Shown: in pieces, positions 1 to 64,000 of the stretch
How the letters are laid out: every line of letters starts with the position of its first letter
Numbering within the stretch: position 1 is the first letter of the stretch
Assembly (NCBI GenBank): GCA_002347155.1
Contig: DDXO01000013.1
Location: 3,624 to 67,623 of the forward strand
Direction of reading: 5' to 3'
Length of the DNA: 64,000 nucleotides
Origin: a candidate division WOR-3 bacterium UBA2258
Lineage (GTDB): Bacteria > Hydrothermota > Tepidihabitantia > Tepidihabitantales > Tepidihabitantaceae
Translations under genes and position numbers: made by a program
The notes under the pieces: generated by a model
The model's database searches: none
Told to the model about the DNA's origin: nothing
What the model saw: only the letters and a program-made list of their open reading frames with translations

Positions 1-26
1 GTCTGGAGGAACTCGACACGCCCGAC

Positions 27-1001
27 GTGGCCGCCACAGCGGCCGCAGGCGAGGCCGATGAAGCACTCAAGGCCGGCATACAGAGCTACTGGCTCAAACT
101 GAGACACAGGCGCAAACGAGTTGAACCCACCAAACACGACGCCGCACTTATCCACGTCGGCAGGCACATAAGGCAGACTGGCCGCGTCTGTTACATACTC
201 ACGCTCGATCACGCACTCTGCGAGTATGGGCGTGATTCCTCAGGGCCGCACGAGATGCCCCTGACTGTTTCGCTCGACGCGCTGTTGCAGATCCTCGCAG
301 TAGACTATTCTGGTATCGGGTCCAATCCCGCGGCCTTTGCACCTTTGATGGCGAGGATGCTCAGCATGCAATTCGAACCAGGGTCAGGATCATACACGCT
401 TGAAGACCTCGCTTGGTTGCTAGACATAGAGGAACGAGCTGCTGGTCTGGCGGACGAGCGAGTAGAAGAGCTCGCCACTACCATCTGCAAGGCTCGTTTG
501 TCCGGTAGACCAGCGGACGACCCGGAGGTCCGGCTAGCGATACAACGAGGGTTCCAGGCCGACAGACTAACGTTCACTCAGGAGCTTGCCAGCGCACAGT
601 CTATGGTCAAAAGCAGAGCCGACGAAGCCACAGAGTGGCGGGGTGGATACGCCGAACTCCGCATGAAGACCGTGGACGAACGAGCAGGCCATCTCCGCAC
701 TAAGGCTTGGATACGTGCAATACTGCGCGCCGTGCTATTGCTTGCAGCGGCCACGGTTCTCTCGCTGCTCTTGCTGCAGCTCGCCACGGCTGCGTTCGGC
801 AATGACGAAAGGAGCCCGGTGCTCTGGTGGAATCTTCTGACTGGCGCTGGCCCAATAATTGGCGGCATTCTGGGCATCATGCTAGGGGTAATACCGAAAC
901 TCAAGCGCGAGCTCGCCGACGCCAGGTCGCGAGCCACTGCCCAACTCGACAGCGAGATGCCTCGGCCCGGGACTGGCGAGGGACGCTCCCCAGATTCCTA
1001 A
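27..1001 (+). CDS. Hypothetical protein with two C-terminal transmembrane helices; the reading frame is open to the window start, so the gene is probably 5'-truncated
   Basis: Long ORF in frame 3, open from nucleotide 3. Two hydrophobic helices near the C-terminus (LRAVLLLAAATVLSLLLLQLATAAF and GPIIGGILGIMLGVIPKL). No recognisable catalytic motif. Confidence 0.4.
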   Translation: MAATAAAGEADEALKAGIQSYWLKLRHRRKRVEPTKHDAALIHVGRHIRQTGRVCYILTLDHALCEYGRDSSGPHEMPLTVSLDALLQILAVDYSGIGSNPAAFAPLMARMLSMQFEPGSGSYTLEDLAWLLDIEERAAGLADERVEELATTICKARLSGRPADDPEVRLAIQRGFQADRLTFTQELASAQSMVKSRADEATEWRGGYAELRMKTVDERAGHLRTKAWIRAILRAVLLLAAATVLSLLLLQLATAAFGNDERSPVLWWNLLTGAGPIIGGILGIMLGVIPKLKRELADARSRATAQLDSEMPRPGTGEGRSPDS

Positions 1002-1292
1002 TCCGAAGCGCGCCAAGGACGGAAACAGGAACAGGTACCCTATCTCGGGAAGCTTCGGGACACCGCGCTGCCGGAGGCAGCCGCGGACGTAGTCCGCGAG
1101 TTACCAGTTGTCAGTTTGCAGGTTGCAGTGGCTGACTGAAGGACCAAGGTCGAGGTTGAGGTTAGGGCCGAGGTGGAGAGGCGGAGCAGAACCGCGTAGC
1201 AGCCCAAGCGCAAGCTCAAGCCGACTGCTTCCGGTCATTCCCTTGTTCCCAAGTCTGGTTGTTCCTCTCCCCAATACCCGAGAGCCACACCC

Positions 1293-1378
1293 CGCGGTTC
1301 ACTTAAATGAACCGCGTCCTTCCGCGCCCAGACAACAGGCCCCGCCGATTTGACATCCCCGCCCGCGAGTCCTAGAAT
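1293..1378 (+). promoter_or_regulatory. Promoter module: palindrome CGCGGTTCA-N6-TGAACCGCG, then CCGATTTGACATCCCCGCCCGCGA with -35 TTGACA (1350-1355), a 17-bp spacer and -10 TAGAAT (1373-1378)
   Basis: Consensus sigma70-like hexamers at ideal spacing. The same extended 24-bp motif recurs at 1700, 33272, 33770 and 34460. Confidence 0.5.
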
Positions 1379-1387
1379 ATTGCTATA

Positions 1388-1642
1388 GTGAGGATGCTGA
1401 CCGCTGGAACGATCGTTAGAGCAGCAATAGTGCTGGTGGTTACCGGCGGACTAGCGGCACTCAAGGTGCGGACCCTGCGGCAGGCCATCACTGTCGTCGT
1501 GCTCGGTCTGTTCCTCAGCATCGCCCTGTTTGGCCGCAGGGGCCAACCGGAACCGGCGAAGTGGCTCCGGCTCAAGACACCCGAGGACTTCGCTTGGCTG
1601 CTTGTGGCGGTACTGACTCTGGTCGCCATCTTCCTCGACTAG
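1388..1642 (+). CDS. Small membrane protein (about 83 aa, 2-3 TM helices). GTG at 1388 or ATG at 1394 lies only 9-15 nt after the -10 element
   Basis: ORF directly downstream of the promoter module. Hydrophobic stretches IVRAAIVLVVTGGLAAL and VVVLGLFLSIALF. The motif gtgagg may act as a ribosome-binding site. Confidence 0.45.
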   Translation: MRMLTAGTIVRAAIVLVVTGGLAALKVRTLRQAITVVVLGLFLSIALFGRRGQPEPAKWLRLKTPEDFAWLLVAVLTLVAIFLD

Positions 1643-2004
1643 ATCGTCGAGGCTGGCCTGCACACCGTGGGGTATCGGACCGCGCCCCAGTTCCGCCAGC
1701 CGATTTGACATCCCCGCCCATCAGAGGCATTTCAGATTGCGGATTGAAGAAAGACCCTCTCGCTTCGGTGACGCTTCGCGACCCCCTCGGCCAAGCTCAG
1801 GGCGGGCTCCGGACCGAGCAGGGCGGCTCAGCGCCGGATTGCAGATTGGCGCGGGCGTAGCCCGCGAGCCTCATGCCACAAGCTCCAAGCCCACCGTCAG
1901 CCCAAGCGCAGACTCATGTAACCGGCGGGGAGCACGCGCATGACGGTGGGCTGCGGGCATCGCCGCGGGCAGCTTCGGTCGGATGCAGTTGTTGTTTGCT
2001 CTGT

Positions 2005-3297
2005 CTAGCGCTGGACCACGAACTTCTGGGTCATGCTGAGGCCGTCTGCATCGACTTTCAGCACGTACACGCCCGACTTGGATAGGGGCACGAAGTTCAG
2101 GCCCCTGGCTGCGGTCTGCCTCGCCACAACTCTGCCGAGAGCGTCGGACACAAGCACGTTCGCCCTGGTCTGGGCAGTGAAGGAAATGCCGCGCCCAGAC
2201 GGATTGGAGAGGACACGGATACCCGGCCTGGCAATCGCCGGGACACTCCTCTCGTTTACACCCGGAATCAAGGGAATGCCGCCGTCGTAGGTTCTCAGGA
2301 TCGTGCCATCCGACCCAACGGCGTAGCCCGTGTCGGGGCCGTTCGGAAAGCACAGGCCGTGCATCCTGGCGTTGAGTCCCGCGGGCACCGTCGTCGCCCA
2401 CACGTCGGTATCTGATACGGTTCGGCCGACGAAGCCCTCGGCTCCGCAGATGTACGCGACATCCGAGGTCGGCACGTCGACGCCGTAGAGAGCCGTGACG
2501 GTAGAACACCTCACGACCTGCCACACGGTGGCGCCGCCGTCGGCCGTAAACCGAACGACCCCACCGGTCGAGTCTATCCCGACCAGGTAGCCCCGGCTAG
2601 GGTCTTCGGGTGATAACGACACGGCCAGGATGTCGCCATTGGTCTGGGCACCTTGATAGTACTGGATGCTGTCGAATCCGTCCGTGGACCCGATGATGAA
2701 GTTCGAGTAGCCGAAGACTACGCCGATGGTGTCATTGGCGAACTCGGCCCCGAACGACGTATTCCCCGGGTTGCCGACCGGAATCGTTCTCCAGTTGCCA
2801 CCGCCGTCGGTGGTCTTCATCAATCTCGCGCCTCCGCCCTGCGGAGTCACCGCTATGTAGCCGGCCTCGCCGTTCTCCGGGAACTGGACAGTGTTCAACC
2901 GCTGCATTCCGGGAACGCCCTTCGAATTCCAGTTTGCCCCGCCATCCGTCGTCCTGAGCAGCGACCCGCCGCTGACGGCGTACCCGGTCGAGTCGTTCGT
3001 GAAGTAGACATCGTAGACCCCGTTCAACATACCGGTACTCTCCGGCAGCCAGGTATTGCCGCCGTCAGTTGTCTTGAGGATGGTGCCAAAGCCGGTCGTG
3101 TCAGTACCGACCGCATACCCGACCTGCGTGCCGGTCGGGAAGTGAACGGCCAGCAACTCGGCTCGCGTACCCGATATGAGTTGTTCCCAGGCCCCGAGGG
3201 CCAACGAAGTCAATAGCAGCAGCCCACTCATCACGGCGGAGCTGCTCCTGATGCCGGGTCTGACTGCTGCTCCTCCTCTACCCCGGCACAGGATCAC
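2005..3297 (-). CDS. Secreted BNR/Asp-box repeat beta-propeller protein (Ycf48-like) with a T9SS C-terminal sorting domain; paralog 1 of 4
   Basis: Repeated TTDGGxTW / TDGGxNW Asp-box motifs. C-terminus ...RGISFTAQTRANVLVSDALGRVVARQTAARGLNFVPLSKSGVYVLKVDADGLSMTQKFVVQR matches Por/T9SS CTD architecture. N-terminal hydrophobic signal peptide. Confidence 0.7.
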   Translation of the reverse strand: MILCRGRGGAAVRPGIRSSSAVMSGLLLLTSLALGAWEQLISGTRAELLAVHFPTGTQVGYAVGTDTTGFGTILKTTDGGNTWLPESTGMLNGVYDVYFTNDSTGYAVSGGSLLRTTDGGANWNSKGVPGMQRLNTVQFPENGEAGYIAVTPQGGGARLMKTTDGGGNWRTIPVGNPGNTSFGAEFANDTIGVVFGYSNFIIGSTDGFDSIQYYQGAQTNGDILAVSLSPEDPSRGYLVGIDSTGGVVRFTADGGATVWQVVRCSTVTALYGVDVPTSDVAYICGAEGFVGRTVSDTDVWATTVPAGLNARMHGLCFPNGPDTGYAVGSDGTILRTYDGGIPLIPGVNERSVPAIARPGIRVLSNPSGRGISFTAQTRANVLVSDALGRVVARQTAARGLNFVPLSKSGVYVLKVDADGLSMTQKFVVQR

Positions 3298-3327
3298 GCT
3301 CGATTCGCACCGTCCGCCTTCTCCCCT

Positions 3328-4560
3328 TCAGCGCTCGACCACGAGCTTCTGCGTGGTGGAGAAGCCGTCAGCCTTGACCTTCAGCACGTAGACGCCCGCT
3401 TTGGACAATGGCACGAAGTTCAGGCCCCTGGCTGCGGTCTGCCGAGCCACGACTCGGCCGAGGGCGTCGTACACGACGGCTTCCGCCTCGGCATCGGCGC
3501 TGAAGGCGATGCCGCGACGAGACGGGTTGTCGAGAACCCGGATTGAGACGTGCGCAGTCAGCGGGTCCTTCGGCTCGGCCACAGACATGGGGTTGCCGCC
3601 ATCATAGGTCCTCAGGATGACCCCGCCCGCGCCAACTGCAAACCCGGTGTCGGCCCCGGCGGGAAAGCAGACCCCGTGCAGGTCGGCGTGGCCGTCGTAC
3701 ATTGTCTGCTGAAAATGGATCGGGACACGCGACCTGGCGATGAAACCATCACTGCCGCATGCGTACGCGACGTTCGTTGTGGCCACGTCGATACCGTACA
3801 CGGCCCCCGGAACAGGCTCACAAGTCACGCTGTCCCACGGGTATTCGCCACCGGTTGCAGTGTATCGGACGACGCCGTGGATTGAGTCATTTCCGATGAG
3901 ATAGCCTGTGTTCGGGTCTGAACCTGAGAACGCTGCGGCAATAAGATCGGCATCCGTCTGAGCGTCACCATGCCAGGAACTGCCAGGACTGACCACAATG
4001 ACAAGCCCCCCGTGCCCGAGGACCACGCCCGTGCTGTCGGTCGCGAAGGCGCAGCTTGTCGAATGGTCGTGAATACCGCCTGCTTGTACAAGAACCCAAA
4101 CGGTCCCGCCATCAGTCGTCTTGAGCACCATCGCGGGGAACGTGTCGGAGTCGACGCCGATGAAACCGGTATAGCCGTTCGAGGGAAACGACACGTAGGT
4201 GAGCGTGTTGGAGACGCCGACCGTCACGGAAGTCCAGGTAGCGCCGCCATCTGTGGTTCTGATAGCAGACCCAGCCTCGCCGACCGCATACCCGGTGTCG
4301 TTGCTCTTGAAGTGGACTGAGTTGAGCGCTCCACTGACTCCGGCGGCTTGCTGCACCCAGGTGTCGCCGCCGTCAGTGGTCTTCAAGATGGCGCCGGAAT
4401 CGCCTACTGCGTAACCGACATGAGTACCTTCAGGAAAGTGAACCGCATACAGGTCAGCGGCTGTCCCCGAGTTCAACTCTGTCCAGCCCGCCGCAAGCAA
4501 CGAACCGAGCAGCGACAGGCTGCATGCCGCTACGGCGTTGCGCTTCAAACCGTACCTCAC
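3328..4560 (-). CDS. Secreted BNR/Asp-box repeat protein with T9SS CTD; paralog 2
   Basis: Same architecture and CTD (…VYVLKVKADGFSTTQKLVVER). Asp-box motifs LKTTDGGDTW and IRTTDGGATW. Confidence 0.7.
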   Translation of the reverse strand: MRYGLKRNAVAACSLSLLGSLLAAGWTELNSGTAADLYAVHFPEGTHVGYAVGDSGAILKTTDGGDTWVQQAAGVSGALNSVHFKSNDTGYAVGEAGSAIRTTDGGATWTSVTVGVSNTLTYVSFPSNGYTGFIGVDSDTFPAMVLKTTDGGTVWVLVQAGGIHDHSTSCAFATDSTGVVLGHGGLVIVVSPGSSWHGDAQTDADLIAAAFSGSDPNTGYLIGNDSIHGVVRYTATGGEYPWDSVTCEPVPGAVYGIDVATTNVAYACGSDGFIARSRVPIHFQQTMYDGHADLHGVCFPAGADTGFAVGAGGVILRTYDGGNPMSVAEPKDPLTAHVSIRVLDNPSRRGIAFSADAEAEAVVYDALGRVVARQTAARGLNFVPLSKAGVYVLKVKADGFSTTQKLVVER

Positions 4561-4617
4561 ACTTCCTCCTTCGTCACTGTCGTGAACTGCACTTCCGTGT
4601 CCATTGGCATCTCCGCT

Positions 4618-5895
4618 CTAGCGCTGGACCACGAACTTCTGCGTCGCCGTAGAGCCTGCCGATATCATCTTCATCACGTAGACGCCCGACTTGGATAGCG
4701 GCAGGAAGTTCAGGCCCCTGGCTGCGGTCTGCTTCACAACGACTCGGCCGAGGGCGTCGTACACAGCCACGCCCGCCTCCGCGTTAGAGTTGAAGGTGAT
4801 GCCAAACCGCAGAGGATTGGACAGGACACGAATCCCTGCACGGCCCATCGCTACGTCATCCGCCTCGGCAACCCAATGAACAAGACCACCTCTGTCATTG
4901 GTCCTCAGGATTGCCCCACCGGAGCCGACCGCGTAGCCTGTGTCGACGCCGTTTGGAAAGTGTATGCCGGACAAGGAAGCTCTCAGGCCGCCCGGCACCA
5001 ACGTCCTGTAGACGTAGGTCGGCGTCACCGTTATGCCGATCGTCGGCTTATCCGCGGAGTCCCCGACGAAGTACGCAATCTCGGTACCGGGCATGTCGAG
5101 TCCGCGATAGGCGAACACCGTCCAGCACCGGACCGAGTCCCACGGCGTCGCGCCGAAGTCATCGGTGTACCTGATGATCCCGCGTGCCGAGTCATATCCG
5201 ACCAGATAGCCCCTGTCCGGGTCATCGGGGGCGAACGCAACGGCAACCAGGTCTGCATTAGTCCGTGCGCCTTGAAACTCTGTGTTGTCGAACCCGTCTC
5301 TGGTCGCGAGCACGAGGCCGTCGTCGCCTACCGCCACACCCATGCTGTCGTTCGCCATGCTCCCGCCTCGAGTCACACTGGCCGGCCCACCGACGTCGAT
5401 GGCAGTCCAACTGCTTCCGCCGTCGATGGTCTTGAGCACCTTGCTCGGCGGGTTCCGTGGATGGGTGAAGATGTAGCCGACCTTGCCGTTCTCAGGGAAC
5501 TGGATGCAGGTCAAGGCTTCGCTGCTGGGGACCGTGACCGACTTCCAGGTTGCTCCACCATCGAACGTCTGGACCGCGGCCCCTGCGGACCCGACCGCGA
5601 AGCCGGTATCGTTGTCCTTGAAGTAGACGGAATTGAGCGGTCTCGCCATGCCCGAGGGCTGCCGCACCCAGGTGCTGCCGCCGTCCGTGGTTTTAATGAC
5701 CAGCCCGACTTCGCCACCCAGGCTGTCCATATCGGCGCCGACCACATACCCGACCTGTGTCCCCTCGGGGAAGTGAACCGAGTAGAGCGGCCCGGTCACA
5801 CCCGAATTGAGTTGGTACCAGGCCGCGAAGGCCGGAACGGCCATCAGCAGTATACCGGCCATTATTGCCAAACCGCATCTGCAATCAGACTTCAC
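4618..5895 (-). CDS. Secreted BNR/Asp-box repeat protein with T9SS CTD; paralog 3
   Basis: Asp-box motifs IKTTDGGSTW and TFDGGATW. CTD …VYVMKMISAGSTATQKFVVQR. Highly similar to paralog 4. Confidence 0.7.
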   Translation of the reverse strand: MKSDCRCGLAIMAGILLMAVPAFAAWYQLNSGVTGPLYSVHFPEGTQVGYVVGADMDSLGGEVGLVIKTTDGGSTWVRQPSGMARPLNSVYFKDNDTGFAVGSAGAAVQTFDGGATWKSVTVPSSEALTCIQFPENGKVGYIFTHPRNPPSKVLKTIDGGSSWTAIDVGGPASVTRGGSMANDSMGVAVGDDGLVLATRDGFDNTEFQGARTNADLVAVAFAPDDPDRGYLVGYDSARGIIRYTDDFGATPWDSVRCWTVFAYRGLDMPGTEIAYFVGDSADKPTIGITVTPTYVYRTLVPGGLRASLSGIHFPNGVDTGYAVGSGGAILRTNDRGGLVHWVAEADDVAMGRAGIRVLSNPLRFGITFNSNAEAGVAVYDALGRVVVKQTAARGLNFLPLSKSGVYVMKMISAGSTATQKFVVQR

Positions 5896-5951
5896 TCTTC
5901 CTCCTCTATGTCTGCTGCCAACAACGCTCTTGTGCTGTTGTCTTCTCCTCT

Positions 5952-7220
5952 CTAACGCTGAACGACGAGCTTCTTCGTGGTGGCATTGCCATCACCATTG
6001 ACCTTCAACACGTAGACGCCCGCCTTGGATAGCGGCAGGAAGTTCATGCCCTTCGTTGCCCTCTGTCTCGCCACAACTCGGCTGAGAGCGTCGAACACGA
6101 GGACGTTAACCTCGGCGTCGGAGTCGAAGGCGATGCCGCGGCGAGATGGGTTGGACACGACCCGGATTCTTGTGCGGCTGACCGCCGGTCCTCTTTCCTC
6201 GCCCACGGCGAACCATGGCCCGGGCCAGTCGGCACGCAGAATCAGTCCGCCCGCGCCGACCGCGTAGCCAGTATCCATGCCGTGCGGGAAGCACACGCTG
6301 TGGAGCGCAGCCACTCCCCGCGGTGCCGGTGTCAGGAAGAAATCGTCGTCGGCGACCGAAATGAGAGCGCGTCCCTGGCCGAAGCTGTCCCCGCAGACGT
6401 ACGCAATGTGGGCGGCGTCCGTCATGTCGAGCCCATGGAAGGCCGTCGTTCGCCAGCACCTGACGCTGTCCCAAGGGGTCGTGCCACCGTCATCCGTGAA
6501 CCGGATGATTCCCTGTGACGAGTCATTGCCAATCAGGTAGGCCCTGCCCGGGTCTGTTGGCGAGAAGGCCACGGCCACGAGGTCAGCATCGGTCTGGGCG
6601 TTCTGATAGTGGGTACTGGCTAGTCCGTCCGTAGTCCCAAGCACAAGGCCATCGTCACCGACAATGGCGCCGACGCTGTCGGTTGCGAAGCCGCCCCCGC
6701 GAGTCACATCCGACGGTCCGCCGACGCTGATGGCGGTCCAATTGTCGCCGCCGTCGATGGTCTTGAGCACCTTGCTCGGCGGATTCCGTGGATGTGCAAA
6801 GATGAAGCCGACCTTGCCGTTCTCAGGGAACTGGATGCCGGTCAGGTCTTCGTTGCTGGGCAGGGTGATCGACTTCCATGCTGCTCCGCCATCGAACGTC
6901 TGAATCGCGGCCCCCGCGGCCCCGACTGCGAAGCCGGTATCGTTACTCTTGAAGTAGACTGAATTGAGAGCTCCAGAGGTACCTGGGAATTGCGGCACCC
7001 ACGTGCTGCCGCCATCCGTGGTCTTGAGAACCAGCCCGACTTCACCACCCAGGCTGTCCATACCCGCACCGACCACATACCCTACCTGTATCCCCTCGGG
7101 GAAGTGAACCGAGTAGAGCGGCCCAGTCACCCCGGAATTGAGTTCGTACCACATCGCGAGGGCCGGCGAGCTGATTAGCAGGCAGCATATGACTGCTCCA
7201 GCGTACTTCGACACAAGCAC
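5952..7220 (-). CDS. Secreted BNR/Asp-box repeat protein with T9SS CTD; paralog 4
   Basis: Near-identical N-terminal half to paralog 3 (YELNSGVTGPLYSVHFPEG…LKTTDGGSTW). CTD …VYVLKVNGDGNATTKKLVVQR. Confidence 0.7.
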   Translation of the reverse strand: MLVSKYAGAVICCLLISSPALAMWYELNSGVTGPLYSVHFPEGIQVGYVVGAGMDSLGGEVGLVLKTTDGGSTWVPQFPGTSGALNSVYFKSNDTGFAVGAAGAAIQTFDGGAAWKSITLPSNEDLTGIQFPENGKVGFIFAHPRNPPSKVLKTIDGGDNWTAISVGGPSDVTRGGGFATDSVGAIVGDDGLVLGTTDGLASTHYQNAQTDADLVAVAFSPTDPGRAYLIGNDSSQGIIRFTDDGGTTPWDSVRCWRTTAFHGLDMTDAAHIAYVCGDSFGQGRALISVADDDFFLTPAPRGVAALHSVCFPHGMDTGYAVGAGGLILRADWPGPWFAVGEERGPAVSRTRIRVVSNPSRRGIAFDSDAEVNVLVFDALSRVVARQRATKGMNFLPLSKAGVYVLKVNGDGNATTKKLVVQR

Positions 7221-7487
7221 CTCCCTTTGGCTCGTCCACCCACATGGATCTCTGCGGAAGCCGCGTTCGGCCGTTCCGGCGGGCGGGCCGTTACATGTTA
7301 CCTAGCGACAATTCCCTGCTGTCCTGGCTCCATTATACTCCTTCCCCTCCATCACAGTCAAGTCCCGCAGCCGACACAGAAACAACCACAGAGAATACAG
7401 AGCGGGTGGAGACCCGGTTTTCGGGCTGACTCTCGTGACCTCGATACGCTCTGTGGTCATTATCGGATTCAGGAAGCGGGAGCCGGC

Positions 7488-7519
7488 TTGACATCGTAGA
7501 CCGGTCCGGCTACGATGTC
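7488..7519 (+). promoter_or_regulatory. Promoter of the TIR gene overlapped by a 30-bp palindrome (GACATCGTAG-ACCGGTCCGG-CTACGATGTC) that may be an operator
   Basis: -35 TTGACA (7488-7493), 17-bp spacer, -10 TACGAT (7511-7516). Perfect 10-bp inverted arms spanning both hexamers. Confidence 0.4.
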
Positions 7520-7650
7520 ACCGAATGGGGCGGCCCGAGCCGAAGCCAGTCGGTAGACGGCCATCAGCGGGACCGTGAGTTCCCGATTCGCCGGCCCGGG
7601 GCCCAAGCAGACCCCATGCGGCTGATTGGCGCCTTTGCAGGGAGGCCCTA

Positions 7651-8589
7651 GTGCTCGCCGACGTTCCGAATGTTATCCGGCCCAGAGGCATTCAGCCTCA
7701 CATCGTCATCGCTTATTCCTATGCCGACAATGAGTTTGCCCACCGGCTCGCCGGCGCGTTACGGCGCGAGGATATCAGCCCGTGGGTGGACGAGGTGGAT
7801 ATGTCGGTCGGCGTGATTCTGGTCAACCGGCTGACCAACTCGCTCCGCCCGGTGGATTTCGTCATCCCGCTCATCTCCACCGCCTCGCTGGCTGCGCGCT
7901 GGGTACAGCAGGACCTCAGGGTGGTCACGACGCGCGACTTCAAAGGCCGCCGCGTCCGGGTGCTGCCCGCCAGGGTTGATGGCTCGGCGCTGCCGGACTA
8001 TCTCCGGTCCCAGTCTTACATTGACTTTCACGCCAACGGCTGGAAAAGGGCCTTTGAAGACCTGAAGGTCATCGTGAGGCCCGGCGGCGTTCCCCAACCG
8101 ACGGTACGGCCTGAGCCCGAGTTCGAACTGCCCCGCCCGATTCGCCGGCCGCCGCCCGAGAAGAAGCCGGAGGGGAAGCTGGTCTTTGTCTCCTATGACT
8201 ATGAGAACGACGGCTACTACAAGGACGTTCTGCTGACCTGGACCACGAGCCCGGACTTTCCCCGGCTCAGCATGAACGACCAGCCTGTGAACTACCCGGT
8301 GGACAGCGACGACGCGGAACCGCTCAAGCACGTCGTTTACGGCAAGATAAAGGCGGCGACCGCGTTCCTCTGTGTGGTCGGCAAGAAGACGAGCATGAGC
8401 GACTGGGTGAACTGGGAAGTGAAGACCGCCATCGAACTCGACAAGCGGATGGTCGTCGCAAGGACAGACCGGGACTGCATGGTGCCGGACGCCCTGTCCG
8501 AAGTCGGTCCGACCTGCGCGTTGTCCTTTACCTTCGAGGGTATCAGGCGCGCCGTGGACGAGGCCTACGGTATCGTAGCTCAAGAATAG
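7651..8589 (+). CDS. Stand-alone double-TIR protein: N-terminal TIR (TIR_2-like) fused to a C-terminal ThsB-like TIR (DUF1863 / MTH538-like)
   Basis: GTG start preceded by GGAGG. N-terminal domain HIVIAYSYADNEFAHRLAGAL…ISTASLAARWVQQDL fits the TIR fold pattern. C-terminal domain KLVFVSYDYENDGYYKDVLL…FLCVVGKKTSMSDWVNWEVKTAIELDKRMVV fits the DUF1863 pattern (FhSY…, WVnWEi). Confidence 0.65.
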   Translation: MLADVPNVIRPRGIQPHIVIAYSYADNEFAHRLAGALRREDISPWVDEVDMSVGVILVNRLTNSLRPVDFVIPLISTASLAARWVQQDLRVVTTRDFKGRRVRVLPARVDGSALPDYLRSQSYIDFHANGWKRAFEDLKVIVRPGGVPQPTVRPEPEFELPRPIRRPPPEKKPEGKLVFVSYDYENDGYYKDVLLTWTTSPDFPRLSMNDQPVNYPVDSDDAEPLKHVVYGKIKAATAFLCVVGKKTSMSDWVNWEVKTAIELDKRMVVARTDRDCMVPDALSEVGPTCALSFTFEGIRRAVDEAYGIVAQE

Positions 8590-8675
8590 CCGTCGCGGGC
8601 CGTCCCTCGTCTCGGACCGTCCTCGGTCCTCGGTCTTCCGTCTTCAGTCCTCGGTCTTCGGTCCTTCCTGACGCA

Positions 8676-8707
8676 GCGGGCGGCGCCTCTCGGCGTCGCC
8701 CGCACCC
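8676..8707. terminator. GC-rich hairpin (GCGGGCGGCGCC-TCTC-GGCGTCGCCCGC) between the TIR gene and the ssrA 3' end; likely a bidirectional terminator
   Basis: Imperfect 12-bp inverted repeat immediately downstream of both convergent genes. Confidence 0.3.
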
Positions 8708-8711
8708 GCAA

Positions 8712-9060
8712 TGGAGGCGGCGGGAATTGAACCCGCGTCCGGAGAGTTCGGTTCCAGCGACCTACATGGTTAGTCAGTCGATATATCTTGGCGCACCGTT
8801 AGCCGACCGACAGGCGCGGTGAACCCAGCCCCAGAGATTCTCGGGTTACGGCCCTGAGACACGACCGCATCCCACATCACCCTTTTATACCCTGACTCCG
8901 CGCCGGGTGAGTTCGCGGGTCAAGGGGCTCCCTTAGTTAGGCAGCCAGTGCGTAGCTGTTATTGGCAGCTGTGTTTCCCCGGTCGGGATTTACGAGGTAA
9001 CCAGGGAACCTCGCCATGCACTCTGGCCCCTCAGGCACTCCGTCGAAGCCAATCGCCCCC
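8712..9060 (-). ncRNA. ssrA: tmRNA (ssrA), about 349 nt, encoding tag peptide (A)ANNSYALAA
   Basis: Minus strand reads 5' GGGGGCGAUUGGCUUCGACGG… and ends …CGCGGGUUCAAUUCCCGCCGCCUCCA, giving a 7-bp acceptor stem and T-arm. Internal ORF GCU GCC AAU AAC AGC UAC GCA CUG GCU GCC UAA encodes AANNSYALAA. Confidence 0.85.
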
Positions 9061-9233
9061 GACGAACGTCTGACAAGCCTTACTGACTCCAGATTGTCGC
9101 CTTATTGTACACCGGAATCGGACGCGAGTCAACATAGAACCGCCAAGGTCAGAACCCGGATGCCTGAAAACCAGATACGTTCCTCCGACTGGAAACTGAC
9201 ACCTGGAAACTGGTAACTCACGCCCGGCGCGTT

Positions 9234-11051
9234 CTAGCCCGCGCCCGAGCTGCCGCCACCGCCACCACCGCCGCCGCCGCCGGAGAACCCTCCGCCCGAA
9301 GACGAACCCGTAGAGAAAGACGACATCATGCTGCTCATGTTGGAGGCAAAGGCGCCGAACCCACCCAGCCCCTCGCTCAGCGAGGCAAGCGAGCCGCCCG
9401 GCACACCGGATGCCCCGATGTACCAGACCGGCAGCACCAGGCCGGTTCCGCGCTGCTCCGCGAGTCTGGCGACGTGCTTGAGGAACTCGGTAGCCACGCC
9501 CAGGGCCACGGCGTAGACGTAGTACTCCTCCCAGATGGCCAGCAGGTTGACCGGCGCCTGCTCGATTGCCGAGAAGTCCTTCAGGAACTTGCGGAAGTTC
9601 CGCCAGCGCTTGTGTTCAAGGTAGGCAATCGGGTCCCAGCGAATGATGACGCGGCCGGTCAGGAAGTAGACCGCACCGCAGGCAACGGCGGCGAATACCG
9701 TGAGCGGAATCCGCGCGCCTGCGGACGACGGCTCAATCGCGGCCACGCCGCCGAAGAAGAGCCATGCGCCGGGGAGGAAGCAGAGCGCGGCGAGCCCGCA
9801 GTATGTTGAGTAGGCCCGGCGGCTGGCAGCCTCGGTGAACTCGACACCGAGTTGTGCCGGCCACCATCCTGCCCCGGCCGAGTATAGGCGCGAAATCATC
9901 TGCCTGACGCCGGTGGGATGGGTCCTGCCGTAGTTCTTTATCATCTCCTCGGTAAGGACGTTGCCGCCGCCGCCGAACATACCGAACAGGTATTCGACCG
10001 CCAGCTTGTCGAACCCAACCAGTGCTGCCGCCTTTCCGGGGTCGTCCAGCCGGAACTCGTACCTGGTCTTCCGTCCCTCTTTGACCTCGTGCACCGAGAC
10101 AGCTCCCTGCCGGGCCAGGCCGAGCAACGTGGCCATGAGACCGCGGAAGAACTCCTGGGTCATGCCGGACTTGTCCGGCTTCTGGTGCATGATGAAAGGC
10201 ACGACGAACGGCGGCGCTCTGCGGGGCGGCTCATGCTCGTAAATGGCTTCGTAGTCGAGTCTGGGCTCGCGGCCGTGCTTCCGGTAGAAGATTATGAGCA
10301 GCAGCACGGGCACGAGAATCAGGAGCAGGCCGAGCGGGACATAGAAGTGGCTGCGGAAGGTCGCGGCCATGAAGTTCTGCTTCTCCTCTGCCAGCATCTG
10401 CCCATACTTCTTCTGCGGGATCTGCGTGATATGCGGATACAAGTCGGGATTCGAGAGCGCCCGCACCTCGACGAACGCATTCCTCGGTATTCCCGCCTGC
10501 CGGATGTAGGCGGTATCGAACTCAGCGGCAAAGCTGAGTGTCCCGGGCCGCGCGGCCGCGTGGACATAGACCTTGAACAGGTCAGGTGAACGGCCGGGAA
10601 GTATGACCCGGACCACGGCACGTCCAATCGGCTCGTGCTCCTGCTCGACAACCTTCCAGTAGAACTCGGCCACGTCCTCGTAGCGCCGGACCGCGCCCAG
10701 GACCGTGTAGTCAATCAGGAACGTCCGTTGTTCGTCTTCGGCCGAGTACCCCCAGCGCAGATAGAACGAACGGTCGGTGTCAACGACCTCCGGCGCAAGG
10801 TCCTGCCACCCGCCGGCGGTCGCCATCGCCAGCCGGTTCAGCCTGATGTCGGCAGCGCCCTGCTTCCTGAGGTCAAGGTCGGCCCAGGAGAAGCGGCCGT
10901 CGAACTCGTAGGTCCGCTCCTGGACTATGCGTGCGCTGCCGTCAGCCCCCAGTATAACGTCGGTTGATATCTCCGGGTAGTAGTAGGACTTGGCCGCGGC
11001 GAGCAGCGGCAGCAGCAGGCACAAAGAGAGACGTCGTGCCATGATTGTCAT
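9234..11051 (-). CDS. DUF2207-family membrane protein with a glycine-rich C-terminal tail
   Basis: Signal peptide, central TM helices and a poly-Gly C-terminus (GGGFSGGGGGGGGGGSSGAG), characteristic of DUF2207. Confidence 0.55.
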   Translation of the reverse strand: MTIMARRLSLCLLLPLLAAAKSYYYPEISTDVILGADGSARIVQERTYEFDGRFSWADLDLRKQGAADIRLNRLAMATAGGWQDLAPEVVDTDRSFYLRWGYSAEDEQRTFLIDYTVLGAVRRYEDVAEFYWKVVEQEHEPIGRAVVRVILPGRSPDLFKVYVHAAARPGTLSFAAEFDTAYIRQAGIPRNAFVEVRALSNPDLYPHITQIPQKKYGQMLAEEKQNFMAATFRSHFYVPLGLLLILVPVLLLIIFYRKHGREPRLDYEAIYEHEPPRRAPPFVVPFIMHQKPDKSGMTQEFFRGLMATLLGLARQGAVSVHEVKEGRKTRYEFRLDDPGKAAALVGFDKLAVEYLFGMFGGGGNVLTEEMIKNYGRTHPTGVRQMISRLYSAGAGWWPAQLGVEFTEAASRRAYSTYCGLAALCFLPGAWLFFGGVAAIEPSSAGARIPLTVFAAVACGAVYFLTGRVIIRWDPIAYLEHKRWRNFRKFLKDFSAIEQAPVNLLAIWEEYYVYAVALGVATEFLKHVARLAEQRGTGLVLPVWYIGASGVPGGSLASLSEGLGGFGAFASNMSSMMSSFSTGSSSGGGFSGGGGGGGGGGSSGAG

Positions 11052-11078
11052 CTTTTGAATTGCGCGGTCAGTTTCTGG

Positions 11079-11951
11079 CTAATGTTCCGGCAGCCGGCCG
11101 CGCAGAATGGCCTTGAACCGTTCCCGTTCGCTGCGGGCGTCGGGCGCGGTGCGCCGGGCCCGCGCCCCGCCTACGTAGAAGTACTTCGAAGGCGGCTCGT
11201 TGATGGCATTGACGAACCCGACCGCGTTGCCGCGGACGTTGCCGAGGTCGCCGGGTTCGACCGGCGGCCCGTAACCGCTCCAGATCGTGATCGAGTAATC
11301 GCCCTCGATTACCTGGCCCACGAACGGCGGGAATATCCGCTCCGGCGGTACGATTATCGCGGTGTCATGGACCAGCGTATCGAGCCTGACCTCGATGTTG
11401 TCCCAGACGCCGAGGGTGTCGTAGTAGTCGTAGTTGACGTAGATGCTCAGCCAGTACCACTGCGCCCCGCGTGATACGCGCCAGGCCGACGCAAGCGACG
11501 CGCCCTGCACCAGCAGATGGGTGTCGTCGGGCACGGTCAGAGCGAAATCACCCGGCATCACCAGGTGACAGAACCCCCTCCCCCAGAAATGCTCGACTTC
11601 GAACTCATACTTGTGGTTGGTCGCGATGACGTTCGTGTCCCCGTACTCGTACGTCGTGGGCGAGTAGGACATCGCCTGGACCTGGGTGTCGTTCAGGGTG
11701 ACAATCGGCACCATCCTGAGCCCGTCGTAGTCGAATACCTCGAAGTACCTTTCATAGCTGACCGTCCGCACATCTTCGCGGACCTTGTCCATGATTCCCC
11801 AGACCATAGGCTCCCGGTAGTGAGGATTGTGGCCGCTGTTCCCGCCCGACTCGTCGCAAGAAAGAAGGAACGCTGCGAGTAGCAGAAACGGTAGGCCGAA
11901 ATCTATCCCGAGTCCTGCCCTGCCTGGAACTTCCCGGGCGCCTGCGTTCAC
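11079..11951 (-). CDS. Hypothetical lipoprotein
   Basis: Lipobox LLAAFLLSC after a hydrophobic segment. No recognisable domain. Confidence 0.45.
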   Translation of the reverse strand: MNAGAREVPGRAGLGIDFGLPFLLLAAFLLSCDESGGNSGHNPHYREPMVWGIMDKVREDVRTVSYERYFEVFDYDGLRMVPIVTLNDTQVQAMSYSPTTYEYGDTNVIATNHKYEFEVEHFWGRGFCHLVMPGDFALTVPDDTHLLVQGASLASAWRVSRGAQWYWLSIYVNYDYYDTLGVWDNIEVRLDTLVHDTAIIVPPERIFPPFVGQVIEGDYSITIWSGYGPPVEPGDLGNVRGNAVGFVNAINEPPSKYFYVGGARARRTAPDARSERERFKAILRGRLPEH

Positions 11952-11957
11952 CGCGGC

Positions 11958-13055
11958 CTAGTCAAGCCGGATGGGCATCAACAGGAACGTCTGCTCGGTG
12001 TCCGGCTTCTCCTCGACCGGTTTGAACAGCCCAGCGGACAGCGGGTTCGACAACTCCACTGCGACCTTGTCAGACTGAAGCCGCCGCAGTATCTCCAGCA
12101 TGTAGCTGGCGTTGAACCCGATCCGTATCTGCTCGCCCGCATAGCTGCACTCGACCTCTTCCTCGCTCCGCCCGACGTCCGGGGTCTCGGCCTTGAGCCC
12201 GAGCTTGTTCTTGGTGAACTCGAGCGCGACCAGCCGGCCGACCGGGTGCGCGAACACCGCGGCGCGACGCAGGGCAGCCGAGAAGACATCATGCTCGACC
12301 AGCGCCCTGGCCGGGTAGCCTTTGGGTATCACCCGCTCGTAGTCGGGGTACGGACCCTCAATCTGCCGGGTAATGATGGTGGCGTTCTGGAACACGAAGC
12401 CGATCTTGGCCGGGTCCATGTGCACCGCGAAGGTCTCCTCGCCGCGCGGGAACAGGGGGAAGAGCTTGGTTGAGACGATGACCTTCAGCTTGCCGGCGAA
12501 CTTGCCCTTGCGGCAGACGTAGCCAAGACGGTGGCCGTCGGTGCCGACCATGCGGGTCTCGGTCTTGGAAACCTCCCAGTTGACGCCGGTCATGGCCGGC
12601 CGGGACTCGTCCTTGGAGGCGGCAAACGACACCGTCTCGAACAACTCGAACCAGGTCGCCAGCGGGAACTCCATGGTCACGCCTTCGGGCAGTTTGGGCA
12701 CTTCCGGAAACTCGGACGGGTCCAGGCTCACGAGCGATGCGTTCGTCTTGCCGGCTTCGAGACTGAGGCTCCGTTCCTTGCTGGAGAGCTTGATTGTCGG
12801 CGCGCTGATTTCGCGGACGATCTCGGCCAGCTTGCGGCCGAGCACGACGACCGTGCCGTCCTCAGACTGACCCTCGAGGCTGAAGGTACGGCGGACATAG
12901 GTGTCGAGGTCGGTCCCGGCCAGAGCCAGCTTGCCGTTGTTGACCTCAAGCGTAATGTTGTTCAGTACCGGATAGGCGGACTTGCTGGGCAGGGCGTTGG
13001 TGACGCCGGCCAGCAACTCCGCGAATATCCCGCGGTCGATTTCACAGCGCATCAT
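11958..13055 (-). CDS. dnaN: DNA polymerase III beta sliding clamp
   Basis: 365 aa. N-terminus MRCEIDRGIFAELLAGVTNALPSKSAYPVLNNITLEV…LALAGTDLD is the typical DnaN pattern. Confidence 0.85.
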   Translation of the reverse strand: MMRCEIDRGIFAELLAGVTNALPSKSAYPVLNNITLEVNNGKLALAGTDLDTYVRRTFSLEGQSEDGTVVVLGRKLAEIVREISAPTIKLSSKERSLSLEAGKTNASLVSLDPSEFPEVPKLPEGVTMEFPLATWFELFETVSFAASKDESRPAMTGVNWEVSKTETRMVGTDGHRLGYVCRKGKFAGKLKVIVSTKLFPLFPRGEETFAVHMDPAKIGFVFQNATIITRQIEGPYPDYERVIPKGYPARALVEHDVFSAALRRAAVFAHPVGRLVALEFTKNKLGLKAETPDVGRSEEEVECSYAGEQIRIGFNASYMLEILRRLQSDKVAVELSNPLSAGLFKPVEEKPDTEQTFLLMPIRLD

Positions 13056-13124
13056 GTCTCCTTTACCAGCAAGGGATGTTAGTGGCTATACTTCTACCCG
13101 ATTCCAACCCGGAGTCAAGCTCAG

Positions 13125-13350
13125 TCCAGAGCCCCAGACCCGGTATTGAACCACAAAGACACCAAGAACACCAAGCAGACAGAACCGTCGAAGCGAGGCA
13201 ACCACCGATGGACGCCGTTGAACGCCGATTGCCGCCCTGGGTTCGGAACCAGATCTGCATCCATCTGCGTTGTGGCTTCGCCGCGCTTCGCTCATCTGCG
13301 GTTCATCCTCTTTGTGAATTAGTGTCTTGGTGTCCCATGTCGGACCTGGG
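13125..13350. repeat. MITE-like dispersed element (family with CCCCAGACCCGNNATTGAACCACAAAGACACCAAGAACACCAAGCAGACAGA and an inverted end …CTCTTTGTG…GTCTTGGTG…GTCGGA)
   Basis: Shares a 45-bp near-identical segment with 61876-61920. Terminal inverted segments. Related copy at 50625-50745. Confidence 0.4.
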
Positions 13351-13358
13351 GCGGAGCC

Positions 13359-13610
13359 TCAGTCTCCGCCTTCTCTGAACGGTTCTTCCGTGAAGAGCCC
13401 CTGCTTGTCCTTGACGAGCTGGCTCACCTTGAGCTCGGCCTCGGCCAGCTTCTCCTTGCAGGCCCGCGCAAGTCGTACCCCGTGCTCGAACAAGGCGAGC
13501 GACTTGTCAAGAGCGAGGTTGCCCGCCTCGAGCTGCTTGACGATGCCTTCCAGCTCCGCCAGCGCCTTCTCGAAGTCCAGGGCTTCGGTCGGCTTCTCAT
13601 TCTTTGCCAT
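13359..13610 (-). CDS. xseB: Exodeoxyribonuclease VII small subunit
   Basis: 83 aa; sequence …KTEALDFEKALAELEGIVKQLEAGNLALDKSLALFEHGVRLARACKEKL. Confidence 0.85.
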   Translation of the reverse strand: MAKNEKPTEALDFEKALAELEGIVKQLEAGNLALDKSLALFEHGVRLARACKEKLAEAELKVSQLVKDKQGLFTEEPFREGGD

Positions 13611-13613
13611 AAT

Positions 13614-14975
13614 CTAGTTGCCTCCGCTGTTATGCTTTGCGGTCCGCTCTACCCGGCAGTCAATCGCGCCATCCGAAACCCTGAGGCTGACCCCTTCACC
13701 CGCCTCAACCTGACTGACGCGGCTGACAACCGAGCCATCGGGTTTCAGGCAGACCGAATAGCCGCGGCCCAGGCTGGCCAGCGGACTCAGCGCATCGAGC
13801 CGGGCCCCGGCCTGCCCGAGCCTGACGCCATGTCGGGATAAAAGCGCAAGCGCAGGCTTGTCCAGCCGGTCGGCCAATGCCTGCAGGGCGAGCTTCTGGC
13901 GCAGGACGCGCGCCACCGGGTTCTGTCGGTTCAGCCTCAAGTTCAGGTCAGCCAGACGGGAACTCGCGCCGGCAAGGGCAGCACGGGCCGAACCCTCGGC
14001 GGCGCTCACGAGCCGCTCAACTCGGTGCCCCTGCTCAGCCAGATGCCCGGCCATGAGCTCGAACGCCCGGTGCCGGGTCAGCTCGTCGATTGCCTGCTGC
14101 TTCTCGAACAGCACCTGCTCAGCCGCCTCGAGCAGTTGTCCGGCAAGGTCGCGGAGCCGGGTCTCGAATTCCTCCCACGTCCTGGCCACGAGCTGCGCCG
14201 CCGCAGTCGGTGTCGCCGCGCGCACATCGGCGACGAAGTCGGCAATCGTGAAGTCGGTCTCGTGCCCGACCCCGGAAATCACCGGGACCCGCGCCGCGGC
14301 GATGGCCCGCGCCACGCCCTCCTCATTGAAGGACCAGAGGTCCTCAATCGAACCGCCTCCCCTGCCGACGATGATGACGTCGACGTCGGAGCGGGCACAG
14401 AGAGCTGCCACACCTTCGGCGATCTGCTCGGCTGCACCTTCGCCCTGCACCTGGGCCGGGTACAGGACGACCTGCACCGGCGCCTTGTGCAGCCGCAAAG
14501 TCCTGAGCATATCGTGGATTGCCGCGCCCGAAGGTGAAGTCACGATGCCCACGGTGCGGGGCAATGCCGGCAGGGGCCGCTTCCGTTCGGCCGCGAACAG
14601 GCCTTCCTTCTCCAGCTTCCGCTTGAGCTGCTCGAACGCCTTCTGCAGGGCGCCCAGGCCTTTGGGCTCTATAGTGTCGAGGATTATCTGATACTTGCCG
14701 GTCGGCTGATATACCTCGAGCCGGCCGTGGCCGATGACCGCGAGGCCGTCCTCGAGCCGGAACTTCAGCCGCTGGGCCGAATGGCGGAAGCAGACTGCCT
14801 GGATTTGCGAACCCTCGTCCTTCAGCGCGAAATAGAGGTGTCCGGACGCATAGGCCTTGAAGTTCGATACCTCGCCCTCAATCCAGACATCGGAGAAGTA
14901 CTCCCCGAGCATCCCGGCCACAAGCTGATTGACCTGGGATACGGTGAGGACCTTGCGGGCAGCGGCGGTTTCCAT
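13614..14975 (-). CDS. xseA: Exodeoxyribonuclease VII large subunit
   Basis: 453 aa. OB-fold N-terminus LTVSQVNQLVAGMLGEYFSDVWIEGEVSNFKAYASGHLYFALKD and a catalytic core. 4-bp gap to xseB. Confidence 0.85.
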   Translation of the reverse strand: METAAARKVLTVSQVNQLVAGMLGEYFSDVWIEGEVSNFKAYASGHLYFALKDEGSQIQAVCFRHSAQRLKFRLEDGLAVIGHGRLEVYQPTGKYQIILDTIEPKGLGALQKAFEQLKRKLEKEGLFAAERKRPLPALPRTVGIVTSPSGAAIHDMLRTLRLHKAPVQVVLYPAQVQGEGAAEQIAEGVAALCARSDVDVIIVGRGGGSIEDLWSFNEEGVARAIAAARVPVISGVGHETDFTIADFVADVRAATPTAAAQLVARTWEEFETRLRDLAGQLLEAAEQVLFEKQQAIDELTRHRAFELMAGHLAEQGHRVERLVSAAEGSARAALAGASSRLADLNLRLNRQNPVARVLRQKLALQALADRLDKPALALLSRHGVRLGQAGARLDALSPLASLGRGYSVCLKPDGSVVSRVSQVEAGEGVSLRVSDGAIDCRVERTAKHNSGGN

Positions 14976-15059
14976 CGGCGAGGAGTTAGGTGCTAGGAGT
15001 TAGCGGTTAGGAGTGCGACCGGGAACGATGCCTGACTGCTAACTGCTACCTCCTACCTG

Positions 15060-15914
15060 CTAACTCTTCTTATAGTCGTAAAACCCCTTTCCCGTCTTAC
15101 GCCCCAGGTACCCGGCCGCCACCATCCGCTTCAGCAACGGACAGGGACGGTACTTCGAATCCCCGATGTCGCTGTAGAGCACGTTCATGATGGCAAGACA
15201 GACGTCGAGGCCGATAAGGTCGGCAAGCGCCAGCGGACCGATGGGATGGTTCATGCCCAGTTTCATCACGGTGTCGATGGCCTCCTTGTCGGCCACTCCG
15301 GACTCAAGGCAGAATATCGCCTCGTTTATCATCGGCAGCAGCACGCGATTGGAGACGAACCCCGGCGAGTCATTCACGACGACCGGGGTCTTGCCCAGTT
15401 CCCTGGAAAGGGTAACGACCGTGTCGGTGACTTCGCGCAGGGTACCGAGCCCGTTGACCACCTCGACCAGTTGCATCACCGGCACCGGGTTCATGAAGTG
15501 CATGCCGATGACCTTGTCCGGCCGCTTCGTCGCCGCGGCGATGGCGGTTACGGAGATGGTTGAGGTGTTGGTCGCGAGGATTGTCTCCGGCCCGCAGACG
15601 CTGTCCAGCTTCGCGAAAAGCTCGAACTTCAGCTTCTGGTTCTCGGTCGCTGCCTCGACCACCAGCCCGCAGTCCTTCAAGTCTCCGAGGTCAAGGCTCG
15701 GCTTGATGCGGGATATGACCGCATCCGCCGCCTCCTGGGAGAGCTTCGCCTTCTCGACCATTCGGCCCAGCGACTTCTTCACCGTACCGAGGCCGCGGTC
15801 CACGAACTTCTGGTCGATGTCGTTCATGATGACGTCGTAACCGGCCATGGCGAACACCTGGGCGATGCCGTTGCCCATGGTGCCGGCGCCGACAACTCCG
15901 ATCTTCCGATTCAT
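15060..15914 (-). CDS. hbd: 3-hydroxybutyryl-CoA / 3-hydroxyacyl-CoA dehydrogenase (NAD-binding)
   Basis: Start trimmed to [30 protein letters not shown] (Rossmann GxGxxG). The longer track ORF is an N-terminal read-through. Confidence 0.85.
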
Positions 15915-16070
15915 GTTGACTCCTTGTGGGTAAGAACTCGAAGCTACGTTATACGAAACCGGTTCGGTGTCAAGCCGAACACGGCCGGGAGGTAACCGGC
16001 AGCGTGCCCAAGGACAGCCTTCGCCCCAACGGCGAACCAGGTGCACGCGCGGAAGACGGGGACCCTCTGC

Positions 16071-16128
16071 GGAAAACGGGGACTGTACCGCGCCCGGTCC
16101 GACATTGGTGCTCCGCGGGACTGTCCCC
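16071..16128. repeat. Small MITE-like element with two palindromic GGGACNGTCCC boxes (GGAAAACGGGGACTGTACC…GGGACTGTCCCC)
   Basis: Second copy at 35319-35413, inside hypA, with the same outer CCGGAAAAC/GTTTTCCGG arms and inner boxes. Confidence 0.4.
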
Positions 16129-16137
16129 ATTCCCCGC

Positions 16138-16190
16138 GCGGTCACGGTCCGATGGGAGCCGCGACGTTGAAGACGTCGGTGCGGATGGCC
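16138..16190 (-). pseudogene. Duplicated 3' fragment of gene 31067..31441, encoding …[15 protein letters not shown] followed by a stop
   Basis: 52-bp near-identical match to 31064-31115. No upstream ORF, so it is a non-functional remnant. Confidence 0.45.
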
Positions 16191-17169
16191 CGCAGCGTAA
16201 GGCCTCGTCCAAGACGCTGGCCTCATGACCGGCTGCCCGACTCTGCATATTCTACGCAATCTGCGGACTCAGTCCTCGCTGAAATGCTCTCCCCAATGCA
16301 CCGTCCATCGCTCCTCTCATCGGACCTCTCATCGCATCCTCCATTCCATAACGCATCGTACCTCGGACTGGATTCCGCGCTGTACCTCAACCTCGACCTC
16401 AACCTGAATCCTTCACTGCTCCCGTCACTGGACCGCGCATCGCTTGCGAAACTGCTCGTAGCATTGCTCCCCGCATTGGACCCTTCACTGCTCCGCTCAT
16501 TGCACGTCTCAACGCACCGGTCATTGCTCGCTGGAATCGATGCTGCATTGCTCCCCGAAATGCAGCCTGGGAGGCGACCCCTACCCTACCTTCTCGTCCC
16601 GGACGCTCGCTCTGAACTCCCCGAGAACGCGTTAGTTACGCCCATTCCCGGCCCTTCGGAGAACCACGCCCTCGTGTATTGGCCGTCAAGGACGCACTCC
16701 CCTGTCCACCCTCCGCCCGTTCCGCGGCCGCATGTTCTGCTTTCGCAGTCATTTGCGCCAGCAACCAATGCACTCTGTTCGGCGGCCTCGCTCTCCGGAT
16801 GTACTCAAGGGGGCCCGCGTCTCGCGGTTCATGCCTCTATCGACCGTTTTCGTCGCCATGAGAAGGTCCTTTCATACTGCCTCTCACTAGTAGTTTGCCG
16901 ATCCGGCAAAAAGGTAAGCAGGGACAGCCACGGTACTTGACGACAGCGTCAAGGGCATCGGGCCGCAGACGCAGTCCGCGAGTTCCCAGTGACCAGTGTG
17001 CAGGAGAACCAAGACCACACCCAATTACGCCCGGCCGGCTGACAACTAACGGTTGAGGACTTCCTGCCACTTGACCACTTGATCCCTTGGTCTCTCGATC
17101 CCTCTCCCCTTCCATTTGACACCTCCGCCCGCGAGACGTTGAGTGTGACTGAGCACAAACGCCTATTGG

Positions 17170-17199
17170 CAGGCTGCCCGCAGGGATGCGGGCAGCCTG
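17170..17199. terminator. Stem-loop CAGGCTGCCCGC-AGGGAT-GCGGGCAGCCTG immediately 3' of the minus-strand T9SS gene
   Basis: Perfect 12-bp inverted repeat. No U-tract, which is common in high-GC genomes. Confidence 0.35.
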
Positions 17200-17218
17200 T
17201 ATGAGGAAGCCGCTTGGG

Positions 17219-19006
17219 CTATTCGGACAGAACCAGCTTCCGGGTGATGCTGTTTCCGCCACTCTCCAACGCGACGAAGTAGATGCCGGCCGCAGCGCCG
17301 TTTGCGTTCCATGTCACGCTGTACCTGCCCGCCGCTCGATGCCCTGAGGCCAGAGTCCTGACCGGACGCCCGGCCGCATCGTATACGACCAGTGATACGT
17401 CACCCGCTCGCGGCAGAGCATAGGATACTGCAGTCCAGCCTCGGGCCGGGCTCGGGCTGGCCGCGACTTCCATGCGGACCTGTTGAGCATCCCGGGGATC
17501 CTCGGCGACGCCGCTGTACGGATTCTTCCACTTCTGAACGACAATCGGGTTGCTGGTGGCCGGCCCCTCGCTGTACAGCGTGAATCCCGCAACCTGGTCA
17601 ATCATGTACTCGACCATCACCGTATCGGTTATCGGGTTCAGGATAGATGGGAACCGGTAGGTAACGTCTCCGCCGTCGGTAACCCTGAAAGCAGTATCCC
17701 AGGTCACGCCATTGTCGGTCGAGTGTGAGCACCAAATGTCGGCGCGCAGGCGCGATGTGGTCGGTTCGTAGTTGATGCCGTCGAACTCCTCCCAGGCTAC
17801 GAACAGGTTACCGTTCTCGTCTTCGCCCAGGCTCGGCCGGCAGCAGACCATGGCGTTGTACCCGATACTGGAGAGAATCGACTCGGTCGGGCAGGCGTGA
17901 ATGAGATTCCAGGCATCGGGATTCTGGGCGCACCAGTGCCAGACCTGGCCGGGCAGGACCCAGTTGGTGTCGTTGTAGTACGGGGCGACGTTGCCGACGA
18001 TGTGCAGACGATCCTGCCTGTCGTACAGCGGAAAGAGTGAAGACAGGTGAAATGATGGTACGGTGTCGCCTCCGTATGCAGGCGGGTACCCGAGGTCCGC
18101 CGCCGCGTCCCAGCTATCGCCGCCGTCCCGAGATTCACGATAGTAGGCCGGTTCCTGCATGTAGCCGCTGGCCGGGGTCACGGTCCAGGTGATGCAGACC
18201 TTGTTCGAACCGGGCACCTTGGACGTCGCGATATTGTGGGAAGGAAACAGCGGCTCGGGATCAGGCGAGGGCACGCTCGCCGCGTTGCTCCAGTTCGGCC
18301 ACGTGGTGCAGCGGCTGTAGTACAGGTTGTCCTGATTGTTGGCATCAATCATCGCCAGGTGGTACTTACCGTTCATGCCCACCGCCACCCAGGGCCATTC
18401 GTAGTGGTTGATCGCCGAGTTCTCGCCATAGGAGTAGTCGAAGATCCCGACTCCGACGTCGGCGTCCCGGGCGATGACCGGCGCATAGTCAGCGGAGCCG
18501 GTCCCGGTCGTATCGTGGGCGGAAATCACGGCTACGCCGTTCGTATCGGTGTCGATCCTGCCATACCCGGAGCGCTCGGCGAACACTATCACTCCCGCAT
18601 CCAGGAAATCCGGGTCAGTCCAATTCCAGGCACGGGTGCTGTAGTCGCAGAAATTGTAGCGCATGTTCCGGTCCGGGAAATCAGTATTCGACATATCCGC
18701 CGAGTACATCCACAAGACGTGGATTCCCTTGCCCGGGGTCTGCGCCAGCATCCTCAGCGCCGGCCCGTTCGCGCCCCAGTCATAGGTCGTGCCGCCGACC
18801 GTGTCTACGACCCCGATAGTGAAGCGGGCCGGGCGGCTCGGACCCGGGGGGGATGGAGAACCGGGCGGACCGGCCCTGCCTTCTTCGGGGAGTCCGGTCA
18901 CAACCCGCAGGGAAATGCCGGACGCGACCACCGTTCCTTGGGCGGTCGTACCGGCAGCCAGTGCCAGAATCGGCACCAGCAGAGCCACACAGACTGCGTG
19001 CCGCAT
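17219..19006 (-). CDS. Secreted protein with a T9SS C-terminal sorting domain; function unknown
   Basis: Signal peptide MRHAVCVALLVPILALAAG. CTD …VSLVVYDAAGRPVRTLASGHRAAGRYSVTWNANGAAAGIYFVALESGGNSITRKLVLSE. Confidence 0.6.
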   Translation of the reverse strand: MRHAVCVALLVPILALAAGTTAQGTVVASGISLRVVTGLPEEGRAGPPGSPSPPGPSRPARFTIGVVDTVGGTTYDWGANGPALRMLAQTPGKGIHVLWMYSADMSNTDFPDRNMRYNFCDYSTRAWNWTDPDFLDAGVIVFAERSGYGRIDTDTNGVAVISAHDTTGTGSADYAPVIARDADVGVGIFDYSYGENSAINHYEWPWVAVGMNGKYHLAMIDANNQDNLYYSRCTTWPNWSNAASVPSPDPEPLFPSHNIATSKVPGSNKVCITWTVTPASGYMQEPAYYRESRDGGDSWDAAADLGYPPAYGGDTVPSFHLSSLFPLYDRQDRLHIVGNVAPYYNDTNWVLPGQVWHWCAQNPDAWNLIHACPTESILSSIGYNAMVCCRPSLGEDENGNLFVAWEEFDGINYEPTTSRLRADIWCSHSTDNGVTWDTAFRVTDGGDVTYRFPSILNPITDTVMVEYMIDQVAGFTLYSEGPATSNPIVVQKWKNPYSGVAEDPRDAQQVRMEVAASPSPARGWTAVSYALPRAGDVSLVVYDAAGRPVRTLASGHRAAGRYSVTWNANGAAAGIYFVALESGGNSITRKLVLSE

Positions 19007-19247
19007 TAGTGTCCTCCTTGCATTCGGGCCTTAGGGCATCACTGCTGTCCAGTCGCCATACGGCCGACGGGTCTTTTCCGTTCGTCCCGGCACCTCTCCA
19101 CGTACTGCCGGCTGGCATAGTAATCATCGGTCGTCAACTACATATACTCCCGTTTTGGAAGGTGGCGCATAGCCCGGCGGCGCGCCGCCAGCTCCGGATA
19201 AACGCAGCCCCCGGCACGCAGGCCGGGGGCTTGAGAATTGGGGCCGG

Positions 19248-20669
19248 CTACCTGGCCGGGGCGAGGCCGAACTCTTTGACCTTGATGCCGATCTTCCCGA
19301 CCAGGCCGAGAATCTCGGCCTGTTCGCTGAGTTCGCCCTGGGCGAGCTTGAAGTGCAGGGCGCTGGCCGGGCACTCACCGAACGTCGCGTCGACCGGTAC
19401 CCACCTGCCGAGATAGACCTCGTTCCATGCGTGGTAGTAGAAGGCCCGGTTCATGTACAGAAGTCCGACCGCGACCCGCGTCGGGATACCTGCTGCCCGG
19501 GCCAAAGCGGCGAAGAGAACCGCGTGCTCGTTGCAGTCGCCCTTCAGGGTCTTGAGCACGTCGAGCGCATTCGGATACGAGGCAGTCGTCTGCTTCTCGA
19601 CCACGGTGAAGACCCACGAGACCAGCTTGCGGGTCGCCGCCACCGCGTCCTTTTCGTCACCGATGGCCTCTTTCACCCTGGCCTTGATTTCGGGCGCGTC
19701 GCTCTGGATTGTGACCGACGGCTTCAGGAACTCGCTCTCTGCCACGAGGGGAAGCGGCACCGGTTCGGACGGAAGTGCCGGCGTCTTGATTTCGACCACC
19801 AGCGGGCTGGTGCTCGTGACCTGTTGTCCCGGCCCGGTCAGTTCGTACTCCCTGGGGTCGATGCCGGTGACATCGAGTTCGAGGTGAGTGACTGCCGCTC
19901 CCTCCGGGATCTGGGTGTCTACCTGCACGCGGAACACCGTCAGGACGTCGAACTTCTGGCCCTCGGGCTCGGTCTTGAGCACCTTATCGGCCGTCGTCCG
20001 CTCCGACCGTATGCCCGGATCCGAGGTCTCGACTATCGCCATGCCCCGGTCGTCGACCCAGGTCGTCACCGTAGTCTTAGTCATCCTGGTCGTAAACTTG
20101 GTCGCCTGGTACTCCTGGCCGCCGGCTTTGACCTTCTCGCGACCCCAGACTTTGACCTCCGCCCGGGAGACGCCCATCACTGCCGCATCAAAGACGTCGA
20201 CATTGTACATCGAATCCGGCTTGAGCTTACGGACAACGAGGTAGCGGCCCAGGGCTGACGAGGGATAGACCGGGCCCGTGAGCTGGATACTGCGCTCCTC
20301 TTTGGAGCCGGGGGCCGTTATCCACAGCACGTTGTCCGCCACCCGGCCCTTCACCGCGAAGGAGCTGTTCTGGGATGAGAACGTGAACGAGAATTTCCGG
20401 AGTGCCAGGTCCGGACCGGTGTGCGCTTCCGAGTGCGACTGGACCTGCTGCTCCCTGCCGGCCATCGCCAGCGTCATCTTGATGAAACTCTCGAACCGGT
20501 ACCCGCCGGGAGACTGGTCGAACCGGTAGACTGAGTAACCGACCCTCTGGCCTTCAATGGTCGACGAGAGCCACACCTCGGCACTCTGCGTGCCCTGGAT
20601 GTTTGTCTTCGCGCCACCGCATCCGGACGCAAGAACGGCCACAACCGCGAGAATAAGAGAGGTCCGCAT
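19248..20669 (-). CDS. Lipoprotein with a transglutaminase-like cysteine protease domain
   Basis: Start trimmed to the lipobox MRTSLILAVVAVLASGC. Cys-His-Asp core LKGDCNEHAVLFAALARAAGIPTRVAVGLLY…YHAWNEVYLGRWVPVDATFGE. The upstream portion of the track ORF overlaps rnfC. Confidence 0.7.
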   Translation of the reverse strand: MRTSLILAVVAVLASGCGGAKTNIQGTQSAEVWLSSTIEGQRVGYSVYRFDQSPGGYRFESFIKMTLAMAGREQQVQSHSEAHTGPDLALRKFSFTFSSQNSSFAVKGRVADNVLWITAPGSKEERSIQLTGPVYPSSALGRYLVVRKLKPDSMYNVDVFDAAVMGVSRAEVKVWGREKVKAGGQEYQATKFTTRMTKTTVTTWVDDRGMAIVETSDPGIRSERTTADKVLKTEPEGQKFDVLTVFRVQVDTQIPEGAAVTHLELDVTGIDPREYELTGPGQQVTSTSPLVVEIKTPALPSEPVPLPLVAESEFLKPSVTIQSDAPEIKARVKEAIGDEKDAVAATRKLVSWVFTVVEKQTTASYPNALDVLKTLKGDCNEHAVLFAALARAAGIPTRVAVGLLYMNRAFYYHAWNEVYLGRWVPVDATFGECPASALHFKLAQGELSEQAEILGLVGKIGIKVKEFGLAPAR

Positions 20670-20727
20670 GGTATGAGAGTAGTAGAACCGGGTTCGGCTG
20701 TCAATCAGCGACGGTTCGGGCCGGCTT

Positions 20728-20762
20728 CTTGACAACCGGAGCACTCCCGCTACAATTCCCGC
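20728..20762 (+). promoter_or_regulatory. rnf operon promoter: TTGACA, 17-bp spacer, TACAAT
   Basis: Sequence cTTGACAaccggagcactcccgcTACAATtcc just upstream of the rnfC ATG at 20769. Confidence 0.4.
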
Positions 20763-20768
20763 CGTCCA

Positions 20769-22079
20769 ATGCTGACATTCCGCGGCGGAGTCCATCCTCG
20801 TGAGAGCAAGGAAGCCACCGAACACAAACCGGTGGAGGTACTTCCCCTGCCCGCGCGGGTCTTCATCCCGTTGTCCCAGCACACGGGCGCGCCGTCCAGT
20901 CCGGTCATCAAGAAGGGCGACCCGGTGAAGACCGGAACGCTTATCGGCGAGCCGGCGGGCCGCATCTCGGCCGCGACCCACGCCTCCGTATCCGGCACGG
21001 TAGCGGACGTGGCCGACCTGCCGCACCCGCTCACCGGTCGCCGCGGCCCGACCGTGATTGTCGACTCAGACGGAACCGACACGCCGGACGGCGCCATCAA
21101 GGAACGCGACTACTCCAGGTTCACAAACGAGCAGATAGTAGAGGCACTCCGCCTCTCCGGCGTGGTCGGCCTGGGCGGAGCGGCCTTTCCGACTTACTTC
21201 AAGCTCGCACCACCGAAGGAGAAGCCGATTGACACGCTGCTCATCAACGGCTGCGAGTGCGAACCCTTCCTGACCGCTGACCACCGCCTGATGCTCGAGC
21301 AGCCGGCCGAGATCGTCGAGGGCGTCGCCATAATGTCCAGGCTCCTCGGCGTGAAGAACGTCCTCATCGCCATCGAGGACAACAAGCCCGATGCGGTAAA
21401 GACCATGTCTTCGGCGGCCGCGTCTTCAGGCTTCAAGGCAAGAAAGCTCAAGACCAGGTACCCTCAGGGCGCGGAAAAGCAGCTCATCAAAGCCTGCGTC
21501 AGGCGCGAGGTGCCGTCCGGGGGCCTGCCGATGGACGTCGGCTGCGTCGTGCAGAACGTGGGCACCGCACTCGCGGTGCGGGACGCCCTGCGCTTCAACC
21601 GACCCCTCTACGAACGCGTCACGACCGTAACCGGTCCCGCTGTCAAAGAACCAAAGAACCTGCGCGTCCGGGTCGGCACGCCGGTGAAGAACCTGATTGA
21701 GTTCTGCGGCGGGTATTCAGCCGAAGTCGGCAAGCTGATCATGGGTGGACCGATGATGGGCATCGCGGTCAGCACCGATGAGGTGCCCGTGCTCAAGGGT
21801 ACATCCGGCGTGCTCGTCCTTGACCGCGCGGCGACGGTATTCAAGGAGCACGACTGCATTCGCTGCGGACGCTGCATCGAGGCGTGCCCGATGGGCCTGG
21901 CCCCGCAGTGCCTCAACAACCTCATCCGGCGCGGCAAGCTGGAACAGGCCAGGGCCGAGCATTTGAAGGACTGCATCGAATGCGGTTGCTGCGCCTACGC
22001 CTGCCCGGCGAAGATAAGATTGGTCCACCACTTCAAGTACGCCAAATCTGAACTCGCGGCGATGGAACGGAAACAGTGA
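20769..22079 (+). CDS. rnfC: Rnf electron transport complex subunit C
   Basis: NADH-binding domain plus two 4Fe-4S motifs, CIRCGRCIEACP and CIECGCCAYACP. Confidence 0.85.
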   Translation: MLTFRGGVHPRESKEATEHKPVEVLPLPARVFIPLSQHTGAPSSPVIKKGDPVKTGTLIGEPAGRISAATHASVSGTVADVADLPHPLTGRRGPTVIVDSDGTDTPDGAIKERDYSRFTNEQIVEALRLSGVVGLGGAAFPTYFKLAPPKEKPIDTLLINGCECEPFLTADHRLMLEQPAEIVEGVAIMSRLLGVKNVLIAIEDNKPDAVKTMSSAAASSGFKARKLKTRYPQGAEKQLIKACVRREVPSGGLPMDVGCVVQNVGTALAVRDALRFNRPLYERVTTVTGPAVKEPKNLRVRVGTPVKNLIEFCGGYSAEVGKLIMGGPMMGIAVSTDEVPVLKGTSGVLVLDRAATVFKEHDCIRCGRCIEACPMGLAPQCLNNLIRRGKLEQARAEHLKDCIECGCCAYACPAKIRLVHHFKYAKSELAAMERKQ

Positions 22080-23188
22080 GCGAGAACGAAAAGGCAAAGG
22101 CTGAGGCAAAGGTGAAGACACAGATTTCCATCTCCGCTCACTCCTCCTCTACCCCGACCTCTGCCTCCACCTCCACCTCTCTCTTCGTGGTTGCCGCCTC
22201 TCCCCACGTCCGGTCCCGGGCCACGGTGAACCGCATCATGTGGCTGGTAGTGATTGCGTTGCTCCCGGCTCTCGGCGGCTCGGTCTACTTCTTCGGACTG
22301 AAGTCACTCCTGCTCGTTGCGCTTTGCGTAGTGTCGGCCATGCTGTCCGACGCACTTGCTCAGAAAGCGTTCGGCCGCAAGATGACCCCGCTGGACGGTT
22401 CCGCGGTCATCACCGGGCTTCTGCTCGCCTACAACCTACCGCCGGGCGTCCCGCTCTGGATGCCGGTCGTCGGCGCCGCCTTCGCGACCGTTGTGGTCAA
22501 GCAGTTCTTCGGCGGGCTCGGGCATAACTTCGTTAACCCGGCACTGGCGGCCCGCGCCTTCATGATGGTGTCGTGGCCGACGCAGATGACTTCCCTCTGG
22601 GTCGCACCGCGCGGAAACCCGCTCTCCGGACTGGACGCCGTGACCGGTGCGACTCCCCTTGCCCTTGTCCGCCGCGCCTCCGAGGTAGCGCCCGCCGGGA
22701 TGGACCCGGCCGAACTCCTCCGCCAGGCCAACTCACTGCCGCTGCTCAAGGACCTCTTCTTCGGCAACGTCGGCGGCTGCCTGGGCGAGACCTCGGCAAT
22801 GCTCCTGCTCATCGGCGCGCTGTTCCTCATCGCTATCCGCGTAGTTGACTGGCGTATCCCGGCCGCGTTCATCGGCACGGTCATTGTGCTGGCGCTGGTG
22901 CTCCCCGGCAGCCAGTTGAGGCCCTGGTTCCACGTCTTCTCCGGCGGCACCATCCTCGGCGCCTTCTTTATGGCTACCGACTACGTGACCGTACCGATAA
23001 CCACCAGGGGACGTGTGATATTCGGCATCGGTTGCGGCATCATTACGATGCTCATAAGGTTGTACGGCGGTTACCCGGAAGGCTGTTCTTATTCAATACT
23101 GCTGATGAACGTCGCCACGCCGCTCATCGACCGGCTCACCCGGCCGCGGCTGTTCGGGGCGCTGCCGCGCGCGAGAAAGGCGGCCTGA
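22076..23188 (+). CDS. rnfD: Rnf complex subunit D (NqrB family)
   Basis: Polytopic membrane protein. 4-bp overlap with rnfC. Confidence 0.85.
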   Translation: MSENEKAKAEAKVKTQISISAHSSSTPTSASTSTSLFVVAASPHVRSRATVNRIMWLVVIALLPALGGSVYFFGLKSLLLVALCVVSAMLSDALAQKAFGRKMTPLDGSAVITGLLLAYNLPPGVPLWMPVVGAAFATVVVKQFFGGLGHNFVNPALAARAFMMVSWPTQMTSLWVAPRGNPLSGLDAVTGATPLALVRRASEVAPAGMDPAELLRQANSLPLLKDLFFGNVGGCLGETSAMLLLIGALFLIAIRVVDWRIPAAFIGTVIVLALVLPGSQLRPWFHVFSGGTILGAFFMATDYVTVPITTRGRVIFGIGCGIITMLIRLYGGYPEGCSYSILLMNVATPLIDRLTRPRLFGALPRARKAA

Positions 23189-23724
23189 TGCTCCAGAGCA
23201 AGACCTGGATGGTGCTGTCGCTCGTGCTGACCTGCATAGTCGCGGCGATTGCGCTCTCCCAGGTGTACGGAGTAACCAAGCCGCTGATCGACAGCCAGGC
23301 CGCAGACGCCCTGAAAGCCTCGCTCTCCGAAGTACTGCCGGGCGCGGCCGACTTCTCGGAGCTGGAGCCGGGAACGGTCTGGTCTGCAACCGACGCCGCG
23401 GGCAACCGAATCGGCATCGTCTTCAAGAGCACGCCGCGCGGCTACGGCGGCCCGATTACCGTGGTCGTCGGCGTCGACACGACCGGCCGGATTGCCGGGC
23501 TGGGCATCGGCGCGGACATGAAGGAAACACCCGGCCTCGGCCTCAGGGCCAGGGAGGCGTGGTTCCTCGACCAGTTCCGGGGCAGGACCGAAAGCGAGGT
23601 CACCATGAAGCGTGACAACGGCACGCTCGACGCCATATCGGCGGCCACCATCACCTCGCGCGCGGTCGCGAACGGAGTCCGCGAGGGCATGGCCGACTAC
23701 ATCCACTACCTGACTTCGAAATGA
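23188..23724 (+). CDS. rnfG: Rnf complex subunit G (FMN-binding)
   Basis: Start at MLQSKTWMVLSLVLTCIV, with TGATG overlapping the rnfD stop. FMN-binding motif SAATITSRAV. Confidence 0.8.
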   Translation: MLQSKTWMVLSLVLTCIVAAIALSQVYGVTKPLIDSQAADALKASLSEVLPGAADFSELEPGTVWSATDAAGNRIGIVFKSTPRGYGGPITVVVGVDTTGRIAGLGIGADMKETPGLGLRAREAWFLDQFRGRTESEVTMKRDNGTLDAISAATITSRAVANGVREGMADYIHYLTSK

Positions 23725-24329
23725 GCGCCCCCTCCCGCTGGAAGTACTTCGCCGACGGCATCATCAAAGAGAACCCGGTGCTCATCCTGATGATCGGCCT
23801 CTGCCCCACGCTGGCAACCAGTGTGTCGGCACGTGACGCGCTGGGCATGGCGGCAGCCGTGACGTTCGTGCTCATCGGCTCGAACGTGGTCGTCTCGCTC
23901 ATCCGCAAGGTCGTCCCCGGCTCGGTCCGCATCCCGATCTTCATAATCATCATCTCCACGTTCGTAACCATCATCGACTACGTGCTGCAGGCCTACCAGC
24001 CCGCGCTCTACCGCGTGCTCGGTGTCTTCGTACCGCTGATTGTCGTCAATTGCATCATCCTCGGCCGCGCCGAAGCCTTTGCCTACGGCCATGGGGTATT
24101 CGACTCCCTGCTCGACGCCCTCGGCAAATCGGCGGGCTACGCCCTGGTGATGCTCGTGATGGGCAGCGTCCGCGAGATATTCGCCGCCGGCACCTGGTTC
24201 GGCTACGCGGTCACGCCGGCCTGGTTCCGGGCCGCGCCGGTGCTGTTCATGATCTTCCCGCCCGGCGCGTTCTTCCTCATCGGCATCCTCAAGGGCATTG
24301 TCAACCGGCTGACCGCCGGCAGAGTCTAG
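23721..24329 (+). CDS. rnfE: Rnf complex subunit E
   Basis: NqrD/RnfE-type membrane protein, LILMIGLCPTLATS. Confidence 0.85.
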   Translation: MSAPSRWKYFADGIIKENPVLILMIGLCPTLATSVSARDALGMAAAVTFVLIGSNVVVSLIRKVVPGSVRIPIFIIIISTFVTIIDYVLQAYQPALYRVLGVFVPLIVVNCIILGRAEAFAYGHGVFDSLLDALGKSAGYALVMLVMGSVREIFAAGTWFGYAVTPAWFRAAPVLFMIFPPGAFFLIGILKGIVNRLTAGRV

Positions 24330-24338
24330 GAGGCAGAC

Positions 24339-24923
24339 ATGAACCCGGCAAAAATCCTGATGGGCGCATTCCTGGTGAACAACATCATCCTGATGCGCTT
24401 CATCGGGCTCTGCCCATTCTTCGGGGTCTCGACATCGCTCGACACATCAATCGGGATGAGCGCGGCGGTCCTGTTCGTGATGATGCTCGCCACCTGGGTC
24501 TCCTGGCTGCTCTATCACGTCCTGCTGCTTCCGCTTGGGCTTGTCTTCCTCCGCACCGCGGTCTTTATCCTCGTCATTGCGGGCCTGGTCCAGTTTGTCG
24601 AAATGGTACTGAAGAAGTACGTGCGCGGGCTCTACTCCTCTCTCGGCATCTACCTGCCGCTTATCACCACCAACTGCGCCATCCTTGGTGTCACCTTCCT
24701 GAACATCGACTACCGGTTCGACCTTCTCCAGTCCACTCTCTTTGCGGTCGGCACCGCGCTCGGTTTCGCGCTCGCCATCATGCTCTTCGCCGCCATCCGG
24801 GAACGGCTCGAGGACTCCCCGATATCGCCGTCGTTCAGAGGCTACCCGATTGCCTTTGTCGGCGCGTCGCTGGTGTCGCTCGCGTTCCTCGGCTTCACCT
24901 CCCTGTTCGGGATTTCCCTCTAG
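24339..24923 (+). CDS. rnfA: Rnf complex subunit A
   Basis: NqrE/RnfA-type, ILMRFIGLCPFFGVS. Confidence 0.85.
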   Translation: MNPAKILMGAFLVNNIILMRFIGLCPFFGVSTSLDTSIGMSAAVLFVMMLATWVSWLLYHVLLLPLGLVFLRTAVFILVIAGLVQFVEMVLKKYVRGLYSSLGIYLPLITTNCAILGVTFLNIDYRFDLLQSTLFAVGTALGFALAIMLFAAIRERLEDSPISPSFRGYPIAFVGASLVSLAFLGFTSLFGISL

Positions 24924-24929
24924 CCGACC

Positions 24930-25946
24930 ATGGACTGGACACTGGTCCTGATATCGGTCGCGGGCCTCGGCGGGCTCGGGCTCCTCATCGGGATCGTGCT
25001 GGCCATCGCCTCGGCCAAGCTGGCCGTCAAGGTCGATGAACGCGAGGCCGCTGTGCGCGCGGTCCTGCCCGGGGCCAACTGCGGCGCCTGCGGGTTCCCC
25101 GGCTGCGACGGCTACGCGGCCGCGGTCGCATCCGGCTCGGCTCCGCTCAACAAGTGCTCGGTGGGCGGCGCCAATGTTGCGCGCAGCATCGGCGAGATCA
25201 TGGGACAGGAAGCCGGAGCGGTCGAACCCATGGTGGCGGTCCTTGTCTGCCGCGGCGGCAGGGACGTGGCTCCGTCCCGGTTCCAATACAAGGGTGCTTC
25301 CGACTGCCGCCAGGCCGCCCTGCTGCTCGGCGGACCCAAGGCCTGCGTCTACGGCTGCGTCGGCCTGGGCAATTGCGCCAGGGTTTGCCCGTTCGGCGCC
25401 ATCACGATGAGCCCGAACAACCTGCCGGTCATAGACGAGAAGAAGTGCACCGGGTGCGGCAACTGCGTCCGGGGCTGCCCCAAGGGCACGCTGCTGCTCG
25501 TCCCCCGGTCCAAGCTCGTCGTCCTCGCCTGCGTATCCCACGACAAGGGCAGGGCGGTGAAGGACGTCTGCAAAGTCGGCTGCATCGCCTGCGGCCTCTG
25601 CGCCAAGGTCTGCCCGACCCAGGCGCTGACGATGGTGAACAACCTGCCCGTTATGGACTATTCCAAGTGCATCGACTGCGGAATCTGCGTCCACAGGTGC
25701 CCGACCAGGTCATTCATCGACCGGGCACCGGGCCGGCCCAAGGCCGTCATCAACCCGCGGTGCACGGGCTGCCAGGCCTGCGTCAAAGTCTGCCAGTTCA
25801 AGGCAATCGAGGGCGAGTCTGGCGAGCAGCACAAAGTCACAGCCGGCAAATGCATCGGTTGCGGCGAGTGCCGCAAAGTCTGTCCGGCCGAGGCAATCGA
25901 CATGGTCGGCGCCCTCGGGCACTCCCACAGAGGCAAAGAGGGATGA
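24930..25946 (+). CDS. rnfB: Rnf complex subunit B (polyferredoxin)
   Basis: N-terminal TM segment, the CGACGFPGC cluster and multiple CxxCxxCxxxCP ferredoxin motifs. Confidence 0.85.
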   Translation: MDWTLVLISVAGLGGLGLLIGIVLAIASAKLAVKVDEREAAVRAVLPGANCGACGFPGCDGYAAAVASGSAPLNKCSVGGANVARSIGEIMGQEAGAVEPMVAVLVCRGGRDVAPSRFQYKGASDCRQAALLLGGPKACVYGCVGLGNCARVCPFGAITMSPNNLPVIDEKKCTGCGNCVRGCPKGTLLLVPRSKLVVLACVSHDKGRAVKDVCKVGCIACGLCAKVCPTQALTMVNNLPVMDYSKCIDCGICVHRCPTRSFIDRAPGRPKAVINPRCTGCQACVKVCQFKAIEGESGEQHKVTAGKCIGCGECRKVCPAEAIDMVGALGHSHRGKEG

Positions 25947-26192
25947 AGGCTTGATCCATCGGTCCCTCTATCCCCATCCTTCCTCCCTCCTCCCTGCCTC
26001 CATTTGACATCTATAGACCCGTTGTTAATATCGTTCGCCGGGCACGGGGGACCTGTATCCGGCGCAAGAGAGCAGAGCAAGGTCCCGTAACCGCTTGAGA
26101 AGCGTACGCGAGGTCCACGTGTGTATACGCCTGAGCAGACCGCAGGCTGGTCCCGTAGCGAGTCCCAAGCAAGAAACGACCGGAGGAACGAA

Positions 26193-26534
26193 ATGGCAAA
26201 GCGCATATTCGTGGGCAACCTGCCCTTCAGCGCTAGCGAGGACCAACTGCGCGGCCTCTTCGGCGCGCACGGCGAGGTCGCGTCGGTCAACATCATCACC
26301 GACAAGTTCACGAACCGCTCGCGCGGGTTCGCCTTCGTGGAGATGAGCGACGACGCGGCAGCGGCAGCGGCAATCGCCGCCCTGAACCAGTACCAACTCG
26401 ACGGCCGAGCCCTGACCGTCAACGAGGCCCGCGAGCGGTCCGAAGGCGGTCCGCGCGGCGGCTTCGGAGGACAGGGACGCGGCCCGCGCCGGGGCCGGGA
26501 CGAGAAGCGGGACTTCAACCGCCCGCGCTGGTAG
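26193..26534 (+). CDS. RRM-type RNA-binding protein with a Gly/Arg-rich tail
   Basis: RNP motifs IFVGNLPF and RGFAFVEM. C-terminal RGG-rich tail. GGAGG ribosome-binding site at 26183. Confidence 0.8.
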   Translation: MAKRIFVGNLPFSASEDQLRGLFGAHGEVASVNIITDKFTNRSRGFAFVEMSDDAAAAAAIAALNQYQLDGRALTVNEARERSEGGPRGGFGGQGRGPRRGRDEKRDFNRPRW

Positions 26535-26551
26535 TTCTCGCCGATTCTCAA

Positions 26552-26583
26552 GCGGGCGGGCGCAGGCCCGCCCGCGCTCTTTA
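26552..26583 (+). terminator. Hairpin GCGGGCGGGC-GCAG-GCCCGCCCGC followed by CTCTTT
   Basis: Perfect 10-bp stem directly after the RRM gene stop. Confidence 0.5.
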
Positions 26584-26720
26584 CCTCTACCTTTGCCCTC
26601 ACCTTTGCCTTTACCTTCCTCCCTCCCACATCGGCCGCTGTTGACTTTCACGCGCCCGCCCCTAAGATGCAATAGTTTGCACATTCAGTCGACTCAACCC
26701 AACCACCGGAGGTCACGCCT

Positions 26721-27692
26721 ATGAAACTGATCGAGTCGGGCACGAGCGAGCTGTTCCAGCCGCCGGACCCGGATGGGTTCCGCGAGTGGGTCCACGCGCG
26801 GAAGAACACGAAGATGGTGGACAAGGTCATGACCGAGCAGGAAGCGGTCGCCAGGTTCGTCGCCGACGGCGACTACATCGGAACCGAGCTCTACGGCACG
26901 GTGCGCGCGCCGATGTCGATCGTCCGCGAGACCATCCGGCAGGGCAAGAAGCACCTGCGCGTGGCCGGGCAGGGCATCCACGAGATTGACCTTTTGCTTG
27001 CCGCCGACCTGGTGGACGCGCTCGACATCACCTACATCGCCTGGGAAGTCTACGGCATTTCGTCCTGCCTCCGCCGCGCAGTCGAGTCCGGCCGGGTAAA
27101 GACGGCCGACTGGTCCAACGGCGGCATCACCTGGCGGTTCAAAGCCGCGGCCATGGGTGTACCCTTCCTGCCCATCCGCTCCATGCTCGGTACCGACACC
27201 TTCAAGTACTCCGCTGCCAAAGCAGTTGAAGACCCGTTCACCGGCAAACCGGTCTGCCTGGTCCCGGCGCTCTTCCTCGACGTCGGCCTGATTCACGTCC
27301 ACAAAGCGGACAGGTACGGCAACTGCCGGGTCGAAGGCATCTCCGGCTTCGTCCACGAGATGTCACGTGCTTCCAAGAAACTCATCGTCTCGGCCGAAGA
27401 GATCGTCTCCACCGACGAAATCCGGAAGTACCCTGAGCAGACGGTCATCCCCTACTACCTGGTCGATGCCGTGGTCGACGCGAAGTACGGATCTCACCCC
27501 GGCGAGATGTGCTACCGCTACTGGCGCGACGGTGAGCACCTGCAGGCATTCCTCAAGGACTCGGCCGACCCGGTCAAGACCAAAGCCTACCTCGACAAAT
27601 GGGTCTACGGCCCGAAGAATCATGCTGAGTACGTGAACCTGGTCGGTATCGACCGGCTGAAACAGCTCGAGTCGGAAATCGGAGGCAGGTAA
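26721..27692 (+). CDS. CoA-transferase subunit A (glutaconate CoA-transferase GctA-like)
   Basis: 323 aa. N-terminal region MKLIESGTSELFQPPDPDGF…VADGDYIG matches family I CoA-transferase alpha subunits. TTGACT-N17-TAAGAT promoter at 26641. Confidence 0.7.
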   Translation: MKLIESGTSELFQPPDPDGFREWVHARKNTKMVDKVMTEQEAVARFVADGDYIGTELYGTVRAPMSIVRETIRQGKKHLRVAGQGIHEIDLLLAADLVDALDITYIAWEVYGISSCLRRAVESGRVKTADWSNGGITWRFKAAAMGVPFLPIRSMLGTDTFKYSAAKAVEDPFTGKPVCLVPALFLDVGLIHVHKADRYGNCRVEGISGFVHEMSRASKKLIVSAEEIVSTDEIRKYPEQTVIPYYLVDAVVDAKYGSHPGEMCYRYWRDGEHLQAFLKDSADPVKTKAYLDKWVYGPKNHAEYVNLVGIDRLKQLESEIGGR

Positions 27693-28456
27693 TGGCAGCC
27701 TACAACGAATCCGAGTTTCTCATCTGCCTCGCCTCCAAGCTGATGGAAGACGGCACGACCGCGTTCGTCGGCACCGGCATCCCGATGCTGGCCGGGGCGC
27801 TGGCGAAGCGGATGCACGCACCGAACCTCGTCCCCATTTTCGAGTTCGGCGGCACCGGCGCGTCCCTTGAGAAGCTGCCGCTCGGCGTCGGCGACTCGCG
27901 CACGTTCCACAAGGCCGTTGCCGCCTCCGGCATCTGCGACATCATGGAGACGGCTACCCGCGGGTTCATCGAGTACGGTTTTCTCGGGGGCGCCCAGATC
28001 GACGCCTTCGGCAACCTGAACACGACGGTCATCGGCAGGTACTGGCCGCCCAAGGTTCGTCTGCCCGGCTCGGGCGGCGCCAATGACGTCGCCTCCTTCT
28101 GCTGGAAGACGATAGTCATCATGCGCAAGCACGATACGCGCTCGTTCGTGCCCAAGGTGGATTTCGTGACCACGCCCGGCTACCTGACCGGTCCGGGCGC
28201 GCGCGAGCGGGCCGGGCTCCCGCCCGGAGCCGGCCCCTATCGAGTGGTCACGAACCTCGCATTGATGGACTTCGAGCCGACCTCCAGGCGCATGCGACTC
28301 ATCGCCACTCATCCGGACGTGAAGGCCGAAGATGTGGTCAAGGCCACCGGGTTCGAACTGCTCGTCGCCGACAAGGTCGGCGTCAATCCGGAGCCGACCG
28401 AGAAAGAACTCCGGCTCCTGCGCGAGGAAATCGACAAAGACAGATACTACATATAG
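27692..28456 (+). CDS. CoA-transferase subunit B (GctB-like)
   Basis: 254 aa. ATGG overlap with subunit A. Sequence FVGTGIPMLAGALAKRM…GGAQIDAFGNLNTTVIG. Confidence 0.7.
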   Translation: MAAYNESEFLICLASKLMEDGTTAFVGTGIPMLAGALAKRMHAPNLVPIFEFGGTGASLEKLPLGVGDSRTFHKAVAASGICDIMETATRGFIEYGFLGGAQIDAFGNLNTTVIGRYWPPKVRLPGSGGANDVASFCWKTIVIMRKHDTRSFVPKVDFVTTPGYLTGPGARERAGLPPGAGPYRVVTNLALMDFEPTSRRMRLIATHPDVKAEDVVKATGFELLVADKVGVNPEPTEKELRLLREEIDKDRYYI

Positions 28457-28496
28457 GCGAAGTCAGAATGCAGAAATCAGATACCAGAAGTCAGAA

Positions 28497-29648
28497 TTGC
28501 GAACCGGAGGTGCAGCCATAGTACTCGCAGAGCGATACCAGCGGTTCCGCCGGGACGCCCGCGCCTTCTGCCGCGAGGTTATCGAACCGCGGGCGACCAG
28601 GCACGACGAGACCGGCGAGTTTGTGAAGGACAACGTCCAGGCCATGGCCGAGCGCGGCTGGCTCGGCATCCCCTGGCCCAAAGAACTCGGCGGCATGGGC
28701 CTCGACTACCAGTCCTACGTAATCGCAGTCGAAGAGGTTTCGCGGGTCTGCGCCTCGACCGGCCTGACCCTCGCCGCCCACACCTCGCTCGGGACCTACC
28801 CCATCTACAAGTTCGGCACAACCGAGCAGAAAGAAAAGTACATCCCGCTCTTGAGCAGGGGCGTCTATCTCGGCGCGTTCGGACTCACCGAGCCCAACGC
28901 CGGCTCCGATGCCGCGGGTATCGAGTCGTCCGCAAAGAAGACCGACCAGGGCTTTCTCATCAACGGCAGCAAACGCTACATCACTTCGGCGAGCTTCGCC
29001 GGCACCGTCATCGTCGCCGCGACGCTCGACCGCAAGCTCGGCCGCAAAGGCATCACCTGCTTCATCGTTGAAACCAAGACCCCGGGATTCAGTGTCCCAT
29101 CGGTGGAGCACAAACTGGGACTGAAAGGCTCGGACACTGCCGAACTGGTATTCGAAGGGATGCTCGTACCGTTCGACAGCGTCCTCGGCAAAGAGTACGA
29201 CGGGTACCGCATCTTCATGGAGACGCTCGATGGCGGCCGCATCTCCATCGGCGCCTTCTGCCTCGGCATGGCCCAGTGCGCGCTCGACACGATGATTACC
29301 TGGTTTCAGGACCGCGAGATGACCCAGCTTGAATCAAGCGCGCTCGCCGACGTCGCGGTCCAGGTCGAGGCCGCGCGGCTCCTCGTCTACAACGCGGCCC
29401 AGATCAAGGACACGGGCGTGCGCGTGGACAAGGAATGCGCCTTTGCCAAGCTCTTCGCATCCGAGGTCGCGATCCGGGCCTGCGGCACGGCAATTGACGC
29501 CATCGGCCCGCTCGCGATTACCGACGACATGCCGGTGGCCCGCGCCTACCGCGACGCCAAGCTCGGCGAAATCGGCGAGGGCACGTCCGAGGTAATGCGC
29601 ATGATTATCGCCAAAGACGTTATCAAAGAAGCGAAAGAAGCGTGCTAG
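28497..29648 (+). CDS. Acyl-CoA dehydrogenase. The start is uncertain (TTG at 28497; no in-frame ATG/GTG before the conserved N-terminus)
   Basis: ACAD motifs …YLGAFGLTEPNAGSDAAGIESSAKK… and the C-terminal …YRDAKLGEIGEGTSEVMRMIIA. Confidence 0.7.
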   Translation: MRTGGAAIVLAERYQRFRRDARAFCREVIEPRATRHDETGEFVKDNVQAMAERGWLGIPWPKELGGMGLDYQSYVIAVEEVSRVCASTGLTLAAHTSLGTYPIYKFGTTEQKEKYIPLLSRGVYLGAFGLTEPNAGSDAAGIESSAKKTDQGFLINGSKRYITSASFAGTVIVAATLDRKLGRKGITCFIVETKTPGFSVPSVEHKLGLKGSDTAELVFEGMLVPFDSVLGKEYDGYRIFMETLDGGRISIGAFCLGMAQCALDTMITWFQDREMTQLESSALADVAVQVEAARLLVYNAAQIKDTGVRVDKECAFAKLFASEVAIRACGTAIDAIGPLAITDDMPVARAYRDAKLGEIGEGTSEVMRMIIAKDVIKEAKEAC

Positions 29649-29810
29649 AAATGACCAAGCTCGAATGACGAAACTTGAAATCCGATTGAAGCTCGAAACG
29701 CGGAGAATGACGAATTCGGTCATTCGGACTTCGGACTTGAATCGTCATTCGTGCTTCGGACTTCGAGTTTTGTACACGGCCAATAGTGCTTTTCTTCCCA
29801 GGAGGTATCA

Positions 29811-30953
29811 ATGGACCTGAGCTACACCAACGACCAGATGATGGTCCGTAACATGGCCAAGGAGTTCGCCACCAAAGAACTCGAACCCAGGGCGGCCGAA
29901 ATCGACGAAAAGGGGGAGTTCCCGCACGACACCATCAAAAAGATGGCCGAACTGGGCCTGCTCTCCATGACCATCCCGGAAAAGTACGGCGGCGCCGCGT
30001 TCGACTTCCTCTCGCTCGCCATCGCGGTCGAGGAAATCTCCCGCGGCTGCGGCTCCACCGGCGTCATCACCGCGGTCCACAACTCGCTCGTCTGCTGGCC
30101 CATTGCCAACTGGGGCACCGATATCCAGAAGGAGAAGTACCTGCCGAGGATGGCGACCGGCGAACTCTTAGGCGCGTTCGGCCTGACCGAACCCAATGCC
30201 GGCTCTGACCCGGCCGCGATGGAAACCACGGCCGTGCTCAAAGGCGACAAGTACATCCTCAACGGCTCCAAACGGTTCATCACCAACGGCGGAGTGGCCA
30301 AGGTCTTCATCGTCTTCGCCAAGACCGACCCGGCCGCGGGCACCAAGGGCATCACGGCCTTCATCGTTGACCGCGACGCCAAGGGCTTCTCGCTCGGCAA
30401 GCACGAGAACCTGCTCGGCCTGCGCGGCACCGCCAACTGCGAACTGATGTTCGACGACTGCGAGGTGCCGGTCGAGAACGTGCTCGGCGCCGTCGGCCAG
30501 GGCCTCAAAGTCGCGCTCGGCACCCTCGACGTCTCCCGCATCGACATCGGGGCCCAGGCGGTCGGCATTGCCCAGTCGGCCATGGAAAAGGCAATCGCCT
30601 ACTCCAAAGAACGGAAGCAGTTCGGCAAACCCATCTGCGACTTCCAGATGATACAGGGCAAGATTGCCGACATGGCCTGCCGGACCATGGCCTCGCGCCT
30701 GCTCGTCTACTACGCCGCGCACCAGAAAGACTCGGGCAAGACCCGGTTCAACCTCGAATCGGCCATGTGCAAACTCTTCGCGGCCGAGACCGCGGTCGCA
30801 GTCACCCGCGAAGCGATCCAGATCTATGGCGGGTACGGCTACACCAAAGACTACCCGGTCGAGCGCTACTTCCGCGACGCCAAGTGCATGGAAATCTACG
30901 AAGGCACCTCCGAAGTCCAGCGCATCGTCATCGCCCGCACCATGCTCGGCTGA
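29811..30953 (+). CDS. Acyl-CoA dehydrogenase (short/butyryl-chain type)
   Basis: 380 aa. Sequences GAFGLTEPNAGSDPAAMETTA and YEGTSEVQRIVIARTMLG. Confidence 0.85.
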   Translation: MDLSYTNDQMMVRNMAKEFATKELEPRAAEIDEKGEFPHDTIKKMAELGLLSMTIPEKYGGAAFDFLSLAIAVEEISRGCGSTGVITAVHNSLVCWPIANWGTDIQKEKYLPRMATGELLGAFGLTEPNAGSDPAAMETTAVLKGDKYILNGSKRFITNGGVAKVFIVFAKTDPAAGTKGITAFIVDRDAKGFSLGKHENLLGLRGTANCELMFDDCEVPVENVLGAVGQGLKVALGTLDVSRIDIGAQAVGIAQSAMEKAIAYSKERKQFGKPICDFQMIQGKIADMACRTMASRLLVYYAAHQKDSGKTRFNLESAMCKLFAAETAVAVTREAIQIYGGYGYTKDYPVERYFRDAKCMEIYEGTSEVQRIVIARTMLG

Positions 30954-31016
30954 GGTTCACTGCTCCACCAAGCGGAAGGCTTCACGCCTCCCGCTTCTCT
31001 TTCGCCCGCCCATGGC

Positions 31017-31049
31017 GCGGGCGGGAACCGGCAGCGGATTCCCGCCCGC
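31017..31049. terminator. Bidirectional hairpin GCGGGCGGGAA-(11 nt)-TTCCCGCCCGC between convergent genes
   Basis: 11-bp perfect inverted repeat between the acd stop (30953) and the minus-gene stop (31067). Confidence 0.4.
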
Positions 31050-31066
31050 ATCTGCAGACCGTGCCG

Positions 31067-31441
31067 TCACGGCCCGATGGGAGCTGCGACGTTGAAGACG
31101 TCCGTGCGGATAGCCTGGAGCACGGCCTCGGTCAGGCCGCGGGACTTCCACTTGGCAATCAGCGTTGCCGCCTCGATTGCCATCGTCTCGCCGGAGATGT
31201 CCTTGCGCAACAGCGCCCACATCTCCCGGCCGAAGCAGAGGTAGAACGGAAGCTGGATGGTCATAACACCGGCACCATCGCAGACCTGCTTCACCTGCAG
31301 CTCCATTGCCGCGAGCAACGACTGGACGTTCGTGACATGCTGTAGCATCACGGGGCGCTTTGCGGTCAGGATGGCGTTGATGCGTTCGAGGTTGTACTTC
31401 TCGTCCCAGTTCGCGACTCTTTTGACGGGGTCTATCGGCAT
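31067..31441 (-). CDS. Hypothetical protein (124 aa). Its last 16 codons lie on a repeat that also occurs at 16138-16190
   Basis: Start trimmed to MPIDPVKRVANWDEKYNL…. AT-rich TATATATATA tract upstream at 31545. No domain recognised. Confidence 0.45.
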   Translation of the reverse strand: MPIDPVKRVANWDEKYNLERINAILTAKRPVMLQHVTNVQSLLAAMELQVKQVCDGAGVMTIQLPFYLCFGREMWALLRKDISGETMAIEAATLIAKWKSRGLTEAVLQAIRTDVFNVAAPIGP

Positions 31442-31742
31442 GGTATCACCCCCTCTCGGCCGTGTTAGCGACGCCGGTCCCGCAATCGCTGCCCTTGCGT
31501 CCGGTTCTCCTGGCACGGTCATTGAGCTCTTCATTCTTGCTCTCATATATATATACGCTCACCCCCCCCCTCAAAATGACGTAAGAATCTTCATCTCCCG
31601 GGCGGTCGACCGACCCCCGACGCCCGGAATTCTGCTTTCTGCCTTCTGCCTTCTGCCTTCGTCTGACCCTCAAGAATGACCGTCCCCCCCACGGTCTGAT
31701 GCCGCCGGAGGGGCAATGGGGGGAATAGTCTCCAGAGTGCCT

Positions 31743-31970
31743 GTGTCCGTAACGGTGAGAGTACCCGTGACCGTAACGGTGAGAGTACCTGTGACCGTAA
31801 CGGTGTAAGTACCCGTGACCATAACGGTGAGAGCACCCGTGACCGTAACGGTGAGAGTACCTGTGACCATAACGGTGAGAGCACCCGTGACCGTAACGGT
31901 GAGAGTACCTGTGACCATAACGGTGAGAGCACCCGTGACCGTAACGGTGAGAGTACCTGTGTCCGTGCGC
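31743..31970. repeat. Tandem array of about 9.5 copies of a 24-bp unit GTGACCGTAACGGTGAGAGTACCY, with a 48-bp super-period
   Basis: Read directly from sequence. Variant units have CAT for CGT and GCACCC for GTACCC. One unit carries TAA. Confidence 0.85.
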
Positions 31971-32176
31971 GCCGACGAACTAACTTCGGCATTCGCTCCG
32001 ACCCGCACGCCGAACCGGACAACGGCTGCGCTTCTCGGCTTGACTGCGGGCAGATTCCGGGTAGCTTTCAGACATGAAGATAGGGTCTCTGCCGACCTCG
32101 ATGAAGACTCGAAGCGAGGAACCTTTCCGCCCTTGACTGACCTGGCATCAAGTAAAGTGCACCCGAAGCTCTCGAG

Positions 32177-32437
32177 ATGAAGCGAAGGAAGCTCCTGAGG
32201 CGACTGGCGTCCGGCGCGGTCAAGAACGTCGGCTTCGAAGACTTCGCCGGGCTGGTCAGAGCCTTCGGCTTCCTCCTCGTGCGAAAGAGCGGGAGCCACA
32301 ACATATACACTCGGCCGGACGTCGAGCAGCTCGTCAATCTTCAGGACGTGGACGGCCAGGCGAAGCCGTACCAGATACGGCAGTTCCTCCGGCTCGTGGA
32401 GAGGTACAATCTGTCTATGGAGGAAGAGAATGAGTGA
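32177..32437 (+). CDS. hicA: HicA-family type II toxin (YcfA-like)
   Basis: 86 aa; sequence …LLVRKSGSHNIYTRPDVEQLVNLQ…. Immediately followed by, and overlapping, a HicB-like gene. Confidence 0.6.
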   Translation: MKRRKLLRRLASGAVKNVGFEDFAGLVRAFGFLLVRKSGSHNIYTRPDVEQLVNLQDVDGQAKPYQIRQFLRLVERYNLSMEEENE

Positions 32438-32708
32438 CTATCACATCAACATCTTCTACAGCCAAGAAGACGGCGGATACGTCGCGGACATACCGGACCT
32501 CGATGCCTGCTCTGCGTTCGGGCGCACGCCGGAAGAAGCCCTGGCCCAGCTCGAAATCGCGAAGAAGGCCTGGTTGGAGGCGGCGCAGGAAGCCGGCAAG
32601 CCGGTTCCGCCTCCGCGCTACCGCCCGCTAATCTACCAGACCGCCAGGAACGAGGACGACGCCATGGCTCCCTGGGTCGCTCGCGACAAACCGCAGTCGG
32701 GCGAGTGA
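32430..32708 (+). CDS. hicB: HicB-family antitoxin (UPF0150)
   Basis: Sequence YHINIFYSQEDGGYVADIPDLDACSAFGRTPEEALAQLEIAKKAWLEAAQEAGKPVPPP matches the HicB/UPF0150 pattern. Confidence 0.7.
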   Translation: MSDYHINIFYSQEDGGYVADIPDLDACSAFGRTPEEALAQLEIAKKAWLEAAQEAGKPVPPPRYRPLIYQTARNEDDAMAPWVARDKPQSGE

Positions 32709-33076
32709 TACGCCTTGCATGTCGCCGCAAGCCGCGAGCCGTTAGCCGTAAGCTGTTAGCTGTTGGCCGCCCTGACGACTATCTCAGGAAGATGAAGCAG
32801 GACCTGGCCGAGGTCGAGGCCCAGGTTGAGGGTGAGACACGGTATGAACCGGACTCCGACTTCTCCCCTCCGCCCGACGACGCTGCATCGGCTTGACTCC
32901 GAGATCCACGGAACCGGAGGGAGTCTTACCACAAAGCCACCAAGACACAAAGGGGTCCGGTCGGATGTCGGATTGAATGCCCCTGCATCGGCTTGACTAC
33001 AATCGAATGTGACCTATCCTTGACGAGTGGAAACTGAGTCTCTACCGTTAATCACTGAGGCTCGAAACATGGCGAC

Positions 33077-33217
33077 TGTGGGGTTGTTGAAAAACCCCAT
33101 TCGTGTCACCCTGAACGAAGTGAAGGGTCTTCTAACTCTCGCAGAATCAACATCGCGAAGATTCTTCGCTGCGCTCAGAATGACAAGAGGCGGCTTCTTC
33201 AACAGCCCCACTGTCCC
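33077..33217. repeat. MITE-like or structured-RNA element with terminal inverted repeats, TGTGGGGYTGTTGAAAAA … TTCAACRGCCCCASTGTCCC; copy A
   Basis: The ends are reverse complements of each other. Second copy at 52068-52226 has the same ends and a divergent interior. Confidence 0.45.
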
Positions 33218-33228
33218 TCTTTTCCCCA

Positions 33229-33305
33229 TTTAAATGAACCGCGCCCTTCCGCGCATATTCCGAAAGCCCCACCGATTTGACATCCCCGCCCGCGAATCTA
33301 TCATG
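33229..33305 (+). promoter_or_regulatory. Conserved promoter module (TTAAATGAACCGCGCCCTTCCGCGC … CCGATTTGACATCCCCGCCCGCGA … TATCAT) that abuts or overlaps the start codon, implying a leaderless transcript
   Basis: Same upstream module as 1303-1378. -35 TTGACA at 33277-33282. The -10 sits at 33299-33304, on the first ATG (33303). A second ATG at 33312 would be the 5' end of a leaderless mRNA. Confidence 0.45.
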
Positions 33306-33761
33306 TCCGCGATGAGGTTCGGCGTTCTGCTGGGCGTTGTGTTTGTGGCGTGGGCAACGCTATCCGCGGGCTGCAGCCGCGGGCTCTCCTCCAGCCTCGC
33401 GCTCAAGCTCTACAGTAACCGGGTCATATACGATCTCGACGATTACTTCTCCGGCACTCTCACGTTCACAAACACCAGCGCCCAGCGAATTCGGGAGAGA
33501 TTCCCCACGGGCCGCCAGTACAACATAGCCTTCTACGACTCTCTCGGCATCGTCCGCAAGCTCTTCCCCGACATCGAGTTCCCGGCCATCACCTACCTCG
33601 ATCTTGAACCGTTCGCGACGCGTGTGGATACACTCGACTTTCCGCTCACGGACTATCCTGACACGATCCCGTTGGGCATTTACCGAGTTCGTGCGTGGGT
33701 TGAGGGTCACGAAGAGATCTACTCCGAGATAACGATTGGCGTATCCGGCACACAACGCTGA
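33303..33761 (+). CDS. Small lipoprotein of unknown function
   Basis: Lipobox …VAWATLSAGC. The true start may be the second ATG at 33312 if the transcript is leaderless. Confidence 0.5.
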   Translation: MSAMRFGVLLGVVFVAWATLSAGCSRGLSSSLALKLYSNRVIYDLDDYFSGTLTFTNTSAQRIRERFPTGRQYNIAFYDSLGIVRKLFPDIEFPAITYLDLEPFATRVDTLDFPLTDYPDTIPLGIYRVRAWVEGHEEIYSEITIGVSGTQR

Positions 33762-33769
33762 CTCCCCCC

Positions 33770-33803
33770 GCCGATTTGACATCCCCGGCTGCGATTCCTA
33801 GAA
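33770..33803 (+). promoter_or_regulatory. Promoter module CCGATTTGACATCCCCGGCTGCGATTCCTAGAAT; TTGACA-17-TAGAAT positions the transcription start at the ATG of 33811
   Basis: The -10 ends at 33803 and the ATG is at 33811, a leaderless arrangement. Confidence 0.45.
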
Positions 33804-33810
33804 TCCGGAC

Positions 33811-34326
33811 ATGAAGCGGTCCTCCACGAGGTGCACCGGGACCGGACGCGCCGCGCGGCTGGCCGGCACGGCTGTGCTGTTGCTCTGTGTCCCCTGCCTG
33901 TCCTTCGCCGGCACGACCTCCCGGCATCCCATTCGAGTCTCGGCAACCTACGGTGTGGGCGCGGGCAGTATAGGCTACGCCGGAGCCCTGGGCCTGTCCT
34001 TTCAGACCGGACATGACCTTTTCACCATGCACGCTGCCGGGACCGGAGTGCCGTTCGTCAACGCGGGGATGGGCGACATCGGGCTGCTCTACGGGCGGAG
34101 CTCGGCGGACCGCTATACGAACGCGTCGGTCTCGGCCGGGTTGGGTTACACGTCGGGGCGAGTCTACGGTCGAGATGTCCGGACCATCGGCATCCCGGTT
34201 GAGGCGAGCTTCACACTGCTGCCGTGCGCCTACGTCGGGCTCGGCATCGGCGTATTCGGGAATCTGAATCTCACGCTGCCGTTCTGCGGCGGCGTGCTCT
34301 TCCTCAAAGCGGGCAAGCTGCGCTAG
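33811..34326 (+). CDS. Secreted small protein, possibly beta-barrel or outer-membrane; unknown function
   Basis: Signal peptide AVLLLCVPCLSFAG. Gly-rich alternating hydrophobic pattern. C-terminal …LFLKAGKLR. Confidence 0.45.
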   Translation: MKRSSTRCTGTGRAARLAGTAVLLLCVPCLSFAGTTSRHPIRVSATYGVGAGSIGYAGALGLSFQTGHDLFTMHAAGTGVPFVNAGMGDIGLLYGRSSADRYTNASVSAGLGYTSGRVYGRDVRTIGIPVEASFTLLPCAYVGLGIGVFGNLNLTLPFCGGVLFLKAGKLR

Positions 34327-34598
34327 CCGTGAACTAGCCAGGCGGCTACGCCGCAGCTTCAAGCCCCAAGCCGTAAGCCGTAGGCCGTCGGCCCTCTCAG
34401 GTTCCCCGTGCATCCTCACTCCTCCGTCCTCACTCTTCCGTCTTCTGTTCCTATCCCCCGCCGATTTGACACCCCCGCCCATCCTCAGGCATCGCAGATT
34501 GGCCGCGGCTGCGCCACAAAGTTGAGGTCAAGGTTGAAGTTGAGGCTGAGAGCCGGAACTGAACTGCGTCGCAGCCCAAGCTCAAGCCCGGGCCCGAG

Positions 34599-35144
34599 TC
34601 AAGGCTGGGGTTTGACGGTCAGGGTGATGGCGTTGGACCAGGCGATGCCCTGCCAGGTGTCGAACCGGCGGCCGTAGTCTTTGACGCCGACCAGTTTCAG
34701 CCGGAACTGGAACGAAGCGACGTCGTCGGGAATCCAGACGCGCACGTCCCGGCTGACCGTGTAGCGCTCGTCCGGCTTCAGCAGCACCACGTCGGTTGAG
34801 TCGAGCCAGGCAGCGATGAGCGCGCGGCCGGGCCATTCTACCTGCAGAGGAGGGACCAGGGACTGGGGACTAGGGACTGGGGACTGGGGACTTCGAACGA
34901 GAAGCGAGGGACGAAGGAGGTGGTAGAAGACGAGCTGTTCCTTCCAGTCCCGTTTGATGAGGAGGTCGCGGTCGCTGGTGTTGGTCGCGGTGATGGCAAG
35001 GCGGAAGGTGTCACCGGCGTGGAAGACCTTCTTGTTGGACGTGATGCGGACGGCAATCGGGCCGTCGTGGTAGACACCACGCCACTGCGCAGCCATTGCA
35101 AACTGCAGAATGCAGAATGCAAATGTCAAAATGACGCCCGACAC
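34599..35144 (-). CDS. Hypothetical secreted protein. Start uncertain (GTG 35144 or ATG 35192). Contains a GGGGACT heptamer microsatellite
   Basis: Hydrophobic signal-like segment VILTFAFCILQFAMAA. A 7-bp x5.5 repeat at 34862-34902 encodes SPQSPVPSPQSLVP. Confidence 0.3.
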   Translation of the reverse strand: MSGVILTFAFCILQFAMAAQWRGVYHDGPIAVRITSNKKVFHAGDTFRLAITATNTSDRDLLIKRDWKEQLVFYHLLRPSLLVRSPQSPVPSPQSLVPPLQVEWPGRALIAAWLDSTDVVLLKPDERYTVSRDVRVWIPDDVASFQFRLKLVGVKDYGRRFDTWQGIAWSNAITLTVKPQP

Positions 35145-35181
35145 TCGACCACTGGACCACTTGACCACCGGACCACTCTCC

Positions 35182-35667
35182 TCAGTCCACATCGATGGAT
35201 TCGATGACGAGTTCCTGGCCGGAGACGACCTCGCCGCCGGCGTTGCACTTGCACATGCCTTCGAGGATGTGGTCAAGTGGTCCAGTGGTCGAGTCGTCAG
35301 ATGGTTCGGGACACGATTCCGGAAAACCAGGGGACAGTCCCTCGGAGCGCCTGCGTCCGACATGCCCGGGGCATCGTAGGAACGAGCGGCGCGGGACAGT
35401 CCCCGTTTTCCGGTCAATGCCCGCGCCCCACTCGGCGCCGCATTTGGGGCAGCGGATACGCAGGGGGACCCGCTCGAACTCGAGTTCGGCCTCGGCTGCC
35501 GGGGTGTCTCTCTTCATCTGGTCGAAGTAGAACCGGACGCAGTCCGGCACCACTCCCCCGCCTTCGCCCAAGAGCAGCCGGATTCGGTTTATGCGCTTCG
35601 CGCCGTGCTTCTCCGCCTCGGCGAGCGCCTGGGCGAGCATCGACTGGGTGATAGAGAGTTCATGCAC
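35182..35667 (-). CDS. hypA: Hydrogenase nickel-insertion protein HypA homologue, carrying an in-frame insertion of about 45 residues between its two zinc-finger CxxC pairs
   Basis: Canonical N-terminus MHELSITQSMLAQALAEAEKHGAKRI…RIRLLLGE and CPKCG … CKCNAGGEVVSGQELVIESIDVD. The insertion corresponds to MITE copy 35319-35413 plus GACCACT-type repeats. Confidence 0.55.
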   Translation of the reverse strand: MHELSITQSMLAQALAEAEKHGAKRINRIRLLLGEGGGVVPDCVRFYFDQMKRDTPAAEAELEFERVPLRIRCPKCGAEWGAGIDRKTGTVPRRSFLRCPGHVGRRRSEGLSPGFPESCPEPSDDSTTGPLDHILEGMCKCNAGGEVVSGQELVIESIDVD

Positions 35668-35754
35668 GCGGCAGGAAGTGATCCAGTGGTCAAGTGATCA
35701 TGTGACCCAGTGAGGAAGCCGAGTCCGGCACTGAACCACTGGGGCACTTGACCA

Positions 35755-38601
35755 CTATGATATCTCCTTGAGCATATTGGCCGCGACCGAGTCCGCCGGC
35801 ACGCGCTGCAGCCACATCTGCATCAGGCCCCGTGCCTTGGCCGTGTCGTGCAAGTCGTCGAGGTACAGCCGGTACAGCGCCAGGACTGCGTCTGACTTGT
35901 TCGGGCTGGCCGCGACTGCCGCGCGAAAGGCCGACTCTGCCCGGGCGAGCTCGCCCTTGCCCTGGAGGGCGTAGCCGCGCCGCAGCAGCAACTCGGGGTC
36001 CTGGAAGCCCAGCGCTTCGATGGAGTCGATGTATGCGACCGCCTTGTCGTACTGGCCGTTCAGCGTGGCAAACATAGAGGCGTGGTAGAAGAGCGGCACC
36101 TTTCTCTCCCGCTCGAGGTCGAAGCTGAGCGCCTTCTCGATGACCTCCTGCGCCTCGACGTTCTGGCCCGCTTTCTGGTACTCGCCGGCCAGGGCCAGGT
36201 AGCTGGCCGCGTAGTTGATGAGCAGCCCGCGCGTGTTCTCGTCCTTCTGCACGCGGCGGTCGAGCATCGAGTTCATGACGTACACGTCGTACAGCAGGTG
36301 CCGGGTCCGCGCGACGTCAACCTGGTCAGCACCCCGTTCCCGGACCACGCGGCTGACCAGACCTTCAAGCCGCACGTTCTGCACAACGTCCTCGAGGTTG
36401 TCGCGGGACACGGTGGTGGCGTAGTAGACCGGCGTCCGCGGCGTGTAGTTCGCGGTGAAGACCCGGGCCTGGTACTCCCCGGGCGTGCACGCGTAGTCAT
36501 CGGGCCACCGCAGCTTGATGCCCGCGCTGGTCGCGACGATGTCGCGCATCATGATGTCCTTGAGCAGGTAGGTACGGTTGTCTTTGCCGACAAACCCCTG
36601 GGGCAGCCTGTCGATTTCCGCCTCGGTGAACGAGATGGGCGCGCCCCAGCGTTTGAGCTGCTTGCAGTACCAGGGCGTGTTCAGCAGGGAGAGGTTGGCG
36701 ACCGCCACGTTCTTGCCGAACTCCGGGTCGAAGCCGGCCACACGCGACGGCACGGTCTGCATGAACCAGAGCGGGAAGGTATCGTTGTCGCCGTTGGTGA
36801 AAAGCACCGCGTGCTCGCCCGGACAGGATACCAGCATGTTGTAGCCGTACTCGGCCGGTATCCAGTCACCGCGCCGGGTCACCGACTGGTAGTTGAGGAG
36901 CATGGGCACGAACGCGAACGCGAGTGTCGCACCGGACGCGGCGTACACCGGCAGCTTCCGACCTCTCACCCAGTCGGCGAACCAGCGCAGGAAGGCATAG
37001 GCCCCGACGCCGACAAAGATGGTGTAGAAGACGAATGAGAACGCGAAGAAGTAGTCGCGTTCGCGTACCTCCAGGAACCCGAGCCTGCCCTGGGCCGGGT
37101 CGCCGCGCCGGGGGTCGGAAGGCGAGTACTTGAGGTTCAGGTAGGTCAGGAGCCCGACCGAAGCGACAAGGAACGCGACAAGGATGAGGACGAATGACCG
37201 TCGCTCCTTCTTGAACTGATGCCACATGCCCCAAAGCCCGAGGAGCGGCGGGATGAGCCCGAACAACGCCTGCCAGCCGACGTGCAGGAAGATGTCGAAG
37301 AACCTCGGGTTACCCCACTGCCAGAAGAAGTAGCGGACGTAGTATTTCACCTGCTCGTAGTAGGCCGTGAGCACGCTGAACCGCGGGTTCTGGTTCAGCC
37401 GCCATTCGTTCTCGGTCAGGAACTGGGTCTTGCGCGGCAGCAGCTTCATCGGGTCGTACTGCTCGCGCTTGAGCACGCTGACGAAATCGCGCCAGTTGGA
37501 GGGATTCACCTCGTTGATGCTCGGGTTCTGGTTGGCCCGGGTGTACATGATGAACTGAACCGTGCCGGCGAGCAGGACCAGACCCAGCATCAGCGCGACA
37601 TACCTGGGACGCAGCTTTCCCTGCCGGTGCAGCCAGTAGAGGTAGCCGCCGTACCCTGCGACCAGGAGCAGCAGCAGGACCGGCGACCGCACCCAGCGCT
37701 CGATGAACGCCACGGTCGGCGAGGCAAGAAAGAGGACCGTGTCGTCCATCACCGCGTTGCCTGCCGCGATATAGGCCACCACAAACACCAGGAAAATGAG
37801 CCCCAGGCCGTAGAACACCGTACGCGTGTGCGTGGAACGTTCCATCACCCTGATGCCATACCACGTCGCCGCCAGCATCAGCGGCACGGCGATGAAGGTG
37901 CCGAGGGAGAGACCCAGTTCCGCTATCGTCAGGATGACGAGGTACCCGGCAATCAGCTCGAAGATGCGCAACTGGACGATTGCCTCGCGGTCAACCACCA
38001 GGGCGAAGAACAGCACCGCGAAAAGGGTGAGCATCGGTGTGAAGTGGATGCCGGTAGAAAGGAAAAGCAGGTAGATTGCCCCGAGTATCAGGCGGTTGTC
38101 ACCGCCGTTGCGCTCGAGCTGGTCGCGCCAGAGCAGGGCCATGTAGAGAACCGACAGGGCGACGACCACGCAGGGCCCATACACTTCGGCCTCGACCGAG
38201 TTGTCCCAGAACGAGAAGGCAAAGGCACAGGCCAGGGCACCGAACACGCCGGCCACGTGCGGCAGCCACCTGTCAAAGCGCCGCTCGGCGCGGGCATAGA
38301 GCCCGATGAGCTTGATGACCAGCAGGTAGATCATGCCGCAGGAGAAGGCGCCGAACAGCACCGGAATGAGGTTTATCCGGAACGCGTATTCGGGGCTCGT
38401 CGGCAGCATGGCGAAGATCCGCCCGATGGTTACGAAAAGCGGCGTGCCGGGTGGGTGGGGAACGCCCATGATGACGGCGGTCGCGATCAACTCGCCGCAG
38501 TCCCAGAACGCTGCCGTCGGGGCGACGGTGGCAAGGTAGGCGGCCAACACGACAGCAAACACCGCGGCAAACAGGATGATGCGTATTCTCCGGTCGTTCA
38601 T
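35755..38601 (-). CDS. Large polytopic membrane protein, DUF2723 (glycosyltransferase family 39/PMT-like), with C-terminal TPR repeats; paralog A
   Basis: 948 aa. DUF2723 signature AFWDCGELIATAVIMGVPHPPGTPLFV. At least 10 TM helices. C-terminal TPR region. Confidence 0.7.
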   Translation of the reverse strand: MNDRRIRIILFAAVFAVVLAAYLATVAPTAAFWDCGELIATAVIMGVPHPPGTPLFVTIGRIFAMLPTSPEYAFRINLIPVLFGAFSCGMIYLLVIKLIGLYARAERRFDRWLPHVAGVFGALACAFAFSFWDNSVEAEVYGPCVVVALSVLYMALLWRDQLERNGGDNRLILGAIYLLFLSTGIHFTPMLTLFAVLFFALVVDREAIVQLRIFELIAGYLVILTIAELGLSLGTFIAVPLMLAATWYGIRVMERSTHTRTVFYGLGLIFLVFVVAYIAAGNAVMDDTVLFLASPTVAFIERWVRSPVLLLLLVAGYGGYLYWLHRQGKLRPRYVALMLGLVLLAGTVQFIMYTRANQNPSINEVNPSNWRDFVSVLKREQYDPMKLLPRKTQFLTENEWRLNQNPRFSVLTAYYEQVKYYVRYFFWQWGNPRFFDIFLHVGWQALFGLIPPLLGLWGMWHQFKKERRSFVLILVAFLVASVGLLTYLNLKYSPSDPRRGDPAQGRLGFLEVRERDYFFAFSFVFYTIFVGVGAYAFLRWFADWVRGRKLPVYAASGATLAFAFVPMLLNYQSVTRRGDWIPAEYGYNMLVSCPGEHAVLFTNGDNDTFPLWFMQTVPSRVAGFDPEFGKNVAVANLSLLNTPWYCKQLKRWGAPISFTEAEIDRLPQGFVGKDNRTYLLKDIMMRDIVATSAGIKLRWPDDYACTPGEYQARVFTANYTPRTPVYYATTVSRDNLEDVVQNVRLEGLVSRVVRERGADQVDVARTRHLLYDVYVMNSMLDRRVQKDENTRGLLINYAASYLALAGEYQKAGQNVEAQEVIEKALSFDLERERKVPLFYHASMFATLNGQYDKAVAYIDSIEALGFQDPELLLRRGYALQGKGELARAESAFRAAVAASPNKSDAVLALYRLYLDDLHDTAKARGLMQMWLQRVPADSVAANMLKEIS

Positions 38602-38775
38602 CTGGTGGACCTCCGGTAGCGGAAGAGGTTCAAGGGTTCAGTAAGTCAGTGGTTCCGGTGCCGGGCGCCTCTGCCCGCGGCCCGATTTTCAGCACCATTC
38701 ATGCAGGCTGATATTATACCGGGAACTGAAGCGAGTCAAATCAGGCGCGCCCGGTACGCCGGGCACAGGCATCGG

Positions 38776-41622
38776 TCAGGAGAGCTGGCGAAGCTGGCTA
38801 GCAGCAGCCGAGTCCGACGGAACCCGTCGCAGCCACAGTTGGAGCATGGCCTTTGCCCGGGCCGTGTCGCGCAGCCTGTCGAGGTAGAGACGGACCAGCG
38901 CCTCCACGAACTCCCCGCGGCCCGGGTCCGCGTTCGCCGCCTCCAGGTAGGCCGACTCGGCCGCCCGGAATTCGCCCTTGCGCTCCAACGCGGCGCCGCG
39001 GCGCGCGACCAGGTCCGGCTGGTCGTACCCGAGGGCCCGCATGGTGTCCAGCGCCTCCAGAGCGCGGTCGTTGTCGCCGATCTGCAGCGCGTAGGTCGAG
39101 AGGTGATACAACAGCGTTATGCGGCGGTCTTTATTGAGCTCCAGCCTGCTGGCAAGGTCGAGAACGTGCTTGGCGTCGTGCGGCCGGTTCTGGCGTCGGT
39201 ACTCGTTCGCCATCGCCATGAACGTCGCTGCATAGGTGAGCAACAAACCCCTGGTGTTATCGTCTTTTTGGACGCGGGGGTCGAAGATCGAATTCATGAC
39301 GAACACGGAATCCACCAGATACCGGCTCCTCGCCAGGTCCACCTGCTCGGCACCGACGTCCGCTACGACGCGGTAGACCAGGCCTTCAAGCCGCAGGTGC
39401 GACCTCACGTCCTCGAGATTGCCCGGCGAGACCGTGCTCGCGAAGTAGACCGGGGTCCTGGGATGATAGCCTGAACCGAACACCTTGGCAGCGTACTCCT
39501 CCGGCGTCAAGCCGTAGTCATCCGGCCACTTGAGCCTGACCCCGCCCGCAGTCGCAACTATGTTGCGGACAATGATGTCCTCGAGCAGGAAAGTCCGGTT
39601 GTTCTTGCCCACGAAGCCGCGCGGCAGGCGCTCGATCTCTTGCTCGGTGAACGAGATGGGTGCACCCCACCGCTTGAGCTGCTTGACGTACCAGTTCGTG
39701 TTCAAGAGGGAGAGTATCCCGACCTTGACATTCTTGCCGAACTCCGGGTCAAAGCCGGCCACACGCGACGGCACGGTCTGCATGAACCAGAGCGGAAACG
39801 TATCGTTGTCGCCGTTCGTGAACACCACCGCATGGTCGCCCGGACATGACACCAGCATGTTGTGGCCGTACTCGGCCGCAATCCAATTGCCGCGACGCGT
39901 GACACTGGGGTAGTTCAGGAACATCGGCACGAAGGCGAACGCCAGCAGGCAGCCGGACAAAGCGTACGCCGGCGCCGGCCGGAACCGCAGCCGGTCGATT
40001 ACCGTGCGCAGGAATGCGTAAGCCCCGACACCGACGAAGATCGTGTAGAAGACGAACGAAAAGGCGTAGAAGTAGTCACGCTCGCGCACCTCGAGGTAGC
40101 CCAGCCTGCCCTGAGCCGGGTCGCCGCGCCTCGGGTCGGAAGGCGAGTACTTGAGGTTGAGGTACGTGATCAGGCCGACCGAGGCGACAAGGAACGCGAC
40201 GAGGATGAGGACGAATGACCGTCGCTCCTTCCTGAACTGATGCCACATGCCCCAAAGCCCGAGGAGCGGCGGAATGAGCCCGAGCAGCGCCTGCCAGCCG
40301 ACGTGCAGGAAGATGTCGAAGAACCGCTCGCTGCCCCATTGCCAGAAGAAATAGCGCAGGTAGAACTTCACCTGTTCGTAGTACGCAACCGCCAGACTGA
40401 ACCGCGGGTTCTGGTTCGTCCGCCAGTCGTTCTCGGTCAGGAACTGGGTTTTGCGCGGCAGGAGTTTCATCGGGTCGTACTGCTCGCGCTTGAGCACGCT
40501 GACGAAGTCGCGCCAGTTTGACGGGTCGGCCTCATTGATGCTCGGCGAATGGTGGGCGCGGATGAACATGATGAACTGCACGGTGCCGGCCAGGAGCACG
40601 AGCCCAAGCATCAGGCCGACGTACTTCGGGCTCAGTCGCTTCTGTCGATGCAGCCAGTACAGGTATCCGCCGTAACTGGCTACGAGCAGCACGAACAGCG
40701 CCGGCGAGTGCACCCAGCGCTCGATGAACGCCACCGTCGGCGAGGCGAGGAACAGCACGGTGTCGTCCATTATCCTGTTCCCGGCCGCCACATAGGCGAT
40801 GACGAAGACGAGGAAGAACAGCCCGAGGCCGTAGAACACCGACCGCGTGTGAGTCGAGCGCTCCATCACCCTGATTCCGTACCACGCCGCCGCCAGCATC
40901 AACGGCGCGGCGACGAACGTGCCGATGCCGAGGCCCAACTCGTTGACGGTCAGTATCGTCAGGTAGGCGGCCAGCAGCTCGAATATCCTGAGTTGCAGCA
41001 CCGAATCGCGGTCCACAACCAGAACGAAGACCAGCACCGCGAAAACGGTCATCATCGGCGTGAAGTGGATGCCGGTGGAGAGAAAGAGCAGGTACATCGC
41101 CGCGAGTATCAGCCGGTTGTCGGCTGCCCCTTGCCTGATGCGGTCCCGCCACAACAGGGCCATGTACAGAACCGAAAGGGCGACGACCACACAGGGCCCG
41201 TACACCTCAGCCTCGACCGAATTGTCCCAGAAGGAAAACGCAAAGGCGCAGGCCATGGCGCCAAAGACACCGGCAACGTGCGGGAGCCACTTGTCGTAGC
41301 GACGTTCGGCGCTGGCATAGAGCGAGATGAGTTTGACCACAAGCAGGTAGATGAGCCCGCACGAGAAGGCGCCGAAAAGCACCGGAATCAGACCGATCCG
41401 GAATGCGATCTCCCTGGCCAGCGGGAGCATGGCGAAAACACGGCCCAGGGTCACGAACAGCGGTGTGCCCGGCGGGTGCGGCACACCCATGATGTAGGAG
41501 GCGGCAATCAGCTCACCGCAGTCCCAGAATGCGGCGGTCGGCGCCGCGCTGTACAGGTACACCCCGGCCACGACGGCAAACACCGCCGCAAACACGATCA
41601 GCCTGGTCCTTAGCTGATTCAC
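38776..41622 (-). CDS. DUF2723/TPR membrane protein; paralog B (tandem duplicate)
   Basis: 948 aa, collinear and about 70% identical to paralog A. Confidence 0.7.
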   Translation of the reverse strand: MNQLRTRLIVFAAVFAVVAGVYLYSAAPTAAFWDCGELIAASYIMGVPHPPGTPLFVTLGRVFAMLPLAREIAFRIGLIPVLFGAFSCGLIYLLVVKLISLYASAERRYDKWLPHVAGVFGAMACAFAFSFWDNSVEAEVYGPCVVVALSVLYMALLWRDRIRQGAADNRLILAAMYLLFLSTGIHFTPMMTVFAVLVFVLVVDRDSVLQLRIFELLAAYLTILTVNELGLGIGTFVAAPLMLAAAWYGIRVMERSTHTRSVFYGLGLFFLVFVIAYVAAGNRIMDDTVLFLASPTVAFIERWVHSPALFVLLVASYGGYLYWLHRQKRLSPKYVGLMLGLVLLAGTVQFIMFIRAHHSPSINEADPSNWRDFVSVLKREQYDPMKLLPRKTQFLTENDWRTNQNPRFSLAVAYYEQVKFYLRYFFWQWGSERFFDIFLHVGWQALLGLIPPLLGLWGMWHQFRKERRSFVLILVAFLVASVGLITYLNLKYSPSDPRRGDPAQGRLGYLEVRERDYFYAFSFVFYTIFVGVGAYAFLRTVIDRLRFRPAPAYALSGCLLAFAFVPMFLNYPSVTRRGNWIAAEYGHNMLVSCPGDHAVVFTNGDNDTFPLWFMQTVPSRVAGFDPEFGKNVKVGILSLLNTNWYVKQLKRWGAPISFTEQEIERLPRGFVGKNNRTFLLEDIIVRNIVATAGGVRLKWPDDYGLTPEEYAAKVFGSGYHPRTPVYFASTVSPGNLEDVRSHLRLEGLVYRVVADVGAEQVDLARSRYLVDSVFVMNSIFDPRVQKDDNTRGLLLTYAATFMAMANEYRRQNRPHDAKHVLDLASRLELNKDRRITLLYHLSTYALQIGDNDRALEALDTMRALGYDQPDLVARRGAALERKGEFRAAESAYLEAANADPGRGEFVEALVRLYLDRLRDTARAKAMLQLWLRRVPSDSAAASQLRQLS

Positions 41623-41625
41623 GAC

Positions 41626-42384
41626 TCAGAGCTCGGTTGCCAAAGCCTGCTGGATGTTGTACTTGAGCTGGGACGGGGTCAGCCCCGACAGCAGCGCCCC
41701 GCGGCTGGCAAAGCTGATCTTGCCGGTCGTCTCGGAGACAACTACGGCGATGGCATCGGTCACGGTCGCAATGCCCAGCCCCGCCCGATGACGCATCCCC
41801 AGTGCGTTCTCGATGTAGCGTTCCTCGCTCAGCGGCAGGGTGCAGCCGGCCGCCACGACCTGGCCGCCAACGATGACGACGGCTCCGTCGTGGAGCGGCG
41901 CCGGCGGAGTGAACATCGATATCAACAGCGGTGCGGAGACCCGCGCCTCAACCCGGGTGCCGGTCTCGATGTACTCGCGGAGACCGATGTCGCGCTCAAT
42001 GACCAGCAGTGCGCCGGTCTTGTGGTCCTTCATCTGCGCCGCCGCGTCCACTATCTCGTCGATGGCGGCAGCATCTGCGCCGTGCTTGAGCAGGAACCGG
42101 AGCGGACGGTAGCGCCCGAACCGGGAGAGTATGTTCCTGATTTCGGGCTGGAAGATGATAACGAACGCGACGATCCAGACCGTGGTCAGCGAGTTGACGA
42201 TCAGCCCGAGGGCCTTGAAGTCAAGCCAGCGGGCGAGGAACGACACGGCGACGAGGAAAAACAGACCGTAGAGCATCCGGATAGCACGGGTCCCCTTGAG
42301 AAAACGCAGGAAGTAGAAGGCAAGCAAGGCAACCAGCAGGATGTCGACTGCGTCGACCCATCGGAACCTGATGAACGAGACCAT
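41626..42384 (-). CDS. cdaA: Diadenylate cyclase CdaA (membrane-anchored DAC domain)
   Basis: Three N-terminal TM helices then DAC motifs …DGAVVI… and …RHRAGLGIATVTDAIAVVVSETTGKISFA. Confidence 0.8.
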   Translation of the reverse strand: MVSFIRFRWVDAVDILLVALLAFYFLRFLKGTRAIRMLYGLFFLVAVSFLARWLDFKALGLIVNSLTTVWIVAFVIIFQPEIRNILSRFGRYRPLRFLLKHGADAAAIDEIVDAAAQMKDHKTGALLVIERDIGLREYIETGTRVEARVSAPLLISMFTPPAPLHDGAVVIVGGQVVAAGCTLPLSEERYIENALGMRHRAGLGIATVTDAIAVVVSETTGKISFASRGALLSGLTPSQLKYNIQQALATEL

Positions 42385-43578
42385 CTAGTTCCTCAGTTCC
42401 ACGGCGTCGGCCAGCCGGAGCGCCTTGATCACCGGTTTGACGTCATGGACCCGGAGAACGTTGGCACCGTTTGCCGCCGCCAGCACGCACGCGGCAATCG
42501 TCCCCTCGAGCCTCTCACCCGGAGGCGAGTCGGAGACCGCGCCGATGAAGCGCTTGCGGGACGGGCCGACAACAACCGGCACACCAAGGGACCGGAGTTC
42601 CGCGAGCCGCCGCAGTATCTCCAGGTTGTGCTCTGCGGTCTTGCCGAACCCGATGCCCGGGTCAACGAGCATCTGAGACCGTTCGACTCCCGCCGCCTCT
42701 CCCCGCTCCAGTGCGGCCGCGAGGAAGCCCGTTATCTCCGCCATCAGGTCCGGGTACTCCGGGTTCCGCTGCATGGTACGGGGCTTGCCTTTCATGTGCA
42801 TCAGTATACACGGGACTCCGGCCCGCGCCACAACCGCGGCCATCCTGCGGTCGCCGTTCAGAGCCGATGTGTCGTTCACAATATCCGCGCCTTCGCGCAG
42901 CACCGTTCGGGCGACCCTGGCATCGGTCGTATCGATGGAAACCGGCGTCTTGACCCTCTTCTTCACCGCACGTAGTACCGGTAGGAGCCGCGCCAGTTGT
43001 TCCTCGGCCGTTACCGGTCGCGAGCCGGGACGGGTCGACTCAGCCCCGATATCGATGAGGTCGGCGCCCTCTTCCGACATCGCAGCGGCGTGGTCGAGCG
43101 CAGCCGCGGGATCGAGGAACCGGCCTCCGTCTGAGAACGAGTCAGGCGTCACGTTGAGTATCCCCATCACATGAGTCCTCAGCCGCAAGGCCAGGGCGGC
43201 TCGCCCGAGCCTGATGGTGCGCCCCGGCAACAACAGACGCCCGCTCAGCTCCAGCAGCTCCGGAACCAGCCGCGCCACGCAATCGGGCTGGCACTTCAGC
43301 CGGCCGGCCAGCGCCGCCATCTGTCGCATTGTCACGAACAGAATCGCGTCGGTCTGCCGGACCCGTCCGGATACAATGGCGCGGTTCACGGCGCAATCGC
43401 CGCCGCAGGAGAGCGCCGTCTGCTTCAGGATGTTGGCCGCCGCAGTAGAGAGCCCGGTGATCTTGACCGTGATGACCCGGCTCTTGGCGCGGAATATCGG
43501 CCAGCTCAGCTCGTCGGCGCCGATGCGACCCAGCTCCGTCTCAAGGTCGGTCCGGTTGGCAATGGAGAGCAAACGCAC
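42385..43578 (-). CDS. folP: Dihydropteroate synthase with an N-terminal extension of about 130 aa
   Basis: DHPS core MGILNVTPDSFSDGGRF…ADLIDIGAESTRPGS. The N-terminal domain is of unknown family. Confidence 0.75.
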   Translation of the reverse strand: MRLLSIANRTDLETELGRIGADELSWPIFRAKSRVITVKITGLSTAAANILKQTALSCGGDCAVNRAIVSGRVRQTDAILFVTMRQMAALAGRLKCQPDCVARLVPELLELSGRLLLPGRTIRLGRAALALRLRTHVMGILNVTPDSFSDGGRFLDPAAALDHAAAMSEEGADLIDIGAESTRPGSRPVTAEEQLARLLPVLRAVKKRVKTPVSIDTTDARVARTVLREGADIVNDTSALNGDRRMAAVVARAGVPCILMHMKGKPRTMQRNPEYPDLMAEITGFLAAALERGEAAGVERSQMLVDPGIGFGKTAEHNLEILRRLAELRSLGVPVVVGPSRKRFIGAVSDSPPGERLEGTIAACVLAAANGANVLRVHDVKPVIKALRLADAVELRN

Positions 43579-43678
43579 GTGAACTTATAGGCAAACTGCT
43601 GCCGGAAGTCAAGCCGAGTCAGGTACTGAGTAGTCGAGAATTCGAGTGTCCCGGAACTGCAGTCTCGAAACCCTTCAG

Positions 43679-44935
43679 CTACCCGGGCCCCTGCTTGAGC
43701 ACCTGTGCAATCCGGTCGAGTGCCCAGTCGAGTTCGGACCTGGTAATGACGAGCGGCGGGGCGAGGCGGATCACCGTTCCGTGCGTCTCCTTGGCGAGTA
43801 TCCCCAGTCCCATCAGCTTCTCGCAGAACCCGCGCGCCGGCCCTGACTCCGGTCTGATTTCCACGCCGATCAACAGCCCCTTGCCTCTGACCTCGCTGAC
43901 GTGGCGCGAGGCCATCTTCAGAAGCTCGCCGCGCAGGTACTCGCCCAGCTCGTACGATTTCTCCGGCAGTCTCTCCTCGGTGATAACCTCGACCGCAGCC
44001 CTGCCGACCGCGCAGGCCAGCGGGTTGCCGCCGAAAGTGGAGCCGTGGTTGCCCGGAGTGAAGACCGACATCAACTCCTTTGAAGCCAGAGCGCCTGACA
44101 CCGGGAAGCAGCCGCCGCCCAGCGCCTTACCGACGATCAGGACGTCCGGCTTGATGCCGTCATACTCGTAACAGAAAAGACGGCCTGTGCGGCCGAACCC
44201 GGTCTGGATCTCGTCGGCCATCAACAAGACGTTGCTCCGTGTACAGGCATCGCGGCAGGCCTTCATAAACCCGTCGTGCGGCACCCTTATACCAGCCTCG
44301 CCCTGCACCGGTTCAACCAGAAACGCCACCGTGTGCGGGGTGATGGCTTTCTCCAGCGCGGCGGCATCACCGTAGGGTATCATCTTGAATCCCGGCGTGA
44401 ACGGACCGAACCCGTCGCTGTAGAGCTTCTCTGATGAGAACCCGACAATGGTCGTCGTCCGGCCATGGAAGTTGCCTTCGCAGACGATAACCTCGGCTTT
44501 GCCTTCCGGCACGCCCTTCTTTGTGTAGCCCCAGCGCCGGCAGAGCTTGATTGCGGTCTCAACCGCCTCGGCCCCGGTGTTCATCAAGAGCACCTGGTCC
44601 ATTCCGCATGCCTCGGTAATGGCCTTGCAGAACGGGCCGAACACGTCATGGTGGAACGCACGCGACGTAAGACAGAGCCTGCCCATCTGCTCCTGCATGG
44701 CGGCCACTATCTTCGGGTGACGGTGGCCCTGGTTCAAAGCCGAATAGGATGAGAGCATGTCAAGGTATCGTTTCCCTTCAACGTCCTCGACCCACACGCC
44801 ATCGCCCCTGGCCAGAACGATCGGAAGCGGCAGGTAGTTACGGGCGCTATGCGCTTCGGCCAGACGGATGCAATCCTGGGAATTCAAGAAGACTCCTTTC
44901 AGTTCCGGGCTGGATGCACATTCTAACCCGGACAC
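43679..44935 (-). CDS. rocD: Ornithine aminotransferase (class III PLP aminotransferase)
   Basis: Sequences YLDMLSSYSALNQGHRHPKIVAAM and the PLP-lysine region …LMADEIQTGFGRTG. Confidence 0.8.
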   Translation of the reverse strand: MSGLECASSPELKGVFLNSQDCIRLAEAHSARNYLPLPIVLARGDGVWVEDVEGKRYLDMLSSYSALNQGHRHPKIVAAMQEQMGRLCLTSRAFHHDVFGPFCKAITEACGMDQVLLMNTGAEAVETAIKLCRRWGYTKKGVPEGKAEVIVCEGNFHGRTTTIVGFSSEKLYSDGFGPFTPGFKMIPYGDAAALEKAITPHTVAFLVEPVQGEAGIRVPHDGFMKACRDACTRSNVLLMADEIQTGFGRTGRLFCYEYDGIKPDVLIVGKALGGGCFPVSGALASKELMSVFTPGNHGSTFGGNPLACAVGRAAVEVITEERLPEKSYELGEYLRGELLKMASRHVSEVRGKGLLIGVEIRPESGPARGFCEKLMGLGILAKETHGTVIRLAPPLVITRSELDWALDRIAQVLKQGPG

Positions 44936-45246
44936 CTCCTGAAGGCAAGCTCGCCCGAACCGATGAAGGCACTTCTGCCCCCCGGCTCATATGCACGGGC
45001 TCACATCTGCGCCTGAAACGACCGGCCGTCCGGGACCCGCGACACAACGCCGGCAGGATGACCGGGCCCTGGTGCGTCCTGTGCGGTCTGAAGCAACCAT
45101 GTCCGATACAATCATTGACATTCGGGCGGAATCGTGTCAAATAGATGGGCAGTCTGTTGGCGATCCGCACGATGAGGACTGCGACGCAGCCTGGTTCATG
45201 GAGCGAGTACCTGACACAGGTATCTGGATTCTAAAAGGAGCATAGA

Positions 45247-45822
45247 ATGTCGATGATTTGCGGCGGCTGGCACGGTCGGGGTTGGCGGGTCACCGCGGTG
45301 GCCCTCGCCCTGGCTGTCGTGGTCATCTCGAACATGTCCTGCACGAAGCCGCCCCGCTACAGCGACGAATCGTTCTACGAGGACGTCGCCTGGGGAATAA
45401 TGACCGGGCTGGTGGACATCTACAACCAGAACATCGCGGGCACGCCGACCGGACCTGTGGACATTGTTGCCAGCGGGCCATTTGGCGGCACCGTGCACAT
45501 CACCGGAGCAACGACCTACGACCAAAACAATGGCATCCAGACGGTGCACCTGCAGTACGACATGTCGAACTGCCGCGTATCCTCAACTTCATCCTCATCA
45601 AACCTGAACGTCGACCTGACTCTGAACGGCGTCATCAGCGAAAACGGCAGTTGGTCTGCAGGCTACGTGAGCCTCGCCTACGACTCCCCGGGGCTCCGCC
45701 TGGATGGTTCCTCCGAGCGGGGCTCCAGGCAGCGCGACGTCAACGACATGACCTCGTTCAAGGCAAACCGCACGAGTTCCGGCACATCAGCCGAGCTGTT
45801 CGGGTTCAAGGTGTCCTGGTGA
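45247..45822 (+). CDS. Hypothetical lipoprotein
   Basis: Signal plus lipobox …VVVISNMSC. No domain recognised. Confidence 0.4.
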   Translation: MSMICGGWHGRGWRVTAVALALAVVVISNMSCTKPPRYSDESFYEDVAWGIMTGLVDIYNQNIAGTPTGPVDIVASGPFGGTVHITGATTYDQNNGIQTVHLQYDMSNCRVSSTSSSSNLNVDLTLNGVISENGSWSAGYVSLAYDSPGLRLDGSSERGSRQRDVNDMTSFKANRTSSGTSAELFGFKVSW

Positions 45823-45883
45823 GCAGGTGCAAGAGCCAGCCTCCACCTGCCGGCTGAAACGCCGCGCCTGGGCCGGTCCGCGG

Positions 45884-47149
45884 CTACTGAGCAGCCGGTT
45901 TTGGTCCGAGCTGCGGGTTGGTTGCCGGCAGAGGCCGGCGCATACGCATCTGGTCTAGTCGGTCTAGCAGGTCGTCCAACCGGCCAGCATCAAGACCTGC
46001 CCCCTTGAGCAATGCCTCCACGCGTTCCCGACCAAGCCTGTCCTCACAACGGATCAGTCCGGTCAGGGCCTGACGTGGACCGTCAGCCACTCCAACAGTC
46101 AGGAGGATGGTCAACGCCTCCGCAAGCTTGGGCACGGCTTCCTCGGGCTTCTGGCTGACCAACAGGTCAAGTCCGATATTGCCAAGGTCGATAGCGACAC
46201 CGAGTATGTACCCAGCCCGGCGGGCTATCTCCAGCGCCTCCGCCTCGTACTTGGACGCTTCGTCGAGTCTACCCTGGCTGCGATGGATGTTCGCTACATT
46301 GGCCAGCCCGGTAACCACACCGAGCCGGTAGCCTACGCTGCGGGCCGCCGCCAGCGCTTCCTTATCATACTTGAGCGCCCTGTCCGGATTGCCTTTATCC
46401 AGATAGACGCTCCCGAGGTTGGCGAGTTCGCTGGCAACGCTCCATTGGTCACCAATCTCACGTGCAATCGTGAGTGCTCGCTCATGGCAATCGAGTGCCT
46501 TGTCCAGATCACCCTTGTCGTGCCAGACATTGCCGGCGTTGCCGAGCTGAATCGCCATAGCCCAGAGGTCATCAAGCTGGCGCGCTATAGCCATCGACTC
46601 GTCAATGTAGGCGAGTGCCTGGTCCTGCTCGCCACGGTCGCGACAGATCAACCCGATGTTGTTGAGAGCCTGCGCCAAGCCACGCTTGGCCTCCAGACCC
46701 TTGGCCAACCGAGCTGACTCCTCGAAGTGCGCCAGCGCCTCGTCCGAGCGGCCCTGGGTGTAGCGGCACACGCCGATCAGATTCAGTAAAGCGACTAGAT
46801 GCACTCCCCCCGTCGCCGCCATCGCCTCCCGGAAACACTCGACTGCATACTCCCAGCGGCACGCACGCATTGCCGCAACGCCGAGCTCAAAAGGCTCCCT
46901 TACCGCCGGTTCGGAAGCAGGCAGCCCGTCGAGGTACTCGGCTACTCTGCCCAGGCTGCGGCGCATCGCGCCCGCTGGCTCGCGGTCTTCCTGTGGCTTG
47001 CGCGCAGCGGGCTTCATAACGCGAGCAAAAAAACTCACCGCACCGAAAACGACCGGTACGGCAGACGCGACAAAATCCATTAATCCGACGATGACGTCGG
47101 TGCCGTGAACTTGAGCCAAGCTTCTCAGTCTAGCGATGCCCGGTTTCAT
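45884..47149 (-). CDS. TPR-repeat protein with an N-terminal membrane anchor
   Basis: Multiple 34-residue repeats (ALNNIGLICRDRGEQDQALAY…). Confidence 0.6.
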   Translation of the reverse strand: MKPGIARLRSLAQVHGTDVIVGLMDFVASAVPVVFGAVSFFARVMKPAARKPQEDREPAGAMRRSLGRVAEYLDGLPASEPAVREPFELGVAAMRACRWEYAVECFREAMAATGGVHLVALLNLIGVCRYTQGRSDEALAHFEESARLAKGLEAKRGLAQALNNIGLICRDRGEQDQALAYIDESMAIARQLDDLWAMAIQLGNAGNVWHDKGDLDKALDCHERALTIAREIGDQWSVASELANLGSVYLDKGNPDRALKYDKEALAAARSVGYRLGVVTGLANVANIHRSQGRLDEASKYEAEALEIARRAGYILGVAIDLGNIGLDLLVSQKPEEAVPKLAEALTILLTVGVADGPRQALTGLIRCEDRLGRERVEALLKGAGLDAGRLDDLLDRLDQMRMRRPLPATNPQLGPKPAAQ

Positions 47150-47251
47150 GTCAATCGAAGACCTGACTGCCTGACTCCGACCGCTGTCTACTTGCTGCGA
47201 AAAGGCCGACCCCGCCGAAGCGGGGTCGGGAATGACGGAACGAACTGGAGC

Positions 47252-47917
47252 CTACTTGCCGGTGGGAGCCTTCGTCTCGGTCTTCGGCTCTTCTTTCGGT
47301 TGCTCCGCGGCCTTCTGGGCGGTGTCGGCCGGCGCAGCCGCCGGCTTGATTACGGCACCGACCTTGGTCTGCAGGGACTCCGGCTTGGTCTTGGCGGGGT
47401 CGTTCAGGTAGTACTCAAGCATGGGACCCGCTGGCTCGTACTTGTTGTCGGCGATCCACTTGTAGAGCTTCTCGTAGACCGGCCCGACCTGGTCGTAAGG
47501 ACCCATGTAGTCGGTCACGGCAATCATCATCTCCGGCGCATCCTTGACGGTGAAACCGGTCTTCTTATCCGCCATGTTCTTGGTCTCAGCCGGAACCGGG
47601 ATGCACACCTCGAAACGGGTGCTCTCCGGCTTGACGTTGGCCGGGTTGTCATACATCATGGCAAACGGCGTACCCTTCACGGCCAGATTCTCTTTCTGGA
47701 CCCTTTCCACCAGCTCGCTGATGGCCTTGCCGGCATCGCTGTAGGGCCCCACCTTCGCGATCGAGGCAACCTTCACGGCCGGGAGGTTCAGGGTCTGCGC
47801 GACAAATACCGGCTCAGCCGGTGTCTCGGTTTTGGGGGCCGGCTGCTGGCCACCGCCGCAACCGACCATCATGGCTACTACCATCATACCGATGGCGAAG
47901 CTCAGGACGTTCTTCAT
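47252..47917 (-). CDS. Lipoprotein with a GyrI-like/SOUL-type small-molecule-binding domain
   Basis: Lipobox MMVGC. Sequence GPYSD…FEVCIPV…YEKLYKWI fits the GyrI-like fold pattern. Lys/Pro-rich tail. Confidence 0.5.
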   Translation of the reverse strand: MKNVLSFAIGMMVVAMMVGCGGGQQPAPKTETPAEPVFVAQTLNLPAVKVASIAKVGPYSDAGKAISELVERVQKENLAVKGTPFAMMYDNPANVKPESTRFEVCIPVPAETKNMADKKTGFTVKDAPEMMIAVTDYMGPYDQVGPVYEKLYKWIADNKYEPAGPMLEYYLNDPAKTKPESLQTKVGAVIKPAAAPADTAQKAAEQPKEEPKTETKAPTGK

Positions 47918-48008
47918 CTACACTGCTCCTTTTTGGGTTTTCTGCGAATGTCGAGGGACATCGGGATTATAGACACCTCTGTCCGCTTGTCAAGTCTAGT
48001 GCCCCGGC

Positions 48009-48425
48009 TCAACACTCGTCGGCCGGGGCGGCGCGCAACGCCTTCTTGCGGGCCTGCAACGACTTAGCCGCAAGGACCTTCTCTTTCGCCCTCCGCGAAC
48101 GCCGCCGCTTCTGGCGTCTCAACTTCGCTACCCTTGCCGCCTCGGCGCTTTGCTCGCCCAGCAGGCGGGCCTCCAGCTTATCCGCGAGCGCTCTTCTCGC
48201 CAGGAACCGATTCAGAGCCTGCGACCGCTCCTGCTGCACCTTGACCTCGATGCCGGTGGGCACGTGTTTGAGGTAGACCGCGGTCGAGGTCTTATTGACG
48301 TTCTGCCCGCCCGGGCCCCCGGCCCTGACGAACTTCTCGATAAGGTCTCCGGGCTTGACGCCCAGCCGGACGAGCCGTGCGGCGAGTGCCGCCTCCTTGT
48401 CGGAACTCACGCCCTGCCCCATCAC
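48009..48425 (-). CDS. arfB: Alternative ribosome-rescue factor ArfB (peptidyl-tRNA hydrolase, RF-1 domain)
   Basis: GGQ motif in RAGGPGGQNVNKTSTAVYLKH. Basic C-terminal tail. Confidence 0.75.
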   Translation of the reverse strand: MMGQGVSSDKEAALAARLVRLGVKPGDLIEKFVRAGGPGGQNVNKTSTAVYLKHVPTGIEVKVQQERSQALNRFLARRALADKLEARLLGEQSAEAARVAKLRRQKRRRSRRAKEKVLAAKSLQARKKALRAAPADEC

Positions 48426-48648
48426 TCAGCCCCGGATCTGGAAGGACACCGCGAAGGCGCCGCCACCCCAAACTCGAAACTCGAAGCCCGAATTCCGATT
48501 CAAGCTCGAAAGCTCCAAAGACGACAGACCGGACTGATTCGGTATTCGGACTTCAATCGTCATTCGGACTTCGTCATTCGGTCTTGGCCTGTGCGATTCC
48601 TGCCGGTCAGTGCGTGCTCTCGTGGCTCAGCATGCCGGATTCCCGGAC

Positions 48649-50571
48649 CTATGCCTTCCCGCCTTCGACCTGGTCGGCCTTGCGGGCCTGAAGCTCGGCT
48701 TCGAGGTACTTCCGCTCGTCGGCCAGCGCCCGCACTCGGTTGAAGTCCATCGCCTGCCGCGCCGCGTCGTACTCAGCATCAAGCTGCCTCAGCCGACGCT
48801 CGATATCCGATACTGAGTAGGACGATGGACGTGTGGCGCCTGACGACTGATGACTGCGAGCCTTGGGCTTCGGACCATGGATCACGGGCTTCGGGCTTTG
48901 GACTTCGGACTTTGTCCTTTTCCCTCTCTCCTTTGTAATCTCCCCTTGTGACTTTGGCCTTGCGGCCCCGTGCTTGACCACCCTCCCCGCTGCATAGCTG
49001 TAGTTCCCGGGGAACAGCACCGCCTTGCCGCCGTCTATCCGTACGGTCTTGTCCGCCAGTTCGTCGAGCATGAACCGGTCGTGCGCGGCGAAGACCACGG
49101 TCCGATTGTACCGCCTGATTGCCTCAAACAGAATCTCCCGCGACTGTATGTCAAGGTGGTTCGTCGGCTCGTCCAGAATCAGAAGATTCGACGGCGTCAA
49201 CAGGGCCCGGATAATCGCCAGCCGGCTGCGCTCCCCTCCGGACAGCACCTCCACCCTCTTGTCTATCGCGTCTCCCGAGAACAGGAACGTGCCGAGGATT
49301 CCCTTGAGTTCATTCTCGGTGAACCCGGCGCCCGCGTCGGCCGCAGCCTCAAGCACGGTCATCTCCGGGTTGATGGTCTCCTCCGCGCCCTGCTCATAGT
49401 AGGCTACCTGCGTCTTCTGGCTGGTCCACGCCTCGCCCGAATCCGGCGCGAGCTTGCCGGCGATAACACGCAGCAGCGTGGTCTTGCCCTGACCGTTCGC
49501 GCCGAAGAGACCGATCTTCTCGCCTCCGCCTACCACCAGGTTCACGTCCTTGAGCACCTGCTTCGGCCCGAAGCTCTTGGACACGGAGCGCAAGTCAACC
49601 GCCTTGCCGTACACCTCGTCCGATTCCGGGAACCGGATGCGGATTGCCGGCACGGTCTCCGGCGGCTCCACCCGCTCCAGCTTGTCGAGCATCTTCTGCC
49701 GGCTCATTGCCCGCGGCGCGGTATCCTTGCGCCCCTTGTACTGGGCGATGAACTGCTCGGTGCGCTTGATGAACTGCACCTGTTCTTCGTACTTCTTGAG
49801 CTGCCGCTCATCCCGCTGGACCTTGTCGTGAAGGTACTTCGAGTAGTTCCCGGGGAAGATGAACACCTTGTGCGACTCGATTGCCCATATCTTCTGCACC
49901 AGCGCGTCGAGAAGATAACGGTCGTGCGCAATCATCACCACCGCGCCCTTGAACGCGGTCAGGTACTCCTGCAGCCACTCGATTGAGCGGATATCAAGGT
50001 AGTTGGTCGGCTCGTCCAGGAGCAGCACATCCGGCTCCTCCAAGAGCATCCGCGCCAGGGCCAGCCGCACCTGGAACCCGCCGCTCTGGGTCCGGGTCTG
50101 CTTGTGGAAGTCCTCTTCCGCAAACCCCAGACTCATCAGCACCTTCTCGGCCCGCGGCTGGCGGTCATAGGCATCATGCCCGAAGTGGTGCTGCAGCACG
50201 GAGTACCGGTCCAGCACTTCCTGCAGCTCGTCGGCCGGCATGTTCGCGTCCTTCATCCGATGCTCAAGCTCAATCATCTCCGCCTGCACATCGTCCAGGT
50301 GCTTGAACGCGGTCATCGCCTCCTCCAGCACAGTCCGCTCTCCCACGACCGCGCCGGTCTGGGGCAGATACCCGACGCAGGTACCCCGTCGTTTATCAAC
50401 TGACCCGCGCGTCGGCTCCAGCTCGCCCGACATCAGCTTCAAGATTGTGGACTTGCCCGACCCGTTGGCGCCGGCGAGCCCGATCCGGTCCTCAGGACCG
50501 ACGAACAGGCTCACGTCTCGATAGAGTTCCTGCGTGCCGAACTCCATCGTGACATTTGACAGGGAAATCAC
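48649..50571 (-). CDS. ABC-F family ATPase (EttA/Uup-like translation factor)
   Basis: Two ABC cassettes: Walker A GANGSGKST / GANGQGKTT and signatures LSGGFQ / LSGGERSRLA. No TM domain. C-terminal basic coiled coil. Confidence 0.85.
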   Translation of the reverse strand: MISLSNVTMEFGTQELYRDVSLFVGPEDRIGLAGANGSGKSTILKLMSGELEPTRGSVDKRRGTCVGYLPQTGAVVGERTVLEEAMTAFKHLDDVQAEMIELEHRMKDANMPADELQEVLDRYSVLQHHFGHDAYDRQPRAEKVLMSLGFAEEDFHKQTRTQSGGFQVRLALARMLLEEPDVLLLDEPTNYLDIRSIEWLQEYLTAFKGAVVMIAHDRYLLDALVQKIWAIESHKVFIFPGNYSKYLHDKVQRDERQLKKYEEQVQFIKRTEQFIAQYKGRKDTAPRAMSRQKMLDKLERVEPPETVPAIRIRFPESDEVYGKAVDLRSVSKSFGPKQVLKDVNLVVGGGEKIGLFGANGQGKTTLLRVIAGKLAPDSGEAWTSQKTQVAYYEQGAEETINPEMTVLEAAADAGAGFTENELKGILGTFLFSGDAIDKRVEVLSGGERSRLAIIRALLTPSNLLILDEPTNHLDIQSREILFEAIRRYNRTVVFAAHDRFMLDELADKTVRIDGGKAVLFPGNYSYAAGRVVKHGAARPKSQGEITKERGKRTKSEVQSPKPVIHGPKPKARSHQSSGATRPSSYSVSDIERRLRQLDAEYDAARQAMDFNRVRALADERKYLEAELQARKADQVEGGKA

Positions 50572-50846
50572 GTGCCAAGACTACCCCGAAACGCCCGCCA
50601 TTCAAGAACGGTGGGCTCAGACAACGCCGGCCGCCCCAGAACCGACATTGAGGCCACGAAAGCGCGAAGGACACGAAACCGATCGGTGCAGAACATCCCG
50701 ATTCCGTCTCACTCAGTCTTCGTGTCTTGGCCTCAGCGGCCCCTGTCGGACAGTGCGTGGCTGTCAATACCGGAATCAGGCAGCCGCAGTCGCGTTGACT
50801 TGGCTTCCGAGCGAAGTAGAATAGAAGGAAGATCAGAGGCAAGACT

Positions 50847-51077
50847 ATGAAGTTCACACGCATCACGATTGACCCGCTCCAGATGGGCGGCGTCCCCTGC
50901 ATTCGGGGACTGAGGATTCCGGTCGCCACCATCGTGGGCATGTTCGCGGATGGCATGGCCGAGGGCGAGATACTCAAGGCCTACCCGGACCTCGAGACCG
51001 AGGACATCCGCGAGGCCATGCGCTATGCCGCAGAAGCAGTGCGCGAGCGCGAACTGCCGCTGCTGGTCGCTGATTGA
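50847..51077 (+). CDS. DUF433-family small protein (putative antitoxin)
   Basis: 76 aa, sequence …[48 protein letters not shown]17-TAGAAT promoter at 50796. Confidence 0.6.
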
Positions 51078-51463
51078 AGTTCCTCGTAGACAATGCCCTC
51101 TCGCCCGACGTGGCCGTGGCATTGTGTCGGGCCGGACACGATGCGGCGCACGTCCGGGACAAGGGAATCCGTGACGCCGACGACGAGACGGTCTTTGCCT
51201 GCGCCGCCCGCGAAGGAAGAATCCTCATTTCTGCGGACACCGACTTTGGACAGATTCTCGCGCGCCGGGCTCTCAAACAGCCGTCGGTCATCCTGTTCCG
51301 GCGTCGGACCGAACGGCGGCCCGAACGTCAGGTCGCCCTGCTGCTGAAGAACCTGCCTGGCGTCACTGAGGCGCTCGAGTCGGGCAGCGTCGTTGTCTTC
51401 GAGCAGGCCCGAGTCCGCGTCCGTGCCCTGCCCCTGGCCGGGAGCACGAACGATTCCGCCTGA
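51074..51463 (+). CDS. DUF5615 (PIN-like/Mut7-C) protein, putative toxin partner of DUF433
   Basis: [11 protein letters not shown]…[11 protein letters not shown]. 4-bp overlap with DUF433. Confidence 0.6.
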
Positions 51464-51473
51464 CCGCCGCCTG

Positions 51474-51764
51474 CTACTGGACTCCTCGACTCTCGCTGGC
51501 ACTTCTGCATTCTGACTTCTGGTCTCTGACTTCTGACTTCGGTCGTACCCGACCCACCTTCCCGCCCGGCATCATGCTCAGGACCGGAACCCGTGTTCGC
51601 GCCCCTGCCTTATCCACGAGGTCAATCGCCTTGTCGGGCAACTGATGGTCTGGGTCAAAACGCACGGAGAGGTTCACTGCCGCCTCAAGGGACTGACGAA
51701 TGACCAATGGCGAATTCCTAATTAAGTCCCAATGGACGGGAATGTCCAATTGGGCATTGGGCAT
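51474..51764 (-). pseudogene. Fragment of a Clp/Hsp100-type AAA+ ATPase gene
   Basis: …RFDPDHQLPDKAIDLVDKAGARTRV matches the Clp ATPase sensor region. Only about 90 codons remain. Confidence 0.45.
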
Positions 51765-52067
51765 TTCTACGTTGATTAGGAATTAGGAATTGGGAATTGG
51801 CACCGCGGTATTCGGCAATGGTCGTGGCCCCGATGCAGCTCAGGTTTCCCCGAGCCAGCGCCGGCTTCATGATATGGGCCGCGTCCATGCTCCCCTCGGC
51901 CCTGCCCGCGGCGCGCGTCAGGGATCGCGTGCTGTGTCACCGGGGCTTACTGATACCGCCAACTGCAAACTGCGAACTGGTAACTCGCGCGCAGCGCGTG
52001 GGGCTTGGTGTCGTGCCCGTTTCTAGCCGAGTCACTTGACACGCTTCCGACCAGAAAAAAGGGGAAG

Positions 52068-52226
52068 TGTGGGGCTGTTGAAAAAGGGCATCTCTGCGTT
52101 CTGTCAGCGTGGCGGACAGAATGACGCCGGTGGAAGTAACGCTACTGCGGCGGTTACGGACGAGCACTTCTGCGTGAAGCCTCAGGTCGGCTGCAAGGTA
52201 GGGTTTTTCAACGGCCCCAGTGTCCC
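52068..52226. repeat. MITE-like element with terminal inverted repeats; copy B of the family at 33077-33217
   Basis: Ends TGTGGGGCTGTTGAAAAA / TTTTTCAACGGCCCCAGTGTCCC. Sits between the Clp remnant and the CBASS effector gene. Confidence 0.45.
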
Positions 52227-52298
52227 GCATTTCTTACCATGTCCCCGGAACTCAGAGTCTGCAATCGGAAGCGTGTCGCGTGCCCCGATGCCCTCGTA

Positions 52299-53519
52299 TC
52301 ATTCCAGAAGAGCGGCCTTCTCGTACCGTCCAACTAGGCCAGTCGGATGATACTCGTACGTCTGCACCGGTCCGATGGCGTTAAGCAGCTGTCCCAGCAT
52401 GAACGCCAGTCCCAGTGGTACTGACGCGAATAGGTGGACCCGCCCCGATGCCCGACACTCATCACGCGTGCGTCTAATACAGTCAACCACCTGGTGTGCC
52501 ATGTCTATCGCCTGCCCCACTGAAAGTGGAGTTGCGCCCGCGTCTGGACTAGCTACTTCGACGACGTTCCGAAAGCGAGGAAGTGCTTCCTGAGCAGCGT
52601 CGAACGCTGGCCTAGTATTGTGTGATGCGGAAATGAGCACGGCGATGTCCTCGGCAGCCACACATCCCCGCGCTGTGGTTATCCTGCAGTTCCAGGCCGT
52701 CCTGCCCAAGTGGAGACCCCACGGATTCAGGACTCCGCTCGGAGGCATGTTCTGAAGCCAGCATGCCCTCATCCCGGTTGGGAGGCAGAACGCGTGCCCC
52801 AGCGCCACTGCGGCGGGAATCGACGCCAGTCCATCGAAGGCCACCTCTCTGTCGTGCATTACCTCGTGGACTTGGCGAGCCACCTCCCGGAGTGCCGGAA
52901 GCAGCCGTGATGCCCAAGCGTCGGGGGACACGGCAATCCTGCCGTCGAAATGGCCTGACCACTCTAGGTTCAGTGCTTTGTCTGGGTCGAAGGGAGAACG
53001 TGACCGCGTATGCAGCGAGATACGTAGCGGCATGTCTGGCCGCGCTCTCAGCCGGATCCGCTTGAGTCTCTCGCGCAGGACTACCCGCACGACATCCATG
53101 GCGCCGCCGATGTCCAGAGGATCTCGGGGGACGCGCACTACGTTCCAGACGTCGAGGTCCTGATTGCCAAATCGCGGACGAAGAAGCGAATTCGCTTCGT
53201 CGTAGCTAAGTCCTCCCGCCAGTGCGAAAACGATGAAGAACCCATCGTTGCGCCCGTGTCGTTCGAACGCGAGCGGACATTCGATACGCTGGATGACAGG
53301 TGATTCCCTGACCTCTGGGGTCAACAGTACGACGGCGTTCGCAATGAACTCGTCTGCGAGCACCGTTCGTATTTCATCTTCTGTCTGCTCCGGCGCGAGG
53401 TCGCTGACGTCTTGCCAGGTCGGAATTCCCAAGAGGTGCTGAGCCTCCACCAGCAGTTGCGCCTCCTTCAGTCTGCATCTCTTGTACACAAGGTACGAGC
53501 GACCCGACGGGGCGGTCAC
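52299..53519 (-). CDS. Putative CBASS effector: an N-terminal TIR-like domain fused to a C-terminal SAVED-like sensor domain
   Basis: Last gene of a translationally coupled CD-NTase/HORMA/TRIP13 operon (4-bp overlaps). N-terminus SYLVYKRCRLKEAQLLV…AVVLLTPEVRESPVIQR fits a TIR/STIR pattern. C-terminal 270 aa includes HLFASVPLGLAFMLGQLL. Confidence 0.45.
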   Translation of the reverse strand: MTAPSGRSYLVYKRCRLKEAQLLVEAQHLLGIPTWQDVSDLAPEQTEDEIRTVLADEFIANAVVLLTPEVRESPVIQRIECPLAFERHGRNDGFFIVFALAGGLSYDEANSLLRPRFGNQDLDVWNVVRVPRDPLDIGGAMDVVRVVLRERLKRIRLRARPDMPLRISLHTRSRSPFDPDKALNLEWSGHFDGRIAVSPDAWASRLLPALREVARQVHEVMHDREVAFDGLASIPAAVALGHAFCLPTGMRACWLQNMPPSGVLNPWGLHLGRTAWNCRITTARGCVAAEDIAVLISASHNTRPAFDAAQEALPRFRNVVEVASPDAGATPLSVGQAIDMAHQVVDCIRRTRDECRASGRVHLFASVPLGLAFMLGQLLNAIGPVQTYEYHPTGLVGRYEKAALLE

Positions 53520-54451
53520 GAACCACTCCCTCTGAATGGCGGCGTAGGCTGCATCGACATAGCGAGGTCACGAGCGTTCGTGAAGGTGATGGGCACATCC
53601 GCTGAAGCGGCGCCCAACACTAGCTGGGGTACGAACCTCTGCAGAATGTCCGAGTAGGTGTACCCATAGTCACGGCCATCACGGGGTCCCATGGCCTCTG
53701 CTATATCGTGGAGTTGCGCGCCTGAGAACATCGCCCCATTCAGTGCTGTCTTGAGTACCTGTAGGCACTTCGCTAGGTCGGGCCGACGGAAGACAAACGT
53801 CTCGACCGCCCGCCTGCAGACCGCGGGGTCAATGGCCTCCGCTCGGTTGGTGCAGAGGATCACCGCGATGGGCAGTTGTCCGGTAGTGATATCGTCGATG
53901 CCTCTTATGAGGGCATTCACACCCGCGCGGTCCTCATGGTGCATGTGCAGGGCCGATCGTGACTGAGCGAGGGCATCAGCCTCGTCGACAAGAAGCAGGG
54001 CCAGTCCCGAGGCCTGCCCTCGCCCCCGCTTGCGGTCAGCGCTGAAGCCCCGGACTTCTGCAAACGCGTCACCGAGGAGCTTGGTCATCTCACCGACTAT
54101 CCCGGTACCACGGACCCTGAGGCTCAGTCGGAACAGCGTGACCGGTATCTTCTCCGTCTTGGCGACCGCTGCCCCCAGCGTCTCGCCCAGCGCCGTCTTG
54201 CCTGTGCCGACGTCTCCACCGAAGATCACAAGGCGCGGGAGCGCCGTGAGTCCGCGGGCGAAAGCGACGCCGTTGCGGTGATGCTTCTTTGCCCAATTGT
54301 CGATGCATGCCGGGTCTGCCACAAGGTGAAGGTAGTCCGTCACTCGTTTCTTCACGTCATCCAAGCCCACAAGGTCAGCATAGCGGGCGAGAGCCTCGCC
54401 GTTGGGAAACTTGACTACCTCGTCGAATAGGTCGATATTCGGAGTCGTCAT
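53516..54451 (-). CDS. TRIP13/Pch2-like AAA+ ATPase (Cap6-like)
   Basis: Walker A FGGDVGTGKTALGETL and Walker B LLLVDEADAL. Position between the HORMA-like and effector genes. Confidence 0.6.
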   Translation of the reverse strand: MTTPNIDLFDEVVKFPNGEALARYADLVGLDDVKKRVTDYLHLVADPACIDNWAKKHHRNGVAFARGLTALPRLVIFGGDVGTGKTALGETLGAAVAKTEKIPVTLFRLSLRVRGTGIVGEMTKLLGDAFAEVRGFSADRKRGRGQASGLALLLVDEADALAQSRSALHMHHEDRAGVNALIRGIDDITTGQLPIAVILCTNRAEAIDPAVCRRAVETFVFRRPDLAKCLQVLKTALNGAMFSGAQLHDIAEAMGPRDGRDYGYTYSDILQRFVPQLVLGAASADVPITFTNARDLAMSMQPTPPFRGSGS

Positions 54452-54996
54452 GGCGATGTCAGGAGGCCTCTTCGGAGACTGCCTCCGTCCTTAGTGTACG
54501 TCTTTCCGTACTGCCACCAACTACTGCCGGTGCCGGGCTCGGTTGCAGGGGTCCTTCTGAACGGTAGGCGCGCTGCCACTTCCTCCTGTTGCTCCGCAGT
54601 CAAACCGTACCACTTCGAGCTGGGCACCAGGAACGAGTACCATGTCGAGCCTTCGGTATCCTTCCCAGGCGGGATGCTACCAGGATGGTCGTCCGCGAGC
54701 GTTACGCCGTCATAGCTTGCATCGTAACTTACGGCCAAGACCCAGGCACCGTTACGGACATAGCCGTATTTGACAGACTGCACGTATCCGCCTGCGAGCA
54801 GTACGACCAGTTCCACTACGCACTTGCCGATCGTATCATCTATTGGCTCACCGGCGTACAGCAGCTGTATCTGCCGCAAGTCTGCTGCGACCTTGGCAAC
54901 CAAATAGCGTGCGCTCTGATGTGTGAAGCTGGAGGTGCGTGTGAATGTGCCGCTCACTGTGCCCTCCCGAAAGCCGCACCCATGACGCCTTGCCAC
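54448..54996 (-). CDS. HORMA-like protein (Cap7-like). The start may be internal (GTG at about 54957)
   Basis: 182 aa. Lies between the CD-NTase and the TRIP13-like ATPase, as in type III CBASS. No enzymatic motif. Confidence 0.4.
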   Translation of the reverse strand: MARRHGCGFREGTVSGTFTRTSSFTHQSARYLVAKVAADLRQIQLLYAGEPIDDTIGKCVVELVVLLAGGYVQSVKYGYVRNGAWVLAVSYDASYDGVTLADDHPGSIPPGKDTEGSTWYSFLVPSSKWYGLTAEQQEEVAARLPFRRTPATEPGTGSSWWQYGKTYTKDGGSLRRGLLTSP

Positions 54997-55952
54997 AGTT
55001 CCATGTTCTCGCCCTTGGTCGTCGCATAGCAGGCGTAGGTGACGGCATTGAAGGCAGCCTGAGCGCAGCTTACGAGCTTGGCCCGGTCGCCCTCAGTATA
55101 GCCGTCAGCCACGTTGTTCGTCGGGTTCACCGGGTCGAAGATCTCAATGGCCGCTCCGGTCGGACCGGGAAGTTCGGTTGCCTTGTAGTTGTCGGTGAAA
55201 CTGATCCGAGACCGAAGACCGGTGCGCACTATGTAACCGAAGAACTTCTCGATGGCGTTTCGATAGTCTGAGCAGTCCATGCCGTTATCCGCAAGGTGCG
55301 CACATATGAGCTCGATCATGAAGGACTTGCACCTGAAGGTGGCGTCCTCTTCTCTGCGCTCAGCGGCCCACCACTTCAGCAAGCGAATCACTTGCGCAAA
55401 GTGCCTAGGCTGCTTTTCCTTTCTGGCTCGGATGAACTGCAGGTGCAGAGGAATGCTGGTCAGTAGCCGCTTGCCCGTGTCTCTTGAGACAAGGTAGCCC
55501 CTGTCGTCAGCGCCACCCTCATATACGACAGGCGCGACCTCCACGTCAAGGTCCGACCCCTTGAATGAGATGCACACCGTATGGTCCTGTGGCTGGAACT
55601 GGTCTGGCTCCATCTTGCCTTTGTAGGCGTCGCGGAGCTTTTCCGTGAGCCAGGTCAGGATTGCAGGCTCATCACTGGGCGCACCTTCGGATGATATGTA
55701 GATGGCGACGTCCATATCATTGAGCGAACTCAGTGCCGTACCCTTCGCCACGCTACCAGACCTCAGTATCTTGACAAAACTGTAGTCCGGGTGCTCTAAG
55801 ATGAACTCGGCTACCCTATCGCAGACTCGGTCGAGCTGCTCGCGGAATCCCTTGAGTTCGTCCCGACTGATGTTGACAACGTTGCCTGCGAATGTAGCTA
55901 TCTCAGTGTGCCCAATTCTGGGCTCTTGGGACCCGTGTTCTGCATCAGGCAT
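54954..55952 (-). CDS. cGAS/DncV-like nucleotidyltransferase (CD-NTase) of a type III CBASS operon
   Basis: Pol-beta NTase signature GSVAKGTALSSLNDMDVAIYI plus a third acidic residue in SDLDVEV. Start set at the second Met (55950-52), which has a GGGGGG ribosome-binding site and lies 2 nt after the upstream gene stop. Confidence 0.65.
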   Translation of the reverse strand: MPDAEHGSQEPRIGHTEIATFAGNVVNISRDELKGFREQLDRVCDRVAEFILEHPDYSFVKILRSGSVAKGTALSSLNDMDVAIYISSEGAPSDEPAILTWLTEKLRDAYKGKMEPDQFQPQDHTVCISFKGSDLDVEVAPVVYEGGADDRGYLVSRDTGKRLLTSIPLHLQFIRARKEKQPRHFAQVIRLLKWWAAERREEDATFRCKSFMIELICAHLADNGMDCSDYRNAIEKFFGYIVRTGLRSRISFTDNYKATELPGPTGAAIEIFDPVNPTNNVADGYTEGDRAKLVSCAQAAFNAVTYACYATTKGENMELWQGVMGAAFGRAQ

Positions 55953-57240
55953 CGCGGCCCCCCTGCGTACGCATCGCCTCGGGCTGGTGGCCATTGGTGT
56001 TCACCGTTCGGTCCATGTCGACGCCAAGTAGTTCCACATAGGCCGCCTTGACCCTGTCGTGCAACTGGAGCCAGAGGTTGCCGTTCTTCCCTGCCGCGTT
56101 CGGGTTGGCCCCAAGACCGCGGCACGTATCGAAGGCGATCCTCCACAGGCTCCCTCCGAACCGAAGCCAGAACTGACGAAGGTCTGAAACCTTCCACGTC
56201 AGCCCAGAATCCGTCTTCTTCAGCAGGAATCTGAGAGACGCCAAGACTGGATACACGACGCCGTCCGGGATGTAGTAGTTGATCTTCTCGTCGCGCCCAA
56301 CAGGTCCTTTCCAGAAGTGAAGAGTAGTCTTGCGCCGCTGGTCGACGAAGCTAAGCCGGAGGAACCTGCCGCCATCCCCTTCGGAGTTGTACTGGTCACG
56401 CGCGTAGTAGCGGATGAAGTCGTACATCTGGAGAATGTCCCGCAGCACTGGCCGCAGGGCTTCGTAATCCGCTGCGTTGTCCTCGAACGTGGAAAGGACC
56501 CTGGCCTTGGAGACATACGCATCCAGCGGGTGGTTCTTCTCGTTGTACTTCTCCACGTTGAACAGCGTCATCAAGGCGATTACGTCCCTAACGCTGAAGG
56601 GCTCTGGGCCGAACATCTTGTACTGAATCACGTCGCTCCAATCGCGCAGTTCCTCTTTGAGCCAGATGAACTTGTGAGCAAGGTTGAGCAAGGAACGATC
56701 GTCCACTTGAACCGATGTATTGCGGGTTTCAGCCAGATCTATTATGAGATTGCGGTCCAGCCCCGTCAGCACTTCCAGCCGCACGAATTGCGGTTTGGTC
56801 TCGTCGGCCGAGTCAGGGCACACCGTCCACTCATCCGGAGATGAGACCACCTGCCGAATGATGCGATACGTGTGTCCACCGTCGATGATACCATGTACGT
56901 CCTCGTCGTCGAACACGAGGCGAAGAGCCTCCTTCTTGTTGTCGTAGTCCGCCTCCGCCACGGAGAGAGTTATTCCACGATTCAGCATGTGGAACTTGCC
57001 GTCGCGGCGACGTAGCGATGAGGCGATGTCCTTCGCTACTGCGGTGGTCAGCTTCTGCTCGCGGGGGTTGGTTTTCTCCAACGGCAGGTCGCGTTTGTTC
57101 GCGATTTCCTCGACGTTACACAGCGCGTAAAAGCTGTCGCCGAAGTCGTTGGGATTCTTCAGCCGGCGGACATTGTCAGGGCGGACCTGATAGGATATGA
57201 CGAACTTACTGTTGGGAGGCATTACCTCTCCTTTTGGCAT
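55945..57240 (-). CDS. AIPR/DGQHR-like (ParB-nuclease-superfamily-like) abortive-infection-type protein
   Basis: 431 aa. Motifs MLNRGITL and IIDGGHTYRII resemble the AIPR NNGIT and DndB DGQHR boxes. Sits between the R-M genes and CBASS, 2 nt from the CD-NTase start. Confidence 0.35.
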   Translation of the reverse strand: MPKGEVMPPNSKFVISYQVRPDNVRRLKNPNDFGDSFYALCNVEEIANKRDLPLEKTNPREQKLTTAVAKDIASSLRRRDGKFHMLNRGITLSVAEADYDNKKEALRLVFDDEDVHGIIDGGHTYRIIRQVVSSPDEWTVCPDSADETKPQFVRLEVLTGLDRNLIIDLAETRNTSVQVDDRSLLNLAHKFIWLKEELRDWSDVIQYKMFGPEPFSVRDVIALMTLFNVEKYNEKNHPLDAYVSKARVLSTFEDNAADYEALRPVLRDILQMYDFIRYYARDQYNSEGDGGRFLRLSFVDQRRKTTLHFWKGPVGRDEKINYYIPDGVVYPVLASLRFLLKKTDSGLTWKVSDLRQFWLRFGGSLWRIAFDTCRGLGANPNAAGKNGNLWLQLHDRVKAAYVELLGVDMDRTVNTNGHQPEAMRTQGGRDA

Positions 57241-57428
57241 TTACTCCCGTGCGTAGGATGCCATCCTGTCGCACTCGGCCTAGCTGCAATATGCAGCAGG
57301 CGTATAGATGATACCCCAAAAGGCCCTCGCGTCAAGATCAGGAGTGCCAGTTTCTATCGCGGCGATCACAGACGGCCGATTTGGAGTTGGCCTTCATCGA
57401 GGACATGCTGGACGTACGGGCCAGGAAG

Positions 57429-58049
57429 TCAAATGCGCGGGAGCGACACCGTGTTTGCTCCGCCATTCAGAACGTCCACGAGGACAAAGAATTCCTTGTC
57501 GTGGACCATAGGGTTGTAGTTCATGGGGACGGCGTCGCGGTTGACCATGATGATCCTGAAATCAGCCTCTACGGCAGGTTCCCGTAGCTTCTTGAGCGCC
57601 GCGCATTTCTTCTTCTGGAAGAACGTGTCTGCGACGTTGAATGCCTCGCCCACAAGCCTAACACCGTTTGACTCTGCCTCGATGTCGAAGCCCGTCGCTC
57701 CTTCATTGCCGTACTTCACGGTGTACGCCTTGAATGGAAACTGCCCGCTATTGCCAAAAAGGTGTCTTACCCCGTGGAGGATGACCAAGTCAGTCATAAC
57801 GCGATTGGCCCCTTCAAACCATGAGAGCGCCTTCGAATAGGGCCAATTCCTGACCTTCTCTCTCTTGAGCGCGTGCATCAGTTGCAGCCCGAACTTGGCT
57901 GCAATAGGGCCCAGGTTGAGGGTCTCTGCCCGCCTCGTGTATTCGGTGACGGATCGTCGGATGTTTGATTTGGTGAGCCTGGATGGCGGCATCGACCACT
58001 TAGGGAATGAGATTCCGCCCGGCCGGGCCTTCACCTTCATCGCCGACAT
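57429..58049 (-). CDS. Hypothetical protein in the R-M/defense module
   Basis: 207 aa from MSAMKVKARPGG…. Possible acidic motif FDIEAES…VGEAF. Co-directional with neighbours and 10 nt from the upstream gene. Confidence 0.35.
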   Translation of the reverse strand: MSAMKVKARPGGISFPKWSMPPSRLTKSNIRRSVTEYTRRAETLNLGPIAAKFGLQLMHALKREKVRNWPYSKALSWFEGANRVMTDLVILHGVRHLFGNSGQFPFKAYTVKYGNEGATGFDIEAESNGVRLVGEAFNVADTFFQKKKCAALKKLREPAVEADFRIIMVNRDAVPMNYNPMVHDKEFFVLVDVLNGGANTVSLPRI

Positions 58050-58059
58050 GCCACATCCC

Positions 58060-58920
58060 TCACTTGAGGGTGGTGGCACTGGCTTCGTCCGGCGGTTCGA
58101 TGCCAAGATACTCCCGATAGATACGCTCGCGATACTTCGGCCCTATCTCGTTTACGGCAGCGATGAAGGACTTGTACGTCCCTCTGCCGCCAATCTTGTC
58201 CCAGAACTCGTCGCCGATAAGCACCACTTCGTCTTCGCGCATGTTGAACCAGCGCGCGGGGAAACTCCATGCGTAGTCTTCTCGGCGACCGTATGGGTTG
58301 TATGGCAGCGCGTAGTACGCCGCCGTGACCTGCCGGGGTTCCATGCTGTAGAGCTTCAGCATCTTCTCTTTGCTAACCTTGGTCTGGTCGCTGTTCGGCA
58401 GCGGGGCTTTCAGCTCGAAGGCGTAGCTCTCGCCGGTCTTCTTGCTCTTTGCATACACGTCGCATATCACGGTAACGGGGACCGCGTTTCCCTTGCCGGC
58501 CAGTATGTAGGAAAGTTCCTTATTCCAGTCGGGCTTTGTGCGGGCAGTCCCTCTCGCTGTATGCTCCAAGCGATTCAGGGTTTCCATTATGCGACGAAGC
58601 CTCTCCGCGCCCACGGTTCCGGATATCTCGTACCCCACGGCCCCAAAGCCCAGGCCCTGCTCTGCTGCTGTCCGAGCAAGAACTTCCCAAGCAGTGCCGA
58701 ATGGAGTGACGAATCGTCTCTCAAAGTGCGAGCCCTTGAACACCTCATCCGGCACGAGGGCAGCGTAGAGCGGTCTCTTAGCCCGATGCTGGTCAACGAG
58801 GAAGGGGTCTTTCACGAGCACCTTCTCCATGACGCGGTCCATCATCGCGGATATGACGGCCTGAATCGCGACCTTTACGCTTGCGCGCCGGTCCGCGGCC
58901 ATTGCATCGTTGTCTTCCAT
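58060..58920 (-). CDS. Putative PD-(D/E)xK restriction endonuclease (type II R-M partner)
   Basis: Candidate catalytic core …VICDVYAKSKKTGESYAFELKAP (D…ExK). 4 nt downstream of the methyltransferase. Confidence 0.45.
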   Translation of the reverse strand: MEDNDAMAADRRASVKVAIQAVISAMMDRVMEKVLVKDPFLVDQHRAKRPLYAALVPDEVFKGSHFERRFVTPFGTAWEVLARTAAEQGLGFGAVGYEISGTVGAERLRRIMETLNRLEHTARGTARTKPDWNKELSYILAGKGNAVPVTVICDVYAKSKKTGESYAFELKAPLPNSDQTKVSKEKMLKLYSMEPRQVTAAYYALPYNPYGRREDYAWSFPARWFNMREDEVVLIGDEFWDKIGGRGTYKSFIAAVNEIGPKYRERIYREYLGIEPPDEASATTLK

Positions 58921-58924
58921 GTGG

Positions 58925-60229
58925 CTACGCCTTTCTCCAAACCAGGACGTTCTCGTAGAAGTCGCCGCTGCGTCTCCCTGTGCGGCGGTTCACGTGTCTG
59001 CGCAGAATGTGCTCGACCCGAACTCCAACACGTTTGGCTATTCCGCCATAGAGGTCGTGACGGTCGCCGACTACTACGACCATGACTCCATCTTTGGTCA
59101 AGTGCTTGAGCGTGTGGTCGAAGACGTCCGAGATGCCGTCCACATAGGCCTGTTTCGCCTTCACGGATGATCCTCGCTTGGCTGGCCCTATCTCCTGAGG
59201 TTCAGCGGACCGACTCAGCCCGAGAAGTTCATAGGCATACCTGTGTTGTTCATGGTAGTCAATAAGCCCGACGTAAGGCGGCGACGTCATGACCATCTCG
59301 ACCTTGGGAAACTTGATGAGGCGTGCGTCGCCATTGATGACGGACACGGCGGCATCCTTGCGCAGCCGGGTGTATTCACGAACGCGGGCGAGCGTGTCCC
59401 AGCAATAGCGCACGATGAACTTGTACGCACTTGTGGTCGGATGGCAGGTGCGGCTGTGCTTGTAGCAGTCGTATGGTTCGGTCTGCGGGCGCTTTGGGAA
59501 GTCGAGGTCGAAGTGAGTCGTCTGCCGCGCCGACCGGGCGGCGCGGCTCAGGATGACCTTCAAAAGATCCTGATGTTCGTGTTGCGGAATCAGGTCACGG
59601 AACGTAAGTAGCTCAGAAAGCGCCCGCGGGTGGAACCACTTGGTCAGATACTCGTTGTCGGTCGTCCTTAGTTCGTGGTCCCCGAAAAGAGATGGCTCCT
59701 GACTTGCGTGGGCCAGTTCGTTGAATTCCCGCAGGATGCCCTTGATGTCGCGGTCCACACGAACGATGTCATAGCGGGCGGTCTTCACTCCGGCGAGAAG
59801 GCAGTTGAACGGCGAGATGTCGCAGCCAATCGAGTCAATGCCGAGTACGGAAGCCTCAACCAATGTGGTTCCAGACCCGCAGAACGGGTCGTACACCCGC
59901 CGCGGCGCGTACTTGCGCAGGAAAATCTCCACCAGTTGAGGTATGTACTTGCCGAGGTAGGGATGGAGCCTGTGGACGTGCTTGGTTCTAATGCGTTCCG
60001 GCAGGTCGTGCTCGCGCCAGTTGAGGTTAAGTGTTCCAAGGAGCGTGTCGGTGGTGACGCTTGCGAAGTCGGTTAAGGGCGGAGCGTCATAGATTGGGTT
60101 GTAGCCAAGTGGCGCATCGCTGGCCAGAAGCTGGTCACCGTTAGTTTCCTCTGTGTCGTTAGCATCACGAACGACCGGCCTGCGCAGCTTGCTCTTGGAA
60201 GCCCGGCGGGTAGGGCGTTTCTTGGCCAC
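58925..60229 (-). CDS. DNA methyltransferase (N6-adenine or N4-cytosine), alpha-type motif order
   Basis: Motif I VYDPFCGSGTT and motif IV TSPPY. Basic N-terminal tail. Confidence 0.8.
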   Translation of the reverse strand: MAKKRPTRRASKSKLRRPVVRDANDTEETNGDQLLASDAPLGYNPIYDAPPLTDFASVTTDTLLGTLNLNWREHDLPERIRTKHVHRLHPYLGKYIPQLVEIFLRKYAPRRVYDPFCGSGTTLVEASVLGIDSIGCDISPFNCLLAGVKTARYDIVRVDRDIKGILREFNELAHASQEPSLFGDHELRTTDNEYLTKWFHPRALSELLTFRDLIPQHEHQDLLKVILSRAARSARQTTHFDLDFPKRPQTEPYDCYKHSRTCHPTTSAYKFIVRYCWDTLARVREYTRLRKDAAVSVINGDARLIKFPKVEMVMTSPPYVGLIDYHEQHRYAYELLGLSRSAEPQEIGPAKRGSSVKAKQAYVDGISDVFDHTLKHLTKDGVMVVVVGDRHDLYGGIAKRVGVRVEHILRRHVNRRTGRRSGDFYENVLVWRKA

Positions 60230-60338
60230 GGCCTAATCTACGCAATCGGCGTGGACAGTCAAGCGGGCGCGCGGGCAGGGTGAGGCGCGGCGGAGGCGAT
60301 GGCGACTGTAGAACGAGACTGAGGAGTGAGGTCGGAGG

Positions 60339-60371
60339 ATGGAGGATTCACGTCAGGACCTGAGGACGGAG
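60339..60371. repeat. 33-bp direct repeat ATGGAGGATTCACGTCAGGACCTGAGGACGGAG; left copy, in purine-rich low-complexity DNA
   Basis: Identical copy at 61311-61343. The two copies bracket the MazEF-like module. Confidence 0.6.
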
Positions 60372-60594
60372 CACAGCGCGCGTAGGACGCGCAAGTCAAA
60401 GTGCAAAATGCAGATATCAAAATGCAGAATGCCACGAAGTGGAATCTGCCACGAAATCAGGAGCAAGGAAGAGACCATCTTCGCGAAAACAGGGACGATG
60501 TGGCGTTGCAGTACGGAGGCGCGACGGAGACGTCGGGGGAAGGACGGAAGATGGAAGAATGAGGATGCAGGATGGAGGGCGGAGGAGCGGAATC

Positions 60595-60936
60595 TTAACT
60601 CATCAGCCAATCTGCCAATCGGCGCTTGATGCGTTGCAGTCTGTCCGGCATGACCTGGCCGATGGCCCCGAGAAACACGCGCTCTTCCGCGACCGCCAGT
60701 CGGCCAACGCGAACCAGGCTTGCAGCCTTGAGTCCGCTCGCTGAATAGTCGGCGTCGTCTTCTCGAATCACTTCATCAAACCCGGGGACTTGGAGGTGAA
60801 CCTGCGAGGACACCATGCTGATGAGCCAATCGCCGAATCTGCCCGGCAGCTTCCCGATGACCAAGGCCGGACGCAGCTTGCCTGAGTCGAGATCAGTCTG
60901 GGGAAACCGAAAGAGTACGACCTGGCCAGGCCGCAC
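60595..60936 (-). CDS. MazF/PemK-family toxin
   Basis: Sequence MRPGQVVLFRFPQTDLDSGKLRPALVIG… is the PemK fold signature. Confidence 0.7.
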   Translation of the reverse strand: MRPGQVVLFRFPQTDLDSGKLRPALVIGKLPGRFGDWLISMVSSQVHLQVPGFDEVIREDDADYSASGLKAASLVRVGRLAVAEERVFLGAIGQVMPDRLQRIKRRLADWLMS

Positions 60937-61160
60937 TACGAAAACACTTCCTTCAGGTCGGACGGTGAGTAGGTTGGACTTTCCTCGTTCTCCATCCCCC
61001 GCATGGCGCTGGACAGCGAGAAGCTCATCCAGTCTCGGTCTTGGTCAATGGCCTCGCCGTCGCCTCTGTCCCGCAGGGACTTCACGAAATCGCGCACCTC
61101 AGCCTGGAGCTTGTCCGGGAGACCTTTCATCAGTCTGATTGTCTCTTCGACTGTACTCAT
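60936..61160 (-). CDS. Small antitoxin (DUF2281-like) coupled to the MazF-like toxin
   Basis: 74 aa. ATGA overlap with the toxin. …LQAEVRDFVKSLRD… pattern. Confidence 0.5.
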   Translation of the reverse strand: MSTVEETIRLMKGLPDKLQAEVRDFVKSLRDRGDGEAIDQDRDWMSFSLSSAMRGMENEESPTYSPSDLKEVFS

Positions 61161-61310
61161 AGTTGCACCTTCTTACGTTGAGCCAATATAGCCCGACTAA
61201 CCAGCCAAGTCAAGCGGCAGCCGGGCGGCGCGGCGCAGCGGAGGTGAGAAAAAGAGAGAGGACTGAGGAATGAGGAAGGAGGAATCCGGGAATAGGATGG
61301 AGGTCGGAGA

Positions 61311-61343
61311 ATGGAGGATTCACGTCAGGACCTGAGGACGGAG
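61311..61343. repeat. 33-bp direct repeat; right copy
   Basis: Perfect match to 60339-60371, also preceded by GACTGAGGARTGAGG. Confidence 0.6.
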
Positions 61344-61386
61344 GACGAGAAAAGGAGTGAAGATGGAGGAATGAGGATGGAGGAAC

Positions 61387-61829
61387 TCACAGTCTGCGTC
61401 TCCGGGATTTCGAAGGTCTATCGCGGGCGATGAAGTCGGAGCTGGGACCGGTTCGGTCATCGTCCAAGGTCACAATTTGTGATCTTAGAGCCGCCTCGCT
61501 TGAGGTCACATTTTGTGACCTCAAAGCCCGCGCCTCGTCATCGGTCAACTGGAACATGAAGTCCTCGGGGAAGCGCCCGGCGTTGCGCTTGGCGGCCTGG
61601 TTTAAAGCCTTGGTGCTCACGCGTAGAGCGCGGCGAGGTCGCGACTCAGCATCACCTTCTTCCCCCGGATGACCAGAATCGCCCCTTCGATCCGCTCAGA
61701 CGGAATCAGGTAACCAGTGTCGGCCGCTGCCATTGTTCCCTGCCGCAGCGAAGAACGATAAACGTCCTGACGAAGAACGGCGTGCGCGCTCCACCAGCGT
61801 GCTTCAGCACGAGTGAGTATGTTAGGCAT
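61387..61829 (-). pseudogene. Frameshifted ORF6N-domain (KilA-N/RhuM-like) gene
   Basis: N-terminus …ILVIRGKKVMLSRDLAALYA in one frame and …FMFQLTDDEARALRSQNVTS…RSQIVTL in another. Internal 23-bp direct repeat at 61470/61503. Confidence 0.5.
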
Positions 61830-61861
61830 GAAATGACGTTAGTCAAGCCCAAGCCGGCCCC

Positions 61862-61985
61862 CCAGACCCGACATTGAACCACAAAGACACCAAGAACACC
61901 AAGCAGACAGAGCCGACTTCCGTCCTCACCCTCTTTGTGTCTTGGTGCCTTGGTGGTGATCTCCTATGTCGGATTCTGGGCGGCC
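61862..61985. repeat. MITE-like element, short copy of the 13125-13350 family
   Basis: Left end CCCCAGACCCGACATTGAACCACAAAGACACCAAGAACACCAAGCAGACAGAGCCG; right end CTCTTTGTGTCTTGGTGCCTTGGTGG…GTCGGATTCTGGG (inverted). Confidence 0.45.
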
Positions 61986-62109
61986 CAAGGCGGCCTACGG
62001 TCGACGGCCTCCTGGCATTTCAGATTGCAGGTTGCAGATTGGAGATTGCAGATTGATCCGGATGAGCAGCAGCCATGCCGGGTGGCTCGGTCTGTGGGTG
62101 TTGTGCGGG

Positions 62110-63174
62110 CTACTTGCGGCGGAAGAAGCGGTCCAGGCCGTCGAGGGCTAGGTCGGCGAACTTGCGGGCGAGGTCCTTGTCCTTGCATTTCTCGAGTGCA
62201 TCGGCCAGCACTTTTTCACGCTCAGGCGTTCTGGGCAGCGTGTCGTAGGCGTCGCTCGCAAGCGACGTAAGCCAATTGTCCCACAGGGACCACTCGGCAG
62301 CCGAACGGTCCGCGGTCTGGACCGCTGCGGTCGCAGCGGAGAGCGCCGTCGTAATGTACGCCTGCCGAGTGAGCATTTCCGGGGTCATCGTTCTCTTCTG
62401 ACGCTCAAGCCAGGTCGGCTTGCGGCGCGGTTTCGGCGGCTCGGGCTCGGCCCCGAACGCGCCGGTCGTTTCCATCCGGCTGAAGAGCTCGACCACGCGG
62501 TCGCGCACCAGCCTCACGTCCTTCTCGGAGAGCACATGCGCGGCCACACCTTCACCGACAACCCGCGCCATCCGCCTGAGCCGCACGTGCCCCAGCCTCC
62601 CCCGGGTCGAGCTGAGCGCACCCCAGAACTTCCTTGCGAGGAGATGAAGGTACTGCCGCTCGGTGGCGGCAAGGCCGTGCCCGACCTCTGTCTCAAGGTA
62701 CTTCACGAGGATGTCGAGTCGCTTGCGCCGGCTGGCTGCCGCTGCCAGGTTCACGACCCGCTTCACCCGCTCTTCTGAGGATAGCGGCGGCTTGCCCTCG
62801 AACCGCCTTGCCACGGTCGTCTTGATGTCGTACGCGAGCGCCTGATTCCCGATCTGTGCGGGCAGGACATCGGTCACCCTGGCTACTGCCTCGCTTCCCT
62901 GTTTCTCGACCGGCAACGGTTGTGAAGTGTACTGGTCCAGCAGATCGGCAATCTCGCTGAAGCTCGCCCGGCACGCCCGCAGGTAGTCGGCCACCAGCGA
63001 TAGAGTGGGGTTCGAGTGCAGGCCTGACTCCAGCCGCGACACCAACGCCTGATCCAGACTGCCGCCGGCAAGTCCAGCCAGCTCAGCCTGAGTCAGCGAG
63101 GCCCTTTTGCGGAGTGACCGCAGCCTCAGGCCCAGCTCCCTGGTCATCGGCAAGTCGTCAGTTTCTCGGCTCAA
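62110..63174 (-). CDS. XRE-family HTH transcriptional regulator with a long C-terminal domain
   Basis: HTH region LRSLRKRASLTQAELAGLAGGSLDQALVSRLESG. Confidence 0.6.
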   Translation of the reverse strand: MSRETDDLPMTRELGLRLRSLRKRASLTQAELAGLAGGSLDQALVSRLESGLHSNPTLSLVADYLRACRASFSEIADLLDQYTSQPLPVEKQGSEAVARVTDVLPAQIGNQALAYDIKTTVARRFEGKPPLSSEERVKRVVNLAAAASRRKRLDILVKYLETEVGHGLAATERQYLHLLARKFWGALSSTRGRLGHVRLRRMARVVGEGVAAHVLSEKDVRLVRDRVVELFSRMETTGAFGAEPEPPKPRRKPTWLERQKRTMTPEMLTRQAYITTALSAATAAVQTADRSAAEWSLWDNWLTSLASDAYDTLPRTPEREKVLADALEKCKDKDLARKFADLALDGLDRFFRRK

Positions 63175-63777
63175 TCATCACCTCTGAATATGTAGTATAC
63201 AACATTCTCCCCAAACCGCCAGTCCGCGTCCTAACTCCTCTATCCTCAATCCTCTATCTTCTCTCCTCGCCCGGATCCCTCCTACGCCTCCCCCGCAGCT
63301 ATCCGCGCTACTTCGGAAGTCACGTCGCGAGGAGCTTGGTGAGGAACGACGAAGGCTACTTGTCCGGTTACTTCCAGCGCTACTTCTTCCGCGATTTCGC
63401 GAGCAACGACGACAGCTTCTTGTCGAGTTCCTTGCCAAGTAACGAGCACCGTTCCATCCCGAGGTCCTTGCCGAGTAACAGCCCACTTTCCAGTGCAGGT
63501 TCCTTTCCGGAATACTCGACAGATAACCTTGAGACCAACGTGCAGAGCTTCTTGGAGAAGTACAAGGAGAGCTGCGATGTGCGCCGCGGCTCGTATCAAG
63601 TGAGAACAGGCGCTGTCGGCTACGGCTGCGACCCCGCTCGCGGAAAGCGGTCTCTGGACTGCGGGAGCGAACTGTCCGACAGGGGCTCCTGCCAACCCCC
63701 GCTTTGTCCTTTCATATGCCCCGAAAGGCGGCAGCTTCTGCTGCCGCACTCCAAGGCAGCTAACGCTGCACGGCGAC

Positions 63778-64000
63778 TACTGCTGTCGGCCCAGTTCTTT
63801 CTCGCCGAACACCTGACCGGTGAAGCAGAAGAGCTGCGCGTCCTTCTCCTTGTAGGAGTTCGGCGGCAGTCCGGCTTTCAGGCAGGTGTGGGTAAGGAAC
63901 TGCTCGCGGTTCCAGCCCTGCTCGACCGGTACCTGCGGCAGGAGCAACCCTGAACGATAGCCCTTTCGTATGACGAGGCCGTGCTTGCCGACGACGACCG
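63778..64000 (-). CDS. AMMECR1-domain protein; C-terminal part only, the gene continues beyond the window end
   Basis: Minus-strand translation …LLPQVPVEQGWNREQFLTHTCLKAGLPPNSYKEKDAQLFCFTGQVF…, then a stop at 63778. Confidence 0.55.

Follow-up and report, generated by a model that had tools for sequence, protein, structure and literature searches.

A WOR-3 family of double-TIR proteins at three core-gene sites, possibly acting without a partner effector

TIR proteins have a central place in the immunity of bacteria, plants, and animals; those of the ThsB type in bacteria are regarded as producing a signal and as depending on a separate effector. In Thoeris systems, this effector (ThsA with SIR2-SLOG, Macro, SLATT, or similar) adjoins ThsB. 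The pairing of SLATT with a TIR protein constitutes type VII Thoeris, and SLATT-associated TIRs comparable to those considered below produced canonical cADPR upon infection in experiments; the systematic screen of TIR signalling systems in the same recent work deliberately excluded stand-alone TIRs (bioRxiv 10.64898/2025.12.03.692087). Several TIR proteins act without a partner effector, such as SpbK, AbTir, and BtTir, each of which combines one TIR with a coiled-coil or other non-TIR part. SpbK of Bacillus subtilis, likened here by its description, is a precedent for single-gene TIR NADase defence (PMC12847820).

We analyzed a window of 64,000 nucleotides, which is the whole stretch of contig DDXO01000013.1 (candidate division WOR-3 bacterium UBA2258) under study. 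One of its genes encodes a protein with two different TIR domains:

7651–8589, plus strand: double-TIR coding sequence, 312 amino acids, GTG start, with GGGAGG 5 nt upstream
7702–8064, plus strand: N-terminal TIR_2 domain (residues 18–138, Pfam)
8086–8169, plus strand: Pro-rich disordered linker (residues 146–173, pLDDT <50)
8176–8574, plus strand: C-terminal ThsB-like TIR domain (residues 176–308, Pfam and PADLOC)

The original prediction of a TIR domain fused to a ThsB/DUF1863-type domain in a single polypeptide was borne out by profile searches and structure modelling, both halves retrieving TIR-family profiles. The N-terminal half matched Pfam TIR_2 (PF13676) over residues 18–138 (E = 4.5e-25; score 89 bits, curated cutoff 28; model positions 1–121 of 122). 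The C-terminal half matched ThsB_TIR (PF08937) over residues 179–273 (E = 9.8e-16; score 58.4 bits, cutoff 21.2) and the PADLOC ThsB models over residues 177–302 (ThsB1, 3.1e-12). The AF2 model contains two well-folded TIR domains (pLDDT ~85–93, ~90 for the N-terminal TIR) joined by a flexible linker, which is Pro-rich as predicted and has a mean pairwise identity of 30% within the family (residues 146–175). The two TIRs may form an intramolecular pseudo-dimer, for which the interdomain packing in the AF2 model is without confidence (pTM 0.46). Foldseek searches with the model returned TIR and ThsB structures, including Bacillus cereus TIR (8fz9), ThsB (9b7d, 6lhy, 8wcf, and 8v6t), SPARTA TIR, BtTir, AbTIR, and SARM1. 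For the N-terminal half, the matches to BtTir (7uxr), AbTIR (8g83), and PdTIR (3h16) indicate the flavodoxin-like TIR fold; AbTir and BtTir correspond to PDB 7uwg and 7uxr. NDT, DNPH1, and MilB were also among the Foldseek matches.

An exhaustive HMMER search revealed that the fusion of TIR_2 with a ThsB-like domain is confined to one family of about 80 proteins found only in WOR-3, where it is restricted to one sublineage. We found no description of this family in the literature on tandem or double TIRs in bacteria and on TIRs of WOR-3, and tblastn detected no other TIR gene akin to it in the window. The C-terminal domain shares with the ThsB of SLATT-associated (type VII) Thoeris its ThsB_TIR and PADLOC ThsB matches and the catalytic Glu, but in the present protein it follows, in one polypeptide, another TIR of the TIR_2 type. 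Among the candidate systems in PADLOC, PDC-S66 (single gene) partially matched the N-terminal domain (5.5e-09) and PDC-M50B partially matched the C-terminal domain (1.2e-06); the latter also matched the stand-alone relatives of this domain that are linked to SLATT. Each of these matches covers a single domain, and neither system describes the fusion.

The C-terminal domain has a conserved set of putative catalytic residues. Glu256 is present in 41/41 family sequences, as are Trp252 and Trp255 of the same W..WE motif, and Glu256 pairs with the Glu of B. cereus TIR 8fz9 in the alignment. Ten further invariant positions lie in the tail between Thr288 and Gly307 (T.A.SFT...I..A..EA.G). The N-terminal domain can be aligned with BtTir and AbTIR across their catalytic helix; Trp84 is invariant, and position 88, four residues further on, occupies the place of their catalytic Glu (W..YEL) and is Asp in this protein. 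Across the family, this position is Glu in 25, Asp in 15, and Gly in one of 41 sequences. The catalytic Glu expected in each TIR is present in the C-terminal domain, but this copy has Asp88 instead in its N-terminal domain; both halves keep an acidic residue at the catalytic position. Judged from the sequence, this replacement could leave the N-terminal TIR of this genome inactive. Values of dN/dS between orthologs (0.12–0.27) revealed purifying selection, indicating that the double-TIR gene is functional; gene-wide positive selection was not detected by these comparisons.

The explanation we favor, tentatively and with slightly less than even confidence, is that the double-TIR protein is a cytoplasmic, effector-less, self-contained tandem-TIR NADase with a role in immunity or abortive infection. 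Its C-terminal domain would have descended from the ThsB of a SLATT-type (type VII-like) Thoeris system, the membrane effector would have been lost when this domain was fused to a second TIR, and the protein would now act alone, cleaving NAD+ as an immune or abortive-infection module. TIR NADase sites arise where two TIR domains pack in head-to-tail fashion, so that both sides of such an interface would be present in a tandem pair. Catalysis would fall mainly to the ThsB-like domain, with the N-terminal TIR as a partner or regulatory unit; assembly and then NAD+ depletion would be set off by a trigger, for instance a phage protein. Expression would start from a strong constitutive-type promoter. 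Restraint would probably come after transcription, from the conserved structured leader of the gene, the partial pairing of its Shine-Dalgarno sequence, and weak GTG/TTG starts, not from the non-conserved palindrome over the promoter.

The lack of a partner effector was examined in the window and across the family. A Pfam scan of the 47 larger ORFs of the window, which included all large ORFs between 5.9 and 29.6 kb except 16041–16940, detected no SIR2, SLOG, Macro, or SLATT gene, in agreement with the predicted absence of a ThsA partner; three upstream ORFs in 2005–5895 were assigned by similarity only. In flanking genes as called, no linked effector was found at more than 60 double-TIR loci in three genomic contexts, unlike in Thoeris, and tblastn with SLATT proteins detected no SLATT gene in the window or at any double-TIR locus. 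The C-terminal domain has stand-alone relatives of 130 amino acids (36–47% identity), and a SLATT/DUF4231 gene directly precedes them in 17 of 20 loci. These relatives are likened to type VII Thoeris by the pairing of SLATT and TIR, not by sequence cluster. The third gene of SLATT operons, encoding TIR_2-TPR-S or TIR_2-DnaJ_C, was considered as a source of the N-terminal domain and was rejected as no significant similarity was detected. In some genomes, an extra gene encoding only TIR_2 adjoins the double-TIR gene.

The SLATT-linked relatives also bear on a second explanation, in which the protein is an orphan generator: a cADPR-type messenger, made by the ThsB-like domain and possibly by TIR_2 as well, would activate an effector encoded elsewhere in the genome, so that the system would be split, not self-contained. 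Such a role would fit the position of the closest stand-alone relatives in SLATT-type operons, the canonical cADPR made by comparable SLATT-associated TIRs (bioRxiv 10.64898/2025.12.03.692087), the invariant Glu256, and the additional TIR_2-only genes, which recall loci with multiple ThsB genes. However, no candidate receptor or effector is linked to the family at its three sites in more than 60 loci, nor was one detected by Pfam among the 47 larger ORFs scanned in the window. The sole signal-binding effector of the window belongs to a separate system:

52299–53519, minus strand: TIR-SAVED effector (PADLOC SAVED_TIR, 3.7e-64)

SAVED domains bind cyclic oligonucleotides, not cADPR isomers. This gene adjoins those for CD-NTase, HORMA, and a TRIP13-like AAA ATPase, which together form a complete type III CBASS (52299–55994) with its own CD-NTase, and we consider the orphan generator possible but rather unlikely. 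The downstream CBASS TIR-SAVED named in the original prediction thus exists, but action of the double-TIR protein in trans with it is unsupported, the complete operon being ~44 kb away. The two proteins have a TIR_2-type domain in common, and PADLOC SAVED_TIR weakly matches double-TIR residues 18–87; the double-TIR protein, however, has no SAVED domain and no adjacent CD-NTase, HORMA, or TRIP13 gene. Moreover, no CBASS gene was called within the 4–10-kb flanks of double-TIR contigs with listed genes, and no CD-NTase was found beside any family member.

Upstream of the gene, the consensus scan confirmed the predicted promoter, which is overlapped by an inverted repeat:

7488–7516, plus strand: sigma-70-type promoter TTGACA-17 nt-TACGAT (10/12 consensus matches)
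7489–7520, no strand assigned: TGACATCGTAG-N10-CTACGATGTCA, a perfect inverted repeat that overlaps both the -35 and the -10 element

Every paralog examined has TTGACA or TTGACT-N17-TAnnAT at the equivalent place. A perfect palindrome over the promoter is indeed present; its arms (TGACATCGTAG at 7489–7499 and CTACGATGTCA at 7510–7520, with a 10-nt spacer) are 11 bp each, not 10 bp as first described. Arms of at least 10 bp would be expected by chance at 1.3 positions per 64 kb and were observed at 13 positions in eight distinct places. The palindrome also gives a promoter-like site on the minus strand. In the closest ortholog with upstream DNA (L005), the arms are reduced to 8 bp, and other orthologs have arms of 5–6 bp or none, most keeping just GACAT/ATGTC, whose halves belong to the -35 element and to the bases directly after the -10. 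A conserved operator was therefore ruled out by about 20 ortholog upstream regions; with the palindrome confined to this genome, the tight repression proposed for it is without comparative support.

On its 3' side, the gene faces the tmRNA gene:

8676–8703, no strand assigned: GC-rich hairpin located after the stop codon and before the ssrA 3' end (read from the sequence)
8712–9060, minus strand: tmRNA gene ssrA, convergent neighbor (ARAGORN and Rfam, 168 bits)

The predicted location directly 3' of ssrA, whose near end lies 122 nt past the stop codon, is real and conserved, the convergent arrangement being shared by L001, L005, L006, L008, L024, L026, L028, L029, L032, L033, L035, L038, L039, and L100. 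The hairpin is probably a two-way terminator, and its homolog marks the right-hand cassette edge in a comparison of L024 with L101. We considered whether the gene might be cargo of an integrative island targeting ssrA and repressed by a dimeric regulator on the palindrome, as is implicit in the original prediction. The 3' ends of ssrA genes are classic integration sites, and the overlap of the palindrome with the -35 and -10 elements would agree with this possibility. A second ssrA 3' end, a GC shift, and a flanking integrase were all sought and all absent: the 25-nt end occurs once in the window at up to three mismatches, the composition of the gene matches that of the host, and no integrase was found among its neighbors or flanks. 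The upstream flank varies between genomes, as an island would allow. But there is no target-site duplication at the cassette edges (L024 versus L101), the family also occupies sites without a nearby tRNA or tmRNA gene, and the palindrome is not conserved. The idea of an island at ssrA is thus largely refuted and very improbable. The neighbors of the gene in the window are secreted BNR proteins, ssrA, DUF2207, and dnaN. The lack of a surrounding defence island in this window, the host-like composition, and the absence of gene-wide positive selection in the dN/dS values count against a defence role.

Apart from the promoter, the conserved element upstream of ssrA-site orthologs is a structured leader of ~125 nt, not the palindrome:

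7522–7620, plus strand: conserved 5' leader with a long imperfect stem, helices 1–5 (alignment A2, RNAalifold)
7616–7651, plus strand: upstream ORF of 11 codons (MRLIGAFAGRP*), whose TAG overlaps the GTG start (read from the sequence and A2)
7621–7646, plus strand: predicted small hairpin, helix 6, pairing part of the Shine-Dalgarno GGGAGG (7640–7645)

In alignment A2, the mean column identity is 83%, and the leader is on average 82% identical compared with 62% at third positions of the coding sequence. For the whole leader, RNAalifold predicted 39 pairs (31 in helices 1–5), five of which show compensatory changes, with 95.5% of cells paired. The fold of the single sequence is as stable as that of shuffles (z = 0.28), so that the case for a structure comes solely from the conservation and the five compensatory pairs; helix 6, having no compensatory pairs, is a weaker prediction. 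The ATG of the upstream ORF is replaced by ACG in L035 and L039, which compensates a stem pair, suggesting that this ORF is probably incidental. Single-nucleotide indels in A2 speak against a coding leader or an antisense ORF (7518–7691). No Rfam 15 family matched the leader (region 7100–9300, E ≤ 1), the only hits being tmRNA models. The covariance model R1 detected the leader solely upstream of ssrA-site double-TIR genes of the main clade; it did not find the leader in L001, L024, L028, or L036 or in the copies at the lptE and gyrA sites, and a leader common to all paralogs was therefore rejected. The conserved leader may be a new cis-regulatory RNA.

The family recurs at three chromosomal sites, beside ssrA, upstream of lptE, and near gyrA, with two to three paralogs per genome. 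Neither the lptE nor the gyrA site has a tRNA or tmRNA gene nearby. The position is fixed, but the orthologs are not universal in the lineage: ssrA sites are empty in L101, L102, and L098. In a close relative with otherwise collinear DNA, the site lacks a 1.2-kb cassette extending from the promoter to the 3'UTR, indicating that the gene is dispensable and that promoter, leader, ORF, and 3'UTR were moved or lost as one unit.

Stable sites beside core genes and several paralogs per genome would also suit a lineage-specific WOR-3 enzyme that has been domesticated for a purpose other than immunity, whether in the metabolism of NAD or nucleotides or in stress signalling. The folds of TIR, ThsB, and nucleoside 2-deoxyribosyltransferase are related, and the NDT, DNPH1, and MilB matches, the host-like composition, the purifying selection, the consensus housekeeping-type promoters, and a conserved structured leader that could sense a metabolite all agree with such a role. 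We regard it as unlikely, however: the best profile and structure matches are TIR and ThsB, not NDT or DNPH1; the gene is missing from the close collinear relative, as it is from a less closely related WOR-3 genome in which synteny is the same; and its divergence is uncoupled from that of the flanking genes.

A bolder and quite improbable version is a Thoeris system in one polypeptide, in which one TIR would sense infection and make a cADPR-type signal, while the other would replace the lost SLATT as an NAD+-depleting or signal-processing partner. The structured leader, possibly sensing an NAD-derived ligand, would gate expression, and the cassette would have been duplicated to three core-genome sites, giving a lineage-wide, hard-wired set of innate immune genes in WOR-3. 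The family is in any case a natural instance in which a ThsB-like domain, apparently parted from a SLATT effector, was joined to another TIR and long kept at fixed sites. If the tandem-TIR protein is active alone, as we favor, it would illustrate the collapse of signalling by two genes into one self-sufficient protein and would offer a simple model of how TIR-TIR interfaces create an active site. In practice, the host is uncultured, and all results given here are computational.

Regarding inheritance, the sequence comparisons indicate that divergence of the double-TIR gene is uncoupled from that of flanking core genes: identities to L001 are 58% for TIR versus 83% for XseA and 93% for DnaN, and those to L005 are 86%, 84%, and 95%, respectively. 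Strictly vertical inheritance at each site is contradicted by L024, whose ssrA-site copy groups with lptE-site paralogs in the NJ tree and also has a leader of that type, suggesting that cassettes have been exchanged or re-inserted between sites.

The double-TIR gene and its immediate surroundings comprise the following features (window positions):
7488-7516, promoter TTGACA-17-TACGAT upstream of the double-TIR gene
7489-7499 and 7510-7520, perfect inverted repeat with 11-bp arms, overlapping the promoter
7651-8589 (+), double-TIR ORF, 312 residues, GTG start 5 nt past GGGAGG
8676-8703, GC-rich hairpin between the double-TIR stop codon and ssrA
8712-9060 (-), tmRNA gene ssrA, convergent with the double-TIR gene, 122 nt past its stop codon

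The original prediction of a TIR domain fused to a ThsB/DUF1863-type domain was borne out by Pfam, PADLOC, AlphaFold2, and Foldseek. Pfam assigned TIR_2 to residues 18-138 (E = 4.5e-25) and ThsB_TIR (formerly DUF1863) to residues 179-273 (E = 9.8e-16), both far over the curated cutoffs, and PADLOC placed ThsB models on residues 177-302 and the candidate system PDC-S66 on residues 20-106. The AlphaFold2 model, built with 41 family members as input, has two domains predicted with confidence (pLDDT about 85-93), with a disordered Pro-rich linker (residues 146-173) between them; its pTM is 0.46, and interdomain packing therefore carries no confidence. When searched against the PDB with Foldseek, the model matched a Bacillus cereus TIR (8fz9), ThsB structures (9b7d, 6lhy, 8wcf, and 8v6t), SPARTA TIR-APAZ, BtTir, AbTIR, PdTIR, and SARM1, with weaker matches to nucleoside deoxyribosyltransferase-type folds.

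Among 5.8 billion proteins searched, 80 relatives were detected, and the only source names given for them are "candidate division WOR-3" and "[bacterium]". All full-length relatives have the same two-domain architecture and about 312 residues. Exhaustive phmmer analysis of 1.84 billion cluster representatives retrieved a single other full-length representative (P0182, 46% identity), and each other match among the best 150 spans only one of the two domains; thus, the TIR_2-ThsB fusion is limited to this family.

The two halves differ in conservation, mean pairwise identity being 64% in the C-domain, 55% in the N-domain, and 30% in the linker. We looked for the catalytic Glu in each TIR across 41 family members. 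In the C-domain, W252, W255, and E256 are invariant (41/41), E256 aligns on the Glu of 8fz9, and the C-terminal tail T288-G307 has ten invariant positions (T.A.SFT...I..A..EA.G). In the N-domain, W84 is invariant, but the catalytic Glu of BtTir/AbTIR (W-T-x-Y-E-L) aligns by phmmer on D88 in W84-V-Q-Q-D88-L, a position occupied by Glu in 25 members, Asp in 15, and Gly in 1.

No close relative of the N-domain was found outside the family by sequence searches, including exhaustive phmmer. Residues 176-305 have stand-alone relatives of about 130 aa (36-47% identity) in Oceanobacter, Colwellia, Rhodopila, an acidobacterium, and many metagenome contigs. A gene for a two-TM SLATT/DUF4231 protein precedes the stand-alone relative in 17 of 20 loci, and the following gene encodes TIR_2-DnaJ_C, TIR_2-TPR-S, or TPR-S in several. 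A 2025 preprint that left out stand-alone TIR proteins gives SLATT plus TIR the name type VII Thoeris; there, infection leads the TIR to produce canonical cADPR, with the SLATT protein ThsH as effector (bioRxiv 10.64898/2025.12.03.692087). A SLATT gene was detected neither in the window nor at any double-TIR locus. Multigene operons in unrelated bacteria apparently elaborate SLATT-type Thoeris by adding a sensor component:
L018 9520-11489, SLATT/DUF4231, ThsB-like TIR, TIR_2-DnaJ_C
L020 9998-12355, ThsB-like TIR, 194-aa gene, TIR_2-TPR-S; no SLATT detected
L078 4085-6739, SLATT/DUF4231, ThsB-like TIR, TPR-S, plus a second ThsB-like gene

We tentatively favor the view that the double-TIR protein is an effector-less, self-contained tandem-TIR NADase of the immune/abortive-infection type. 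It may have arisen by fusion of a SLATT-type ThsB with another TIR; the ThsB-like C-domain would be the catalytic unit for NAD cleavage, and the N-terminal TIR would be the partner completing the TIR-TIR interface. Domain architecture, catalytic residues, distribution, synteny, the empty site, and leader conservation were observed directly; enzyme activity, a trigger, oligomerization, and a regulatory role for the leader are what we infer. A less probable explanation is split signaling, in which the protein would make a signal for an unlinked effector.

The genomic context was examined at >60 loci, where the gene occupies three recurrent sites:
ssrA site, double-TIR gene convergent with ssrA, then DUF2207, a hypothetical gene, dnaN, xseBA, and hbd
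lptE site, double-TIR gene directly upstream of lptE, a trmA-like methyltransferase gene, and an amidohydrolase gene (>30 loci)
gyrA site, double-TIR gene beside an Exo_endo_phos gene and two hypothetical genes, near gyrA (L003, L009, L017, L043)

The placement 3' of ssrA is correct for the window and holds for every 55-100%-identity copy whose contig extends far enough (L001, L005, L006, L008, L024, L026, L028, L029, L032, L033, L035, L038, L039, and L100). Two copies occur in single MAGs. The upstream flank varies between genomes. In some, a further gene directly upstream encodes a TIR_2 domain alone, in about 170 aa with 52-56% identity to the N-domain (L006 807-1274; L007 511-978; L032 462-917; L100 7864-8400 (-)); the window has none there. 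Its variable flank is filled by four tandem paralogs of about 410-430 aa (2005-7220 (-); 48-65% mutual identity), and the single paralog scanned (5952-7220) carries BNR/Ycf48-like repeats together with a T9SS C-terminal sorting domain. Pyrimidine-rich imperfect repeats (TCCTCGG/TCTTCGG units) occupy the 3'UTR from the stop codon to the terminator hairpin (8590-8675 (+)), and L024 has a similar low-complexity stretch.

For unbiased sampling, ssrA-site loci were fetched through the neighboring DUF2207 protein. The gene is present in L100, whereas L101 and L102 have an empty site (xseA-xseB-dnaN-hyp-DUF2207-ssrA, then directly Peptidase_M23). In L098, from a more distant WOR-3 genome, it is absent at both ssrA and lptE. 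Occupied L024 and empty L101 are collinear (77-88% DNA identity) except that 1,207 bp (L024 3601-4807) replace 68 bp (L101 reverse complement, 3372-3439). This segment consists of promoter, leader, ORF, and 3'UTR, its right end lies just before the ssrA terminator hairpin, and no target-site duplication was found at its edges. It follows that the gene is dispensable and behaves like a discrete cassette; its orthologs are not universal housekeeping genes. The dN/dS ratio within close pairs (0.12-0.27; for the window-L005 pair, XseA 0.13 and DnaN 0.07) indicates purifying selection. A domesticated, non-immune enzyme of NAD or nucleotide metabolism in the WOR-3 lineage seems unlikely.

Divergence of the gene is uncoupled from that of flanking core genes, as shown by identities to the window:
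L005, double-TIR 86%, XseA 84%, DnaN 95%
L001, double-TIR 58%, XseA 83%, DnaN 93%
L024, double-TIR 55%, DnaN 92%

A distance tree clusters the ssrA-site copy of L024 with lptE-site paralogs, and the leader of this copy is likewise of the lptE type, which suggests that cassettes have been exchanged between sites. Together with the unique fusion and effector loss, the unusual "fixed-site, multi-paralog" behavior makes the family notable. In L098, lptE and dnaN are adjacent, the lptE-trmA block adjoining the dnaN-DUF2207-ssrA block divergently (1-7275); a single 4-kb core block would thus have the family's two main insertion sites on either side, an arrangement that may be related to rearrangement in family-carrying genomes.

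The predicted promoter and overlapping perfect palindrome are both present. The promoter is conserved in all double-TIR paralogs, but the palindrome is not conserved in orthologs, which argues against an operator: L005 retains TGACATCG/CGATGTCA, and in most others only GACAT/ATGTC is left, comprising part of the -35 element and the bases just past the -10. On the minus strand, the window palindrome also gives rise to a promoter-like sequence. An ssrA island with an operator, the picture implicit in the original prediction, is very improbable given this lack of conservation, an ssrA 3' end without a duplicate in the window, and no integrase at the examined loci. A classical ssrA island was likewise rejected, the GC content of the gene also equaling that of its flanks.

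The main ssrA-site clade shares a conserved leader of roughly 125 nt (7522-7646 (+)), with mean pairwise identity of 82% against 62% at CDS third positions; the alignment contains 1-nt indels. RNAalifold predicted a long imperfect stem (7522-7620) and a small hairpin pairing part of the Shine-Dalgarno sequence. Among 39 pairs (95.5% of cells paired), 5 have compensatory changes, a number reached by only 3/500 shuffles, and slid controls gave far lower scores. Support for a conserved structure is moderate: the sequences are closely related, and the leader folded on its own is not more stable than its shuffled versions. Rfam gave no match, and a covariance model found the element only before main ssrA-site-clade double-TIR genes; we regard it as a candidate for a new cis-regulatory RNA. 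The start codon is ATG, GTG, or TTG at the same aligned position. An 11-codon uORF (7616-7651 (+)) has a TAG stop overlapping the GTG start (TAGTG). Several orthologs have an equivalent uORF that either stops across a TTG start or is continuous in frame with the main ORF; L035 and L039 have lost the ATG.

Action together with a downstream CBASS TIR-SAVED had also been raised as a possibility. That effector is present but belongs to a complete type III CBASS (52299-55994 (-)) 44 kb away, and nothing ties it to the double-TIR gene. With AIPR and a TdeIII restriction-modification pair, it forms a defense cluster (52299-60229 (-)):
52299-53519 (-), TIR-SAVED effector (PADLOC 3.7e-64)
53516-54451 (-), TRIP13-like AAA ATPase
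54448-54996 (-), HORMA
54954-55994 (-), CD-NTase (PADLOC 7e-112)
55945-57240 (-), AIPR abortive-infection protein, flanking CBASS
58060-60229 (-), TdeIII restriction enzyme and methylase, flanking CBASS

Elsewhere in the window, two tandem 948-aa paralogs (35755-41622 (-)) combine an N-terminal TMEM260-like O-mannosyltransferase domain with C-terminal TPR repeats; next come cdaA (diadenylate cyclase), a pterin-binding (folP-type) gene, and an aminotransferase gene.

Follow-up and report, generated by a model that had tools for sequence, protein, structure and literature searches.

Rickettsia palindromic elements, which a review describes as repeats of about 100–150 bp lying in frame within housekeeping genes (PMC10969869), are the closest known phenomenon to the insertion that we report here in hypA of a candidate division WOR-3 bacterium. 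Within the HypA family itself, the protein of Thermococcus kodakarensis (PDB 3a43 and 5aup) has 33 residues between its cysteine pairs, indicating that this loop site tolerates expansion. Invertons are intragenic invertible segments, and the short tandemly repeated repetitive (STRR) heptamers of cyanobacteria form arrays at gene boundaries. Direct-repeat arrays of the heptanucleotide TAACTGA lie at gene boundaries in Beggiatoaceae (PMC4679880), and the REP super-families carry a GTAG or CGTC tetranucleotide at one end (PMC3733652).

The window, that is, the whole 64-kb stretch of DNA that was analyzed, carries a hypA gene in which small palindromic repeats lie in frame and add a translated peptide where the fold is predicted to accommodate it, and further copies lie between genes. 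In both respects, the locus resembles what the review gives for Rickettsia palindromic elements (PMC10969869). The locus is unrelated to those elements, however, in both sequence family and phylum, and the WOR-3 sequences come from environmental metagenomes, whereas Rickettsia are obligate intracellular parasites. The locus differs further in that one site in hypA is a hotspot holding a nested mosaic of at least four repeat types, and in that conservation does not extend to the insert peptide, since two frames are used to read the element. The box-bearing element was also found only in hypA and in noncoding DNA rather than in several unrelated genes, although repeats of other types are present in frame in the neighboring gene (34599–35192).

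The hypA gene and its expanded zinc-finger loop

The hypA coding sequence occupies positions 35182–35667 on the minus strand and specifies 161 amino acids. Its reading frame is open throughout and opens with GTG-CAC-GAG (M-H-E), so that the N-terminal nickel-site motif of HypA, Met-His-Glu, is present. The Pfam family HypA (PF01155) spans the entire protein (profile positions 1–112; E-value 7.2e-24; 84.4 bits, with a gathering score of 28.9 bits). In an alignment of 37 HypA sequences, His2 and Glu3 are invariant, as are both cysteines of the first zinc-ligand pair, Cys73-Pro-Lys-Cys76 (35440–35451, minus strand), and the HypA core of the relatives is 57–87% identical to the window protein over aligned positions. 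The second zinc-ligand pair, Cys139-Lys-Cys141 (35245–35253, minus strand), is nearly invariant in canonical and insertion-bearing relatives. The putative zinc site of the window protein is thus made up of a CPKC pair and a CxC pair, not of two CxxC pairs. An earlier note on this DNA, written from the letters and open reading frames alone, had singled out the CKC of the second pair; CxC, within the motif MCxCNAGG, is found in canonical and expanded WOR-3 HypA alike and is therefore native to the clade rather than a sign of damage. The public gene call, which starts at Met10, is probably 9 codons short.

An AlphaFold2 model based on the 37 aligned sequences gave pLDDT values of 88–97 for residues 1–80 and of 86–93 for residues 141–161, compared with 50–60 over about residues 81–130, and DSSP assigned no secondary structure to residues 82–131. 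The best PDB matches of this model in Foldseek were all HypA (5aup_H, 5yxy_F and 3a43; E-values of 1e-8 to 3e-9), and the model also matched H. pylori HypA (6g81). The model predicts that the HypA fold is intact and that the insert is an unstructured surface loop. The position of the insert is likewise predicted to be compatible with the fold, as a flexible loop flanked by a confidently modeled HypA core. We infer that the loop-bearing HypA is still functional.

The protein as publicly called (from Met10) was found on five contigs. At the three places examined, which belong to three independent assemblies (two from ENA and one from JGI), the DNA was identical to that of the window over 700 nt, with the whole insert included. 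This identity excludes an assembly artifact.

Between Cys76 and Cys139, the window protein has 62 residues, encoded by 186 nt, whereas canonical relatives have 10 residues and 30 nt. This leaves an excess of 52 codons (156 nt; 35269–35424, minus strand), corresponding to residues 82–133, which canonical orthologs lack and which are predicted to be unstructured. These results bear out the proposal of the earlier note that hypA is interrupted in frame within its zinc-finger loop. Searching 5.8 billion proteins yielded 157 relatives at E-values up to 0.001, and the few of these with source names are WOR-3 HypA. Both cysteine motifs were located in 107 of the 120 relatives listed from this total, and the loop statistics are taken from these. 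Among the matches listed, the canonical loop is exactly 10 residues long (consensus GAEFGKIEEM) in 46 of 46 canonical cluster representatives, and at least 61 insertion-bearing clusters have loops of 20–85 residues in 26 different lengths. The spacing of about 12 residues that the earlier note gave as normal is not universal, since it is 33 in T. kodakarensis. Every expanded loop but one among the matches listed opens with GxEW, compared with GxEF in canonical loops, because TTC GGC became TGG GGn, the 5′ G-run of the first palindromic box.

The T. kodakarensis protein belongs to the same family and is expanded at the same position as the window protein. Its loop, however, is fixed and free of repeats, whereas the window loop derives from repeats, is hypervariable and is predicted to lack structure, and is followed by a second pair of the CxC form. 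No Pfam domain was found in the 52-codon insert, and Rfam gave no match to it; an intein or intron was rejected on these grounds and because the insert is only 52 codons long.

Repeat modules of the insertion

DNA was taken for 68 related loci (designated by L-numbers) from WOR-3 MAGs and metagenomes and compared with the window. The window insertion has three parts: a 95-nt inverted-repeat element, a short linker and an array of the octamer GACCACTN. An example of the peptide encoded by the insert is SEGLSPGFPESCPEPSDDSTTGPLDHILEGMCK. The element lies at 35319–35413 on the minus strand, where the earlier note had placed it, and consists of outer arms CCGGAAAAC/GTTTTCCGG and two GGGGACTGTCCC boxes. 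On the plus strand, the arms are at 35319–35341 (CCGGAAAACCAGGGGACAGTCCC) and 35393–35413 (GGGACAGTCCCCGTTTTCCGG); the arms are 21 and 23 nt long, and the element occurs in this 95-nt form and in a short form of 68 nt. When one mismatch was allowed, the box GGGACAGTCCC had 8 matches on both strands of the 64-kb window, compared with 1.9 expected by chance, and these fall at four sites only: the two in hypA, the second copy of the element (16079 and 16117) and 53998, the last being a solitary match with a single mismatch. The RNA of the element region (35310–35425) folds with −60.3 kcal/mol (z −3.7).

The boxes are 62 nt apart in the hypA element of the window, compared with 38 nt in other copies. 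An extra segment of 24 nt (net) within the element (35361–35386, minus strand), which contains an ATGCCC/GGGCAT mini-hairpin, is absent from the second copy in the window and from the elements of L001 and L018, and no further copy of it was found within the window. Kinship of this segment with an element downstream of hypA in L029 and L059 was considered and rejected as too weak, only an 11-mer being shared.

The second copy of the element extends over 16070–16137 on the plus strand and is of the short 68-nt form. One of its arms matches the hypA copy in 24 of 25 nt, another stretch of 32 nt is 81% complementary to that copy, and its RNA fold has −40.6 kcal/mol (z −2.3). About 155 nt separate it from the ATG (15914) of the 3-hydroxyacyl-CoA-dehydrogenase-like gene upstream of which it is situated, and it is therefore intergenic, as the earlier note had recognized. 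The idea that the insertion derives from repeat DNA also present outside genes is supported by this copy and by the occurrence of other repeat types in non-hypA DNA of relatives.

The octamer GACCACTN, the repeat of GACCACT type to which the earlier note had drawn attention, has 11 matches in the window, compared with 1.8 expected. Its arrays lie at 35142–35177, 35269–35299 and 35676–35756, with a weak one near 17070. The in-gene array (35269–35299, minus strand) encodes STTGPLDH and is translated as LDHSTTGSLDH in many relatives. The array at 35142–35177 (minus strand) lies just 3′ of the hypA stop codon, inside the 5′ end of the next gene; it is near-identical at the same position in L003, L018 and L023 and diverged in L004 and L005. 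Part of it (35143–35168) is the inverted partner of 35269–35294, and the two segments form a 26-nt inverted repeat with 100% complementarity, 100 nt apart. The array at 35676–35756 forms a hairpin (arms 35685–35712 and 35729–35756) between a TMEM260-like gene and hypA, and GACCACT-type arrays occupy the equivalent position in many relatives.

As in an inverton, the perfect 26-nt inverted repeat brackets 100 nt that contain the final 29 codons and the stop codon of hypA. In contrast to invertons, no invertase gene was seen, no relative carries the segment in flipped orientation, and the complementarity of the arms is not conserved. About 25 short arrays of 7–8-nt units lie at gene boundaries in the 64 kb, a feature shared with the arrays of Beggiatoaceae and the STRR heptamers. 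Unlike in those systems, the unit sequence is particular to each locus in the window and rich in G+C, and coding sequences contain several of the arrays in multiples that keep the frame.

Across the relatives, the loop DNA is modular, with at least four repeat types, and the same modules also occur outside hypA. The inverted-repeat element with two GGGGACTGTCCC boxes, spaced 38 nt apart (62 nt in the window), is found in the hypA loops of L001, L017, L018, L046 and L059–L063 as well as in the window, so that the search in related MAGs recommended by the earlier note recovered it. In L061 and L062, a complete second element comes after one element arm. The lone GGGGACTGTCCC box forms short tandem runs in the loops of L004, L005, L026, L033 and L034, and degenerate boxes are present in L028, L029 and L034. 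Another module is a CCCTCCCCCTGTGAGGGGGAGGG hairpin (L003, L018, L025 and L046), a third comprises the GACCACTN octamer arrays with their LDHSTTGSLDH translation, and a fourth is one end of a GTCATTCCGAGCGAAGCGAGGAATC-type repeat (L020 and L027), which occurs outside hypA in L002, L005, L029, L033 and L046 and at 33160 in the window. The earlier note had set against its own reading the case of orthologs sharing the same long loop free of repeats. We found instead that the loops vary widely in length and are full of repeats.

Like MITEs and REP-type repeats (PMC10969869; PMC3733652), the hypA element has terminal inverted repeats of about 20 nt, measures 68–95 bp, forms hairpins, appears to occur in dispersed copies and has no coding capacity of its own. 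In contrast to these families, it has only two copies in 64 kb, and it carries no GTAG or CGTC tag of the kind found in REPs (PMC3733652), its ends being CCGGAAAAC and GTTTTCCGG. No clean target-site duplication was found: comparison with L067, the nearest relative without the element, gave a difference of 102 nt and no single-copy target, and the CCGG at both element ends is part of the palindrome. No transposase or REP-associated transposase (RAYT) was seen near either element copy, one or two more copies of the element were present outside hypA in the related loci (L044 and a partial copy in L031), and an exact scan of viral contigs for the element arm gave no match. Given the lack of a clean target-site duplication, the low copy number in the DNA examined and the lack of a transposase, membership of the element among MITEs, to which the earlier note had likened it, is unproven. 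The weakly supported mobility, with one other copy in 64 kb, also counts against reading the loop as tolerated repeat DNA.

Contrary to the view of a single recent insertion, the insertion is old, composite and common to a clade, with at least three parts in the window genome. A tree of the HypA core alone (about 90 aa) showed unresolved branching, and a tree of the flanking genes was better. In the latter, the nearest relatives of the window are L067, L019, L021 and L035 (96–100% bootstrap), which lack an intact element. L039, which has a canonical loop, falls within the insertion-bearing clade (92% bootstrap), and a history with a single gain therefore requires allelic replacement. This awkward placement of L039 is another observation that counts against the tolerated-repeat reading.

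Frame, silent sites and the neighboring gene

Both cysteine motifs were located in the DNA without regard to frame, which gave 27 distinct expanded loops. The loop length is a multiple of three in 26 of these, and no stop occurs in 1183 codons of the hypA frame, whereas the alternative frames contain 7 and 48. The remaining loop is that of L063 (protein P0091), where deletion of 1 nt from a box has cost the protein its C-terminal strand; L063 is either a pseudogene or misassembled. Small internal indels, compensated before the CxC motif, place the element of L059 in another frame, so that its translation is KRGLSRRAPDASLGGTVPAFG rather than the KTGTVPR...EGLSPGFPE of the window. A flipped internal segment as the origin of the element variant in L059, L061 and L062 was rejected: same-orientation alignments score equally well or better, and the variant differs by small indels. 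Because one element is read in two frames, there is no constraint on the amino acid sequence of the insert. The best-supported reading, which we hold to be fairly likely as a whole, is that selection acts on frame and stops and not on the insert peptide. Of the two fates that the earlier note left side by side, tolerated or decaying, these frame data favor tolerated in-frame repeat DNA and contradict decay.

Among eight element-bearing lineages, third-codon positions of the hypA core are 62–85% identical, and the values are 63–69% for the window in full-length comparisons. The left arm of the element (17 nt) is identical in 6 lineages and the right box (12 nt) in all 8. The arms are invariant whatever the reading frame, whereas synonymous sites have diverged by 20–40%. 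In an alignment of nine copies, the arm pairing is invariant, with compensatory changes at three outer-stem pairs. That the element DNA is conserved more strongly than silent sites is the puzzle of this case. To account for it, one needs gene conversion or re-insertion of copies from elsewhere in the genome, or else a DNA- or RNA-level function; homogenization from other genomic copies or re-insertion fits the two-speed pattern, and a cis-acting role of the element is possible. The conservation of the arms is too high for junk, and in this it counts against the tolerated-repeat reading.

At the RNA level, a 311-nt region (35130–35440) that includes a long-range helix of 26 bp folds with a z-score of −7.1, and this helix encloses the end of hypA and the start codon of the next gene. 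Only in the window (z −4.9) and in L023 (z −10) do the in-gene and downstream arrays show exceptional complementarity, and a long-range array-array helix conserved across relatives was rejected for this reason. An Rfam scan gave no relevant match at the hypA element, and a promoter and terminator scan gave no signals on the coding strand.

The next gene (34599–35192, minus strand; 197 aa) encodes a predicted β-sandwich protein and has two in-frame repeat hotspots. It begins inside hypA, overlapping the final 11 nt, and an independent gene caller made the same call of the ATG. The first hotspot is the repeat-built N-terminal region (arrays at 35097–35177, minus strand). From the hypA stop codon to the conserved mature sequence WHGVY there are 59–400 nt, which are open in the frame of the next gene in 29 of 29 distinct relatives, whereas the alternative frames are interrupted by stops in 25 and 27 of these relatives. 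Arrays of octamers and heptamers in this region, although seemingly intergenic, therefore sit in an open reading frame, and they probably encode a variable N-terminal or signal region of the next gene. The second hotspot is an internal loop (34851–34892, minus strand) with six AGGGACT heptamers. Here the canonical HPTTGEQ is expanded to 26 residues in the window, an excess of 19, of which 14 come from the six heptamers, and different inserts occupy this site in L021, L038, L039, L044, L057 and the L067-type protein P0122. The insert is predicted to lie in a low-confidence loop of the modeled β-sandwich. Together with the hypA loop, there are three separate in-frame hotspots within 1 kb.

The genes nearest to hypA are folP, cdaA and two tandem TMEM260-like glycosyltransferase-TPR genes. 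The upstream TMEM260-like gene and the downstream β-sandwich gene recur beside hypA in many related loci, and synteny around hypA is kept across WOR-3. A regex scan of the 64-kb window found no signature motifs of hypB, hypC, hypD or [NiFe]-hydrogenase, in agreement with the earlier note, which had seen no hypB or hydrogenase nearby. The lack of hyp and hydrogenase genes nearby is likewise an observation that counts against the tolerated-repeat reading.

Explanations for the expanded loop

We consider it fairly probable that the hypA loop is repeat DNA tolerated in a permissive loop, with frame as its only filter, in the manner of Rickettsia palindromic elements. Besides the identity and fold of the protein, the varied loop lengths, the preserved frame, the modular DNA, the reading of one element in two frames and the identical sequence in three assemblies, the expanded loop of T. 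kodakarensis HypA, the similar hotspots in the next gene and the Rickettsia precedent support this reading. In the proposed sequence of events, G-rich palindromic boxes (GGGGACTGTCCCC) would have entered the 10-residue CPKC-CxC loop in the ancestor of one WOR-3 sub-clade, and their entry would have turned the Phe80 codon TTC into TGG. The loop would then have gained, lost and nested modules, including the 95-nt element, a CCCTCCCC hairpin, GACCACTN arrays and the GTCATTCCGAGCGAAGCGAGGAATC-type terminal repeat; in the window, the in-gene GACCACTN array may have been copied, inverted, from the array just after the stop codon. HypA would be under selection for a product in which both zinc-ligand pairs and the C-terminal strand are made, so that only stop-free variants whose length is a multiple of three would survive. 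The insert peptide itself, forming a flexible loop on the surface at the zinc-domain tip, would not be selected. The repeats presumably spread by transposition, gene conversion or template switching.

A different explanation, which we regard as unlikely, is that the boxes and arrays are functional cis-elements within coding sequence, kept at the nucleic-acid level, with the peptide as a by-product. They could be mRNA hairpins that pace translation, could couple hypA to the downstream gene, or could serve as processing sites or protein-binding sites. The invariance of arms and boxes regardless of frame, in genes whose synonymous sites are 20–40% diverged, is what such a role would leave behind, and the compensatory changes at three outer-stem pairs, the strong folds (z −3.7 for the element and −7.1 for 35130–35440) and the octamer arrays that specifically flank hypA in most relatives point the same way. 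However, many close relatives lack the element or carry other modules, including the nearest ones (L067, L019, L021 and L035), and the boxes are degenerate in L028, L029 and L034. Pairing between arrays is exceptional only in the window and L023, and the Rfam scan and the scan of the coding strand for promoter and terminator signals were both negative. We think it quite unlikely that a lineage-specific, sequence-specific system, whether a recombinase, template switching or a nucleic-acid-binding protein, maintains and perhaps places boxes and 7–8-nt arrays at permissive coding spots and gene boundaries; if true, such a system would explain the identity of the arms, the concerted evolution of arrays within a locus and the three hotspots in less than 1 kb.

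We find it highly doubtful that the long loop is a feature of the protein that is adaptive and specific to this lineage, such as a flexible partner-binding arm to which the repeats are incidental. The loop does persist in frame over the whole clade, other HypA proteins such as that of T. kodakarensis also have an extended zinc-domain loop, and short motifs recur, such as LDHSTTGSLDH and GLSPxGDCPQNPFEGM. These motifs, however, are mere translations of DNA repeats; the loops range from 20 to 85 residues with unrelated content among the matches listed, one DNA is read in two frames, and the loop has low pLDDT and no predicted structure. Least credible is that hypA is a decaying pseudogene or the insertion an assembly artifact, a view that the data have already largely refuted. 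It could draw on the lack of hyp or hydrogenase genes within the window, on the 1-nt box deletion that puts the C terminus of L063 (P0091) out of frame, and on contigs L056–L058, which start in or just past the hypA loop and carry only the 3′ end of the gene. Against these stand the 26 of 27 loops that are in frame and free of stops, the core conserved at 57–87% with invariant His2, Glu3 and first-pair cysteines, the identical sequence in three independent assemblies, and the synteny conserved across WOR-3.

For annotation, the consequence is that such loops inflate protein length, break contigs and mislead start-codon calls; the public start call of hypA at Met10 misses His2. The frame-independent conservation of the boxes provides a testable hint that some of the repeats function at the DNA or RNA level. 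On the best reading, the tolerance of repeat DNA in the hypA loop adds a new case of “selfish DNA inside a working gene,” for which Rickettsia has provided the best-known instances. The dozens of alleles constitute a natural experiment on the load of foreign sequence at the tip of the HypA zinc finger, and small palindromic and tandem repeats can, beyond Rickettsia, inhabit essential-looking genes in a free-living uncultured phylum.

The hypA start, zinc pair and a frameshifted allele

The hypA gene starts on the minus strand at a GTG codon (35665-35667). The public protein call for this gene, P0001 (152 aa), begins at Met10 and does not include the GTG-His2-Glu3 start; His2, which is thus left out of P0001, is the nickel-binding histidine. 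As the 37-sequence HypA alignment shows, the second zinc pair is CxC and not CxxC in all of these WOR-3 HypAs, including those with the canonical 10-residue loop. Many HypA genes of this WOR-3 clade adjoin genes for TMEM260-like glycosyltransferases, and hyp genes are absent nearby. Only one frameshifted hypA allele was seen, in a relative (L063:1501-2025, protein P0091), where a 1-nt deletion in the first palindromic box of the loop element means that the C-terminal strand with CxC is no longer read in frame. Either this allele is a pseudogene or the deletion reflects an error of assembly.

Repeats within the gene downstream of hypA

The next gene (34599-35192, minus strand) overlaps hypA, its ATG start lying within the final 11 nt of hypA. 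Octamer and heptamer arrays occupy its 5' part (35097-35133 and 35142-35177, minus strand), and its frame is open across the 59-400-nt spacer in all 29 distinct relatives. These seemingly intergenic arrays probably encode an N-terminal or signal-peptide-like region. Farther into the gene, six AGGGACT heptamers lie in frame (34851-34892, minus strand) and encode part of a 26-residue segment standing where the canonical HPTTGEQ loop would be; relatives carry different inserts at this site. This site is a second in-frame repeat hotspot; the gene product is predicted to be a beta-sandwich, and the structural model places the site in one of its loops with low confidence.

Other genes and repeats in the window

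On the minus strand, the window encodes a tmRNA (8709-9060; Rfam RF00023, 168 bits), four tandem paralogues of ∼420 aa each (2005-7220), and a 948-aa TMEM260-like glycosyltransferase that has TPR repeats and is duplicated in tandem (35755-38601 and 38776-41622; 72-83% DNA identity between the copies). A HicA/HicB-like toxin-antitoxin pair lies on the plus strand (32177-32708), with Pfam scores slightly under the gathering cut-off.

The stretch 31734-31966, which has no convincing gene call, holds 9.7 repeats of a 24-nt unit, AGAGTACCCGTGACCGTAACGGTG, with 87% identity. Likewise, ∼1 kb at 16260-17218 has no convincing ORF and contains reiterated GAGCAATG/GCAGTGA-like motifs; it is situated between the element's second copy and a weak array of octamers (17065-17103), and an Rfam search of it gave no match. 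A dispersed 27-39-nt repeat, CCGATTTGACATCCCCGCCCGCGAnTCCTAGAAT, at 1340, 1695, 17106, 33267, 33766 and 34457, resembles a promoter common to these sites, with TTGACA and TAGAAT separated by 17 nt.

Short tandem arrays across the window

In the window as a whole there are ∼25 tandem arrays, all short and built of 7-8-nt units, that lie mostly at gene boundaries (for example, 8619-8665, 9188-9218, 15035-15065, 26579-26617, 51501-51544 and 62017-62055), and the unit sequence is particular to each locus. Because units are more alike within one array than they are to the orthologous array of relatives, the sequences suggest that these arrays undergo concerted evolution.

Follow-up and report, generated by a model that had tools for sequence, protein, structure and literature searches.

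A one-HORMA type III CBASS operon with a predicted TIR-SAVED effector in a candidate division WOR-3 bacterium

In the type III CBASS of E. coli MS115-1 (CdnC-HORMA-Trip13/Pch2-NucC; Ye et al., bioRxiv 10.1101/694695; PDB 6P80, 6P8V and 6U7B), HORMA and DNA turn on the production of cAAA, and Pch2 acts as an inhibitor. The E. coli CdnC yields cAAA as its major and cAA as its minor product, D72 and D74 are the residues that were mutated in this enzyme, and Pa CdnD was found in the same work to make cA3. For TIR-SAVED effectors, the one protein with a known assembly is that of Microbacterium ketosireducens (Hogrel et al., bioRxiv 10.1101/2022.05.04.490601; PDB 7QQK, cA3-bound), a component of a type II-C CBASS that also has Cap2/Cap3. 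Its E84Q and D45A/L46A variants are inactive as NADases, and its basic R388, situated on the back of the SAVED domain, seals the ligand site of the subunit that follows; the Mke type II-C CBASS and type III CRISPR make cA3 (bioRxiv 10.1101/2022.05.04.490601). TSR1, which carries an extra Crn4 ring-nuclease domain, is likewise activated by cA3 (bioRxiv 10.64898/2026.09.16.751991). A haloarchaeal TIR-SAVED, however, has been reported as a c-di-AMP sensor, and cA4 has tentatively been proposed as the ligand of a CRISPR-linked TIR-SAVED. Because c-di-AMP or cA4 has thus been reported or suggested for other members, the ligand of a TIR-SAVED protein is not fixed by its domain architecture.

The window, by which we mean the whole 64,000-nucleotide stretch analyzed here (contig DDXO01000013.1, positions 3,624 to 67,623, of assembly GCA_002347155.1), contains four co-directional genes that the original prediction, made from the DNA letters, had described as a complete type III CBASS-like operon. 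All four open reading frames were found on the minus strand at the coordinates that it gave, and the locus comprises the following features:

52299-55952, minus strand: four-gene CBASS operon
54954..55952, minus strand: CD-NTase of the CdnC type, 332 aa; predicted cyclic tri-AMP synthase
54448..54957, minus strand: HORMA protein (bacHORMA_1, Cap7-like), 169 aa, GTG start; predicted CdnC activator
53516..54451, minus strand: TRIP13/Pch2-like AAA+ ATPase (Cap6-like), 311 aa; predicted negative regulator dismantling the HORMA-CdnC complex
52299..53519, minus strand: TIR-SAVED effector, 406 aa; predicted cA3-activated NADase
53124..53519, minus strand: TIR domain, approximately effector residues 1-132, with E80 in R-I-E-C-P and the BB-loop D40-L41
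52302..53042, minus strand: SAVED sensor domain, approximately effector residues 160-406, with a long linker helix (137-158) in front of it
54954..54957, minus strand: CdnC/HORMA overlap GTGA, 4-nt start/stop
54448..54451, minus strand: HORMA/TRIP13 overlap ATGA, 4-nt start/stop
53516..53519, minus strand: TRIP13/TIR-SAVED overlap GTGA, 4-nt start/stop

The three overlaps were read directly from the sequence and, since every junction is a 4-nt start/stop overlap, the description of these genes as translationally coupled is fair. The GC fraction of the operon is 0.59-0.60 and that of the window about 0.62. Among the matches listed, exact copies of the locus occur only in metagenome-derived assemblies.

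Each of the four proteins was assigned to its family by PADLOC profiles with E-values far beyond chance (7e-112, 1e-45, 2.5e-106 and 3.7e-64 in gene order), which bears out the type III CBASS call. The first gene matches the Cyclase profile PDLC00808 (E 7e-112) and the NCBIfam equivalog CBASS_cyclase_a (359 bits, cut-off 200), and by phmmer its residues 12-328 match the E. coli MS115-1 CdnC (PDB 6P80) at 1e-91. The nucleotidyltransferase signature GS…DhD that had been noted in it is present as G66-S67 and D79-M-D81, followed by D136, and the acidic triad is conserved, D79, D81 and D136 aligning with D72, D74 and D128 of the E. coli enzyme. We retained the ATG at 55952 that had been chosen originally, in a reading frame open back to 55994; in the resulting 332-aa form the alignment with E. 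coli CdnC begins at residue 12, and gene callers arrived at 332 aa in other assemblies too.

The small second gene, proposed as HORMA on account of its size, indeed encodes a HORMA protein (Pfam bacHORMA_1, 2.1e-36, 125.7 bits, cut-off 35.6; PADLOC HORMA, 1.3e-45; phmmer 5.4e-28 to the E. coli MS115-1 HORMA, 6P8V_H). Its start in the list of open reading frames is 54996, but the 169-aa form with a GTG start is preferred: in the longer form the Pfam and PADLOC matches begin only at residue 14-15, and 169 aa is also the length chosen by gene callers in other assemblies. The third gene, which had been singled out by its AAA+ Walker motifs, is a TRIP13/Pch2 homolog (PADLOC TRIP13 PDLC00914, 2.5e-106; Pfam AAA, 5.8e-14) with phmmer matches of 7.7e-80 to the Rhizobiales Pch2 6PB3 and 8.8e-76 to the E. 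coli ATPase 6P8V_A; its Walker A (G79DVGTGKT) and Walker B (V155DEAD) motifs are intact.

The fourth gene had been thought to combine an N-terminal TIR domain with a C-terminal SAVED sensor, and both assignments hold. The PADLOC profile SAVED5--SAVED_TIR covers residues 1-405 (3.7e-64), and the C-terminal part is recognized by Pfam SAVED (2.4e-24, 86.5 bits, cut-off 26.2, residues 211-403) and NCBIfam SAVED (3.8e-26). An AlphaFold2 model of the protein (pLDDT 91.8, pTM 0.91) has 7qqk_A as its best PDB match in Foldseek, superposing over the whole chain (E 2e-19, TM 0.76/0.72), and it also matches the SAVED domains of Cap4 and Cap5; phmmer relates the two TIR-SAVED sequences at 4.3e-11. No Pfam TIR model reaches an E-value of 0.1 on this protein, and four of its relatives carry a precomputed PF13676 match. 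In the model, residues 7-129, which fall within the whole-chain 7QQK match, form alternating strands and helices. The predicted catalytic residues are retained: in the alignment with the M. ketosireducens protein, E80 is the counterpart of E84 and D40-L41 that of D45-L46, and across a 29-sequence alignment of diverse relatives E80 is invariant and L41 nearly so. Opposite W394, which stacks on an adenine of cA3 in the M. ketosireducens protein, the window effector has the aromatic Y390, but most of its relatives have a His.

Not every feature of the M. ketosireducens protein is preserved in the window effector. The two are only about 22% identical (433 residues there, 406 aa here), and in an alignment at this level of identity the position of R388 is occupied by G383, a glycine nearly invariant in the family and flanked by no basic residue. 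Because of this near-invariant glycine, the filament interface may differ from that of the M. ketosireducens protein; what is weakened is the claim of an identical interface, not membership in the TIR-SAVED class.

Taken together, we consider the locus very probably an intact one-HORMA type III CBASS of the order CdnC-HORMA-TRIP13-effector, in which a predicted TIR-SAVED NADase takes the place of NucC. The order of the first three genes and the one-HORMA subtype are shared with E. coli MS115-1, as is the predicted signal, cAAA; the systems differ in that the E. coli effector is the endonuclease NucC, with chromosome destruction there and predicted NAD+ depletion here. With the M. ketosireducens TIR-SAVED the effector has the two-domain architecture and the predicted fold in common, but it is encoded in a HORMA/TRIP13 operon. 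The window locus is distinguished from the alternative subtype, with two HORMA genes (bacHORMA_2 and Cap8) and a CdnD-type cyclase, by its single bacHORMA_1 gene and its clade C01 CdnC; its cyclase matches PDLC00808, as does that of a Leifsonia aquatica locus described below, and two-HORMA loci use PDLC00809, PDLC00915, and either PDLC00881/00882 or bacHORMA_2/Cap8.

From these genes and their described relatives we infer a signal molecule, an NADase activity, a mode of assembly and a defence phenotype, in a scheme that would run as follows. In an uninfected cell, the TRIP13-like ATPase would hold HORMA open and off the cyclase. Upon infection, HORMA would close round a foreign peptide, bind CdnC and switch it on, possibly together with DNA, and the activated CdnC would make cyclic tri-AMP (cA3). 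Binding of cA3 to the SAVED domain of the effector would then drive head-to-tail assembly, bringing TIR domains together in composite active sites, and the NAD+ hydrolysis that these are predicted to carry out would stop both metabolism and phage replication (abortive infection).

The original prediction had also called TIR-SAVED effectors rare and this one unusually short, and neither statement survived a survey of the family. Among 8000 scored candidates, the effector family makes up no fewer than 377 clusters when grouped at 90% identity, and one peptide pattern retrieved 71 loci in species-representative genomes. Almost all of 120 relatives listed are 404-417 aa long and the PADLOC profile has 404 positions, so that 406 aa is a typical length; the solved M. 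ketosireducens chain has 433 residues. Relatives of CdnC, HORMA and TRIP13 adjoin the effector in 23 of the 71 loci, most of them in the gene order of the window, and the effectors of such uncharacterised CdnC-HORMA-TRIP13-TIR-SAVED operons are 28-47% identical to that of the window over the best aligned segments. For one cultured organism, Leifsonia aquatica DSM 20146 (NZ_JACHVP010000001.1, locus L049), profiles confirmed that the four-gene order is identical to that of the window and that all four proteins belong to the same PADLOC families. The effector family also follows the genes of two-HORMA type III CBASS, of type II CBASS and of type III-B CRISPR-Cas; in at least 13 of the 71 loci, a member of this family of about 406 aa comes immediately behind Cmr3-Cmr6 genes. 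TIR-SAVED has been described as an ancillary effector in type III CRISPR-Cas systems (Hoikkala et al. 2024, PMC11229360), where the signal comes from Cas10 rather than from a CD-NTase, and TSR1 differs by the Crn4 domain, which the window effector lacks.

Within this family, the window effector falls into a small clade known so far from metagenomes only (57-90% identical). In one relative with about 89% nucleotide identity, the reading frame is intact. In another metagenome, the sensor module has about 92% identity to that of the window and is paired with an effector allele only 57% identical, and the breakpoint in this mosaic relative is sharp, lying about 100-130 nt into the effector gene.

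Two readings leave the identity of the genes untouched and alter how they would work. In one, the cyclase product or the effector ligand is something other than 3',3',3'-cA3, such as c-di-AMP, cA4, a 2'-5'-linked trinucleotide or cAAG. The minor cAA product of E. coli CdnC and the ligands reported for a haloarchaeal and tentatively proposed for a CRISPR-linked TIR-SAVED speak for it, as does the adenine-stacking position, where the M. ketosireducens Trp is a Tyr in the window effector and a His in 86% of aligned relatives. However, the cyclase matches E. coli CdnC, whose major product is cAAA, over its whole length with a conserved active site, the effector finds its best structural match in a cA3-bound protein, and the effector family is common to system types whose characterised examples make cA3; we therefore regard a different signal as rather unlikely. 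The other reading concerns the effector itself. Because of the low identity, the missing interface Arg and the predominance of His at the ligand-stacking position, the family of about 406 aa might assemble or become activated unlike the M. ketosireducens filament, through another oligomer geometry or ligand, and the mosaic relative could be a sign that alleles are still being replaced under pressure from phages that counter the effector; jointly, we regard these two suggestions as rather unlikely.

The surroundings of the operon bear on two further alternatives to an intact four-gene CBASS. The operon belongs to a defence island that also contains toxin-antitoxin modules, a restriction-modification pair and an AIPR gene. 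A regulator of the CapW or CapH/CapP type was not seen beside the operon; instead, the AIPR (abortive-infection) gene abuts it, its stop codon overlapping the CdnC start by 8 nt (ATGCCTGA) with no intergenic gap. A consensus scan located the best promoter-like site on the operon strand upstream of AIPR:

57308..57335, minus strand: sigma-70-like promoter match, TTGACG-16-TATCAT, 10 of 12 positions, by consensus scan only

This site is a possible transcription start for AIPR and CBASS together. The overlap, the position of the promoter-like site and the finding that AIPR adjoins CBASS in independent assemblies with the exact locus (among the matches listed) would all fit a five-gene unit with AIPR as a co-transcribed functional part, for example a second effector or sensor. 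Yet an AIPR relative within 7 kb was found in none of the 71 related loci, and the closest AIPR relatives reside in a cassette of their own (a small HTH_31 protein, a 152-156-aa protein, then AIPR) without CBASS nearby. The window AIPR is full length with 16 extra C-terminal residues and looks like an accidental read-through from the joining of two modules, and a functional role for it in the CBASS seems very unlikely. Even less credible is that the operon is a decayed or silent remnant, non-functional in this genome. It does lie in an island of lower GC, a fragmented ORF6N gene nearby indicates that some neighbours are decaying, and in another assembly an IS element has inserted close by; but each of the four reading frames spans the full length of its profile and the catalytic residues are intact, the effector departs from the family consensus only by conservative changes, and the reading frame has been maintained in the relative with about 89% nucleotide identity.

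The window locus thus adds another instance of a CBASS subtype that is already catalogued and whose layout is common in public genomes, and beyond its correct annotation it adds little in itself. The mosaic relative gives recombination at the sensor/effector boundary a concrete breakpoint, and the survey shows a single effector family serving four kinds of signal generator, namely one-HORMA CBASS, two-HORMA CBASS, type II CBASS and type III CRISPR-Cas. Either the window locus or the cultured Leifsonia aquatica locus could serve as a model for a possible coupling of HORMA peptide sensing to NAD+ depletion.

The operon comprises four co-directional genes on the minus strand, as predicted; both the ORF list and the sequence itself contain them:

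54954-55952, minus strand, CD-NTase, 332 aa
54448-54957, minus strand, HORMA protein, 169 aa
53516-54451, minus strand, TRIP13 ATPase, 311 aa
52299-53519, minus strand, TIR-SAVED effector, 406 aa

The mechanically derived ORF list extends the CD-NTase and HORMA genes further upstream, to 55994 and 54996, respectively. We favor the shorter forms because (i) the 332-aa CD-NTase aligns with E. coli CdnC only from its residue 12 onward; (ii) profile matches to the long form of HORMA start only at residue 14-15; and (iii) independent gene calls in other assemblies give 332 aa for the CD-NTase and 169 aa for HORMA. With these starts, all three internal junctions (CdnC/HORMA, HORMA/TRIP13 and TRIP13/effector) consist of a 4-nt start/stop overlap (GTGA, ATGA and GTGA, in that order), and the operon is therefore as tightly coupled as had been claimed.

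The first protein matches the PADLOC oligonucleotide-cyclase model PDLC00808 (7e-112), the NCBIfam equivalog 'CBASS oligonucleotide cyclase' (359 bits, cut-off 200) and, over residues 12-328, the solved CdnC of E. coli MS115-1 (1e-91). The predicted GS…DhD nucleotidyltransferase signature is present (G66-S67, D79-M-D81, D136), and its acidic triad, D79, D81 and D136, aligns with D72, D74 and D128 of CdnC, of which D72 and D74 were mutated to inactivate the E. coli enzyme (Ye et al., bioRxiv 10.1101/694695). The second protein, which had been called HORMA from its size, belongs to bacHORMA_1 (Pfam 2e-36) and matches the HORMA protein of E. coli MS115-1 (5e-28). The third is an AAA+ ATPase of the TRIP13 kind, having both a Walker A (GDVGTGKT) and a Walker B motif (VDEAD) and matching PADLOC TRIP13 (2.5e-106) as well as two solved bacterial Pch2 proteins (8e-80 and 9e-76); in NCBIfam it yielded only weak generic AAA+ matches, far under the cut-offs.

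Residues 1-405 of the fourth protein match the full-length PADLOC profile 'SAVED_TIR' (3.7e-64), and the protein matches Pfam SAVED (2.4e-24) and, by sequence, 7QQK, the cA3-bound TIR-SAVED protein of Microbacterium ketosireducens (4e-11). Since no Pfam TIR model matched the effector at E up to 0.1 (the search returned a lone chance-level Myb match), it is identified as TIR by the PADLOC profile, residue alignment and structure. A structure predicted from a 29-sequence alignment (mean pLDDT 91.8, pTM 0.91) has an N-terminal domain of alternating strands and helices (residues 7-129), a long helix (residues 137-158) and a SAVED domain extending from there to the C-terminus. The PDB entry closest to this model is 7QQK chain A, matched along the entire length (E 2e-19, TM 0.76/0.72, 22% identity); SAVED domains of Cap4 and Cap5 come next. 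In the sequence alignment, E80 corresponds to the catalytic E84 of 7QQK, D40-L41 to its BB-loop D45-L46, and Y390 to its adenine-stacking W394. In the M. ketosireducens protein, activity is abolished by E84Q and by D45A/L46A, and W394, of which a W394A variant was tested, was predicted to stack on a cA3 adenine (Hogrel et al., bioRxiv 10.1101/2022.05.04.490601). E80 is invariant across the 29 sequences, and the window effector departs from the family consensus by conservative changes only. Profile matches, an acidic triad and an effector fold of the expected kind were all found; the original prediction had named the lack of any of these as counting against it.

Two further claims, that the effector is rare and unusually short, did not hold. 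A word-indexed protein search (E<=1e-5) identified 377 clusters of effector relatives among only 8000 scored candidates, and a single peptide pattern, run against one genome per species, recovered 71 loci. The effector is of standard length, since nearly all of the 120 best of these 377 are 404-417 aa long and the PADLOC SAVED_TIR profile has 404 positions. By record title, the 71 loci derive from Acidobacteriota, Dehalococcoidia and other Chloroflexi, planctomycetes, actinobacteria, proteobacteria and Verrucomicrobiales, among others; none of the loci in this species-representative scan exceeds 45% full-length identity to the window's effector.

Using tblastn, we determined that relatives of CdnC, HORMA and TRIP13 adjoin the effector in 23 of the 71 loci, mostly in the gene order of the window; among these is the cultured Leifsonia aquatica DSM 20146, whose four proteins match the same PADLOC families. 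At least six loci encode type III CBASS with two HORMA proteins, and in at least 13 the effector follows the Cmr genes of type III-B CRISPR-Cas. Of the other 29, L003, the one analyzed by profile search, proved to be a type II CBASS comprising a cyclase, a Cap2-like E1/E2 and a Cap3-like JAB protein; about ten more have a distant CD-NTase match upstream at similar spacing and are likely also type II CBASS. The TIR-SAVED family of about 406 aa is thus seen behind four signal generators: one-HORMA CBASS, two-HORMA CBASS, type III CRISPR-Cas Cmr and type II CBASS. A rough neighbor-joining tree, calculated without support values, does not separate the contexts but interleaves them. Taken together, the effector family looks like an interchangeable module. 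Among the kinds of system behind which it is seen, characterized examples make cA3: P. aeruginosa CdnD (bioRxiv 10.1101/694695), the type II-C CBASS of M. ketosireducens and the complexes of type III CRISPR (bioRxiv 10.1101/2022.05.04.490601).

The plasmid collection contained no close relative of the effector: the plasmid relatives are exclusively haloarchaeal (29-34% identity), mostly adjoining ThiF/Cap2-type genes, and a few bacterial plasmids matched SAVED in part only. Our literature search returned no explicit statement on the frequency of TIR effectors in type III CBASS; the classification of Millman et al. (2020) reportedly assigns more than one kind of effector, several in all, to type III.

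In L074, from a JGI metagenome contig, the 3' end of the HORMA gene and the TRIP13 gene are 87-97% identical to the window in nucleotide sequence (window 53394-54769, L074 1-1376), while from there up to L074 position 2471, through the whole of an effector gene of equal length, identity falls to 49-68%. The break lies about 100-130 nt inside the effector gene, near window 53400, and protein identities are 97% for HORMA, 91% for TRIP13 and 57% for TIR-SAVED. Because two other relatives are uniform in identity (about 89% and about 67%), L074 looks like a recombinant with a different effector allele, which suggests that the allele was replaced by recombination. L072, which is this very locus in another assembly (99.98% identical), carries a 1314-nt insertion (5738-7051) at window 50783-50791 that encodes a DDE_Tnp_1 transposase. 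The matches flanking it overlap by 9 nt, consistent with a target-site duplication, and the insertion indicates strain-level IS polymorphism.

In the prototype from E. coli, CdnC makes cAAA once it is switched on by HORMA in the closed state together with dsDNA, and Pch2/Trip13 grips the HORMA N-terminus and takes the complex apart (bioRxiv 10.1101/694695). In M. ketosireducens, cA3 is sandwiched between the SAVED domains of head-to-tail neighbors, and the resulting assembly forms composite TIR active sites that hydrolyze NAD+ (bioRxiv 10.1101/2022.05.04.490601). We infer by homology that the window pathway would combine the two: a phage cue would lead to HORMA closure, closure to CdnC activation and activated CdnC to cA3, which would drive TIR-SAVED assembly and, through NAD+ depletion, abortive infection. 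The ligand and the assembly geometry are the least secure steps, because the residue aligned with the M. ketosireducens interface arginine R388 is a near-invariant glycine in the window's effector family, the position of the stacking aromatic W394 is occupied by histidine in most relatives, and links to c-di-AMP or cA4 have been reported for other TIR-SAVED proteins.

A stretch of some 10 kb (about 52000-62000), within which the operon is located, looks like a defense island. The island and its surroundings contain, besides the operon:

51074-51463, plus strand, PIN/DUF5615 toxin gene (a DUF433 partner is called in another assembly of the locus)
55945-57240, minus strand, AIPR-family (abortive infection) gene, by profile match
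57429-58106, minus strand, 225-aa ORF between AIPR and the restriction enzyme gene, overlapping the 3' end of the latter
58060-58920, minus strand, TdeIII-type restriction enzyme (Pfam 2e-69)
58925-60229, minus strand, N6/N4 DNA methyltransferase, partner of the TdeIII enzyme (PADLOC MTase_II 6e-90)
60595-61160, minus strand, MazF/PemK gene with a small upstream partner
61387-61829, minus strand, ORF6N fragments in two adjacent ORFs
62110-63174, HTH protein

Toxin-antitoxin-type genes (PIN/DUF5615, PemK/MazF) flank the island, the TdeIII-family endonuclease and methyltransferase (58060-60229) form a type II restriction-modification pair, and the ORF6N fragments look like a frameshifted pseudogene. 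The HORMA, AIPR and TdeIII-like proteins matched no NCBIfam model; the 225-aa ORF, which has no match in Pfam, PADLOC or NCBIfam, may be an uncharacterized defense-island gene. GC content is 0.565-0.60 in this stretch and 0.61-0.65 elsewhere in the window, and third-position GC is 0.66-0.75 in island genes compared with 0.79-0.83 in two housekeeping genes, an aminotransferase gene and one which we take to encode an ABC-F-type ATPase; these lower values are in keeping with the island having been acquired horizontally as a whole. Elsewhere, the window contains a tmRNA gene (8712-9060, minus strand; tag peptide ANNSYALAA) and two adjacent 948-aa ORFs on the minus strand (35755-38601 and 38776-41622), the first encoding a TMEM260-like O-mannosyltransferase domain and TPR repeats.

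Between the AIPR stop and the CdnC start there is an 8-nt overlap (ATGCCTGA). As the best promoter-like match on the operon strand lies upstream of AIPR, read-through transcription from AIPR into CBASS is plausible; the terminator scan gave no terminator-like site on this strand. AIPR as a fifth component of the system was nevertheless rejected as the main reading: it accompanies none of the 71 related loci, its closest relatives reside in a CBASS-free cassette of their own (HTH_31, a 152-156-aa protein and AIPR), and the 8-nt overlap arises from 16 extra C-terminal residues that these relatives lack. AIPR is an independent module, and the arrangement looks like two defense modules set side by side by chance and possibly co-transcribed.

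The four-gene operon is confirmed, and its type III CBASS reading is supported in all but the rarity and shortness of the effector. Its architecture is already known, occurs frequently and will be no surprise to the specialist. Since the searchable literature yielded no experimental work on a CBASS that pairs HORMA and TRIP13 with a TIR-SAVED effector, the operon is of some value as a test case.

Follow-up and report, generated by a model that had tools for sequence, protein, structure and literature searches.

A gene of the AIPR family lies just upstream of a type III CBASS operon in the 64,000-nt stretch of DNA that we analyzed (the window), and its reading frame runs into that of the CBASS cyclase. 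This arrangement raises the question of whether the AIPR protein is a component or regulator of the CBASS system, belongs with the restriction-modification (R-M) genes on its other side, or is a separate defense gene that shares an island with both. The features of the locus are collected in Table 1.

Table 1. Genes and sequence signals at the AIPR locus, in window coordinates
Feature	Coordinates	Strand	Length	Basis or remark
TIR-SAVED effector	52299..53519	-	406 aa	PADLOC SAVED_TIR 3.7e-64; PF18145 SAVED 2.4e-24
TRIP13/Pch2-like AAA+ ATPase	53516..54451	-	311 aa	PADLOC TRIP13 2.5e-106; PF00004
Bacterial HORMA protein	54448..54957	-	169 aa	PF18138 (bacHORMA_1) 2.1e-36; PADLOC HORMA 1.3e-45
CBASS CD-NTase (oligonucleotide cyclase)	54954..55952	-	332 aa	NF041116 CBASS_cyclase_a 1.9e-107; PADLOC Cyclase 7e-112
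ATGCCTGA junction	55945..55952	-	8 nt	Cyclase start overlaps AIPR end
AIPR-family gene	55945..57222	-	425 aa	PF10592, E 2.5e-20; family alignment
Shine-Dalgarno-like AAGGAGAGG	57225..57233	-		Just 5' of ATG 57222; direct sequence reading
Sigma-70-like promoter candidate	57308..57335	-		TTGACG-16 nt-TATCAT (10 of 12); consensus scan, pattern match only
p206, unannotated gene	57429..58049	-	206 aa	Between R-M pair and AIPR
Type II restriction endonuclease, TdeIII family	58060..58920	-	286 aa	PF09520 2e-69
Type II DNA methyltransferase (MTase)	58925..60229	-	434 aa	PADLOC MTase_II 6.2e-90; PF01555

Position of the AIPR gene and its junction with the cyclase gene

The AIPR gene had been described as wedged between an R-M module and the CBASS operon. 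Both neighbors are present, but p206, which had not been separated out earlier, intervenes on the R-M side. The R-M genes and p206 are spaced by 4 to 10 nt, and a gap of 206 nt then separates them from AIPR. On the other side, the operon encodes a CD-NTase, a HORMA protein, TRIP13, and a cyclic-nucleotide-sensing effector, the combination that defines type III CBASS; the HORMA gene has a GTG start and overlaps the cyclase stop by 4 nt. Together with toxin-antitoxin genes, the R-M pair and CBASS place AIPR in a defense island beside an R-M module, as is often found for the family. The GC content of this island is 0.56 to 0.61, compared to 0.62 to 0.64 elsewhere in the window, and AIPR does not differ enough from the CBASS genes in GC or GC3 to suggest that the two were acquired separately.

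The AIPR frame reaches position 57240 if an upstream ATG is used, which gives a protein of 431 aa (55945..57240, minus strand). The second ATG, at 57222, is the more likely start of the gene. A Shine-Dalgarno-like sequence lies just ahead of it, and the resulting length of 425 aa is that of the protein in public records and in the JGI gene call, with sequences identical from this ATG onward. The right-hand coordinate of 57428 first assigned to the gene marks where the intergenic region ends, beyond the gene itself. The open reading frame is full length, with no frameshifts and no internal stops, and we found the identical protein on five contigs, the three listed being from different samples.

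At the other end of the gene, the AIPR stop codon and the cyclase start codon are spaced 2 nt apart, as originally stated, but the start is upstream of the stop, which results in an 8-nt overlap: the cyclase ATG occupies 55952 to 55950, the AIPR stop TGA occupies 55947 to 55945, and the junction reads ATGCCTGA. The JGI gene calls have the same overlap. We preferred the cyclase start at 55952 over an ATG at 55994 because cyclase homologues are 321 to 335 aa long. On the strand of the two genes, no terminator-like site was found between AIPR and the cyclase gene, and near the cyclase start we found no site resembling a good promoter. The promoter candidate within the gap between p206 and AIPR is the top-scoring site in the 8.8 kb from 51900 to 60700; the AIPR leader region matches no Rfam family and has no notable repeats. 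The gene overlap, the lack of a terminator-like site, and the promoter-like site upstream of AIPR make the cotranscription suggested in the original prediction plausible, and from the sequence we consider it likely that AIPR is transcribed with the cyclase gene on a single AIPR-CBASS transcript. CBASS expression at this locus would probably depend on transcription through AIPR. Such a dependence on read-through is the appearance expected of a true operon partner, and it counts against independence of the two.

Family, motifs, and predicted fold of the AIPR protein

Assignment of the protein to the AIPR family was borne out by the profile search, in which PF10592 matched with 73.8 bits (cutoff, 25) over model positions 3 to 274 of 308. 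All 37 aligned relatives also match AIPR only in Pfam (best E value, 5.2e-39), and homologues carry the NCBI annotation "AIPR family protein." The window protein has no second Pfam domain, its approximately 50 N-terminal residues have no Pfam match, and searches of PADLOC, NCBIfam, and PHROGs returned no match. Two sequence boxes had been taken as reminiscent of AIPR and DndB proteins, FHMLNRGITL and GIIDGGHTYRII; we found both, and both sit on invariant family columns. The NRGIT and DGGHT boxes are invariant across the 37-sequence alignment (N81, G83, D114, G115, G116, H117, and T118), and the window protein retains all 25 invariant family residues.

The protein consists of about 50 aa of beta-hairpins, a ParB/DUF262-like core with the motifs TNPREQ, FHxLNRGIT, DGGHTY, EVLTG, and ARNTSVQV, and a helical C-terminal domain with an NPNAxGK motif. 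The AF2 model has a mean pLDDT of 88.1; the C-terminal 15 residues (411 to 425), which are not conserved and are missing in most homologues, have a pLDDT of <50. When this model was compared to BFVD, it matched a phage AIPR protein (E value, 5.5e-8), and the top non-AIPR matches were GmrSD N-terminal domain proteins (3.3e-5 and 1.1e-4; probability, 1.00), followed by a DNA-sulfur-modification-associated protein (3.3e-3; probability, 0.99) and, at weaker levels, ParB-like entries. Foldseek comparison to the PDB gave nothing significant, with SspE, PadC, and KorB among the nonsignificant matches, and a sequence-profile search found no solved structure for the AIPR family. The modeled core thus resembles the ParB/sulfiredoxin superfamily, including DUF262, at the level of fold.

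A ParB-superfamily domain has been described as shared by AbiU1/AIPR and the N terminus of DndB (PMC3632139, PMC3506569). By predicted fold, the window protein resembles DUF262/GmrSD N-terminal, DndB-like, and ParB-like proteins, which makes a ParB-type reading reasonable, but the DGQHR and DndB profiles did not match. No match at an E value of ≤0.1 came from NCBIfam, the collection that includes the TIGR DGQHR model (TIGR03187), and there were no DndB, DUF262, or ParBc Pfam matches at an E value of ≤10 across the 37 family members. The box DGGHTYR resembles the DGQHR motif of the DNA phosphorothioation regulator DndB (TIGR03187/PF14072) but differs from it by Q to G and R to T, and the gene tables list no dnd genes (dndCDE linkage) for the window locus or the AIPR relatives. 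With the ParB-like NTPase domains at the N termini of DUF262/GmrSD and SspE proteins, the window protein shares a D-G-x-H/Q-x motif at a strand-to-helix transition, here DGGHT. In contrast to DUF262/GmrSD proteins, it has no DUF262 profile match and no C-terminal DUF1524/HNH nuclease, and since TM-scores against DUF262/GmrSD-type folds are low (0.2 to 0.37), it is the core alone that appears to be shared with AIPR.

AIPR proteins are described in the literature as having a HEPN or another nuclease domain at the N terminus. The window protein is of a compact form, about 390 to 430 aa long, and has none; such a domain is typical of the family but is not required for membership. The lack of a recognized effector domain makes a stand-alone mechanism not obvious and counts against an independent role. 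The compact subfamily is a large one; 792 representatives were found at an E value of ≤1e-30 (about 800 clusters at 50% identity), and nearly all of the best 150 relatives are 380 to 430 aa long. We found no experimental tests of its members in the searched literature.

The missing effector domain, the altered C terminus compared to homologues, and the absence of the gene's usual helix-turn-helix (HTH) partner (see below) are what one would see if AIPR were a decaying remnant without present function, retained only as a carrier of the CBASS promoter. This is hard to reconcile with an intact reading frame, the full set of invariant residues, a confidently predicted fold, the identical protein on several contigs, and conservation of 27 of the 30 C-terminal residues in a diverged relative, and we regard it as highly improbable. 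In the window, a known but uncharacterized phage-defense-island family, AIPR, is represented by an intact gene.

Gene neighborhoods of AIPR relatives and of related CBASS operons

The original prediction also proposed a functional link between AIPR and the CBASS module, with AIPR as an additional sensor, regulator, or effector. CBASS accessory and regulatory genes include Cap genes, such as those for HORMA and TRIP13, and the upstream regulators CapW and CapH/CapP. Like such genes, AIPR is on the same strand as the cyclase gene and tightly coupled to it, in an upstream position where regulators often sit. The same junction, with its 8-nt overlap, is retained at a locus whose cyclase is 89% identical (L178), and it is kept only in this near relative. 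Persistence of the junction at this distance counts against reading AIPR as independent. So does an overlap of 4 nt between the closest AIPR homologue (P0002; 50% identity) and its downstream gene, of which 22 residues are visible before the contig ends; these residues have no informative match.

In neither direction did we see AIPR and CD-NTase operons recur together in different lineages. At 80 AIPR-relative loci (1.2 Mb), searches with tblastn, phmmer, and a cyclase HMM found no cyclase, HORMA, TRIP13, or SAVED gene within 10 kb, and CBASS is likewise absent from the six nearest AIPR clusters whose context could be read. For the reverse comparison, a metagenome scan with the cyclase alone as the query found nothing, and the scan was repeated with an alignment. 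Among 80 related type III CBASS loci (0.64 Mb), of which 55 have at least 1,300 nt upstream of the cyclase gene, HORMA is kept in 76 and TRIP13 in 61, while tblastn and the AIPR HMM detected no AIPR gene in any. The slot just upstream of the cyclase gene is instead occupied by a different small conserved gene in 22 of these loci, and 18 of the 80 have an XRE-like HTH match, mostly on the opposite strand and a few hundred nucleotides upstream of the cyclase gene. The 80 homologous CBASS loci thus lack this neighbor, and the proposed functional link is unsupported.

We considered whether AIPR could nonetheless be a lineage-specific CBASS accessory, either a nucleotide-dependent regulator that binds DNA in the manner of DndB or KorB or a further sensor with input to the cyclase. 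ParB-fold proteins include transcriptional regulators, and DndB is described as a negative regulator; AIPR has no effector domain of its own, it overlaps the cyclase gene and apparently shares a promoter with it, the junction persists in the near relative, and XRE regulators, which are tied to the AIPR family in 41 of 76 loci, are found at some related CBASS loci but not in the window. An effector-less AIPR might in this way have been recruited as the first of five CBASS-operon genes, in place of the HTH-type regulators upstream of related operons. Against this stand the two sets of 80 loci without co-occurrence by sequence and profile searches, the lack of a match between the AIPR protein and any PADLOC model for CBASS or other defense systems, and the origin of the overlap in a C-terminal tail that is nonconserved and disordered, a sign that the reading frames may have fused by accident. 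The searched literature contains no description of AIPR as a CBASS accessory, in keeping with the original statement that the combination is undescribed, and it offers no support for such a role. We consider both the accessory role and the recruitment scenario improbable; the pairing looks like local packing within the island and not like a new CBASS component.

The genes on the other side of AIPR suggest a different partnership, in which AIPR would be functionally tied to the MTase, TdeIII, and p206 as an abortive-infection backup or a modulator of restriction. An association with R-M has been proposed for AbiU1/AIPR, and a position beside an R-M module is already described for the family (PMC2292703). 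AIPR directly follows the MTase, TdeIII, and p206 genes on the same strand, and R-M genes occur within 4 kb of some AIPR relatives (type II MTases, one type III R-M, one type IV enzyme, and one DpnI). However, the 206-nt gap with the best promoter-like site sets AIPR apart from these closely spaced genes. A relative of the window MTase was found at 1 of 80 AIPR loci (tblastn E value, ≤1e-3), with a second, weak phmmer match (E value, 0.0013), and TdeIII or p206 relatives were found at none of the 80; R-M is an occasional, minority neighbor among AIPR relatives. The recurrent partner is instead a small XRE-type HTH gene, adjacent to AIPR in the 41 of 76 loci noted above, and p206 homologues are found without AIPR or TdeIII. 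A functional tie to the R-M genes is therefore unlikely, although somewhat less so than a CBASS accessory role.

The XRE-type gene, and not R-M, is thus the usual partner of this subfamily, and none was found near the window AIPR gene. The nearest AIPR clusters are arranged as an HTH gene, a gene for a 152- to 156-aa protein, and AIPR, in differing chromosomal settings.

A compact AIPR gene and p206 within a defense island

The reading that we favor, with a probability of roughly 0.6, is that the gene is a compact, single-module (AbiU1-like) member of the AIPR family and an independent Abi-type defense-island gene, not a CBASS component. Its core would be a ParB/sulfiredoxin-type domain like those at the N termini of DUF262/GmrSD, SspE-like, and DndB proteins. 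By analogy with these, the conserved NPR-Q, N-G, DGGHT, E, and RNT residues most likely bind a nucleoside triphosphate, and the protein most likely senses DNA or acts on it during infection. Since the HEPN or nuclease domain of longer AIPR proteins is missing, either the ParB-like core itself would be active or a partner would act in trans.

In most relatives, AIPR and the small XRE-type repressor gene would form a cassette that is complete in itself. Here, AIPR appears to have lost its XRE partner, and it lies between type II R-M and type III CBASS in a low-GC island. The junction with CBASS would be so tight that the AIPR frame extends 15 to 16 codons beyond its usual end, across the cyclase ribosome-binding region, and ends 8 nt inside the cyclase gene. 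With the genes joined so tightly, the five would probably share a transcript from the promoter upstream of AIPR. The absence of the C-terminal 15 residues from most homologues and their low predicted confidence suggest that the junction is recent.

As an independent gene with R-M on one side and CBASS on the other, AIPR exemplifies routine defense-island packing, and it cautions that a start/stop overlap alone does not establish membership in a system. If AIPR did modulate CBASS, the regulators known for CBASS would come to include a ParB-type protein, but our results argue against this. The compact subfamily, which is large, effector-less, and usually XRE paired, is a reasonable candidate for defense assays.

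We also examined p206, which has no Pfam, PADLOC, NCBIfam, or PHROG match. We rejected it as a conserved partner of AIPR or TdeIII, as three homologue contexts show neither, and as a counterpart of the 152- to 156-aa gene that precedes the nearest AIPR homologues, to which it has no similarity by BLASTP or hhalign. Sequence-profile searches found no related solved structures for the 152-aa and 206-aa families. p206 is one of about 167 proteins that form a family of their own, and its AF2 model (pLDDT, 91.6) has mostly nuclease folds among its Foldseek matches in the PDB, all weak (best E value, 1.1e-3), which points to a probable PD-(D/E)xK-like nuclease fold.

Reading frame, family and fold of the AIPR gene

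The minus-strand open reading frame directly before the CBASS operon encodes 431 aa from its first ATG. It likely starts at the second, at position 57222, which is preceded by AAGGAGAGG and gives 425 aa. The public protein entry has this length, as does the gene called by JGI. The protein contains the two boxes on which the original prediction had been based, FHMLNRGITL and GIIDGGHTYRII, and in a 37-member family alignment both fall on invariant columns (N81, G83 and D114-T118). The possibility that the gene is a remnant is extremely improbable, since it is intact and keeps every invariant residue of that alignment.

In Pfam, the protein matches PF10592 (AIPR; E 2.5e-20, model positions 3-274 of 308), while there were zero matches in PADLOC, NCBIfam (which includes the DGQHR model) and PHROGs, and DndB, DUF262 and ParBc gave no match at E <= 10 in 37 of 37 family members. 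With a limit of E <= 1e-3, an exhaustive profile search recovered 2252 cluster representatives, of which 792 reach E <= 1e-30. Among the best 150 profile matches, which align end to end, nearly all are 380-430 aa long, and the best 120 word-index matches span 346-446 aa, as in a compact subfamily. The window gene is a further member of a known, uncharacterised family. AIPR/AbiU1 proteins are described as an abortive-infection family common in restriction-modification (R-M) operons (PMC2292703); they are reported to have a ParB-superfamily domain in common with the DndB N-terminus, often fused to a nuclease domain, HEPN or another (PMC3506569, PMC3632139). In contrast to those proteins, the window protein is without any added HEPN or nuclease domain.

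The AlphaFold2 model built from the family alignment had a mean pLDDT of 88.1, with values below 50 at residues 411-425 only. Foldseek found nothing significant among solved structures, where the ParB-like proteins SspE, PadC and KorB appeared at a non-significant E of 2-3. Significant fold matches came from comparison with predicted viral structures, namely, a phage AIPR protein (5.5e-8), GmrSD N-terminal (DUF262) proteins (3.3e-5 and 1.1e-4), a DNA-sulfur-modification-associated protein (3.3e-3) and, weaker still, ParB-like entries. In the model, the DGGHT box lies where strand 111-114 passes into helix 116-127, which would be the site of the DGxHR/DGQQR box in the ParB-type fold. Because of these viral-structure matches and the position of the box, the earlier description of the protein as ParB-type and AIPR/DndB-like is right at the level of the fold, as it is for the AIPR family; membership in the DGQHR family was not borne out. 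By likeness to DUF262/GmrSD, SspE and ParB domains, the ParB-like core may bind NTP and DNA, and it could aid phage defence alone or with a trans-acting partner.

Junction with the CBASS operon

The operon downstream of AIPR is a complete type III CBASS, with genes for CD-NTase, HORMA, TRIP13 and TIR-SAVED in that order and successive overlaps of 4 nt each. The AIPR stop codon and the cyclase ATG together form ATGCCTGA, an 8-nt overlap of the two genes, and homologue lengths of 321-335 aa back the chosen cyclase start. At its C-terminus, the AIPR protein is 15-16 residues longer than most homologues (NGHQPEAMRTQGGRDA); this extra tail is non-conserved in the alignment, disordered in the model and coded by a G-rich stretch that doubles as the cyclase ribosome-binding region. 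We infer that a CBASS cassette was joined straight behind AIPR, whose frame would now run through the former leader.

The top sigma-70-like site of positions 51900-60700 (TTGACG-16 nt-TATCAT, 10/12) lies upstream of AIPR, there is no terminator-like site on the minus strand, and the closest other promoter-like sites are inside AIPR, 800-950 nt upstream of the cyclase. Because of this combination, AIPR and CBASS are likely co-transcribed, as judged by pattern matching to a sigma-70 consensus that may not be the host's, and the co-transcription proposed earlier is plausible. From the sources of the homologues, the host is probably an acidobacterium.

Coordinates of features in the window and in fetched loci (L-numbers)
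Feature	Location	Strand	Remark
AIPR open reading frame	55945..57240	-	from first ATG
AIPR stop TGA	55947-55945	-	read from sequence
Cyclase ATG	55952-55950	-	read from sequence
Sigma-70-like site	57335-57308		
206-aa gene (p206)	57429-58049	-	unannotated
DUF433 + PIN/DUF5615 pair, toxin-antitoxin type	50847-51463	+	flanks island
PemK/MazF-like toxin + small upstream gene, toxin-antitoxin type	60595-61160	-	flanks island
XRE HTH/152-156-aa/AIPR cassette	L004:7131-9227, L007:7154-9227, L011:7140-9236, L015:257-2343		
379-aa gene	L016:6643-7782		before AIPR homologue P0010
Gene after AIPR homologue P0002	L179:1550-1615		N-terminus MMSGIHPTKAKCETDPAVLDAI; up to contig end
XRE HTH beside AIPR	among L022-L095, e.g. 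L062:11145-11357, L035:1352-1564		
Conserved small ORF	L105:3601-3855, L108:1647-1901, L125:6672-6959, and 19 more among L098-L177		
XRE-like HTH near CBASS	L105, L108, L110, L113, L120, L122-L124, others among L098-L177		
DDE_Tnp_1 transposase gene	L002:10079-11125		other sample

Conservation of the AIPR-CBASS pairing

We fetched 80 genome loci with AIPR relatives, with up to 10 kb per side (1.2 Mb in total). Searches with tblastn, phmmer and an HMM of the cyclase found no cyclase, HORMA, TRIP13 or SAVED gene at any of them. We also fetched 80 metagenome CBASS loci with cyclases 46-57% identical to that of the window. HORMA is retained in 76 and TRIP13 in 61 of these; tblastn and an AIPR HMM detected AIPR in 0 of 80, and in 55 of these the DNA available ahead of the cyclase was 1300 nt or longer. 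The functional tie suggested by the original prediction therefore failed the conservation test from both sides. The exception is one contig from another sample whose cyclase shares 89% identity with that of the window. It retains the AIPR C-terminus (27/30 residues) and the identical 8-nt overlap, so the arrangement is stable in the window's lineage. We consider a real CBASS role for AIPR very unlikely and favor the reading that it is an independent gene, with a probability of about 0.6.

The slot upstream of the cyclase holds a different conserved small gene in 22 of the 80 related CBASS loci, ending ~11 nt ahead of the cyclase ATG and with a core of ~70 aa (GLDxRCRDxDGEIRxKRGDTLVxTLRKxYG..FAPGVRxDxRLDTLRER). 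It matches no Pfam family, is not in the window and may be an undescribed CBASS-associated gene. An XRE-like HTH match occurs in 18 of the 80 loci, in most of them a few hundred nt ahead of the cyclase and on the other strand. It may represent a divergent regulator and has no equivalent in the window.

Neighbors of AIPR relatives and the defence island

Examined in their contigs, the nearest homologues (44-50% identity) include four clusters in which AIPR follows an XRE HTH gene (75-78 aa) and an unannotated 152-156-aa gene, in differing chromosomal settings. The 152-156-aa protein, with neither a family nor a structure match, has a D...ELK pattern that on its motif recalls PD-(D/E)xK nucleases. 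In one nearest cluster, a 379-aa gene lies upstream of AIPR, with a sub-threshold nucleoside 2-deoxyribosyltransferase match (E 3.6e-5, 24.3 bits versus a cut-off of 28.8), and a homologue at 41% identity has housekeeping-gene surroundings. After the closest homologue (P0002, 50% identity), the next gene overlaps the AIPR stop by 4 nt; its visible N-terminus does not resemble the window cyclase. The recurrent neighbor is a small XRE HTH gene (41/76 loci), directly downstream on the same strand in 23 of 76, mostly in Firmicutes (71-89 aa, abutting or overlapping AIPR), and directly upstream and divergent in 16 of 76, 46-135 nt away. This adjoining gene probably controls AIPR expression in relatives; in the window, such control would be missing and the transcript would be common with CBASS.

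PADLOC analysis of 124 neighbors in 22 loci identified scattered defence genes (R-M, PDC candidates) and no dominant partner. Upstream of the window AIPR are a type II methyltransferase, a TdeIII endonuclease and p206, spaced by 4-10 nt, with a gap of 206 nt between p206 and AIPR; a role for AIPR tied to this R-M system is unlikely. The p206 family comprises ~167 proteins, all unannotated, with conserved boxes FEAANRIMTDLVILHGV and GEAFNVAPSFFQxKK. Its model is confident (pLDDT 91.6), and its fold matches are weak (best E 1.1e-3) and nearly all to PD-(D/E)xK nucleases (Bax1, N.BspD6I, Can2, BamHI and Hjc). Homologues of p206 exist without AIPR or TdeIII, and we treated it as another independent island gene. 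As a candidate counterpart of the 152-aa gene in the nearest AIPR cassettes, p206 was rejected for lack of similarity.

From 52.3 to 61.2 kb, GC (0.56-0.61) and GC3 are both below the flanks, as expected of an acquired defence island, and PemK-type and PIN-type toxin modules are within the block. The two toxin-antitoxin-type pairs and the lower GC from ~52 to 61 kb mark the island. In the same island from another sample, an insertion absent from the window places a DDE_Tnp_1 transposase gene between the PIN module and an ABC-F gene.
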